Assembly (NCBI GenBank): GCA_947599755.1 | Contig: CANQFO010000003.1 | Span: 1-34,004, forward strand | Direction: 5' to 3' | Source of the DNA: an uncultured Bacilli bacterium | GTDB taxonomy: Bacteria; Bacillota_I; Bacilli_A; RF39; UBA660 | Length of the DNA stretch: 34,004 bases | Shown here: piece after piece, positions 1 to 34,004 of the stretch | Layout: the number at the start of each line of letters is the position of its first letter | Position numbering within the stretch: position 1 is the first letter of the stretch | Program-made: the position numbers and the translations under genes | Notes under the pieces: model-generated | Database searches by the model: none | Told to the model about the DNA's origin: nothing | What the model saw: only the letters and a program-made list of their open reading frames with translations

Positions 1-2
1 CC

Positions 3-638
3 CCAGAAGTAATTAAAAATACAAATATCAAGTTAGTTCACCGATTAACATCAGGAGATGATCGAGAACTAATTGGAAATACAATGTCTGCAACTCCTAT
101 GCAAGTCGATGCCATGGCAACATTAACACAAGGTGGAGCATTCATGAATTATGAGGGATTATTAAGACCTTTTCAATTACAAGTTCATTATACGAAAGAA
201 CATGATATCCCTGCACCAAGCAATTATGAATTATATGATATTATGGATAAAATAGGAACGTATCATCAATTAAAAATGGGAATGATTGAACGAGAAGGAA
301 AAGGAATTATCAACTCAATCGAACACCTATATTTAGGTCTTGATGCCTTTTATCATCATTTAGAAACATATCAATATGAAGAACCAGGATTAGAAAATAA
401 AATTAAACAAATGAATATTATTGTTGAAGAATACCGAAAAGAATTAATTAAAATTCAAGATCAATATCTTGAATATTTGACCAAAACAGAAAATCATGAA
501 AATTTTGAAAATCAAAAGAAATCGATTAGTGAACAAATTCAAATTGCTTCTGCTCAATTTATGAACATCGTGGAAAAAAACAAAAAATTAGTTGCTATAA
601 AAATAGATCAAATGAGAAAAGAAGGGATAGAAATATGA
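3..638 (+). CDS. HerA/DUF87-like (FtsK-HerA superfamily) ATPase, C-terminal part; 5'-truncated by the window
   Basis: The frame is open from nt 3, upstream of the track start at 84. It reads PEVIKNTNIKLVHRLTSGDDRELIGNTM...ATLTQGGAF...P, the typical end of a HerA/VirB4-type P-loop domain, followed by a helical tail. Walker motifs lie outside the window. Confidence 0.75.
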   Translation, partial: PEVIKNTNIKLVHRLTSGDDRELIGNTMSATPMQVDAMATLTQGGAFMNYEGLLRPFQLQVHYTKEHDIPAPSNYELYDIMDKIGTYHQLKMGMIEREGKGIINSIEHLYLGLDAFYHHLETYQYEEPGLENKIKQMNIIVEEYRKELIKIQDQYLEYLTKTENHENFENQKKSISEQIQIASAQFMNIVEKNKKLVAIKIDQMRKEGIEI

Positions 639-1120
639 AAAATCATAAAATGACTATTGAAGAGATTAGAAAAGAGCATATGGAAGTAGGAGAAAGAGTT
701 ACGGATACGCAAAATAAATATAAAAAAGCTAAAGAAAATGAAAGAATTGCTGCTAATTTAAAAGAGACAATTGAAAATACGGATTTGCCAGAAGATTATC
801 GAAATTCTTTGCGAAGTAAATTTGCTGAAGCTTCGGTGCAATTTACTGATGCCAAAAATGAATTAAAAGAAGAATTGAATACGTTGCAAAAAAGGACTAA
901 TGAGTTACAAGAGATTGCGAATGAAACAGCGAAAGATATATCAGGAGCGAAAGAGGATATTAGTAAAGTAGGAACAAAAGATGATGATCGTAATATTATC
1001 TTAAAGTTAAGACAAAAATTAGTAGAAACCAGTAATGGTGAATTTAATGAATGGCAACATCAAGAGCAAGATTTTGCTAGAATGAATAAAGAAGTAGAGC
1101 AAATGAAAGATAATTTATAA
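635..1120 (+). CDS. Small all-helical coiled-coil protein (161 aa), paralog of the next gene
   Basis: ATGA overlap with the upstream stop. Heptad-rich, no TM segment or signal peptide. Confidence 0.8.
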   Translation: MKNHKMTIEEIRKEHMEVGERVTDTQNKYKKAKENERIAANLKETIENTDLPEDYRNSLRSKFAEASVQFTDAKNELKEELNTLQKRTNELQEIANETAKDISGAKEDISKVGTKDDDRNIILKLRQKLVETSNGEFNEWQHQEQDFARMNKEVEQMKDNL

Positions 1121-1133
1121 AGGTGGTATAAAA

Positions 1134-1607
1134 ATGAAAGGATTAGATGCTAGAGCAACCCGTCAAAAAATCGAAAGTCTTAAAGAAAAAACAGAAACAG
1201 AAGATCAAAATATAGATAAGCTAAATCGTAATAAAGATGCACTATCGGAGATGAAAAATTCCATTGAAGGGCTAGATGATTTTACTAGAGGATTACTAGA
1301 AAACGAAATTCAAAATTCCGAAACAGCCAATGATCAAGAAATCGCTCAATCTGAAACAAAAATAGAAAAAACCCAAGAAGAACTACAAGAAATAAGTAAT
1401 GAAGCAAATGAAAATTTAGAAAAAGTGAGTGATTCCAGTCAAAAAATTAATGAAATTGCTCAAGCAGCTAAAGAAACAGGATTAGATTTATCAAAAGTAA
1501 GCGATGTAGCCAATGAACAATTAAAAGATTGGAAAGAAGAAGCTCTAAATGCTGAAAATTTACAAAAAATGATGAATGCAGTTAGAGATAAATATCATCA
1601 TCAATGA
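1134..1607 (+). CDS. Small all-helical coiled-coil protein (157 aa)
   Basis: SD AAGGTGG upstream. Heptad-rich. Shares ELQEI[AS]NE and a spaced Trp with 635..1120. Confidence 0.8.
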   Translation: MKGLDARATRQKIESLKEKTETEDQNIDKLNRNKDALSEMKNSIEGLDDFTRGLLENEIQNSETANDQEIAQSETKIEKTQEELQEISNEANENLEKVSDSSQKINEIAQAAKETGLDLSKVSDVANEQLKDWKEEALNAENLQKMMNAVRDKYHHQ

Positions 1608-2347
1608 AAAAAACATTAACATTAGCTTTTTTCGGAGAAATTCCTTCATATACAGTAATGGCATCTATAGGTTTTTTAATTACAAGTGTAGTGATGCTCT
1701 ATTATGAAATAAAAGCTGGATATGAAATCAAAAAAATAACCAAAAAGCATATCATTTGTATTATTGGATTATTAATCGGAATGAAATTATTTGGTATGCT
1801 CTCAGTATTTTTAGATATGTTAATCAATAGTCGAAAAATTGATTTTTACGAAATTATCAATTCAGGAATTGTATTTTATGGAGGGTTACTAGGATATTAT
1901 ATAGTCAGAAGAATGATTACCAAAAACGAAATTAATAAAAGTGTCTTTGATATATTAGCCTTTTGTTTTCCTATGTTTTCAATATTTGGTAGAATCGGTT
2001 GTTTTTTGGCAGGTTGCTGTTACGGGATGCCTTCTCATTCTATTATTGCGGTTCCTATGCCATCAGAAAACGGTGAAATCATAAATCGTATACCGACACA
2101 ATTAATAGAAGCCCTGTTTAATGTAGGATTGACCATAACATTTATAATTTTATATCATAAAAAACAAAAAAAAGATGGGAAAAACGTTTATTGGTATTTT
2201 CTCTCTTATTCCATATTTAGATTTGTGATTGAATTCTTTAGAGGAGATAAAATCAGGGGAGTTTATGGAATATTGTCATTTAGTCAAATCATTAGTATTT
2301 TCTTATTCATATATAGTATTGATAAATTAAAAAAAAGGAGTGAGTAG
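1604..2347 (+). CDS. lgt: Prolipoprotein diacylglyceryl transferase (Lgt) family protein, Cys-type variant
   Basis: Multi-pass membrane protein with FYGGLLG, GRIGCFLAGCCYG, PTQLIEA, RFVIEFFRGD and LSFSQIIS motifs. ATGA overlap with the upstream gene. Confidence 0.88.
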   Translation: MKKTLTLAFFGEIPSYTVMASIGFLITSVVMLYYEIKAGYEIKKITKKHIICIIGLLIGMKLFGMLSVFLDMLINSRKIDFYEIINSGIVFYGGLLGYYIVRRMITKNEINKSVFDILAFCFPMFSIFGRIGCFLAGCCYGMPSHSIIAVPMPSENGEIINRIPTQLIEALFNVGLTITFIILYHKKQKKDGKNVYWYFLSYSIFRFVIEFFRGDKIRGVYGILSFSQIISIFLFIYSIDKLKKRSE

Positions 2348-2349
2348 TC

Positions 2350-4134
2350 GTGTTACAAATAATCATGAAAGGAATAAAAAGAGCCATAGCATATGGAATT
2401 ATGGTAGGAGGAGGAATTGCTGCAACAGGATATTTGGGAGTGGAATGTCTTGAATGTGCATGTGGTTCATGTATAGGATCATCAACCTATAGTAGTTGGA
2501 TTAATGCAGGGTTCTCCATTGGTTTGTTTGTGGGAATCATTGCTGCAATTTATGGATTTATTGCTGGAGTAGCTCAAGCATCAAGTGATGCTAAAGAAGA
2601 AAAGATCAATAATCAAAAAAAATGGGTTAATACTGTAAATAATGAAATAGCCAATATTAAAAATTTATTAGAATCAGGACAAAATGCAAATAATGAAATT
2701 CAAAGATGCCTAAATTATATAGGACAAACACAATTATGGATGGATAACAAATTTATTAGTAAAAATATAGAACCAGCAAGACAAAAACTAAAGAATCAAG
2801 TATTTGCTATTGATCAAATTAGTATGAATAATGAAGGGGCAGGGGAGTTAACGAAAGTCAAAAATATTTTAAACGCAAGAAATATTTTACAGTCTGAAAC
2901 TAATTATCAGAAAAAAATAAATAATATCAATCAATTACTGCAATATATAGGAAATGCTTCAAATGTTATTAGTATGTATCCTTATGGGAAATTAACGCCA
3001 AATTTTGAACAAAATCTAGAAAAATATAGTCAAGAAAAAAATTTATATGAAGATTTATTAGAAAAGGAAACTAAAATTTTTGAAAATGCTGTAGAACATG
3101 CTGAATTATTAACAAAAGAATTACTAGAAGAAATTGAAGTATGTATGTATCAAGTAGTAAGAGAAAAGCCATACAATGCTGATAAATTTAACAAAATTCA
3201 AGCATTTTATGATTTCTTTAAAAATAAATATGCCATTCAAGAAAAGTATGATGATATAGAAGTGATTACGATTAAAGCACCGGATAGTTTATATAATGAG
3301 TTATATACATACAAATCAATGGGAGAAAGTGTCGTTAATAGTAAGAAAAATTATATTATGGAACAAGTAAATAATCGAATTAATTATCAAATTCAAGGAT
3401 CAACAGCTTTAAATATTGCAGCGGCATTGAAGAATTTAGGGTTGTTTGAATTAGAAAAAGAAATTTTAATTAACTATGTGGGAAGAGGAATCCAAGTAAG
3501 TGATAAAATTCAAAATCGAATTCGATATTTAGAAACAGATACTAGAAATGGAAAAATTGGTCAAATTCATGAAATTGAAACACAAGGATTTGCTTATGAT
3601 TTTGCATCTAGTACTTGGAATGATGATGATATTCAAGCTTTCTTTAGGAATTTGGCTTATCAAGAAAAGAAATTAAATTATTCTTTAGTCATTGAAGATT
3701 GGAAGAAAACTTTACCAATATTAAGTAAAGTTCAATTATCAGATGAAATTATTTGTAGTGAATTAAAGAAAATGTTACAGGAAGAATATGATGGTGAAAT
3801 TGATTGTTCTGTAACTAAAACGATAGCTTTGTCAGAAAGTAGTAATGAAGAACAACAAGCCATTGTATTTCAAAGTAGTCATGAAGAATATAATCGAGAA
3901 ATTACTTTTATTTTAAGTTGTATTAAAGTAGGGAAAAACTTAAGTATTCGAATCTTTACTTTATTTACCCCAAGTACAAAAACTACTACTGAGCAAGATT
4001 TGAAAGAAGCTTTGACTATTAAGAAAGGATTAAATCCAAAAAATACTGCTTATATTGAGGGACTAAAAGAATCTATATTAGAAACTTTAGAAAAATACTT
4101 AAAAAAGGAAACAACATCTAATGATATTTATTAA
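2350..4134 (+). CDS. Hypothetical membrane protein: N-terminal Gly-rich hydrophobic hairpin with a CxxCxCxxC loop, then a large soluble region
   Basis: GTG start with AGGAG at 2336-2340. Two hydrophobic segments flank ECLECACGSC. 594-aa ORF. Confidence 0.75.
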   Translation: MLQIIMKGIKRAIAYGIMVGGGIAATGYLGVECLECACGSCIGSSTYSSWINAGFSIGLFVGIIAAIYGFIAGVAQASSDAKEEKINNQKKWVNTVNNEIANIKNLLESGQNANNEIQRCLNYIGQTQLWMDNKFISKNIEPARQKLKNQVFAIDQISMNNEGAGELTKVKNILNARNILQSETNYQKKINNINQLLQYIGNASNVISMYPYGKLTPNFEQNLEKYSQEKNLYEDLLEKETKIFENAVEHAELLTKELLEEIEVCMYQVVREKPYNADKFNKIQAFYDFFKNKYAIQEKYDDIEVITIKAPDSLYNELYTYKSMGESVVNSKKNYIMEQVNNRINYQIQGSTALNIAAALKNLGLFELEKEILINYVGRGIQVSDKIQNRIRYLETDTRNGKIGQIHEIETQGFAYDFASSTWNDDDIQAFFRNLAYQEKKLNYSLVIEDWKKTLPILSKVQLSDEIICSELKKMLQEEYDGEIDCSVTKTIALSESSNEEQQAIVFQSSHEEYNREITFILSCIKVGKNLSIRIFTLFTPSTKTTTEQDLKEALTIKKGLNPKNTAYIEGLKESILETLEKYLKKETTSNDIY

Positions 4135-4167
4135 TATATTTTAGTATTGTGGAGTATCAATATGATT

Positions 4168-4200
4168 GAATGATAGAAGAAATTTTATCATTCTTTTCTT
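4168..4200 (+). terminator. Rho-independent terminator closing the ATPase-lgt operon
   Basis: Stem gaatgatagaa / ttttatcattc (one G-U pair), GAAA loop, then a T-rich tract. Confidence 0.75.
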
Positions 4201-4253
4201 CTTTTTTTTCCTTTATTTTCTTTTTCTTATTTAGATTATTTTTCTAAAATATG

Positions 4254-4282
4254 TTGATGTCCTTTTCATTTATCGATATAAT
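4254..4282 (+). promoter_or_regulatory. Putative sigmaA promoter
   Basis: TTGATG-17 bp-TATAAT upstream of 4370. Confidence 0.55.
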
Positions 4283-4369
4283 GAATTTATACAGTTTATC
4301 GGGAATGAGGCATACAAAATTAAAGATTAGAACAAAATGGAAAGGTAAGTAAATTACCAGGAAGTAAAA

Positions 4370-5095
4370 ATGGAAAAAAAAGTTTACGAAACAAGAAAAG
4401 GGGTAGAAGAAATACTTTCTAACCAAACTAGTGAAGATACGATTGAGGTAATAGAAATTATGAACATCCTCGCTCCTATTGCCCAAAAATGGCAAAAATT
4501 ATTAAATGTATTAATTGAAGAATCAGAAGATTTTGATAATCATAGTAAGGTTCATAAAATTATTAAAAAAAATCATCAAGTAAAAAATTACTATGTATTG
4601 TATAGTGGAATATGGGATTATTTATGTATGGATATTGATCAAGAAGAAAGAGTAGAATTAGGGCAAAATTTAGCACCGTTAGGAATGGATTTTTTTGTTC
4701 AATATTTTGATCAAAAATATCTTGCCCATCCAGAAGTTATTTATTATTCACTAAATATTACTAAAGAAGGGTTAAAAAAGATATTTTACATTTTGGAAAA
4801 TAATCCAGAATTATTGGAAGAGCCAAAATTTTATTATCAGTTTAGAGGAGGCAATCAGGAAACTATTCGTTTTCTTTTCAATGCAACAACTGCGGAAGTA
4901 AGAATCAAAATAGAAAGTAAAGGAAAAGAATTAAGTGATTTATTTTTAGATAAAGGGTTAACCTTAATTGGAACATCAACTTCATTAAAAAATATAAACG
5001 ATTTTAAGCAAATGATAGATGATATTACTAAGATAAAATTACCGAAAAAAATTATTCCTAAAGTATATCAGAAAACAAAAGGAAAGAAGGATTGA
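4370..5095 (+). CDS. Hypothetical protein (241 aa)
   Basis: Long ORF with codon style like its neighbours, ending 4 nt before the next gene. No motif recognised. Confidence 0.65.
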   Translation: MEKKVYETRKGVEEILSNQTSEDTIEVIEIMNILAPIAQKWQKLLNVLIEESEDFDNHSKVHKIIKKNHQVKNYYVLYSGIWDYLCMDIDQEERVELGQNLAPLGMDFFVQYFDQKYLAHPEVIYYSLNITKEGLKKIFYILENNPELLEEPKFYYQFRGGNQETIRFLFNATTAEVRIKIESKGKELSDLFLDKGLTLIGTSTSLKNINDFKQMIDDITKIKLPKKIIPKVYQKTKGKKD

Positions 5096-5099
5096 AATT

Positions 5100-6332
5100 A
5101 TGGAAAAGATAACAGTGATTGGAGGAGGAGCTTCTGGATTAATTGCAGCTATTTATGCAAAAACAGAGAATAATGAAGTAACGATATTAGAAAGAAATCC
5201 AGAATGTGGGAAAAAAATTTTGATCACTGGTAATGGTAGATGTAATTATTGGAATCAGGATCAAGCATTTATCCATTATCATAGTAAGAATCAAGAAAAA
5301 ATATCTTCTATTTTAACTAAAGAAAATCAACAAGAAATATTATCTTTTTTTGATCAAATAGGAATCATTCCTAAAATTAAAAATGGTTATTATTATCCAT
5401 TTTCTAATCAAGCAGTAACCATTCAACATGCTTTAATTCAAGAAGCAAAAAAGAAAAATGTAACGATAATCAAAAATTGTTTAGTAACCAAACTAACAAA
5501 GAACAAAGATAAATTTTTTCTTACTACTTCTATGGGAAAAATGGAATCAGATAAAGTAATCATTGCAACAGGATCATATGCTCATCCCAAAACAGGATCA
5601 ACAGGAATTGGATATGAATTAGCCAAAAAAATGAATCATACTATTATTCCTCCTTTACCATCGTTGGTTCAATTAAAAGCGGATTTAGGATCACTAAAAA
5701 AGTGGAAAGGAATTAGAACAGATGCTATTTTAACCTTAATCGAAGATGATCAGGAAATCAGACAAGAGCAAGGAGAAGTTCAATTAACAGAATATGGAAT
5801 TAGTGGAATATGTACGCTAAATTTAAGTTATCATGTTGCAATAGGATTAGCATCAGGAAAAAAAGAAAGGATTAAACTTAATTTTTTTCCATTTTTCCCT
5901 TCCCAATCACCAAAGCAAATTCAAGATTGGTTGAGCGAAAGAGAAAAAAGATGTCCTGATGATACGTTAGGAGAATCATTAGAAAAAATTCTCAATTATC
6001 AATTAGTTGATGTATTATTGCATGATAATAAAGAGCAAAAAGAAAAAAAATGGCATCAATTAACAGAACAAGAACAAGAACAAATCATAAAAAAAATTAC
6101 GGCTTTAGAAATTAGTATGATTGGAACAAATTCTTTTGAAGAAGCTCAAGTATGCAGTGGAGGTGTTCCTTTAACTGAGATTAAGGTAGAAACAATGGAA
6201 TCTCAAAAAATCAAAAATCTTTATTTTACGGGAGAAATATTAGATGTTGTCGGAGACTGTGGAGGATATAATTTAAGCTTTGCCTGGATATCTGGAATGC
6301 TAGCAGGTAAAGCAGTAAGGAGTAATCAATGA
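5100..6332 (+). CDS. HI0933/YhiN/BaiN-family NAD(P)/FAD-dependent flavoprotein
   Basis: VIGGGASG, GKKILITGNGRCN, ATGS...GSTGIGY, SGGV, LYFTGEILDVVGDCGGYNLSFAWISG. Confidence 0.93.
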   Translation: MEKITVIGGGASGLIAAIYAKTENNEVTILERNPECGKKILITGNGRCNYWNQDQAFIHYHSKNQEKISSILTKENQQEILSFFDQIGIIPKIKNGYYYPFSNQAVTIQHALIQEAKKKNVTIIKNCLVTKLTKNKDKFFLTTSMGKMESDKVIIATGSYAHPKTGSTGIGYELAKKMNHTIIPPLPSLVQLKADLGSLKKWKGIRTDAILTLIEDDQEIRQEQGEVQLTEYGISGICTLNLSYHVAIGLASGKKERIKLNFFPFFPSQSPKQIQDWLSEREKRCPDDTLGESLEKILNYQLVDVLLHDNKEQKEKKWHQLTEQEQEQIIKKITALEISMIGTNSFEEAQVCSGGVPLTEIKVETMESQKIKNLYFTGEILDVVGDCGGYNLSFAWISGMLAGKAVRSNQ

Positions 6333-7936
6333 TAAGAATTAGACAATTAAAATTAAGTGTTTTAGAACCGGAAGAAAAATTAATTTCTAAAATAAAAAAA
6401 GTATTATCGATTGAAGAGAGTGATATTTTCTCTTGGCAAATTCGAAAAAAATCTATTGATGCAAGGAAAAAAGATCAACTATGTTATGTTTATGAGATTG
6501 ATGTTGAAGTAAAGAATGAATATGAGATATTGAAAAAGAAATCATCAAAAGATATATTTTCTTCTCCAAAGGAAACTTATCAATTTCCCCTATCGGGAAA
6601 AATTCCTTTGCCTGGAAGACCGATTATAGTAGGAACAGGTCCAGCAGGATTATTTTGTGCTTATTTTTTAGCTGAAAATGGATATTTTCCTATTGTGATA
6701 GAGCAAGGAGAACCTATTGAAAGAAGAGTAAAAACAGTGGAGGAATTTTTTCAAACTGGTAAGCTCAATTTCCAATCTAATGTTCAGTTTGGAGAAGGAG
6801 GAGCAGGTACTTTTTCTGATGGTAAACTTAATACCATGATTAAAGATAAACATTATCGTGGAAAAAAAGTATTGGAATTGTTTGTAGAAAATGGTGCTCC
6901 AAAAGAAATTTTATATGAAAGTAAACCTCATATTGGAACTGATAGATTACGAGAGGTAATCAAGAAAATAAGAGAGAAGATTATTGCTAATGGAGGGGAG
7001 TTTCGGTATTTAACCAAACTCACCAATATTCGCATTCATGATGGGAAAATTACGGATATTGAAATTAATCATCAAGAATGGATTCCCTGTTCACTTTTGG
7101 TATTAGCCATTGGTCATAGTTCAAGAGATACCATAGAAATGCTTGAAAAAAATAATTTAAAGATAGTTCCAAAACCATTTGCAGTAGGAATTAGAATTGA
7201 ACATAAGCAAGAAATGATCAATCAAGCTCAATACGGAAAATATGCTTCTTATTTACCACCTGCTAGTTATAAATTAACCTATACGACGAAAGAAAAAAGA
7301 GGAGTTTATTCATTTTGCATGTGCCCTGGTGGATATGTGATCAATGCTTCTTCTGAACCTAACATGTTAGCGATTAATGGGATGAGTAATTATCAAAGGG
7401 AAACAGAGAATGCTAATAGTGCATTAGTTGTAACTGTATCTCCCAAAGATTTTGGTACTGATCCTCTTGATGGAATAAGATTTCAAAGAAATTTAGAAAA
7501 AAAAGCTTATGAAAAGGGTCAAGGAAAAATTCCTATTCAGCGATATCAAGATTTTAAAGAAAATAAAGTTACTACTAGACTTGGTCAAATCAAACCTGTA
7601 ACGAAAGGAGACTATACTTTTGCTAATTTAAATGAAATTTTTCCCAAAGAGATTACCCATGCATTAAAAGAAGCAATAGAGGTATTTGATCATCAAATAA
7701 AAGGATATGCCTTAAATGATGCGATTTTATTAGGAGTAGAAAGTAGGACTTCTTCACCAGTTAGAATCGAAAGAGATGAAGAAGGAGTAGCAAATATAAA
7801 AGGAATTTACCCATGTGGGGAAGGAGCTGGATATGCTGGAGGAATTACTTCATCTGCAATAGATGGAATTAAGGTAGCAGAATGGATTGCAAAAAAATAT
7901 AAAAATAAAGAAGATGAAGAAGAGAGGATAAAATGA
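6329..7936 (+). CDS. FAD-dependent dehydrogenase/oxidoreductase (COG2509-type)
   Basis: IVGTGPAGLF, NVQFGEGGAGTFSDGKL, PHIGTD, YSFCMCPGG, ESRTSSPVRI, YPCGEGAGYAGGITSSAIDG. Confidence 0.92.
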   Translation: MIRIRQLKLSVLEPEEKLISKIKKVLSIEESDIFSWQIRKKSIDARKKDQLCYVYEIDVEVKNEYEILKKKSSKDIFSSPKETYQFPLSGKIPLPGRPIIVGTGPAGLFCAYFLAENGYFPIVIEQGEPIERRVKTVEEFFQTGKLNFQSNVQFGEGGAGTFSDGKLNTMIKDKHYRGKKVLELFVENGAPKEILYESKPHIGTDRLREVIKKIREKIIANGGEFRYLTKLTNIRIHDGKITDIEINHQEWIPCSLLVLAIGHSSRDTIEMLEKNNLKIVPKPFAVGIRIEHKQEMINQAQYGKYASYLPPASYKLTYTTKEKRGVYSFCMCPGGYVINASSEPNMLAINGMSNYQRETENANSALVVTVSPKDFGTDPLDGIRFQRNLEKKAYEKGQGKIPIQRYQDFKENKVTTRLGQIKPVTKGDYTFANLNEIFPKEITHALKEAIEVFDHQIKGYALNDAILLGVESRTSSPVRIERDEEGVANIKGIYPCGEGAGYAGGITSSAIDGIKVAEWIAKKYKNKEDEEERIK

Positions 7937-8862
7937 TAAAAATAGTAAATAAAATAGAAAATGCTAATTGTATTACTCATAGTGGAACAATGCATGCAGA
8001 TGACGTATTCGCAACTGCTTTTTTAGAATTATATTTAAAAGAAATTCAAGTATTTCGAGCCTCATCTATTGATCAAAAAGATCAAGGAAAGGAAATCTAC
8101 ATCTATGATATCGGACGAGGAAAATTCGATCATCATCAAGAAGATGCTCAAAAAAGAAGCAATGGAATTTCTTATTCTTCAATAGGATTATTATGGAAAG
8201 AATATGGAAAAGACTATTTGCATCGAGAACAAATTCAAAATTCAGAGGAAGTTTACGAAGAAGTGGATAAAAATTTAATTGAAGGAATTGATGCGATTGA
8301 TAATGGAATATTTCCTAAAATAGAGGCAAATTATAAGGTAAAAACAATTTGTGATGTCATTAAATTATTTAATCCGAGCTATCAAAGTCAACAAGAAGAA
8401 TCTATACAATTTTTAAAAGCAGTAAACGTTGCCAAAGAAATATTTTTAGAAGAAATTAAAACTGAAGAAGGAAAGATAAAAGCCAAAAAACAAGTATTAG
8501 AAAAATTATCTAAAATCAAAAATCATACTTTAATATTAGAAGAATTTATGCCTTATGAAGAAACAATTTTAAAGGAAAAAGAAGGACAAGAAATTGCTTT
8601 TGTGATTTATCCATCTAATAGAGGAGGATATGCGATCAAAACAGTTCCTAAGAGTATGGAAGATAAAACGAAAAAGGTAGAATTTCCAGAAGAATGGGCA
8701 GGGTTAGAAAAGGAAGAATTAGAAAAAATTAGTGGAATAAAAGGAATTGAATTTTGTCATCGAGGTAGATTTTTAGTTACTTGTAAAACCAAAGAAATTG
8801 CTCAAAAAATTGTAGAAGTAGTATTGAAAAAAGAGCAGAAAGAACAAGATCAGGTTGTATAG
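7933..8862 (+). CDS. MYG1 (UPF0160) family DHH-type hydrolase/exonuclease
   Basis: THSGTMHADD, DIGRGKFDHHQ, SSIGLLWK, IDAIDNG, FPEEWAGL, FCH motifs. Confidence 0.92.
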   Translation: MIKIVNKIENANCITHSGTMHADDVFATAFLELYLKEIQVFRASSIDQKDQGKEIYIYDIGRGKFDHHQEDAQKRSNGISYSSIGLLWKEYGKDYLHREQIQNSEEVYEEVDKNLIEGIDAIDNGIFPKIEANYKVKTICDVIKLFNPSYQSQQEESIQFLKAVNVAKEIFLEEIKTEEGKIKAKKQVLEKLSKIKNHTLILEEFMPYEETILKEKEGQEIAFVIYPSNRGGYAIKTVPKSMEDKTKKVEFPEEWAGLEKEELEKISGIKGIEFCHRGRFLVTCKTKEIAQKIVEVVLKKEQKEQDQVV

Positions 8863-8877
8863 AAACCCAAAAAATTC

Positions 8878-8906
8878 TTGCTTTATTGGATAAAATATGA
8901 TATAAT
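8878..8906 (+). promoter_or_regulatory. sigmaA promoter with extended -10
   Basis: TTGCTT-17 bp-TATAAT with TG one base before the -10. SD GAGGGGG follows. Confidence 0.7.
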
Positions 8907-8935
8907 GTGAAGCGGAAAAAGAGGGGGTAGAAAAA

Positions 8936-10522
8936 ATGGATTTATCTAATACTCAATATGAAAAAATTATTGATGAATTACCAATTAAAACCATTTTATT
9001 TTTAAAACAGGCAATCCGGATATTTTCGAAATTAGAAAAACAACCAATCAAAACAGAATATAGTGAAAAAGATAAAGTAGTTGCTTCTATGCTTTTATCT
9101 TTATTGGAAGGAGATTCTACCTTAAAGAAAGAATTAGAAAAAGAAGGAATTACGAAACAGAATATATTTCATTTCATGGGGATAGAAGAAGATGAGAAAT
9201 TAGTAAAATTATCAGAAGAAGAATATAAAAATTATTATGAAAATCGATATCAGAAGATAATTTATCATATTCTTTCCATAAGTAAGGAAGAATTAAAAAA
9301 ATTGGAAATAGAAGAGATTATAGAAGGATTATATTATCATTCTTTATGTGGGTCAAAATTTTTCTCTCTGTTAATTAGACAATATAGTTCAACAATGAAA
9401 ATAAACAGAATAATCGTAGAAAACTTAGCAAATATGCAAAAATCAAGACAATATAAAAAAAAGGACCAAATTAGTATAGAAATAAATTTAGATAAATATA
9501 TTAATAAAGAAGATAAAGTTATTAAAGAAGATAAAAAAGATCAAAAATCAGAAAATAATATCATTAAAAAAGAGAAAAAGGAAAATAAAATGTTAAATCA
9601 GTATGGAATAGATTTAACAAAGATTAGTAATCGTTTTAAAAAAGCAGTAGGAAGAGAAAAAGAAATTGAAAAGATGATGGTAGGATTAATTGCTGGTTCA
9701 GTTTTATTAATCGGAGAACCTGGAGTCGGAAAAACAGCACTTGTAGAAGGATTAGCTTATTTCTTACAACAAGAAAGAGTACCCAATATCTTAAAAGGGA
9801 AAACAATTATTGAATTAAATACCCAATCATTAGTAGCTGGATGTTCTTATGTTGGTCAATTTGAGAAGAGAATGAAATCTATTCTAGATGAAGTAGTAAA
9901 AGATCCAGATATTATTTTGTTTATCGATGAAATTCATACTATAGTTGGATTAGGATGCGGAACAGAATCTAGTCTAGATTTGGCTAATATGATTAAACCA
10001 TATTTGGCTAGAGGACAAATTAAATTAATAGGAGCAACAACAGAGGAAGAATATCAAAAATATATGCAAGATGGTGCAATAAGAAGAAGGTTTACTAAAG
10101 TTCAAGTCAATGAACCAGAGGAAAAAGTTGTTTATCAGATTATGGAAGAAAAAATAAAAGAATTAGAGCAAATTGCAAAAGTAAAATGTACCTTTACGGA
10201 ATCTGATCGAAAAAAAATCTTTCATATTTTATTAGAAGTAACCAATAAAAGGAACAGAAACTATAAGGATATTGAAGAAAATCCATCTCTTGCTCTTTCG
10301 ATATTAAGTAATGCTTTTTTCTATTCTGCAATTCATGGGAATGAACAATTGCAAAAAGAAGATATTTCTAGTGCTATTCTAGATTGTGATAGATTATACG
10401 AAAGTGTAAGACAAAGATATGCAAAAAAATTAATCAGTCAATTAAATCAACCAGAAGACCAAGGAAAAAATTCAAAAAAAATTATTCAATTTAGAAAAGA
10501 TCTGATCATTTCTGATCATTAA
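8936..10522 (+). CDS. ClpA/B/C-like AAA+ ATPase with degenerate Clp-N region and only the first nucleotide-binding domain
   Basis: YGIDLT...GREKEI, Walker A GEPGVGKT, pore loop GCSYVGQFE, Walker B LFIDEIH, IGATT, RRF. No second Walker A. Confidence 0.85.
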   Translation: MDLSNTQYEKIIDELPIKTILFLKQAIRIFSKLEKQPIKTEYSEKDKVVASMLLSLLEGDSTLKKELEKEGITKQNIFHFMGIEEDEKLVKLSEEEYKNYYENRYQKIIYHILSISKEELKKLEIEEIIEGLYYHSLCGSKFFSLLIRQYSSTMKINRIIVENLANMQKSRQYKKKDQISIEINLDKYINKEDKVIKEDKKDQKSENNIIKKEKKENKMLNQYGIDLTKISNRFKKAVGREKEIEKMMVGLIAGSVLLIGEPGVGKTALVEGLAYFLQQERVPNILKGKTIIELNTQSLVAGCSYVGQFEKRMKSILDEVVKDPDIILFIDEIHTIVGLGCGTESSLDLANMIKPYLARGQIKLIGATTEEEYQKYMQDGAIRRRFTKVQVNEPEEKVVYQIMEEKIKELEQIAKVKCTFTESDRKKIFHILLEVTNKRNRNYKDIEENPSLALSILSNAFFYSAIHGNEQLQKEDISSAILDCDRLYESVRQRYAKKLISQLNQPEDQGKNSKKIIQFRKDLIISDH

Positions 10523-10524
10523 AG

Positions 10525-10555
10525 AAAAAGTAGTCTAAAAAAATTCTACTTTTTT
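10525..10555 (+). terminator. Probable Rho-independent terminator
   Basis: aaaaagtag ... ctactttttt inverted repeat directly after the stop codon. Confidence 0.55.
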
Positions 10556-10710
10556 AATTCTCCTAATTCATAAAAGAAAGACAAATTTAGTATAAAAATT
10601 AACCATTCAAAAAAGTTGTCATGAATTGACAATAAAAATAAAAAAAAATATTTAAATATGAAGAAAAAAAGATTAAAATAAAGATAAATAAAGAATAAAG
10701 GAGAGAAAAA

Positions 10711-11613
10711 ATGAATCAAAATAATTCTGAAGGTCAAGAAAAAAAGAAAGGAAAAGGATTATTTCTTACATTATTTTTACTAGGAATAACCTTAATTGCT
10801 ATAGGAGGATACTTATGTATAGATAAGAGAATACTATCTAATAGTAAAGTGGAGCAAAATGATCAAAAAAATGAAAATAAAAATGAAAAAGATGAAGAAA
10901 CAGAAATAACCGATCAAAACTTAAAAAATAGTTTAACCGAAAAAATTCACTATCTGACCAATTACAATTATCATCAAACAAATACCAATGCTTATGAGTT
11001 CAGATATGAAAATAATACAAATTTTGGAGATGTTTTTCATCATTTTAATGAAGAAACAAAATTACATGTTTTATTAACTTATTTAAATGAAACAAATAAA
11101 TTTTCTAACATTAGTGAAATAAATAAAAGCAATAACTTAGTAAAAGAATATATAGATGCAGGAATGGAAGTAAGAGAAATTTCTGCAGATGAAGTAAATT
11201 TTCAATATAAATTGTTTTATGGAACAGATGTTCCTTCCTATCAAAGCGTATTAGGAAATTGCTTTCGCTTCGAATATGATCCTACGATCAAAACTTTCTT
11301 TTGGACTACCCCTACCTGTGGAGGAACTACTCCAAATTTAGTTTACTCCTATATTAATCAATATACGAAAGATAAAGAAAATGCTTATGTATATGTCAGT
11401 TATGCAACTTCTGAACCAAAAGATATAACCGGATCATCTTACAATATTTATAAAGGATTAGAAAAAGAAATTTATCAAAGCGATGTAAATAAGGAAACAG
11501 TAGAAAATTTTAAAATTGATGAAAATAATCAACAAGATTTTGCAAAATATAAATTTACCTTTAAAAAAGATAATAGTGGTAACTATTATTGGATAAACTT
11601 AGAAAAAGCCTAA
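10711..11613 (+). CDS. Hypothetical single-pass membrane-anchored extracellular protein (300 aa)
   Basis: SD AAGGAG. Basic N-terminus, one TM helix, charged linker, and a Cys pair (NCF...TCGG). Confidence 0.8.
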   Translation: MNQNNSEGQEKKKGKGLFLTLFLLGITLIAIGGYLCIDKRILSNSKVEQNDQKNENKNEKDEETEITDQNLKNSLTEKIHYLTNYNYHQTNTNAYEFRYENNTNFGDVFHHFNEETKLHVLLTYLNETNKFSNISEINKSNNLVKEYIDAGMEVREISADEVNFQYKLFYGTDVPSYQSVLGNCFRFEYDPTIKTFFWTTPTCGGTTPNLVYSYINQYTKDKENAYVYVSYATSEPKDITGSSYNIYKGLEKEIYQSDVNKETVENFKIDENNQQDFAKYKFTFKKDNSGNYYWINLEKA

Positions 11614-11640
11614 GTTTTTAAAAGAGATCATAAAATAAAG

Positions 11641-11685
11641 AAAAATCAAGAGTTAAGTGAAATTACTGATTAACCCTTGATTTTT
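11641..11685. terminator. Bidirectional terminator between convergent genes
   Basis: aaaaatcaagagttaa / ttaacccttgattttt, a 16-bp stem with one mismatch and A/T tails on both sides. Confidence 0.75.
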
Positions 11686-11726
11686 AATTATCTTTTAAGA
11701 TAAAAAAGATTCGATGAAAGACAAAA

Positions 11727-12035
11727 TTAAGAATGATCAGAAGAATTTTTCTTTATCTGATTTTGATCTACTCTTTTCGCAACAATAACCCTTTTTTTAT
11801 CATAGACAATTAATTCAGAACTTGAAATATCTTTGCCTAATAAATTAGAAATACTGATTGATATTCTATCCAACATTTCCAAAGATGGATTTCTTTTAGC
11901 CTTTTCTAATTGATTAATATAGATTAAACTTGTACCAATTATTTCGGCGAATTTTTCTTGAGATAATTTTGCAAGATGTCTGTAATACTTAAGGTTTATT
12001 GCTAAAATATCTTTACTTTCCAAAATAATTATCAT
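11727..12035 (-). CDS. XRE/Cro-CI family HTH transcriptional regulator
   Basis: NLKYYR...LSQEKFAEIIG...YINQLE..KRNPSLEML. SD GGAGG on the minus strand. Confidence 0.9.
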   Translation of the reverse strand: MIIILESKDILAINLKYYRHLAKLSQEKFAEIIGTSLIYINQLEKAKRNPSLEMLDRISISISNLLGKDISSSELIVYDKKRVIVAKRVDQNQIKKNSSDHS

Positions 12036-12100
12036 TCGCCTCCAATTCTCATAAAACAGTATTCAATTAACAAATATTATATGGAAATATTGCATAAAAT

Positions 12101-12124
12101 TCTTTATAACTATAGTGATAAAGA
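12101..12124. promoter_or_regulatory. 24-bp palindromic operator candidate
   Basis: tctttataactatagtgataaaga is self-complementary except for one pair. It lies between the divergent xre gene and surface-protein operon. Confidence 0.65.
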
Positions 12125-12150
12125 CAAATATAATTTTTTTTATGTAAACG

Positions 12151-12179
12151 TTGACTAAAAATTGAACGTATAGTATAAT
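12151..12179 (+). promoter_or_regulatory. sigmaA promoter of the surface-protein operon
   Basis: TTGACT-17 bp-TATAAT. Confidence 0.75.
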
Positions 12180-12275
12180 TTCTATAGATAAAACAATCCT
12201 ATCGGTTATCGAGGAATATAGGAGGATTGATCAGATAAAAAAGAAAAATCTAATAAAAGAAGAAGAGGAGTAAAG

Positions 12276-13619
12276 ATGAAAAAGAAAAAAATAATAATAG
12301 GTTTAATCCTATTGACATTATTAATCGCTTGTATATTATTTTTCTTAATCAGTGGAAGAAAATATACGGTGACATTTAATTCAAATGGTGGTACAGCAGT
12401 TGAATCAATTAAAGTAAAGAAAAACCATATGATAGAAGAACCAAAAAATCCAACCAAAAAAGGTTATCAATTTGCAGGATGGTACTTCAATAATAAATTA
12501 TTTGATTTTAAAACAAAGATAACCAAAAATATCACACTAAAAGCACATTGGCAATCTAATGGTATTGAATTAGAATCAGATCATTTAAATTTAGTAGTTG
12601 GATTAGAAGATGAAATAAAAATTTTATCTTTACCTGATGGGATAACGATCGAGGATTTAGTATTCACATCTAGCGATGAAAGTATTGCTACCGTTTCCCA
12701 AGATGGAAAGATAAAAGCTTTAAAAAATGGTACGGTTACGATAACCGTTAAGTCTAAAGATAATCAATATCGTGCTAAATGTAAGATAACGATAACAGAG
12801 AAAAAAATTGAGATTAAAGATATTTCTATAGATGGTGCTAGTTCTTTAGTAGTTGGAAGCAGTATTCAATTAACGGTAAAAATTAGTCCTGATGATGCTA
12901 CAAGAGAGAAGATGATGTGGAAAAGTAGTGATCCTTCTATTGCAACAGTTGATGAAAACGGTAATGTAAAAGGAGTAAAAGCTGGAAAAGTAACGATTAC
13001 CGTAACAACAGAAAATGGAAAAACAGCAACTAAGACAATCACCATAAAAGCTAAACAAACATCATCAAATAATAATAATAATGGTGGACAACCAAATCCT
13101 CCAAGTGTACCAAAAGAAATCTTACCAACAAATGTTAGCATTAGTGGAGGAAGTAATACGATGTATGTAGGAGATAGAGGAAGACTAACTGCTAATATTA
13201 CTCCAGGAGATGCTAATGATAAAGGGGTATCATGGAGTAGTAATAATGCTAGTGTTGTATCAGTAGATGGTAGTGGAAATATCGTCGCAAACGGTGTAGG
13301 ACAAGCTACGATAACCGTACGAACCAATGCTGGAGGAAAAACAGCAACCATTACTATAACAGTTATAGAAAGACCTGCAAGCTATAGTATAATCTTAACC
13401 CCAATTAAACAAGAAGGAACAGGAAGTATTGCTGAATATACGTTTGTAGTGATGAAAAATGGAAATACCTTTAATGAATATATAGGATTTGAATACGGTG
13501 GAGGAGAAATTCATAATGGTGGAGGTACAGTCTTAGCAAAATTTGTTGGTGGAGGAAGTGCAACCCTTATTTTAAATGATTATTCAAGAGTTTCTGTCAG
13601 TGTAATCATCAATAATTAA
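12276..13619 (+). CDS. Surface protein: N-terminal TM anchor, InlB B-repeat, three Big_2 (bacterial Ig-like) domains
   Basis: YTVTFNSNGG...PTKKGYQFAGWY...LKAHW, then three [FW]xS[SN]xx[SI].A/V.V..G.....G...ITV units. Asn/Pro linker before the third. Confidence 0.88.
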   Translation: MKKKKIIIGLILLTLLIACILFFLISGRKYTVTFNSNGGTAVESIKVKKNHMIEEPKNPTKKGYQFAGWYFNNKLFDFKTKITKNITLKAHWQSNGIELESDHLNLVVGLEDEIKILSLPDGITIEDLVFTSSDESIATVSQDGKIKALKNGTVTITVKSKDNQYRAKCKITITEKKIEIKDISIDGASSLVVGSSIQLTVKISPDDATREKMMWKSSDPSIATVDENGNVKGVKAGKVTITVTTENGKTATKTITIKAKQTSSNNNNNGGQPNPPSVPKEILPTNVSISGGSNTMYVGDRGRLTANITPGDANDKGVSWSSNNASVVSVDGSGNIVANGVGQATITVRTNAGGKTATITITVIERPASYSIILTPIKQEGTGSIAEYTFVVMKNGNTFNEYIGFEYGGGEIHNGGGTVLAKFVGGGSATLILNDYSRVSVSVIINN

Positions 13620-13637
13620 AGGAAAGGAGTATATCAA

Positions 13638-16600
13638 ATGATGAAGAAATGGAAATTAAAATTTTTCCTAGCAATTGTTTTCTTTTTAGGATTTTCTAGC
13701 CCTGTATTTGCCAAAGAAATGACTTTAGAAGAATTAGGAAAATTAATTGATGAAAAACAACCTAATGCAAATCATGCTTTTGTTATTGGAAAATATGTTT
13801 TTACCTCACTATATGAAAATAACGGAAAAAAAGGTTTAGATACTAAAGATATTATGTTAGCAGCAAGAAGTATAGAAACTTTAACGGGTGATGGGGAAAT
13901 TCATACCGATAAAATTTATGAAAAAATGAAAATTCACCAAATCACGAAAAAAATGAGTTCTGACTGGAAAAGCCATACTTGGGAGAAAGAAAGCGATTAT
14001 GTTGGTGGAGGAGAAGCTCCAGATACTTATCAAATTCGCTATATTGATTATCAATTTATTCCAGAGGAAACAAAGGCTAAAGTTGAATTGACAAATTCTA
14101 ATGATGAAAAATATAAAAAAATAATTGAAGAGGATTTAAAATTTACAGGTGGTAACAGTAGTAATAGCCAAAATTTACAATTATCAGACGATTGGAAATT
14201 AACTGGGTTATTATTAAAAAATACTACAGTCGATGATAGCATTTTTAAAGATGATGAAAAGACCGGATATTATTTTGCTCTTTCTATAAAAGCACCTAAA
14301 GCTACAGATAAAACAATCATTAAGGTAAAAGGAGCAAAAAAAGAGAAAAAATTTACCTATGATAAATTTGATATAAAAAATGGAGAAGATAACACTGATC
14401 CTGGTATTGCTTTTCTATATTCTGTTGATCCAAAGAAAAAAGATGATAAGAAAAAATTAGAAATTACTGTCGATTATGATGGAGAAGATAGCCAAGAATA
14501 TGCTCCTACTATTTATACCATAGATTATAGTGGAATAACTTTTCAAGAAGATTCAAGAGTAGAAAATATTGGTTTAGGATCAGAAAATGCAACTGATCAA
14601 GATAAGAATATAATAAAAGATTGGGGCTATGAAGAAAATAAAAATAAGAGTCTAACTCTTTCTCTTGATGATCAGAATCATTTCACCTATAACCTAAAAG
14701 GTACTTTAATCGAACAAATGCTAAATAGTGCAAAAGCTTTTGGAGAAAAAAATAAATTAGGATATTATTTTGATTTCACCTTTGTTTTACCAGAAGGCAG
14801 CAATAAAAATAATGTAAAAATTAGTCAAGTAAATGATGAGCAAGGAAGCAAGGAAACAAAAATTTTTCAACCTGATGAGTTTGATGAAAAAAATAATTTA
14901 ACTATATTATTTAGATTTAAACCAGAAACCACAAAATGTACAAATCATTGCAAAATATATTATAAAGTGGATTTAGATGGAGAAGGAAAGAAATATTTAC
15001 CAGTTATTTATAGCATAGATTATAGTGGAGTAACCTTTGAAAAATCATCTGTCTTTACTGTTGAAGGAATAACTGATGAAGATAAAGATGAATATGATAA
15101 TTCAAATTGGTATGATACAAATAATGGTTATTCTGTTCAAGTAGAAAAAGATCAGAATGAAGAAAAAAAATATCATATAACAGGTGTTTTACCAATATTT
15201 AATGATGAAGAAAAGGATTTTAACTCTCTACATACTTTTGACACAGAAAAAGAACTATATTATTTAGGCTTACTATTAAAGTTAAGCAATGCTGAAAAAA
15301 TACAATCTGAGAACAGTGAAGCCATAACCGTTAAATTTTTCCATAATGATGGTAGTTCTGATGATCAATTCTTAAAAGTAACAGCTGATGATTTTGAAAG
15401 TTCTCATAAACTTTACCTATTAAAAGCATTATGCGAGATTGCTGCTGATTCGAGTAGTACAATTCCTGATTCAGAAAAAATCTTTACCATTACTGTAGAT
15501 TTAGATGGAGATGAAGAGACATATGCTCCATATACGGTTACTATTGATTGGAGTGGGTTAGTATTACAAAAAAAATCTAGTGGAAATTCTAAAAATTATG
15601 ATGTAGTTCTATCTGAAGAGGATTTGGGTACTGATACAAAAGCCAAAGAAGAATTAAAAAGTTATGGATATCAATATGAAAATGATAGGGATATATCTCT
15701 AAAAGAGGGAACAAAAGACTTAACAGGTACGATTAAAGAACAAAAATTAAAAGAAACAGCAGGATTTAAAGATGACAATAAAGGTTATTTTGTCCCAATA
15801 AAAGTTGAATTTCCTGGAAAAGATAATCCAAAATTAAAAGATTATGCAGACAAATGGACACTAATACTAAATACCGAAGATAATCGGACATTTGAATATC
15901 AGCCAAGTAGTGAAGAATATCAACAAGGATGGGTAATGGTATTATTTAAAATTTATCGTGATACTAAGACAGAAATCAAATACCAAATTGACTTTGATGG
16001 ATTACCTAAAGATGGTAAAGGATATAATTTTGTTCCTGAAGATTATCAAATTAGTTATGCTGATTTAGCATTCAAAACAGCAAATCAGATAAAATTTAAC
16101 TATACAGATAAAAACGGAAAACAACAATCAGAAACAGCCATAATTTATGAAGGAGAACAATTAGGTCATGATTTAGCAGCAACTCAAAATATGGATTATC
16201 GTACTTTTGATGGTTGGTATAACCAAAGTGATAAAGTAGAAGTAGAAAAAGTATTAGAAAAAGATGAAGATTTAGAGTTAACTGCTCATTGGAAAATTAA
16301 TTCAGAAAAATTTATATCCGAAGTAATTACAGATTTAAATAGTTCAGATGAGACTTATTCTAATGATTTTTCAAAAAAATTTAACTTAACTCAAAATGAT
16401 GAAAATAAGAAAGAAATTACCATAAATATTGAGAGAGCAAAAGTACCATTAACAGAATTAGCAGAAACCAGTATTCCTGGAGCAATTGCTTATGCCTTAC
16501 AAACTGAGGAAATTAAAGATATTACTTTAACGGCTGGAAAAAGCAATTCTGTAACATTTAAAAAAGATTATACAAATAATTCCCAAACCTATGATAAAAC

Positions 16601-18947
16601 TGCTGATAGAGATGAAAAATTATTAGGAAAAGAAGGTACTTTATTAAAGAAAGAAATTATTAAAGGAACAAAAGAAATCTTCAATAAAGAATTAGAAGAA
16701 AAAGAAGAAACTGCTACTTTAGATCAATTAGAATATATGGATAAATCATTTTCTATTCAAATAGGAACTGTTGATAATACCGTTACATTAGTAAAAGATG
16801 ATGGAACAGAAATCAAAGACGGTACAGATAAAACATATACATTTAAATTTGACTCTGATTTTGTTGTCGTAGATGAAGAGGAAGAACTTGGTGCTACGGA
16901 TATCCGTACCGCATTAACTAGTGCAAAAAATTATCATACCATTTATGTTGATGGTAATCTAAACTTAAGTAAAACATTAGATATTAATGCTACAGATGAA
17001 GTAGTGATAAAACCAGTAGATGCTACTTCAAAAAACAAAACAATAACCGTTTCTAATCAAGATTATGCAATTGATGTAAAATCAGGAACAGTAAATATTT
17101 CTAATTTAAAAATTACTGGAGGAAAAAAAGCAGAATTAAGAATTGAAGAAGGAGCAAATGTTACTGTTGATAATATTGATGTTTCTGGTAATATTACTCC
17201 AGTGGAATCAAAAGATGAAAAAATGCATGCTGGAATTATTGTAAGAGGTAATTTAACGATAAATTCTAAAATAACAAATGAAAACGAGAAATATGGATTA
17301 CCTACCGTTGCTACAGTTACTAGTTATTCCTATCCAACTGATAAAGAGTTAGAAGGAGAAAGACATGATGATGAAACGTTAGCTAAAGCTGCTACGATAA
17401 ATGATCAATCTAAAATGGCAAAAAATGATAGATATCATATCGTTAAGAGAAATGAAGAAACACATATTGATTTATTTATAGAGACATATTATGGTTCTTT
17501 CTACTATAATAATCCAAATAATGCTAAAATTTATTTAGCCGGAATTATCGATCAGGAAAAAGCTTCTCCAGGACCTTATGATTATATTAAAATTTATTAT
17601 TATGATGAAGATTTTGATTTAAGTGGTTTGGGTTATCAAGAGAATCAAACACCTACTGGTGTTTCTCCAGAAAAAGTCTTTAAAAACTTTACATTGAATG
17701 ATAAGGTAATCAAGGGTGATGGTTCAGAAAAAGTTCAAAATATATTGAATGTTGCAGATACTGCTCATATCGTTGTTAATTATCAACCAAAACCATCCGC
17801 AACTCTTACCTTCCAAAATACTGATGGATTAGAGGGAAAAGAAAATCGTGTTTCTGGAACTTTAAAAACACAAAGCGAAGATGGCAAATACTATATACCA
17901 ATTACGTTAAAATCAGAAAAATTTCAAGATAATCAAACAACAATTCAAATTACTAATCCAAATGGAGAGTCAAAAACTTATACTTATAGTTCAACGAATG
18001 AAGATGGAATTGTTGCGAAAATCAGTACAGATAAAACGATTCATTTAAATTTAGAAGCAATTAAATCTTCTCAAATAACTGGAGAATATGGTAAAGTTTA
18101 TACCATTATCCTTGATATAGATGGAAATGATACCAAGTATCAAGAAGAAACTTATACCGTTGATTATAGCCAAGTTACTACTTTGGAAGAAATCATTAAT
18201 ACCGCTGCAGAAAAAACAGAAGCAGCAAATAGTTTAACTTATACGAATAATAGCAAGGTTAAAGATAATGAAATGAAATATACTTATCGCTATGATAAAG
18301 AAAAAGGATTAACCTTATATAATGACGAAGAATATTCTTTTCAAATTAATAAAGTAGATTCTACTCATGAAGGAACAGCTAGCCTTGTATTGAGAAAATT
18401 AACTGATTCATATCCAGGATCAGATGAAAGACCAACAATTAATGGTTGGGAATTTAGTAATCAAATTCAACGAATAGGCATGGGAATTTATGAATTACAA
18501 TTATTTATTGATATGAAAAATAATCGTGCAATTAAAGACGTAGTGAAAAAAGAAAATCATACATACGAAGTTACTTTAGATGGGAAAAGTGTAGCCTCTT
18601 GGTTAAATATTTCTTATATTGGTAATCCTGCAAAGGGCAATAATCCAACAACGGATAATCATCAAGAAATAGAAGATACAGTAAAATTAACTGTAGTATT
18701 GGACGAAAAAGATCAATACGTTAAAAGTTTTAAAACCAATCAAAACTTTGCGATTAATGATACCTATCCAGATAATCATATCGATGTTACCATTAATCAG
18801 ATTAATGAAACAACGATTGATGATCCATATACAAAATTAGGAAAAGGTAGTAAACTTACGAAAGAAGAAATCATGGAATTTTATCAGAAAGTTATCCAGT
18901 GGCGTAAAGACCACAATGATGTAGAGATAGCTGGAACAGCTGAGTAA
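13638..18947 (+). CDS. Giant secreted multidomain protein (1769 aa) with five copies of a beta-rich repeat (tandem period ~165-175 aa)
   Basis: Sec signal ending VFA|KE. Repeated GYYF...D[YLFI]DG...Y.[IV]DYS motifs, an InlB-B-like unit (FDGWY...LTAHW), and a possible beta-helix segment. No LPXTG or C-terminal TM. Confidence 0.82.
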   Translation: MMKKWKLKFFLAIVFFLGFSSPVFAKEMTLEELGKLIDEKQPNANHAFVIGKYVFTSLYENNGKKGLDTKDIMLAARSIETLTGDGEIHTDKIYEKMKIHQITKKMSSDWKSHTWEKESDYVGGGEAPDTYQIRYIDYQFIPEETKAKVELTNSNDEKYKKIIEEDLKFTGGNSSNSQNLQLSDDWKLTGLLLKNTTVDDSIFKDDEKTGYYFALSIKAPKATDKTIIKVKGAKKEKKFTYDKFDIKNGEDNTDPGIAFLYSVDPKKKDDKKKLEITVDYDGEDSQEYAPTIYTIDYSGITFQEDSRVENIGLGSENATDQDKNIIKDWGYEENKNKSLTLSLDDQNHFTYNLKGTLIEQMLNSAKAFGEKNKLGYYFDFTFVLPEGSNKNNVKISQVNDEQGSKETKIFQPDEFDEKNNLTILFRFKPETTKCTNHCKIYYKVDLDGEGKKYLPVIYSIDYSGVTFEKSSVFTVEGITDEDKDEYDNSNWYDTNNGYSVQVEKDQNEEKKYHITGVLPIFNDEEKDFNSLHTFDTEKELYYLGLLLKLSNAEKIQSENSEAITVKFFHNDGSSDDQFLKVTADDFESSHKLYLLKALCEIAADSSSTIPDSEKIFTITVDLDGDEETYAPYTVTIDWSGLVLQKKSSGNSKNYDVVLSEEDLGTDTKAKEELKSYGYQYENDRDISLKEGTKDLTGTIKEQKLKETAGFKDDNKGYFVPIKVEFPGKDNPKLKDYADKWTLILNTEDNRTFEYQPSSEEYQQGWVMVLFKIYRDTKTEIKYQIDFDGLPKDGKGYNFVPEDYQISYADLAFKTANQIKFNYTDKNGKQQSETAIIYEGEQLGHDLAATQNMDYRTFDGWYNQSDKVEVEKVLEKDEDLELTAHWKINSEKFISEVITDLNSSDETYSNDFSKKFNLTQNDENKKEITINIERAKVPLTELAETSIPGAIAYALQTEEIKDITLTAGKSNSVTFKKDYTNNSQTYDKTADRDEKLLGKEGTLLKKEIIKGTKEIFNKELEEKEETATLDQLEYMDKSFSIQIGTVDNTVTLVKDDGTEIKDGTDKTYTFKFDSDFVVVDEEEELGATDIRTALTSAKNYHTIYVDGNLNLSKTLDINATDEVVIKPVDATSKNKTITVSNQDYAIDVKSGTVNISNLKITGGKKAELRIEEGANVTVDNIDVSGNITPVESKDEKMHAGIIVRGNLTINSKITNENEKYGLPTVATVTSYSYPTDKELEGERHDDETLAKAATINDQSKMAKNDRYHIVKRNEETHIDLFIETYYGSFYYNNPNNAKIYLAGIIDQEKASPGPYDYIKIYYYDEDFDLSGLGYQENQTPTGVSPEKVFKNFTLNDKVIKGDGSEKVQNILNVADTAHIVVNYQPKPSATLTFQNTDGLEGKENRVSGTLKTQSEDGKYYIPITLKSEKFQDNQTTIQITNPNGESKTYTYSSTNEDGIVAKISTDKTIHLNLEAIKSSQITGEYGKVYTIILDIDGNDTKYQEETYTVDYSQVTTLEEIINTAAEKTEAANSLTYTNNSKVKDNEMKYTYRYDKEKGLTLYNDEEYSFQINKVDSTHEGTASLVLRKLTDSYPGSDERPTINGWEFSNQIQRIGMGIYELQLFIDMKNNRAIKDVVKKENHTYEVTLDGKSVASWLNISYIGNPAKGNNPTTDNHQEIEDTVKLTVVLDEKDQYVKSFKTNQNFAINDTYPDNHIDVTINQINETTIDDPYTKLGKGSKLTKEEIMEFYQKVIQWRKDHNDVEIAGTAE

Positions 18948-18974
18948 AAGGTGTGATATTTATACCACACCTTT
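18947..18974 (+). terminator. Stem-loop after the giant gene (terminator or mRNA stabiliser)
   Basis: aaaggtgtg / cacaccttt perfect 9-bp stem with only a short U tail. Confidence 0.55.
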
Positions 18975-18997
18975 ATCTAATGAAATGAGGAGTAGAC

Positions 18998-19540
18998 ATG
19001 AAAAAAATAATAATAATTTTTCTTGCAATATTTTTATGTATTCCAATTGTATCCAATGCTGTTGCTACTAATTCATCTAGTTTTGCAAAAGAAAAGATTT
19101 ATATACTATATGATAGTAGTAATTGTAAAGAATGCAATCAATATAAAGAAACATTGGAAGAATATTATAAAAACGATAATCGCGTATATATAGAATATAT
19201 CTCTGTTGATAAGAATCAAGAATTAGTAAAAAAGATCAAAAAAAATTTAAATATCAAGCGTGATAAATTTCCCATAACTATTATTGGTACTACTTATTTT
19301 AAGGGATTCAATCAGAGAATAATGAAAAAAATAAAAAGGGCGGTTCAAAATTATCAAAAAGAAGATAAATATTGTGATATTGTTGATAGTATAAAAAATC
19401 AAAAAAATATAGAAAAATGTCTAAAAGATAATCAAGGAATAAATCAAGAAAATCACATGATTATCGTAATTGGATTAATTATAATAGCAATCTTGATTTG
19501 TTTAATAAGTTTTAAGAAAAAGAAAATGAAATCTAAGTAA
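18998..19540 (+). CDS. Exported thioredoxin/glutaredoxin-fold protein with C-terminal TM anchor
   Basis: Signal peptide, IYILY..SNCKEC (CxxC), cis-Pro-like FPITIIG...F.GF, then a C-terminal TM and basic tail. Confidence 0.75.
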   Translation: MKKIIIIFLAIFLCIPIVSNAVATNSSSFAKEKIYILYDSSNCKECNQYKETLEEYYKNDNRVYIEYISVDKNQELVKKIKKNLNIKRDKFPITIIGTTYFKGFNQRIMKKIKRAVQNYQKEDKYCDIVDSIKNQKNIEKCLKDNQGINQENHMIIVIGLIIIAILICLISFKKKKMKSK

Positions 19541-19689
19541 ATATTCATTTTCTTTTTCTACATGAATGAAAAATAAAAAGCTAAGATTTGACAAGTCTTC
19601 AAATTAAAACAGTTAAAAGATAAAGAGAAAACAAACAAAGTTTTAGATAAAAAGAGGAAGAAGAATAATAAAATATTATTGAATAAAAG

Positions 19690-19718
19690 TTGCATAAAGT
19701 TGAAAAATAATATATAAT
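19690..19718 (+). promoter_or_regulatory. sigmaA promoter of the SipW operon
   Basis: TTGCAT-17 bp-TATAAT. Confidence 0.7.
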
Positions 19719-19788
19719 CTAATTAAAGATAAGAAAAAAAACTAGATATTCTTATCCAAAGAAAAATTAGAAAGTAGAGGAAAGATTT

Positions 19789-20334
19789 ATGCAAAAAGAT
19801 CGAAAAATAAGAGCAATGGCCATTACGATTATAGGAATAGCAGTCATAGGATTATCAATTGGATATGCAACACTAAGTCAAGTATTAAATATTTCAGGTA
19901 CAGCAAACATAAAAGGTCAAAATTGGGATGTAGTATTTGAGGATTTAAAAGAACCAACAGCCAATGACGGATTAGTAGGATCAGCAAAAGGAGTGAGTGC
20001 AAGCTTAACCACCACAACCCTAAGTTTTGCAGCAGAATTAAGCTTACCAGGAGATGCAATTACTTATCGCTTCAAAGTAGCAAACAACGGAACAATTGAT
20101 GCAATTTTAAGTGAAGTACCAGTATTATCTGGATTATCAGAAGCTCAAGCTCAAAATGTAGTATATGAATTTACTTATGAAGATGGAACACTAATTAAAG
20201 CAAACGATGAATTACCAGCAGGAGAAACAAAAAATTTAAAATTAGTAATTAAATTTGATGCAGATGCAACAACAGTATCAGAAGAAGATAAACAATTATC
20301 TTTATCAACTACAATGAACTATGTTCAAAAATAA
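19789..20334 (+). CDS. TasA/camelysin-like protein with SipW-type signal peptide (putative major fibre subunit)
   Basis: Hydrophobic leader ending SIGYA|TLS, and PGDAITYRFKVANNGTIDA motif. Adjacent to sipW. Confidence 0.72.
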   Translation: MQKDRKIRAMAITIIGIAVIGLSIGYATLSQVLNISGTANIKGQNWDVVFEDLKEPTANDGLVGSAKGVSASLTTTTLSFAAELSLPGDAITYRFKVANNGTIDAILSEVPVLSGLSEAQAQNVVYEFTYEDGTLIKANDELPAGETKNLKLVIKFDADATTVSEEDKQLSLSTTMNYVQK

Positions 20335-20358
20335 AAAAGAATAAAGTGGTGACCAGCA

Positions 20359-21498
20359 ATGAAAAAAAGTCAAATAAAAATGTTGGGATTAGAAAGTGTC
20401 ATAATGATTGGGTTAATCATCAATGCACTTTTCATAAAAAAATTCGAACTAACAAATTTGGCCAATATCATTGTATGGTCATTCATTGTTCTATGCACGA
20501 AATATTTAATTGGAATCGAAAAAGACAAAAGTCTAAATCGAATAGATACAATTCAAATTATTTTTATTTATACCTTTTTATATCTATTAATCATGTATTT
20601 AATTGGAGTAGGAGTAGGATTTAACCGAAATCCATATAAAATTACAATACTGAATATCATAAAAAATATTACCCCTTTATTAATAGTGATTACAGCTCAA
20701 GAAATATTTCGATTTAATATTACAATAAAAGGAAAAGATAATAAATTGGTAATTACAGGATTAATTTTACTCTTTATTAGTATGGATATCATGTTTAATT
20801 TTAAATATTATAGTTATACAAGTGGATTAGAAATTTTTGAAGTAATTGGAATTTTAATTTTACCAAGTATAGCAGATAATTTGATATTAACCTTTATTAC
20901 TTCAAAAAGTGGATATTCCCCTACGATTATATATCGACTAATGTTAGCAAGTAGAAATTACTTAATACCAATTATTCCAGATTTAGACATTTATCTAGAA
21001 TCAGTATTAAAAATTGTTTTTCCAACAATTTTATTTTTGAAATTTAATACAATATATGCAAAAAACAAATTTACACTAGCACCAAGAAACCAATTAGGAA
21101 AACATATCATGACAACAACAATGACTGCAGTAGCAATAGCATTTATCGCTCTAGTTTCAGGAATATTTAGATATTATGCAATTTCCATTGGATCAGAATC
21201 AATGGAACCAAACATAAAAAAAGGAGATGCCGTAGTTTTAGAAAAAATAGAAAAAGTAGATAGAGAAAAAGAAGTAAAGAAAGGAGTCATTATTGCTTAT
21301 CGCCATGGTAAGAAAGTAATTGTTCATAGAATTAATAAAATAGAAGAAAAAAATGGAGAAAAGCAAATCACAACCAAAGGAGACAATAACGAAGTAGTAG
21401 ATAATTGGATAGTAGAAGAATCTGATATATTGGGAATAGTAAGAGCAAAAATTCCCGTAATTGGATGGCCATCCGTATGGTTAAGTGAAAGATTATAA
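20359..21498 (+). CDS. sipW: SipW-type (S26B, Ser-His) signal peptidase I fused to a multi-pass N-terminal membrane domain
   Basis: GSESMEP.IKKGD, IVHRI, TKGDNN..VD, IPVIGW. About 250 aa of hydrophobic helices precede the catalytic domain. Confidence 0.85.
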   Translation: MKKSQIKMLGLESVIMIGLIINALFIKKFELTNLANIIVWSFIVLCTKYLIGIEKDKSLNRIDTIQIIFIYTFLYLLIMYLIGVGVGFNRNPYKITILNIIKNITPLLIVITAQEIFRFNITIKGKDNKLVITGLILLFISMDIMFNFKYYSYTSGLEIFEVIGILILPSIADNLILTFITSKSGYSPTIIYRLMLASRNYLIPIIPDLDIYLESVLKIVFPTILFLKFNTIYAKNKFTLAPRNQLGKHIMTTTMTAVAIAFIALVSGIFRYYAISIGSESMEPNIKKGDAVVLEKIEKVDREKEVKKGVIIAYRHGKKVIVHRINKIEEKNGEKQITTKGDNNEVVDNWIVEESDILGIVRAKIPVIGWPSVWLSERL

Positions 21499-21512
21499 AA
21501 GGAGGAAATAGT

Positions 21513-22565
21513 GTGAAACAAAAGCAAAAAAAGAAATTCATTATCAATAAAAAATGGATACCAAACATAGTTTTATTAGGAATATCAATTATCTTAACGA
21601 TTGCTTTTGCACTTTTTTCTCTAATGAAAAATAGAGTAGAAAAAGTAACATACACAGAAAATAGTAATATAGACTACATGGTATGTTTAAAAAAGAATAA
21701 TTATTTCAAAGAAAAATGTTTAGACAATACCAAAAATTCTTATGTTGCAGATATCTTAGATTATATAACACTAGATTTTTCTTATTTCATGAACGTATCA
21801 ACAAAAATAGATCAAGAATATAACTATAATATTACAGCCAAAATTTTAGCAACAGATAAAGAAGATTCTAGTAAAGTAGTATACAACAAAACAACAACTT
21901 TAGTAGAAAATAAAAAAGTAAACGACAATTCTAAATCAATTGCTAATATGAAAGAACAAGTAAAAATTAATTATGCTGATTACAATGATATAATTACCAA
22001 TTTTAAAAAAGACTATGTTTTAGCACTCGATGCCAATTTAATTATTACGATGAATATTAATTACAAAGGAAAATATAGCAAAGATTTTGATGAAATCAAC
22101 ACAGCAAAACAAATGAGCGTAACAATTCCTCTTTCTGAACAAATGATTACCATAACAACCAGTACAAAAAAAGAAAATAAAACAAGTATCTTAGAGAAAA
22201 AAGAAAAAGGAAAAACAGATAAAATAATAATGAAAGGATTAATTGGATTAGATGCTATTTTAGCAGGAATATTGATTTTTTCCATTATGAAAAGCCTTCC
22301 ATATAAAAAAGAATATCTAAAAGAATTAGAAAAAATATTAAAAGAATATGATCGAGCCATCGTATCAACAAACAATTTACCAAGCTTTAAAAATCATAAT
22401 CAAATAGAAGTACCAACTTTTGAAGAATTACTTGATGCAAGAGAAAACTTAGAACGACCAATATTATATTACCAATCTAAAACAGAAGATAAAGTAATTT
22501 TCTGCATTATGGCAAACAAAGAAGTCTATATTTATACACTAGAAGCAAAGGATAAAAAATCATGA
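21513..22565 (+). CDS. DUF5305-like membrane protein
   Basis: GTG start with GGAGG. TM, large extracellular domain, TM, then cytoplasmic tail EVPTFEELLDA...ERPILY. This layout is typical next to sipW. Confidence 0.68.
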   Translation: MKQKQKKKFIINKKWIPNIVLLGISIILTIAFALFSLMKNRVEKVTYTENSNIDYMVCLKKNNYFKEKCLDNTKNSYVADILDYITLDFSYFMNVSTKIDQEYNYNITAKILATDKEDSSKVVYNKTTTLVENKKVNDNSKSIANMKEQVKINYADYNDIITNFKKDYVLALDANLIITMNINYKGKYSKDFDEINTAKQMSVTIPLSEQMITITTSTKKENKTSILEKKEKGKTDKIIMKGLIGLDAILAGILIFSIMKSLPYKKEYLKELEKILKEYDRAIVSTNNLPSFKNHNQIEVPTFEELLDARENLERPILYYQSKTEDKVIFCIMANKEVYIYTLEAKDKKS

Positions 22566-23794
22566 AAAAAAGAAGAGAAAGTTTAAAAATAAAACTTGCA
22601 AGACTACAACCATATCAAATAAGAAACATAGTAGTAATAGCAATGAGTTTAATTTTTATTACTACTTTATCCGTAGGATATTCCATTTTATCGCAAACAT
22701 TAAAGATAGAAGGAGAAGTAGCATTACGTGCTCAAAAAGATATACGAATTCAAAAAATTGGAGAATTTAAATCCACAAATGAAGGATATGATATTTATAA
22801 TCCAAAATATGATACCAACAGCATTACCACAAATATTGCTCTACCAAATATAGATTCAACAGTTACCTATACAGTAGAAATTAAAAACAATAAAAATATT
22901 GCTATGGATGTAACCGATATAGAAAAAAAAGCTTATAATAATGATAATATAATCTATGAATTCTCAGGAATGCATATAGGATATATATTATATCCAAATA
23001 CAACCACAACTTTTACCATCACGTTTAAATATCCAGAAGCAACAACAATTCTACCAGAAGAAAAAAGATTAGGAGCAAACATTGTTTTTACATTCGAACA
23101 ACATAAAGAACCACAAACTGAACAACCAAAAGAATATATTATAGATGAAAATATATTAAATTTAAGTGGAGAAGAAAGAAACGAAAACAATCTATGGCTA
23201 GATAAAGAAAACAAAAAAGGAGCCAAATTAGAAAAAGTAATCTATAATGAAACAAAAAAAGCTTACCAATTTAGTAATGAATCATATGCAATAATAGAAG
23301 AACAAACAATCCCAGAAAATAATAATTTTACAATGGAAATTTATTTTTCATATCCAAATGATATCGAACAAAATCAAGAGCAAACAATTATCTATAAAGA
23401 AAGTAAAGAGAAAAATTTTAGTGATTTTGGAATATTTGCAAAAAAAATGGACAATAAAAAAATGCTAGTTTTAACTTATATCGATCCACTGAATCAGATA
23501 CCAAAAGAAATAATCATATCAGATCAAGCAAAAGAAAATGAACTTTATTCCATTCAAATTATAAAAGAAAATAACGAATGGAAAATTTATCAAGATGCAA
23601 TTTTAAAAAGAACTGAACAAATCAATGGAAATTTAAGAATTTCTAATACTCCATTACAAATTGGTAAAGGAAAAACAGAAAAACCATCTTTCTATCATGG
23701 AGATATTTATACAATTAGAGTATATAATAAAGCATTAACAAAAGAAGAAATCATAACCAATCAAAATTTAGATAATGACCTTTATAACAATTAA
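22562..23794 (+). CDS. SipW-substrate-like protein: TasA-like N-domain plus C-terminal LamG/concanavalin-A-like domain
   Basis: SVGYS|ILSQTLKIEG parallels 19789 (SIGYA|TLSQVLNISG). LP..DSTVTYTVEIKN. C-terminus FTMEI...LQIGK...FYHGDIYTIRVYNKALTKEEI. Confidence 0.75.
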   Translation: MKKRRESLKIKLARLQPYQIRNIVVIAMSLIFITTLSVGYSILSQTLKIEGEVALRAQKDIRIQKIGEFKSTNEGYDIYNPKYDTNSITTNIALPNIDSTVTYTVEIKNNKNIAMDVTDIEKKAYNNDNIIYEFSGMHIGYILYPNTTTTFTITFKYPEATTILPEEKRLGANIVFTFEQHKEPQTEQPKEYIIDENILNLSGEERNENNLWLDKENKKGAKLEKVIYNETKKAYQFSNESYAIIEEQTIPENNNFTMEIYFSYPNDIEQNQEQTIIYKESKEKNFSDFGIFAKKMDNKKMLVLTYIDPLNQIPKEIIISDQAKENELYSIQIIKENNEWKIYQDAILKRTEQINGNLRISNTPLQIGKGKTEKPSFYHGDIYTIRVYNKALTKEEIITNQNLDNDLYNN

Positions 23795-23850
23795 TACAAT
23801 TGAAAAAATATCAAAAAATGATATCATAAGAAAGAAACAAGAGGTGTAAA

Positions 23851-24408
23851 ATGTATTATAATAGGAAAAAAGAATTACTGAAAAACGGAATAATCATTAC
23901 AATAATTTTATTACTAGCAGTAATCTCTACTCATCATATATATTATAAATTTAAAGGAGAAAGAGATATCGACTATAATCTAAAATCATTAGAAATTATT
24001 TATCATGAAAAAAGTGCCAATAAAATTACATTAAATAAAATTACCCCTGTATCAGACGCAGTAGGATTATCTTCTAGAGCATATACTTTCACCGTAAAAA
24101 ACAATTTACAAAAGGAAATAGAATATGAAATTCTTCTAGAAGAAGATAAAGAAACCATTCAAAAAGAAGAATGCGGAGAATACCAAATTCCCAAAAATTT
24201 AATTAGGGTAGCAATAAAAGAAGAAAACGAAAAAGCACAAATCTATACAATGAGTGATTTAACAAAAAATAGTTTAAAAAAACAAATTCTAAAACCATTA
24301 AGACAAAAAGATTATACAATTAGAGTATGGACAAGTAATGGAAGTTCTCTACCAAACGGTTCAAATTTACATTATCACGGAATAATCAAGGTAAAAGAAA
24401 TAGAGTAA
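23851..24408 (+). CDS. Small exported/membrane-anchored beta-sandwich protein, possibly TasA-related
   Basis: SD GAGGTG. N-terminal TM, PVSDAVGL..RAYTFTVKN, YTIRVW. A possible own promoter is TTGAAA (23800)...TGaTATCAT (23819-23827). Confidence 0.65.
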   Translation: MYYNRKKELLKNGIIITIILLLAVISTHHIYYKFKGERDIDYNLKSLEIIYHEKSANKITLNKITPVSDAVGLSSRAYTFTVKNNLQKEIEYEILLEEDKETIQKEECGEYQIPKNLIRVAIKEENEKAQIYTMSDLTKNSLKKQILKPLRQKDYTIRVWTSNGSSLPNGSNLHYHGIIKVKEIE

Positions 24409-24426
24409 CAAGAAAAGGTGATTGTA

Positions 24427-24873
24427 ATGAATATAGATTTAACCCCATTATATAACAGAACACAAAAAGAAATAGAAATAAACAATACATACCAAATTCC
24501 CCAAAGTTATTATCAAAACAGTACAGTAAAGAAAATAAAAGATTTAAAAGTAAAAGCAAAGATATCTCTTTTAGATTCCGATGAAAAAGAAGAACCAAAA
24601 GAATATATTGAAGCAAGGATAAAAGGAATTTTAATATTAGAAGATTCTATCTCCTTAGAAAACATAGAATATCCATTTTCTATAGATTATGACGATATTT
24701 TAGAAGAAAATTGTAAAAAAAATGAAAATACACTTGATATATTTCAATTTTTATGGGAAAATATTGTACTAGAGATCCCCTTACAATTTACTAAGGTAGA
24801 AGATCTCAGTAAATTTCATGGGGATGGATGGAAATTAATTAGCGAAGATGAATTAGAAACAACTAAGAATTAA
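24427..24873 (+). CDS. yceD: YceD/DUF177 family protein
   Basis: LDIFQFLWENIVLEIP...GDGWKLISEDE, immediately upstream of rpmF (conserved synteny). SD AAGGTGA favours ATG 24427 over GTG 24418. Confidence 0.85.
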   Translation: MNIDLTPLYNRTQKEIEINNTYQIPQSYYQNSTVKKIKDLKVKAKISLLDSDEKEEPKEYIEARIKGILILEDSISLENIEYPFSIDYDDILEENCKKNENTLDIFQFLWENIVLEIPLQFTKVEDLSKFHGDGWKLISEDELETTKN

Positions 24874-24910
24874 TTGAAAGAAATCAAAGACGATGAAAAG
24901 GAGTGATAAT

Positions 24911-25123
24911 ATGATGAAATTAAACATTCAAATGTTCGCAGTACCTTTCCGTAAAGTATCAAAAACAAGAAAAAGATTAAGAAGAAGTCATAATGCTATG
25001 GAAATACCAGGAATGACAAAATGTCCTACATGTGGAGAAATGATTAAACCACATAGAGTATGTAAAAATTGCGGAAATTACAAGAAAAAACAAATTATAG
25101 AACCAAAAGAGAAAACAGTATAG
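24911..25123 (+). CDS. rpmF: 50S ribosomal protein L32 (Zn-ribbon type) with N-terminal extension
   Basis: [18 protein letters not shown]...CPTCG...[22 protein letters not shown] (24898-24906) places the start at ATG 24911 or 24914. Confidence 0.96.
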
Positions 25124-25145
25124 AACTAAAAATAGTTCTTTTTTT
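25122..25145 (+). terminator. Rho-independent terminator of rpmF
   Basis: agaacta-aaaa-tagttct followed by a T run. Confidence 0.75.
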
Positions 25146-25207
25146 ATGATGAAAAAAGAAAATAAAATATCAAGAAAAAATCTTCTCACTTTCTAAAACC
25201 ATTCATC

Positions 25208-25236
25208 TTGCGTCAATAACCAATCAATTATATAAT
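25208..25236 (+). promoter_or_regulatory. sigmaA promoter of addBA
   Basis: TTGCGT-17 bp-TATAAT. Confidence 0.65.
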
Positions 25237-25251
25237 AAAGATGGTGATAAA

Positions 25252-27609
25252 ATGTTAGAAAAAAAACAAGAAGAAACGATAATTGTATGTCCTAATGCAG
25301 AAAAAATAAAAATTTTAAATCAACAAGAACAAGAGCAAGAACTTCGTCAAATAAAATTTATGACCAAAGAAGAATTTAAACAATCCTATTTTTTTACATA
25401 TGATGCCAAAACATATGAATACTTATTAAAAAAATATCACTATAATTTAGATGTAATCAAAGTATACTTAGAAAATCTATATGTAATCGATGAACATAAA
25501 AATTACAAAAATGAAAAACTAAATTTTTTAAAAAATTTAAAAATAGAATTAAAAGAAAACAACTTACTAGAAGAAAATCATCTTTTTCAATCTTATATAA
25601 AAAATAGGAAAATTCAAGTAAAAAATTATTATGATTTAGAAAAATACGAAGAACAAATGCTAAAAACAACCCTATCTTACAAACCAAAGCCAATCTTGAA
25701 AGAAGTTATAGAGTACGAAACACTTGAAGAAGAAGTAAATGGAGTTTGTTTAAAAATTATACAATTATTAAAGCAAAAAGTAGATATAAATAAGATTTAC
25801 TTAACTAATATTACAGAAGAATATAATTATACAATAGAAAAACTATTTTCATATTATCATATTCCCATTAATCTAAAAACCAATACATCAATTTATGGAA
25901 CAAAAGTAGTAAAAGATTTTTTAAAAGAACAAAAATTAGATTTAGAAAATAAAAATAAAGCAAAAATCAATAAGAAATTGATTAATATATTAGCAAAATT
26001 ATCAAATATTGAACAAGATTCAGAAGAATATAAAATTCTTTTAGAAGATGAACTAAAAAATACCCTATATAAGATGAAAAAATTTCAAAATGCCATACAA
26101 ATAAAAGATTTATACCAAGAAACATTTACTGATGATGAATATGTTTTCGTATTAGGATTTAATCAAGATGTATTACCAAAATTAGATAAGGATACAGATT
26201 ATATCAATGATGCAATAAAAGAAGAAGTACCCCTATATTCAACTAAAGAAAAAAATAAACGAAAAAATTTAGCATTAACAGAAATTTTAGGAAAAATTAA
26301 AAATTTATTTTTATCTTATAAATTATCCTCTCCATTTCAAACATTTTATCGTTCTAGCTTAATTAATGATCTAAATTTAAAAGTAATAAAAGAAGATCAA
26401 GAAACTTATACATATTCTAATCAATATAATAAATTAAGATTAGCCGAAAAACTAGATTTATATTATTTATACAATGAAATAGATCAATCATTAAAAACTT
26501 TGTATACACATTATCAAATTCCATATAAAAGCTATAAAAATGACTTTACAGGAATAAAAATAGATAAATACTTAGAAAACTTACCTTATCCTTTAAAATT
26601 ATCATATACATCATTAAATACCTATAATGAATGTAAATTTAAATATTACATAAAATATATTTTAAATCTAGAACCATATACAAAAACCTTTGCTACTTTT
26701 ATAGGATCTCTATATCATAAAATTTTATCTCTATATCAAAAAACAAATTTTAATTTTGAAGAAGAATATAACAAATACATAAAAGAACATGAGTTAACAT
26801 TAAAAGATAAATTATTATTAAAAAAGATTAAAAAAGATTTATTAAAATTAATTGATATATTGAACCAACAACAATTAATAACTGGATTTGATAATTTCTA
26901 TTTTGAAAAAAAAATAGAAATCCCAATTAAGCAAAGTATTTCAGTAATATTTACTGGATATATTGATAAAATTATGTATTATCAAAAAATAGAAGATACC
27001 TATTTTTCTATCATTGACTATAAAACAGGAACAATTGATACACATATTGAACCGATGAAATATGGACTACATATGCAATTACCAGTATATTTATATTTAA
27101 TTCATTATTCAAAAGTATTTTCTAATCCAATTTTTACAGGTATATATTATCAAAATATTTTATTTAATTACCCAACATGGAATAATAAAGACTTACAACA
27201 ACAAGAAAAAGAAAAATATATGCTTCAAGGTTATTCAACAGAAGACATTACAATTTTAGAAAAATTTGATTCAACTGTAGCAAAAAGTGAATACATAAAA
27301 AGCATGTCCTATAATGAAGAAAAAGGATTCGGAACATATAGTAAAATTTTAAATAATGACACACTATTTGAACTAATCCAATTTACCAAAAACCATATCG
27401 AAGAAAAAACAGAGCAAATATTAGCAGCTGATTTTAAAATTAATCCAAAAGTATATGATGGAAAAAATATATCTTGTGAATATTGTAAATTTAATGATTT
27501 ATGCTATAAAAAAGAAGCAGATATTACATATTTAGAAAAAGTAGAAGATTTATCATTTTTAGGAGGAACAGATCATGGCATGGACAAAGGAACAGCAACA
27601 AGCAATTGA
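25252..27609 (+). CDS. addB: AddB/RexB-like PD-(D/E)XK nuclease subunit with Fe-S staple
   Basis: LSYTSLNTYNECKFKYY, GSLYH, GYIDK...IIDYKTG, QLPVY, CEYCKFNDLC. Overlaps addA. Confidence 0.85.
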   Translation: MLEKKQEETIIVCPNAEKIKILNQQEQEQELRQIKFMTKEEFKQSYFFTYDAKTYEYLLKKYHYNLDVIKVYLENLYVIDEHKNYKNEKLNFLKNLKIELKENNLLEENHLFQSYIKNRKIQVKNYYDLEKYEEQMLKTTLSYKPKPILKEVIEYETLEEEVNGVCLKIIQLLKQKVDINKIYLTNITEEYNYTIEKLFSYYHIPINLKTNTSIYGTKVVKDFLKEQKLDLENKNKAKINKKLINILAKLSNIEQDSEEYKILLEDELKNTLYKMKKFQNAIQIKDLYQETFTDDEYVFVLGFNQDVLPKLDKDTDYINDAIKEEVPLYSTKEKNKRKNLALTEILGKIKNLFLSYKLSSPFQTFYRSSLINDLNLKVIKEDQETYTYSNQYNKLRLAEKLDLYYLYNEIDQSLKTLYTHYQIPYKSYKNDFTGIKIDKYLENLPYPLKLSYTSLNTYNECKFKYYIKYILNLEPYTKTFATFIGSLYHKILSLYQKTNFNFEEEYNKYIKEHELTLKDKLLLKKIKKDLLKLIDILNQQQLITGFDNFYFEKKIEIPIKQSISVIFTGYIDKIMYYQKIEDTYFSIIDYKTGTIDTHIEPMKYGLHMQLPVYLYLIHYSKVFSNPIFTGIYYQNILFNYPTWNNKDLQQQEKEKYMLQGYSTEDITILEKFDSTVAKSEYIKSMSYNEEKGFGTYSKILNNDTLFELIQFTKNHIEEKTEQILAADFKINPKVYDGKNISCEYCKFNDLCYKKEADITYLEKVEDLSFLGGTDHGMDKGTATSN

Positions 27610-30600
27610 TGAAGAAGGAAAAAATATCATTGTATCAGCTGGAGCAGGAAGCGGAAAAACCGCAGTATTAACAGAACGCGTAATAAGAAAAATAAAAACA
27701 GGAACCCATATCAATGAATTATTAATTTTAACATTTACCAATGCTGCCGCAGCAGAGATGAAATTTAGAATTAGAAAAGCCATTCAAGAAAATGTTGGAC
27801 TAGAAGAAGAATTAAATTTAATTGATAGTGCCTACATTACAACTTTCGACTCATTTTCTTTATCAATAGTAAAAAAGTATCATACAAAATTAAATATAAC
27901 CAATAAAATCAAAATAACAGATGAAGTAATAATAGATTTAGCAAAAAATAAAATTTTAGACCAAATTATGGAAGAAAACTATTTATCTCCAAAACAAAAT
28001 TTTACAAAATTAATAGAAGATTTTTGTTTGAAAGATGATCTAGAATTAAAAAAAAGTATTCTAAATATATATAAAAAAATAGAATTGAGATATGATAAAG
28101 AGAAATATTTAGAAACATATATAAATAATTATTATCAAGAAAAAAATTTAGATAAATTAACCAAACAGTATTTAGAATTAATTGATACATATAGACAAAG
28201 AATTGCAACCTTACAAAAAGAACTAGAACTCTATTTTGATGGAGATTTTATAGCCAAAATAGAAGATAGTCTAAAAAAAATGCAACAAGCAAAAACCTAT
28301 GAAGAAATTAAAAATAATCTAGAAATAAAATTACCAGTAGCACCTAGAGGAAGTGAAAACCAAGGAAAAAAAATCAAATCAACGATTTCTGACTTAATCA
28401 AAGAAATCAAAAAACTTTGTATTTATCAATCAGAAGAAGAAATGAAAACAGAAATAAAAAGTACAAAAGAAAACGTAGAAACAATAATAAAAATCATCAG
28501 TGAATTAGATAGGCGATTAACCAAAAAAAAGCAACAAGAAGAACTTTATAATTTTACAGATATTTCTAGATTAGCAATTAAAGTAGTAGAAGAAAACAAA
28601 GAAATAAGAAATGAACTAACCAATAGTTTTAAAGAAATTTTAGTTGATGAATATCAAGATACATCAGATACTCAAGAGAAATTCATATCATTAATTGCGA
28701 ATAACAACGTTTATATGGTAGGAGATATTAAGCAATCAATTTATCGATTTAGAAATGCAAATCCATATATTTTTAAAAATAAATATGATGCATATAAAAA
28801 TAGTGATCAAGGAATAAAAATTGACTTAGTAAAAAATTTTCGTTCCAGAAAAGAAGTATTAGAAAATATAAATTTACTATTTAATCAATTTATGGATGAT
28901 GAAATAGGAGGAGCAGACTATAAATCATCTCATCAAATGATTTTTGGAAATATAGATTATTTAGAAAAGGGAAGCACCCCCCAAAATTATAACTTAGAAT
29001 TATTAACTTATGAAAATCCCGAAAAACAAATTCAAAAAGAAGAACAAGAAGCTTTTATCATTGGAAAAGATATTATAAAAAAAATGCAAGAAAAATTTTT
29101 AATTTTTGATAAAGAAGAAAAAAAATTACGATCAGTTCAGTATAGTGATTTTGTCATTTTATTAGATAAAAGTAAACATTTTGATTTATATAAAAAAATA
29201 TTTGAATATTTACATATCCCCCTTACTATTTTAAAAGATGAATCATTAAGAAAAGATCAAGATGTATTAGCAGTTAAAAATTTACTAAAATTATTAATCT
29301 GTATTAAAGAAAAAAAAGAAGATGAAGAATTTAAATATAGTTTTACTTCAGTATCAAGAAGTTTTCTATATCAAACAAAAGATGAAGAAATTTATGATGA
29401 TATCATGAATAATCAATATAAAGAAAGTCCACTTTATAAAAAATGTTTATCTCTAATTCAAGAAATAGATAATGTACCTGCTTCAATATTTTTAAATCAA
29501 GTATTAGAAAGTTTTCAATATGAAGAAAAATTAATTACAGTTGGTAAAGTAAAATCATTTAGAGTAAGAGCAGAATATTTTTACAATTTATGTAAAAATT
29601 TTGAAGAAAAAGGAAATACTATCTATGATTTTGTAGAATATTTAGAAAATATTTTTGAGAAGGATTATGATTTAAAATTTCAAATAAAGGAATCAAGTAG
29701 TAACAGTTGTAAAATCATGACTATTCACAAATCAAAGGGATTAGAATATCCAATTTGTTATTTCGCAGGTTTTTCCTCTAGATTTAATTTAAGTGAGTTA
29801 AAAGAAAAAATTTTATATGACAATGAATATGAAATAATAATTCCATCAGTAAAAGAATACTATAAAGATACAATCGCAAAAACCCTATTAAAAGAACAAA
29901 CAAAAAAAGAAGAAATATCAGAAAAAATAAGACTACTATATGTTGCTTTAACCAGAGCAAGAGAAAAAATAATCATAGTAGCACAAGAGCAAGAAGAACA
30001 AGAAGAACAATTAGATATGGTGCCAATAATAGAAAGAAAAAAATACAACAGTTTCTTAGCAATCCTAAAAAGTATATATAGTAGTATACTTCCATATCAA
30101 AAACAAGTAGAAATTCAAGTAACCAAGGAATACTTAAACTTAGAAAAAGGAATGCAAAAACAAAAAGCATTAACTCTAGATCAAGATTTACTAATAGTAA
30201 AAGAATTAGAAATTTCTCCAAAAGAAGTAGAAGAAAAAAGTTATTCCAAAAACATTCTTCATATGATATCAAAAGAAGAAAATGACATGATGAATTTTGG
30301 AACAAAAATACATGAAATTTTAGAACAAATTGATTTTAAAGATTCCTCATGGAAAAAAGAAAAAATTTCTCCCCAAATCAAAGAAAAAATTGAAAAATTT
30401 CTAAATACAAAATTAATTCAAGAAAATATAGAAGAAAAGATCTATAAAGAATATGAATTTACAACGAAAGAAGACAATGAAAATACCCATGGAATAATAG
30501 ATTTATTAATTGAAAAAAAAGATAAATTAATCATTATAGACTACAAATTAAAAAATATAGAAGATGAAAACTATGATAAACAACTAAATGGATACCGAGA

Positions 30601-30688
30601 AGTCATGAAGAAAAAAACAAATAAGAAAGTTGAATGCTATTTATATTCTATATTAGAAGAAAGATTTAGAAAAATAGAAGAAATATGA
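27575..30688 (+). CDS. addA: AddA/RexA UvrD-family helicase-nuclease
   Basis: SAGAGSGKT, TFTNAAAAEM, VDEYQD, GDIKQSIYRFR, NFRS, TIHKSKGLEYP, YVALTRA, GIIDLL...IDYK. Confidence 0.95.
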   Translation: MAWTKEQQQAIDEEGKNIIVSAGAGSGKTAVLTERVIRKIKTGTHINELLILTFTNAAAAEMKFRIRKAIQENVGLEEELNLIDSAYITTFDSFSLSIVKKYHTKLNITNKIKITDEVIIDLAKNKILDQIMEENYLSPKQNFTKLIEDFCLKDDLELKKSILNIYKKIELRYDKEKYLETYINNYYQEKNLDKLTKQYLELIDTYRQRIATLQKELELYFDGDFIAKIEDSLKKMQQAKTYEEIKNNLEIKLPVAPRGSENQGKKIKSTISDLIKEIKKLCIYQSEEEMKTEIKSTKENVETIIKIISELDRRLTKKKQQEELYNFTDISRLAIKVVEENKEIRNELTNSFKEILVDEYQDTSDTQEKFISLIANNNVYMVGDIKQSIYRFRNANPYIFKNKYDAYKNSDQGIKIDLVKNFRSRKEVLENINLLFNQFMDDEIGGADYKSSHQMIFGNIDYLEKGSTPQNYNLELLTYENPEKQIQKEEQEAFIIGKDIIKKMQEKFLIFDKEEKKLRSVQYSDFVILLDKSKHFDLYKKIFEYLHIPLTILKDESLRKDQDVLAVKNLLKLLICIKEKKEDEEFKYSFTSVSRSFLYQTKDEEIYDDIMNNQYKESPLYKKCLSLIQEIDNVPASIFLNQVLESFQYEEKLITVGKVKSFRVRAEYFYNLCKNFEEKGNTIYDFVEYLENIFEKDYDLKFQIKESSSNSCKIMTIHKSKGLEYPICYFAGFSSRFNLSELKEKILYDNEYEIIIPSVKEYYKDTIAKTLLKEQTKKEEISEKIRLLYVALTRAREKIIIVAQEQEEQEEQLDMVPIIERKKYNSFLAILKSIYSSILPYQKQVEIQVTKEYLNLEKGMQKQKALTLDQDLLIVKELEISPKEVEEKSYSKNILHMISKEENDMMNFGTKIHEILEQIDFKDSSWKKEKISPQIKEKIEKFLNTKLIQENIEEKIYKEYEFTTKEDNENTHGIIDLLIEKKDKLIIIDYKLKNIEDENYDKQLNGYREVMKKKTNKKVECYLYSILEERFRKIEEI

Positions 30689-30794
30689 TTGGAATTTCAA
30701 AAAAAGAAGCCAAAAAAATCAAAAAATGACTCCTATTTATGATAAAGAAAAAGTATACGAATATAATAAAGACTAAAAAGGATATATAATCTCT

Positions 30795-30823
30795 AAAAGT
30801 ACAGAATAATGATGTACTTTTTT
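30795..30823 (+). terminator. Probable terminator downstream of addA
   Basis: aaaagtaca / tgtactttttt inverted repeat. Confidence 0.6.
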
Positions 30824-30903
30824 ATTGCCTCCATTCTATAATCTATTGATTTCATTTTTCAATTAAATTTAAAATTTTTTAAAATTTTTTGAAACGATAA
30901 AAA

Positions 30904-30932
30904 TTGACAAATATAGATAAAAATGCTAAAAT
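30904..30932 (+). promoter_or_regulatory. sigmaA promoter with extended -10
   Basis: TTGACA-17 bp-TAAAAT with TG one base before the -10. Confidence 0.75.
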
Positions 30933-30965
30933 AAGCACCATATGTAAAAAAAGGGGATAAAAAAA

Positions 30966-31949
30966 ATGAAAATAACAACAATAGAAGAAAAAAATTCAAA
31001 AGAAGAAGAATTATATGAAGTGATTAAAAAAAATATTCAAGTAGCAGCAATGATGAAAAGTGAAATAGAACGCCTAAATATAGAAAAAGTTAACCAAGAT
31101 AGTCTCAAAAAGCAACCTGATATTTCTACAAATCCCAAAACAGATTATGATCACTCTTCTCAAACAGTTAATCAAGATTTTGAGGATGAAGTAAATTATT
31201 ACTTAGAAGAGATAAAAAAAATTTCCTATTCTCAAGATATGGAAGAGCAAATAAAAGAAATACTTCCCACACAAAAAAATTACCATTATCAAAAAATTGA
31301 TTTAAGAATTCAAGCAGAACTATTAAAAATAATTAAAGAGATTAATGAATTAATAATGGCAGAAGAAGATTCTATGACTATAGAAGATTTACAAGAATTT
31401 AAAGAGGAAATTAAAGAAAATCAAGCAAAAATCAAAATAATTAGTAAACTGCAAAAAATAACAAATATTCAAGAACAAACTGTAGAAAGAAATCATTTAA
31501 TTTTTGTTCCTACAGAAAATGGAAATATTCGTTTACTGGAAGAATTGAAAAAAATTGATTCTACTTATTATGAAGGATTCAAAGGTTTATTAGAATCAAT
31601 TAAAGATGGTAGTTTTAAAAATGTAAAAAGATTTGAGAGAGTCAATCGAAAGATGAGTGGAGTAAGTGAAGTAAAAGATTTTAAGATTAGAGTTGTCTTT
31701 GATAGAATTGGTCCACATGACTATGCAATTATTTCAGCATTTGTCAAAAAATCAGATATGGATAAATCATATGCAGAAACTTTACAAGAAAAAATATATT
31801 ATTACAGAAGACAAGCAAATAAGCTAAAACAACAGTTGAATGATGATGAATTTAGAGCAATGAATCAACGAACTGAAGAAGAAATATATAGAAGATTAAA
31901 AAATCAAAAAGAAATGAAAATTTTAAAGAAAGGTGAAATACATGATTGA
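30966..31949 (+). CDS. Coiled-coil protein with an embedded RelE/ParE/HigB-like domain
   Basis: SGVSEVKDFKIRVVFDRIGPHDYAIISAFVKKSD matches the G..E[RK]...R..F......I..AF.KK pattern. The N-terminal half is acidic and helical. Confidence 0.65.
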   Translation: MKITTIEEKNSKEEELYEVIKKNIQVAAMMKSEIERLNIEKVNQDSLKKQPDISTNPKTDYDHSSQTVNQDFEDEVNYYLEEIKKISYSQDMEEQIKEILPTQKNYHYQKIDLRIQAELLKIIKEINELIMAEEDSMTIEDLQEFKEEIKENQAKIKIISKLQKITNIQEQTVERNHLIFVPTENGNIRLLEELKKIDSTYYEGFKGLLESIKDGSFKNVKRFERVNRKMSGVSEVKDFKIRVVFDRIGPHDYAIISAFVKKSDMDKSYAETLQEKIYYYRRQANKLKQQLNDDEFRAMNQRTEEEIYRRLKNQKEMKILKKGEIHD

Positions 31950-33855
31950 TCAAAAGTTATATCAAGAGTTGAGAGAACAAACAAAAAAAAATATAGAAAA
32001 TAATGATATAGAAGAAGAATTAGCTTTTTTTCAACGAACTTTTAACAAAAATTCTTTTAATACTCAACCAAATAATATCATAAAAATAGATTTATGTGAT
32101 TTAGCAATAATTATGTTATGTCAAAAAACCAACCTTTCATACCAACAAATTCAAGAGAAGATAATGCATAATAGAAACTTCATTAAAGAAGTAACAGCAG
32201 AACTATTACAACGGATGATTATAGATATAGAAGAATTAAATATAGAAGAATTAGATATAGAAGAAATGAAACAAATCCAACAAGAAATAGAAAAAGAAAA
32301 TGGCAAAAGAAATAATCAGGAAATAAATAATTTTATTCAAGATGTTAATTTAGGATTTAATAATTTAATTGAATTATGTACGTTAGCAAAAAAAGAAACA
32401 GTAGAAGTATTAAAAGTAATTAGAGATATCAAAATTTTAAAATTTCAAAGAGAAATATTAAATATAGATTTTCAAAAATATAATATTTCTAGTAGCATGA
32501 AAGAAATGATATTTAAAGAAGTCATAAATAATTTAAATAAAAATAAAATAGTTGACTTAGATTTAGTCACTCAATCCATTCATGAGGCAAAAAAATATCT
32601 CCAAAAAATAATTGAAAAGAAAGAAAAAGAAAGTAAAAAACGAAAAAAAAGTATCTTAAATTATATCAATGTAGAAGAATGGCTTCAAAATCAAGATTCA
32701 AACCAAGAAATTAAAGAGATTAGTCCGTTTATTAAAAAGATTCCAGAAGAAAACCTTAGAATACAAATTTTACAAAACATTTATCGCCATAATTTAGCCT
32801 TTCAACAAAAAATAGAAAAGGAATATCAAAAAATATCAAAAGAATCCATTAACCAAATTTATGCTTTATGCAAACAATATGGAATAGATCCATTGCAAGT
32901 AAAAATTGATGGGACAAAGGATTTTGCAGAAATGAGTCAAATTTTAAAAACATTATGTTCTTGGGAAATTGAAAACCCTTGCGATCTAGTACAGATTTTA
33001 AATACAACCTCTTTATCTATGATAAATAAAATAAAAGATATGATTAATAAAGGATATATAATAGCAACATTAATCCAAGACCATCAAGAAATTTTTTATG
33101 AAGGTTCAAGAGAATATCAGAATTTAATTGCAAATATAGCAATATGTCAAGAAAAAGGTATTTCTCCTTATGTTATACAAAAAGCAAACGAAGTTTTACT
33201 AATTGATACCAATAAATGGCAAAAAAATATCGAAATACTAAAGAATTATCAATTAATCAATAATTTGAAAAATGCCCAATCATTAGCATTTTTAAAAGAG
33301 TCAAATTTAGACAAGAAAATTGATGAAGTATTAGAATTAGGAATGGAGCCATTTTTAGAAGAAGAGTTAAGTTTATTAAATTTTGATCAAAAACAATGGA
33401 AAAAAATCCTTTTATTAACTAGATTGAATATGTCTATTAACACGACTAATGAATTATTAGCAATATTAATGGACAAAAATTTTATCATTGAAGAAAGTAT
33501 ACTAGATGATTATCTTTATGATGCAAAAGTTTATGCCCAAAAACAAAATCCTTCAAAAGAAATTTCTAAGGAAAAACTAGACGAAGTTTTAAAAAAATAT
33601 ATTGCAAGTAATCGTACTTATTATATTAATGGAGTAATTATTTCTCAAAACAAAGTAAGAAGAAATTTAGAAACCAATCCAAATCAAACATTATATTATC
33701 AAGAAATATTAGATAGTATTACAGAAGGAAAAAAATTTACAGAAGATGAATATGAAAAAATACAAACCCAATTAGAAAAAGATTTATTCATAACTACTAA
33801 AAGTGAAAAACCAATACAAAAAAGAAAGAATCAACAGAATGTAGAATTGGGTTGA
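31942..33855 (+). CDS. Large all-helical hypothetical protein with degenerate helical repeats
   Basis: SD GAAAGGTGA favours ATG 31942 over GTG 31933. Overlaps the upstream stop. No catalytic motif seen. Confidence 0.75.
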   Translation: MIDQKLYQELREQTKKNIENNDIEEELAFFQRTFNKNSFNTQPNNIIKIDLCDLAIIMLCQKTNLSYQQIQEKIMHNRNFIKEVTAELLQRMIIDIEELNIEELDIEEMKQIQQEIEKENGKRNNQEINNFIQDVNLGFNNLIELCTLAKKETVEVLKVIRDIKILKFQREILNIDFQKYNISSSMKEMIFKEVINNLNKNKIVDLDLVTQSIHEAKKYLQKIIEKKEKESKKRKKSILNYINVEEWLQNQDSNQEIKEISPFIKKIPEENLRIQILQNIYRHNLAFQQKIEKEYQKISKESINQIYALCKQYGIDPLQVKIDGTKDFAEMSQILKTLCSWEIENPCDLVQILNTTSLSMINKIKDMINKGYIIATLIQDHQEIFYEGSREYQNLIANIAICQEKGISPYVIQKANEVLLIDTNKWQKNIEILKNYQLINNLKNAQSLAFLKESNLDKKIDEVLELGMEPFLEEELSLLNFDQKQWKKILLLTRLNMSINTTNELLAILMDKNFIIEESILDDYLYDAKVYAQKQNPSKEISKEKLDEVLKKYIASNRTYYINGVIISQNKVRRNLETNPNQTLYYQEILDSITEGKKFTEDEYEKIQTQLEKDLFITTKSEKPIQKRKNQQNVELG

Positions 33856-33941
33856 ATGAAAAGTAAATGTCTATTTAAGTAAGAAAGTAATTAAATGCAA
33901 GAGAGAATGGGAGAAAAAATTAAAAAAATGTGAAAAATTTT

Positions 33942-33990
33942 TGAAAATGTCCCTATTTTTGGAAAGTAATAATTAGTGAAAATGTCCCTA
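33942..33990. repeat. 14-bp perfect direct repeat, two copies
   Basis: tgaaaatgtcccta at 33942-33955 and 33977-33990 (35-bp period). Confidence 0.8.
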
Positions 33991-34004
33991 ACAAAAAATA
34001 TGAA

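Follow-up and report, generated by a model that had tools for sequence, protein, structure and literature searches.

Do five tightly packed genes at a contig end, coding for part of an ATPase, two helical proteins, a lipid transferase of the Lgt family and a membrane-anchored protein with a cysteine-bearing hairpin, form one machine, and what would that machine do? The genes lie on the + strand at the start of the window, the whole stretch of DNA that was analysed (34,004 nucleotides from an uncultured Bacilli bacterium, genome G000). An earlier note on this DNA had grouped them as a candidate export or conflict module. Position 1 of the window is the contig end and the genes 3' of the operon are housekeeping genes. 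What the window contains is the 3' four-fifths of an operon that is rare and moves laterally, and no recombinase is visible beside this copy because the upstream side is missing.

Operon layout and the HerA-type ATPase

The ORFs span positions 3-638 (C-terminal part of the ATPase, 211 aa, open at the 5' end), 635-1120 (helA, 161 aa), 1134-1607 (helB, 157 aa), 1604-2347 (Lgt2, 247 aa) and 2350-4134 (P594, 594 aa, GTG start), all + strand. The tight coupling described earlier was verified, with 4-nt overlaps at 635-638 and 1604-1607 and remaining intergenic gaps of 13 nt and 2 nt. The closing terminator is weakly supported. An 11-bp A+T-rich hairpin (4168-4193) precedes a T-rich run, the two together spanning 4168-4211 on the + strand, but a consensus scan of positions 1-5200 returned 0 terminator-like sites and the hairpin does not fold unusually well (z -1.42; an equally good fold in 17 of 200 shuffles). 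A terminator after P594 is only plausible.

The 211-aa ATPase fragment itself matched no Pfam family. It is 81% identical to residues 666-876 of the 876-aa orthologue at locus L011, which has a Walker A motif at residue 380 and the DUF87/HerA central domain PF01935 (31.9 bits, cut-off 23.2); PF01935 was also found in the L013 and L014 orthologues. The HerA-like label of the earlier note thus stands through the orthologue and not through the fragment. The reading of 3-638 as the end of the ATPase domain and the C-terminal helical extension of a soluble DUF87/HerA-FtsK-type ATPase is confirmed only indirectly, from sequence likeness. The family architecture consists of its own ~340-aa N-terminal region, the DUF87 domain and a C-terminal helical tail; orthologues have a single P-loop domain, and no TM segment was predicted in them. 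The 5' part of the gene is removed by the contig end, the absent ~665 N-terminal residues were found nowhere in the 128-contig assembly, and the gene in G000 may not be complete. Of 200 other genomes of the order, one has a match to the fragment, there in a different context.

The top PADLOC matches of the ATPase were the defence ATPases mad8 and HerA, both confined to the generic ATPase core. The mad8 match of full-length orthologues (63-70 bits) covered ~285 of 314 profile positions within a ~870-aa protein. The top NCBIfam match was the DNA-translocating ATPase CedD, at 61 bits against a cut-off of 600 bits.

Pfam searches with helA and helB gave weak, sub-threshold coiled-coil-type matches, and no match to WXG100, LXG or other secretion-substrate families. 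These matches agree with their earlier description as helical proteins; their pairing is less clear, the mutual likeness being marginal (BLASTP E 0.017).

P594 and the conserved core

P594 matched no family of Pfam, NCBIfam, PADLOC or PHROG. Its own family comprises 304 clusters at E<=1e-3, with members of ~500-650 aa. The structure model (pLDDT 91.4, pTM 0.77) runs from an N-terminal two-helix hairpin through a long stalk helix with a helical bundle and helical repeats to a C-terminal alpha/beta domain. The hairpin helices are predicted at residues 2-37 and 47-108. Four cysteines between them (C33, C36, C38 and C41, positions 2446-2472, + strand), in agreement with the Cys hairpin noticed earlier, sit in a low-pLDDT turn at the outer end of helix 1 and form the proposed Lgt2 site. 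With a positively charged N-terminus followed by the hairpin, most of the protein is predicted to be cytoplasmic. The anchor of P594 is two TM helices; other family members have one or none. Residues ~444-589 gave weak but uniform matches to Bet v 1/START/StARkin-like folds and also to KA1 folds (Z 5.4-6.7, top Foldseek E 1.1e-3), under the trust level of the tool; the modelled topology of this domain is helix-grip-like, a weak match.

Related loci numbered 32, six from genomes and 26 from metagenomes, and 27 of them had enough upstream DNA to be assessed. At all 27 a ~850-880-aa DUF87/HerA-type ATPase gene lies 5' of the P594 family gene on the same strand; the earlier note had asked whether the combination recurs in other genomes, and it does. 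A helA profile match directly follows the ATPase gene at 26 of the 27. A two-gene ATPase and P594 form occurs in G614, and the two-gene form L088 has no helA. The helB profile was found in the window, at L011 and at the decayed L012. At other loci enzyme-like genes, HExxH and papain-fold ones among them, occupy this middle slot: in one of them the HExxH motif is conserved, another resembles a phage head-morphogenesis family, and at one locus a papain-fold glutamine deamidase gene of a toxin family (PF15644) is found. By comparison of the gene sets, the invariant core is the ATPase and P594, helA is nearly always present, Lgt2 is optional, and helB is a lineage-specific, optional gene and no conserved partner. 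The genes very probably form one conserved module, as proposed earlier, with the core conserved and the membership of helB and Lgt2 variable.

Distribution is patchy. In the phylum sample of 400 genomes, three match the P594 profile, G000 included, and a search of 72,556 plasmid records gave no match. Integrase, serine-recombinase or IS66 genes adjoin the module at L011, L013, L015, L016, L020, L022, L024 and L026; L014 is directly adjoined by an MmeI-type RM gene, and L039 has a Fic gene nearby. Genes for an M48 peptidase, a TrwB/TraG-type coupling protein and a Replic_Relax protein lie 3' of the module at each of L013, L016 and L019. Copies at L012 and L042 are decayed, and the neighbours of L018, L028, L036 and L039 are housekeeping genes.

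Lgt2 and the hairpin cysteines

Lgt2 matched PF01790 (E 8.4e-37, 127 bits), with the LGT domain over its whole length and five KD hydrophobic (TM-like) segments. It scored 94.9 bits against TIGR00544, the NCBI Lgt equivalog, under the cut-off of 118.9, which bears out the earlier description as a variant Lgt; the canonical copy scored 215.6. Nor is it the only lgt of the genome, a point raised earlier: the canonical gene of G000 lies on another contig, C30, between uvrA-like and yvcK-like genes. In each of G000, G202 and G204 a canonical N..E-motif Lgt (~238-242 bits) exists besides the module copy (112-131 bits).

Compared with canonical Lgt (E. coli, PDB 5azb/5azc), Lgt2 shares the full-length domain and keeps the Arg, Gly, Tyr, Arg and Glu equivalents of R143, G154, Y235, R239 and E243. 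It differs in its sub-cut-off score, in having Cys, Cys and Tyr for N146, E151 and H103, and in being an extra copy that abuts a non-lipoprotein hairpin protein and presumably does not serve the general lipoproteome. By sequence Lgt2 is an extra, divergent Lgt paralogue whose active-site motif is of the 'C..CC' type. The motif is present in 118 of the 120 best Lgt2 homologues, and 7,375 homologues were found in all at E<=1e-10. N146 is essential in E. coli Lgt. The accessible part of PMC13251419 notes N146C and E151C/D substitutions in distant Lgts; there, an N146C enzyme from Leptospira partially complements, so that activity is possible, and little activity is presumed for a mycobacterial N146C paralogue.

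In the sub-type with Lgt2, to which the window belongs, Lgt2 lies directly 5' of P594 (with the 2-nt gap between them in the window), and the P594 anchor is a two-helix hairpin whose extracytoplasmic turn carries cysteines. A hairpin with turn cysteines was found at 11/11 distinct Lgt2-bearing loci and 0/7 assessable Lgt2-less loci; the 18 distinct loci are mutually related, and a two-gene form and six distinct multi-gene loci that could be assessed make up the Lgt2-less set. L016, which has no Lgt2, has Asp at the position of a Cys in its sisters L013 and L019. Because L016 carries the same transfer genes as these sisters, Lgt2 goes with the cysteines of P594 and not with the transfer genes. 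On the P594 tree the presence of Lgt2 changes ~4-5 times, by repeated gain or loss, and one of five changes depends on L026, later judged not assessable. P0013 is an intact natural Lgt2::P594 fusion of 851 aa with the Cys hairpin, the sole intact fusion known. P0047 was considered as a second fusion and rejected as a deletion product. Cys-rich N-termini also occur where Lgt2 is absent, in an 'M-x-x-CC' single-helix form, and we take the Cys cluster of the window P594 to depart from a classical lipobox.

Non-module Lgt paralogues were surveyed at 28 loci. All 28 have the C..CC motif, and 24 lie just 3' of a gene for a small multi-TM protein; under a strict rule (>=2 TM segments and a Cys cluster) a small upstream neighbour was retained at 21. 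DUF4190 was matched by 5/6 of the small Cys-tailed membrane proteins tested. The earlier note had suggested that the transferase acts on the product of the last gene. The Cys co-variation, repeated gain or loss and natural fusion give this comparative support, and Lgt2 probably does act on P594.

Role of the module

No named system of matching composition was found by PADLOC and literature searches, as the earlier note had also stated. The two-gene defence systems SIR2-HerA and DUF4297-HerA, to the extent that the available portions of their descriptions cover them, are alike in pairing a HerA/FtsK-superfamily ATPase with a non-ATPase partner, in their minimal two-gene form, in their patchy, island-borne spread and in the weak PADLOC HerA core match. 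The module differs in a membrane-anchored partner that lacks SIR2, DUF4297 and nuclease domains, in the unrelated ~340-aa N-terminal region and helical tail of its ATPase, and in the added helA, variable-slot and Lgt2 genes. For MADS, whose component mad8 gave the best PADLOC match of the ATPase core, the module neighbours match no other component. Bacillota plasmid lgt copies and N146C variants resemble the module in that an additional lgt is carried by a mobile element, and in the N146C and E151C/D changes; the portion of PMC13251419 consulted associates plasmid copies with type IV secretion lipoproteins and gives no description of a HerA-type operon, of hairpin substrates or of DUF4190 pairs.

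Four other explanations were weighed. FtsK/HerA-family ATPases power type IV and VII secretion, and the small size of the helical proteins and the PF15644 toxin-family gene would fit a machine that works like type VII secretion, the ATPase driving the helical proteins or a toxin across the membrane by way of P594; in type VII secretion an EssC-type ATPase likewise stands beside small helical proteins (WXG100 pairs). The module ATPase, however, has one P-loop domain and no TM segment, helA and helB match neither WXG100 nor LXG, and P594, mostly cytoplasmic by prediction, offers a two-helix anchor (one or no helix in other members) and no channel-like partner. The pump of the earlier note is accordingly disfavoured, and export is very improbable. 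A part in transfer or maintenance of an integrative conjugative or mobilisable element, with P594 and helA tethering a HerA/FtsK-type DNA translocase and Lgt2 lipidating surface or transfer proteins, would account for the transfer genes shared by L013, L016 and L019, the many flanking recombinases, the CedD match and the type IV lipoproteins beside plasmid lgt copies (PMC13251419, in part). It is unlikely, given that the CedD score is far under its cut-off, that the elements come with a coupling ATPase of their own, that L016 has the transfer genes yet no Lgt2, that no transfer genes lie near L018, L028, L036, L039 or L088, and that plasmid records gave no match.

A module that serves membrane homeostasis or lipid handling and has no part in conflict, in which the helix-grip-like domain binds or moves lipid, the ATPase powers or regulates it and Lgt2 supplies the anchor, draws on the lipid-binding fold matches, the P594 anchor and the use of phosphatidylglycerol by Lgt-family enzymes. 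It too seems improbable: the fold scores are under the trust level, the spread is very patchy, and decayed copies, recombinase neighbours and variable enzyme-like inserts suit accessory conflict cargo better. Lgt2 might also be a spare general Lgt that hitch-hikes with the element and stands beside P594 without functional meaning, since the C..CC subfamily is very large and second lgt copies are common (~1,300 genomes in the part of PMC13251419 seen). The co-variation with the hairpin cysteines, the repeated gain and loss, the P0013 fusion and the pairing of the C..CC type with Cys-tailed small membrane proteins at 24/28 other loci make this quite doubtful.

The explanation we favour is a lipidated P594 acting with the ATPase as a conflict module on integrative elements. 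P594, helA, helB and Lgt2 had no meaningful PADLOC match, which was counted against it, as were the truncated ATPase, the housekeeping neighbours, the lipobox misfit, the N146 to Cys change, the lone intact fusion, the mutual relatedness of the 18 loci behind the co-variation, the Cys-rich N-termini that occur where Lgt2 is absent, the weak helix-grip-like match and the confinement of the mad8 and HerA matches to the generic ATPase core. As a whole, it stands about evenly balanced between right and wrong. Lgt2 would move a diacylglyceryl group from phosphatidylglycerol onto at least one hairpin cysteine of P594, and lipidation would thereby lock the hairpin into the membrane. With helA and helB as a bridge, the ATPase would bind and control the cytoplasmic stalk of P594. 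The variable enzyme-like middle-slot genes and the PADLOC matches of the ATPase to defence ATPases lend support to a defence or conflict role, which is put forward tentatively. The module may thus be an anti-phage or anti-mobile-element system of the abortive-infection type, carried as cargo by integrative elements.

Layout, conservation and distribution of the operon

The operon lies on the + strand at the start of the window. It comprises an ATPase fragment of 211 aa that is open at its 5' end (3-638), helA (161 aa, 635-1120), helB (157 aa, 1134-1607), Lgt2, an extra paralogue of prolipoprotein diacylglyceryl transferase (247 aa, 1604-2347), and the membrane-anchored protein P594 (594 aa, 2350-4134), all taken from the ORF list. 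Two of the junctions between the ORFs are overlaps of 4 nt and the other two are gaps, of 13 nt and 2 nt, in agreement with the earlier note, which had described five tightly coupled genes. That note also placed one terminator behind them. The support for this is weak: a consensus scan of 1-5200 returned 0 terminators, an A+T-rich hairpin at 4168-4193 can be seen ahead of a T-rich run, and the fold of this hairpin is not unusual (z -1.42).

The ATPase gene is cut at its 5' end because the window begins where contig CANQFO010000003.1 begins. The assembly (1.15 Mb, 128 contigs, 91.5% complete) was searched for the missing 665 residues and they were not found elsewhere in it; the gene is incomplete in the assembly. 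The upstream side of the operon is missing, and the genes downstream of it in the window are housekeeping genes. A 241-aa ORF at 4370-5095, directly after the operon and with its own promoter-like site upstream, belongs to no family; its sole match was to Lnb_N, below threshold (E 5e-4), and none of the other loci showed it within the module. A + strand gene run at 12276-24873 encodes a Big_2/Flg_new surface protein, S24-type peptidase-domain, DUF5305 and LamG-like proteins, a 1769-aa ORF without a Pfam family and several unannotated ORFs; these genes may together serve secretion or a surface structure. At 25252-30688 the genes for a PD-(D/E)xK nuclease and a UvrD-type helicase overlap and make up an ordinary AddAB-like pair.

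Loci for comparison were obtained from genomes (6), metagenomes (26, scanned with the 25-sequence alignment A5) and one viral contig. For annotation of the 32 genome and metagenome loci, profiles were derived from the first six loci. Five loci start too near P594 for the ATPase test (L021, L026, L029, L037, L040). The Lgt2 test omits L026, L029, L037 and L040 and keeps L021, which shows Lgt2. Near-identical copies with the same gene lengths and scores were counted once (L017=L018; L022=L025=L083; L030=L039), as was the near-identical group L031-36, 38 and 41. L012 and L042, which are decayed, with their ATPase and P594 genes split into several short frames, were left out of the counts.

A gene for an ATPase of ~850-880 aa was present upstream on the same strand in 27/27 loci with enough upstream DNA, and was followed directly by helA in 26 of these. 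The gene combination proposed in the earlier note is thus conserved beyond this genome. A two-gene form recovered from the genome search, an 848-aa ATPase then a 506-aa P594, has neither helA nor Lgt2. The P594 profile was matched in 3/400 genomes of a phylum-wide sample, the present genome included, and the ATPase fragment in 1/200 other genomes of the order, where the context is unrelated. This single match, in genome G105, was rejected: its neighbours are SPFH-like and zinc-ribbon genes and the system is another one. Loci were assigned to Clostridia-type MAGs and to one Olsenella MAG (Actinomycetota).

Genes for recombinases or transposases lie beside L011, L013, L015, L016, L020, L022, L024 and L026. 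Downstream genes for an M48 peptidase, a coupling protein and a relaxase-like protein are common to L013, L016 and L019, an MmeI-type RM gene abuts L014, a Fic gene lies near L039, and Sel1-repeat genes recur near the loci. Housekeeping neighbours were seen at L018, L028, L036 and L039. Searches with P594 by tblastn gave no match in phage or plasmid records and a single locus among 2.9 million viral contigs, so within these collections phages and plasmids are not the usual carriers of the module. The operon is conserved, mobile and rare, and has at its core a HerA-type ATPase together with a membrane-anchored protein that lacks annotation.

Protein components

The 211-aa ATPase fragment matched no Pfam family. 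It shares 81% identity with the last part (residues 666-876) of the 876-aa protein of L011, and the DUF87/HerA central domain PF01935 was detected in the orthologues of L011, L013 and L014 (25.5-32.5 bits, cut-off 23.2). The Walker A motif of the L011 ATPase is at residue 380, and the protein lacks TM segments. The HerA-like assignment made in the earlier note is therefore carried by these orthologues and not by the fragment itself. The orthologous ATPases contain one ATPase domain only. For the ~340 N-terminal residues no family was found; in the ESM Atlas this part gave only unnamed clusters and a lead to DUF8128 at 0.90. Nothing was found when the L011 ATPase was compared with the sequences of solved structures.

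HelA and HelB gave coiled-coil-type matches only, all sub-threshold, and their mutual similarity is marginal. PADLOC on the window's own proteins returned coiled-coil noise only (E>=8e-4). Between helA and P594 the loci carry a variable slot, and helB was confined to the window, L011 and L012, the last a decayed copy. In L013, L015, L016, L019, L022 and L024 the slot holds a protein of ~200-300 aa in which an HExxH is conserved, and a partner of ~70-85 aa. This arrangement was located at L013:7309-8264, L015:7524-8320, L016:8220-9184, L019:3661-4918, L022:8981-9876, L024:6702-7603 and L039:7481-8245, and the HExxH protein of L039 matches a phage head-morphogenesis PHROG (E 1e-15). The small partner carries a conserved F-G-Y-x-P...D-Y-x-C motif. 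The slot of L014 and L018 holds longer coiled-coil proteins, and that of L020 (7681-8223) a member of PF15644, the papain-fold glutamine deamidase toxin family (E 4e-13). A 93-aa ORF comes after the PF15644 gene and could encode its immunity partner. Two P594 paralogues per locus were present in L023, L026 and the L031 group.

P594 could not be placed in a family by Pfam, NCBIfam, PADLOC or PHROGs and had no usable match in the ESM Atlas. A word search gave 4 close relatives, and a profile search of 1.84 billion representatives gave 304 clusters at E<=1e-3, 150 of them at E<=1e-30. One relative (P0005) carries the precomputed family PF27507, for which no paper was found in a full-text search. 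Within a distant sub-family a single N-terminal TM helix opens with a conserved M-[DE]-x-C-C, found by a crude rule in 10/123 full-length representatives (e.g. P0088, P0092, P0104, P0106). In genome G614 this form (L088:5892-7412, - strand) is the P594 of the two-gene operon described above, with the ATPase and without Lgt.

The full-length P594 model is a confident one (pLDDT 91.4, pTM 0.77). Besides the hairpin and a stalk helix of great length, it contains a bundle of helices, helical repeats and, at the C-terminus, a beta-sheet around which long helices wrap. No match at E<=1e-3 was obtained with this model in Foldseek, the top rows being uniformly SRPBCC/START/Bet v 1. The C-terminal 325 aa were folded separately (pLDDT 85.2) and nearly all of the top 50 Foldseek rows were again of the SRPBCC superfamily (best E 1.1e-3, TM-scores 0.3-0.43). 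Structure comparison of this domain gave Bet v 1/PR-10, StARkin and KA1 at Z 5.4-6.7, with 113-128 residues aligned at an rmsd of 3.5-4.5 Å. The VIA wide search was uninformative, with mostly generic helical-bundle matches to residues 81-178 for the full model and mostly TPR-like matches (Z<=7.9) for the C-terminal model. Lipid or membrane binding by the C-terminal domain is a lead from these predicted folds.

Lgt2 and the hairpin cysteines of P594

Lgt2 matches PF01790 over its full length (127.2 bits, cut-off 24.9; residues 12-239 on profile positions 10-235 of 240) and fails the NCBIfam equivalog TIGR00544 (94.9 bits, curated cut-off 118.9). A second lgt was located on contig C30 between uvrA-like and yvcK-like genes; it scores 241.8 bits with Pfam and 215.6 with TIGR00544 and carries the classical G-R-W-G-N-F-F-N-S-E motif. 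Lgt2 was rejected as the housekeeping lgt because this canonical copy is on another contig, which also removes the possibility, raised in the earlier note, that Lgt2 is the genome's only lgt. Host genomes G202 and G204 likewise encode a canonical Lgt with the N..E active-site motif (~238-242 bits) besides the module copy; in G203 and G205, where the module is without Lgt2, the canonical Lgt is the only one.

PMC13251419 describes G-R-x-G-N-F-x-N-x-E-x-x-G, with N146, and H103-GGL as holding the residues essential in E. coli. Lgt2 fails this signature: the equivalents of N146 and E151 are Cys and that of H103 is Tyr, with the R and final G kept, and the same replacements occur in 10/10 aligned module Lgt2 sequences. 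Alignment to E. coli 5azb and the canonical paralogue showed the equivalents of R143, G154, Y235, R239 and E243 to be kept; the last three, Y202, R206 and E210 of Lgt2 in TM6, are invariant across the aligned module Lgt2s. PMC13251419 also records N146C and E151C/D in distant Lgts, an M. smegmatis N146C paralogue presumed weak and a Leptospira N146C enzyme that complements E. coli in part. It further reports two lgt copies in about 1,300 genomes, and Bacillota plasmid copies adjoining type IV secretion lipoproteins.

Lgt2 is encoded immediately before P594 in 11 distinct loci (window, L011, L013, L015, L017/18, L019, L021, L023, L027, L028, L030/39). In all 11, P594 has a two-helix hairpin with at least one Cys where helix 1 ends or within the turn, often in the context I/V-S-C or G-S-C. 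In the seven assessable loci without Lgt2 (L014, L016, L020, L022/25, L024, the L031 group, L088), P594 starts with one helix only, with none, or with a hairpin whose turn lacks the Cys. L016, without Lgt2 and sister to the Lgt2-bearing L013 and L019, has Asp at the aligned Cys position. When 19 P594 proteins were placed on a quick maximum-likelihood tree, Lgt2 presence required 5 changes, at least 4 forced by well-supported branches; one of the 5 rests on L026, now regarded as not assessable because its contig starts inside the first P594 copy. Lgt2 presence is not clustered on the tree (88/500 shuffles scored as low). In the relative P0013, an intact 851-aa fusion, an LGT domain (9-242) with the C..CC active-site motif is followed by a full P594 with the Cys hairpin; P0047 is a deletion fusion.

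The Lgt active site works on the extracytoplasmic side. In the P594 model the cysteines lie between helices 2-37 and 47-108 and after a positively charged N-terminus, which would place them on that side, and this predicted topology is consistent with access of Lgt2 to them. The lipobox at the end of a signal peptide is given as [LVI][ASTVI][GAS]C in PMC12462473. Judged by eye, some P594s end helix 1 in a lipobox-like I-I-S-C or V-I-S-C, and the G-S-C of the window's P594, with a Cys before it, is a poor fit; unlike a classical lipoprotein, P594 continues into a second TM helix. On comparative evidence, the extra Lgt paralogue appears to serve the hairpin cysteines of P594.

Related Lgt paralogues and the role of the operon

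The C..CC motif was present in 118 of the best 120 Lgt2 homologues (7,375 hits at E<=1e-10). The Lgt2 profile gave 35 hits of at least 145 bits in 34 of the 151 genomes of the order of G202, the next scoring 118.5 bits or less. All 28 non-module Lgt loci examined (within L055-L082) carry the motif. In 24/28 the gene directly upstream of the Lgt encodes a small multi-TM protein of 84-231 aa with Cys in its last hydrophobic segment; a strict rule of at least 2 TM segments and a C-x(1-4)-C cluster was satisfied in 21/28, and 4/28 have no such neighbour. A further pair was identified by eye at L052:8018-9266 (- strand). DUF4190 was matched by 5/6 small proteins tested, only one above the gathering score. 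The Lgt and small DUF4190-type protein look like a widespread two-gene cassette. Since the small Cys-tailed proteins share this feature with P594, they provide independent support for client-dedicated Lgt paralogues.

The earlier note had read the ATPase operon as a possible export machine. Type VII secretion combines WXG100-family substrates with a membrane-embedded multi-domain EssC/EccC ATPase. By contrast HelA and HelB gave no WXG100 match and the module ATPases are single-domain and without a TM segment, so the export reading is not supported. The best curated matches of the ATPase were generic (PADLOC mad8 at 63-70 bits, HerA models weaker), and NCBIfam CedD matched at 61 bits against a cut-off of 600 bits. 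SIR2-HerA and DUF4297-HerA systems have a SIR2 or DUF4297 effector beside HerA, and none was found among the window proteins or the scanned neighbours. For the biological role of the operon, conflict or defence is our best guess, which we hold tentatively and somewhat short of an even chance.

Full-text searching found no paper joining 'diacylglyceryl transferase' with DUF87, none among the papers listed joining DUF4190 with Lgt terms, and nothing relevant tying HerA or defence terms to Lgt. At its widest, the reading would be that C..CC Lgts are widespread, unrecognised, substrate-dedicated transferases that add diacylglycerol to cysteines at the outer end of a TM helix in their own neighbours (P594, DUF4190-type proteins), which are polytopic or hairpin proteins, outside the signal-peptide/lipobox pathway, and that here a new conflict system of HerA type would have its membrane effector armed or positioned in this way; we consider this combined proposal rather unlikely.

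If the operon is a defence or conflict system, it would add a HerA-type system with a membrane-anchored partner from an unannotated family of 304 clusters. Bacterial Lgt is treated as one housekeeping enzyme for lipobox proteins, and C..CC paralogues are currently named ordinary Lgt in annotation. The tracking of Lgt2 with the hairpin Cys, together with the Cys-tailed neighbours, makes client-specific lipidation of membrane proteins other than lipoproteins a testable proposal. Since Lgt is under discussion as a target for antibiotics, functionally distinct paralogues would be relevant to drug-target thinking.

Follow-up and report, generated by a model that had tools for sequence, protein, structure and literature searches.

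Why does the gene for ribosomal protein L32 (bL32) in an uncultured Bacilli bacterium encode nine residues ahead of the point at which the protein normally begins, and what would become of them? The gene, rpmF, lies in a stretch of DNA of 34,004 nucleotides (contig CANQFO010000003.1 of assembly GCA_947599755.1), referred to here as the window. A first-pass annotation of the window proposed that the extension is a pro-peptide of the type that the cysteine protease Prp removes from ribosomal protein L27 in Bacillota. Comparative evidence from related genomes now supports a second ribosomal protein with a Prp-type pro-peptide well. It appears probable that the bL32 leader is cleaved by Prp, in which case bL32 would be the second ribosomal Prp-type pro-protein.

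The extension can be read directly from the gene (Table 1). The rpmF product carries MMKLNIQMF before AVPF, the canonical L32 start, and its residues 10-64 align with positions 1-55 of the 56-position Pfam model PF01783 (Ribosomal_L32p), at 83.9 bits against a cut-off of 21.3. The Pfam model begins exactly at AVP (Ala10), and the nine preceding residues are therefore extra, as had been claimed. The last leader codon, for Phe, occupies 24935-24937, and the Ala-Val-Pro codons that open the core occupy 24938-24946. Two start candidates, ATG 24911 and ATG 24914, lie behind the sole Shine-Dalgarno (SD) site. A further in-frame ATG at 24893 lies 5' of this site. No SD precedes the internal ATG at 24932, also in frame, whose product would begin MF-AVP, leaving an extra Phe. 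The first-pass reading of the start region, in which the only good SD serves ATG 24911/24914, is confirmed by these positions.

Table 1. The rpmF locus and its adjoining features, in window coordinates
Feature	Position	Strand	Basis or detail
yceD-like gene (DUF177)	24418-24873	+	ORF; Pfam YceD E 2.7e-05, 24.6 bits, curated cut-off 33.2
Shine-Dalgarno site AAGGAGTGA	24898-24906	+	GGAG at 24900-24903, 7 nt from ATG 24911
rpmF (bL32 gene)	24911-25123	+	ORF translation, 70 aa from ATG 24911
Leader, putative pro-peptide	24911-24937	+	P1 Phe, P2 Met, P3 Gln, P4 Ile, P5 Asn, P6 Leu
Predicted Prp cleavage site, Phe9-Ala10	24937-24938	+	Analogy with the F-A site of L27 (PMC9405229, in part)
Predicted mature bL32, 61 aa, CxxC...CxxC zinc ribbon, stop TAG 25121-25123	24938-25123	+	PF01783 and translation
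AT-rich hairpin (AGAACT / AGTTCT) then T-run, 3' of rpmF	25122-25146	+	Read from sequence

A single Ribosomal_L32p match was found in the window's genome, so that rpmF is single-copy, and it stands in a yceD-rpmF arrangement. The usual partner of rpmF is yceD. Here the gap between the yceD-like gene and rpmF is 37 nt. The YceD name is tentative because the Pfam score falls below the curated cut-off, and the gene may be either a divergent YceD or misnamed. Promoter-like sites around rpmF were not above shuffled sequence (five against a mean of 6.7 in shuffles). The hairpin 3' of rpmF is possibly a weak terminator; a terminator scan of 24200-25400 returned 0 sites, the hairpin being missed because its stem has too few G-C pairs. 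Downstream of rpmF, the region 25252-30688 encodes an AddB-like PD-(D/E)XK nuclease (785 aa) and an AddA/UvrD-type helicase (1037 aa). On the other side, 5' of yceD, the genes over 12276-24408 encode a series of proteins that are probably exposed at the surface or secreted. The series includes a Big_2/Flg_new repeat protein (447 aa), a 1769-aa ORF without a Pfam match, an S24-type peptidase-like protein (379 aa), a DUF5305 protein (350 aa), a Laminin_G_3 protein (410 aa), and a 185-aa ORF without a match.

The extension and its SD had been expected to recur in relatives if the leader mattered, and they do. The leader was present in 120 of 120 homologues among the matches listed (65-91% identical), in the form M(M/L)xL(D/N)IQ(L/M/F)F before AVP. 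Likewise, among the best 80 of 462 confirmed loci, taken from species-representative genomes, all 80 combined the leader with a GGAG/GAGG-type SD placed 5-9 nt 5' of the leader ATG. The record titles of leader-bearing organisms name uncultured Bacilli, Tenericutes, Mycoplasmatota, and Mollicutes, and they come from the guts of human, mouse, rabbit, and ruminants; this group with small genomes probably corresponds to GTDB order RF39.

Residue-by-residue comparison was made on 103 distinct leader loci, the other 8 of 111 listed loci being duplicates or not recovered by the parser. Counting back from the predicted cut, P1 was Phe and P3 was Gln at every locus, P6 was Leu at 102, P5 was Asp, Asn, or Glu at all 103, and P4 was Ile at 96 and Leu at 7. 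Lys occupied P7, straight after one or two initiating Met residues, in 89 of the 103 L32 leaders, which are 8-9 aa long. P2 was the variable position, with Met at 63 loci and Leu, Arg, or Ala at 40. General initiation at the internal ATG is excluded because these 40 loci have no ATG at P2, and the first-pass argument against a start at 24932 is thereby extended from this genome to its relatives. The codons carry a further signature. Over P6-P1, mean entropy was 0.03 for second and 0.65 for third codon positions, and that of the upstream non-coding bases ranged from 0.2 to 1.8, mostly about 1 or more. Furthermore, the frame was open from the leader ATG through the predicted site into the L32 core in all 103 recovered loci. 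By this comparison, the leader is translated and under purifying selection at the peptide level.

A few variants were seen. Among database proteins, P3 is Glu in P0051, His in P0082, and Thr in P0140; these could be sequencing errors, uncleavable forms, or partners of Prp variants of changed specificity. P1' (the residue after the cut) is Ala in most leader-bearing proteins and Gly in G435, G442, and P0140. In the one clade to which these belong (L286 of G435, L192 of G442, and P0140), AVP is replaced by GPLPARR, GALPARR, or GALPFRR, and the mature L32 would start with Gly, with Gly at P1'.

How closely does the leader resemble a Prp substrate? The determinants of Prp binding are P1 Phe, P3 Gln, P4 Ile/Leu, P5 Asp/Asn, P6 Leu, and P1' Ala (PMC9405229 and PMC9261936, both in part), and every one of these published determinants is shown in the predicted leader. 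Of these, P3 Gln, Leu/Ile at P4 and P6, and Asn/Asp at P5 determine binding in the 7KLD complex. The S. aureus L27 leader that the first-pass annotation had quoted as the model, MLKLNLQFF'ASKK (a prime marks the cut), is given identically in PMC9405229 (in part). Replacement of P3 by Ala or Glu is reported to abolish cleavage by S. aureus Prp (PMC9261936, in part). Prp also needs small residues at P1'-P2' (PMC9405229, in part). In the window's L32 the P1' Ala is small, but it is followed by Val at P2' and Pro at P3', a departure from known Prp substrates that counts against the reading. Those substrates have Ser, His, Asp, or Thr at P2' (PMC9405229, in part), and the genome's own L27 has His there. 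Prp enzymes are reported to be highly specific, and the C. difficile enzyme did not cut an S. aureus-type substrate (PMC9261936, in part).

The protease and its known substrate are both encoded in the window's genome, an assembly of 1.15 Mb in 128 contigs with 27.9% G+C and 91.5% completeness. An rplU-prp-rpmA cluster, as the first-pass annotation anticipated, is present on contig 25, with a Prp match to PF04327 of 81.2 bits. The protein (100 aa; L002:1785-2084, minus strand) matches S. aureus Prp (4PEO/7KLD) with E 9.8e-11 and retains the equivalents of G21, H22, G29, D31, C34, and S38, so that the catalytic His/Cys dyad is intact. These six residues are catalytic or essential in S. aureus Prp (PMC9405229, in part). 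Across Prp of 71 family genomes, G21, H22, D31, and C34 were invariant and S38 was kept in 70. The L27 of the same genome begins MKFLKLDIQLF'AHHKGQGS, and the suggested comparison of the two leaders gives a close match, ..LKLDIQLF'A in L27 against ..MKLNIQMF'A in L32.

Further evidence comes from the rarity of the motif. A six-frame scan of the window's genome (2,297,060 codons) with the strict pattern [LFIMV][DNE][ILV]Q[LMFR]F[AGS] returned three matches, namely the L32 N-terminus, the L27 N-terminus, and residue 138 of a 440-residue open frame. With only three matches in so many codons, the pattern therefore exceeds chance. Matches to a looser motif (C21, C121, and others) were rejected as candidates; all fell inside proteins and none was N-terminal. 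A modelled complex of two Prp copies with L32 residues 1-40, supplied as alignments and run without controls, scored 0.04 against a mark of 0.32 and is counted neither for nor against binding.

If one protease cuts both proteins, do their leaders vary together? The two were compared in 27 genomes, 17 from the family survey described below and 10 further leader-bearing genera fetched afterwards. P4 was identical in the L32 and L27 leaders of 26 of the 27 (Ile/Ile in 19, Leu/Leu in 7). The pattern was first noticed on the 17 genomes and then recurred in 9 of the 10 new ones (3 of 3 with Leu, 6 of 7 with Ile). The sole mismatch, in G275 (L127, L297), pairs Ile at P4 of L32 with Leu at P4 of L27. 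P5 was uncorrelated, being the same in 13 of 27, and P7 of L27 leaders varies in genomes with an L32 leader.

Recent gene conversion from rpmA was considered as a source of the leader or of the P4 match and was rejected, since codon identity at identical residues was no higher within a genome (107/152, 0.704) than between genomes (2419/3503, 0.691) and since P5 was uncorrelated. The codons for P4 Leu often differ between the two genes, as with CTT and TTA in G184, and in G023, where both leaders have the rare Arg at P2, one gene uses AGA and the other CGT. The P4 match is more consistent with adaptation of two substrates to a single protease pocket than with copying of DNA. On the tree described below, the covariation reduces to 2-3 independent contrasts, all in the same direction (sign test p 0.5).

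Prp itself also varies near its active site. Among 9 genomes with Leu at P4 of the L27 leader, 6 have Gly at Prp residue 35 (Gly36 in S. aureus), two positions past the catalytic Cys. Among 60 genomes with Ile at P4, 0 have Gly there, and all have Ser, Ala, or Phe. S. aureus Prp likewise has Gly at the equivalent residue, and its L27 leader has Leu at P4. Residue 35 may be an S4 specificity determinant, with a signal confounded by phylogeny.

The leader is confined to one family in the sample and is patchy within it. The DNA pattern [DN]xQxFAVP was found in 19 of 401 genomes of the class, 18 of them in the window's family and including the window's own genome, and the reversed-pattern control gave 0 matches. 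The one match outside the family (G353, L113) runs antisense in a histidine-kinase ORF, with no plus-strand ORF of at least 40 aa spanning the match, and was rejected as chance. Because this sole outside match was rejected, the leader occurs in 0 of 351 genomes from the 29 other families of the class sample. Among proteins, the best 150 of 1657 representatives of 50%-identity clusters (E up to 0.001) included 11 with the leader, all with family-like L32 cores. The others mostly began M-AVP, in line with the first-pass view of a typical L32, and the rest had a near variant or an apparent over-called start.

Within the family, one genome per genus was surveyed (n=61). Prp adjoins rpmA in all 61, and in 71 of 71 family genomes in a larger set. 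L27 was parsed in 59 of the 61, and each of these 59 has a ..Q.[FL]'A leader. L32 was found in 60 genomes, the exception being G003 (81% complete). The L32 leader was present in 17 of the 60 genera, and in the other 43 the start codon stands directly before AVP (40 ATG, 3 read as Val). The predicted product of the cut, AVPF..., equals what Met removal would leave at the L32 N-terminus in all 43 of these leaderless genera, which agrees with the earlier proposal that an F'A cut would recreate the canonical L32 N-terminus. A scar such as MF-AVP was seen in 0 of the 43. The function of the leader is dispensable, whatever it may be, because the leader is absent in 43 of 60 family genera, often in sister genera of those that have it.

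Sister genera, once aligned, differ cleanly by 7-9 codons located between ATG and GCN; SD and spacer are otherwise of the local type, and the leaderless sisters have the SD at the same distance before ATG-GCN. Phylogeny was estimated by maximum likelihood over 1269 columns of RpoB, L27, Prp, and L32 core (IQ-TREE, quick search under LG+G4); the tree is limited by 8 of the 61 genomes, which have no rpoB match and less than 20% of columns filled. In the window's genome (G000, C98), rpoB is cut by a contig end and leaves a 930-residue frame with a Pfam domain match to 1-246 of 373. To account for the leader, the tree needs at least 7 changes, of which 6 are imposed by branches with good support. 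When labels were shuffled the mean rose to 15.0 changes, and 0 of 500 shuffles came as low as 7. All 6 genera of the clade that holds the window's genome carry the leader, as do all 4 of a second clade, and each of these clades has support 100.

Did the leader arise once or repeatedly? With midpoint rooting, a gains-only history takes 7 events and a single gain entails 22 losses. In the sister family, no leader was found in the one genome examined (G025). Repeated gain, in about 6-7 clades, would be the more parsimonious history on this tree. Lateral transfer of a whole leader-bearing rpmF gene or of a long tract is not supported as the route, since each gene resembles its local clade in SD, spacer, and L32 core; very short tracts are possible.

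What would cleavage accomplish? The proposed sequence of events begins with translation of pro-L32 from ATG 24911 (or 24914), so that the leader would make up the first 9 (or 8) residues. The cognate Prp would recognise it via P1 Phe, P3 Gln, P4 Ile, P5 Asn, and P6 Leu and cut between Phe9 and Ala10, which would free an L32 with AVPF at its N-terminus. This form would insert into the 50S next to uL22. The N-terminal tail of bL32 is buried in the 50S, probably too much so for nine extra residues. L32 that kept the leader would not assemble properly, and its incorporation would depend on Prp as L27 maturation does. A leader that hindered insertion would hold assembly at the uL22/bL32 step until Prp acts. 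Residues 13-23 of bL32 contact bL20 and uL22 (PMC4881015, in part), which agrees indirectly with a buried tail. E. coli particles lacking uL22 and bL32 have H61 and domain IV misrouted and uL2 unbound (PMC11723945, in part).

Such gating of L32 by proteolysis is plausible. It is weakened because the distribution of the leader is patchy. A broader reading holds that the leader was gained repeatedly and tuned each time to the local Prp, so that Prp, instead of having one substrate, would be a recruitable N-terminal maturation system and the 50S would have a two-point checkpoint. This reading is put forward tentatively, as a speculation that is rather unlikely to hold in full. If true, it would mean that Prp controls both the insertion of L32, beside uL22 and the root of domain IV, and L27 at the peptidyl-transferase centre.

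Cleavage by Prp does not require a checkpoint. The leader might be a tolerated feature or one that acts in the mRNA, where an A/U-rich start with Lys as second codon could aid initiation, and Prp would then tidy up the product, its clean removal of the leader allowing the feature to persist. Points in its favour are the patchiness just described (17 of 60 genera, at least 7 changes, leaderless sisters), an insertion exactly between ATG and GCN with the SD unchanged, and the short L32 leaders of 8-9 aa with Lys at P7 in 89 of 103, whereas P7 varies in L27. On the other hand, purifying selection is strong on all Prp determinants in every lineage, although this is expected under both readings. 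Retention of the leader by all 6 genera of the window's clade and all 4 of the other, across RpoB-scale divergence, also argues against pure neutrality. Cleavage without a checkpoint is a possible but doubtful account.

It is also conceivable that the leader stays on mature L32 as a permanent N-terminal extension. Its removal is a prediction from sequence comparison, and bacterial L32 N-termini do vary by 1-3 residues (MG-AIAP.., MSICPKNK..). Against this, the extension copies the Prp motif at each position, stops exactly at F'A before AVP, and tracks the L27 leader at P4. Those extended L32s among the best 150 representatives that lack the motif resemble random over-called starts. A retained leader therefore looks improbable.

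Could a protease other than Prp remove it? A second L27-processing protease, Rrp, is described in S. pneumoniae TIGR4 (preprint 10.64898/2026.08.10.744006, in part), and an Rrp-like Ntn hydrolase or an unrelated peptidase might act on L32. However, Prp adjoins rpmA in every one of the 71 family genomes, and the leader retains the residues that bind the Prp pockets, so that such a protease has quite a small probability. An annotation artefact, with the true start at the in-frame ATG 24932 of the window's genome or with the leader region untranslated, is scarcely credible given the missing SD before that codon, its absence from 40 of 103 loci, near-invariant second and variable third codon positions, a frame open from the leader ATG into the core at all 103 recovered loci, and 0 of 43 leaderless genera with the Met-Phe that such a start would leave before AVP.

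Cleavage of the leader by Prp is the reading carried forward here. It bears first on annotation, because in leader-bearing genomes the annotated Met is probably not the start of mature L32, which would be AVP instead. If true, a second ribosomal client would widen what the enzyme controls. Work on Prp as a target for narrow-spectrum antibiotics presupposes that its essential task is to mature L27. Moreover, closely related genera that have or lack the leader form a natural experiment on why Bacillota make ribosomal proteins as precursors, a matter still called open in the Prp literature (PMC12324487, in part). Covariation of L27, L32, and Prp at P4 leads to testable hypotheses on how Prp specificity is encoded. 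The first-pass annotation had taken the L32 leader to be undescribed, and no report of it was found in full-text literature on Prp together with L32/bL32, where a passing mention in Wall 2015/2017 or in supplements is possible. The known or proposed Prp substrates given in PMC9405229 (in part) are L27, gp46 and gp47 of phage 80alpha, and FlhB; the part of that paper covered here mentions L32 once, as a tunnel-lining protein.

How does the L32 leader compare with known systems? Processing of an L32 precursor has a parallel in mitochondria. The m-AAA protease processes the precursor of bL32m (MrpL32), a member of the same protein family, and this step is needed for ribosome biogenesis (preprint 10.64898/2026.07.28.741247, in part). 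In that case, however, the removed segment is a mitochondrial presequence with no sequence relation to the Prp motif, and the enzyme is an unrelated membrane AAA protease. FlhB has a cellular N-terminus that mimics the L27 leader (B. subtilis MKLRVDLQFF'AG..), a proposal made on sequence alone (PMC9405229, in part). FlhB belongs to a membrane export gate and has no relation to the ribosome, whereas the L32 case is ribosomal and has the support of covariation. The scaffold protein gp46 and capsid protein gp47 of phage 80alpha likewise carry an L27-type leader on a protein other than L27 (..KFNLQFF'ADQS and ..KLNLQHF'ASNN) and are cut by the host Prp (PMC9405229, in part). These are phage structural proteins, whereas L32 is a ribosomal protein of the host.

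The bL27 pro-peptide, cleaved by Prp (MEROPS C108) in Bacillota and relatives, is the remaining comparison. It differs in its carrier, which is not bL32, and in the residues after the site, A(S/H)KK instead of AVPF. The L27 leader occurs in 59 of 59 parsed family genomes, in contrast to an L32 leader in 17 of 60 genera. Furthermore, L32 lies beside uL22 and the root of domain IV rather than at the peptidyl-transferase centre (PMC11723945, in part). The likenesses are several. Both leaders belong to a type of 8-12 residues with the pattern hydrophobic-D/N-I/L-Q-x-F'A, and the protease is encoded in the same genome. Cleavage gives, or for L32 is predicted to give, the N-terminus that other bacteria make directly, and both targets are 50S proteins whose N-terminal tail is extended.
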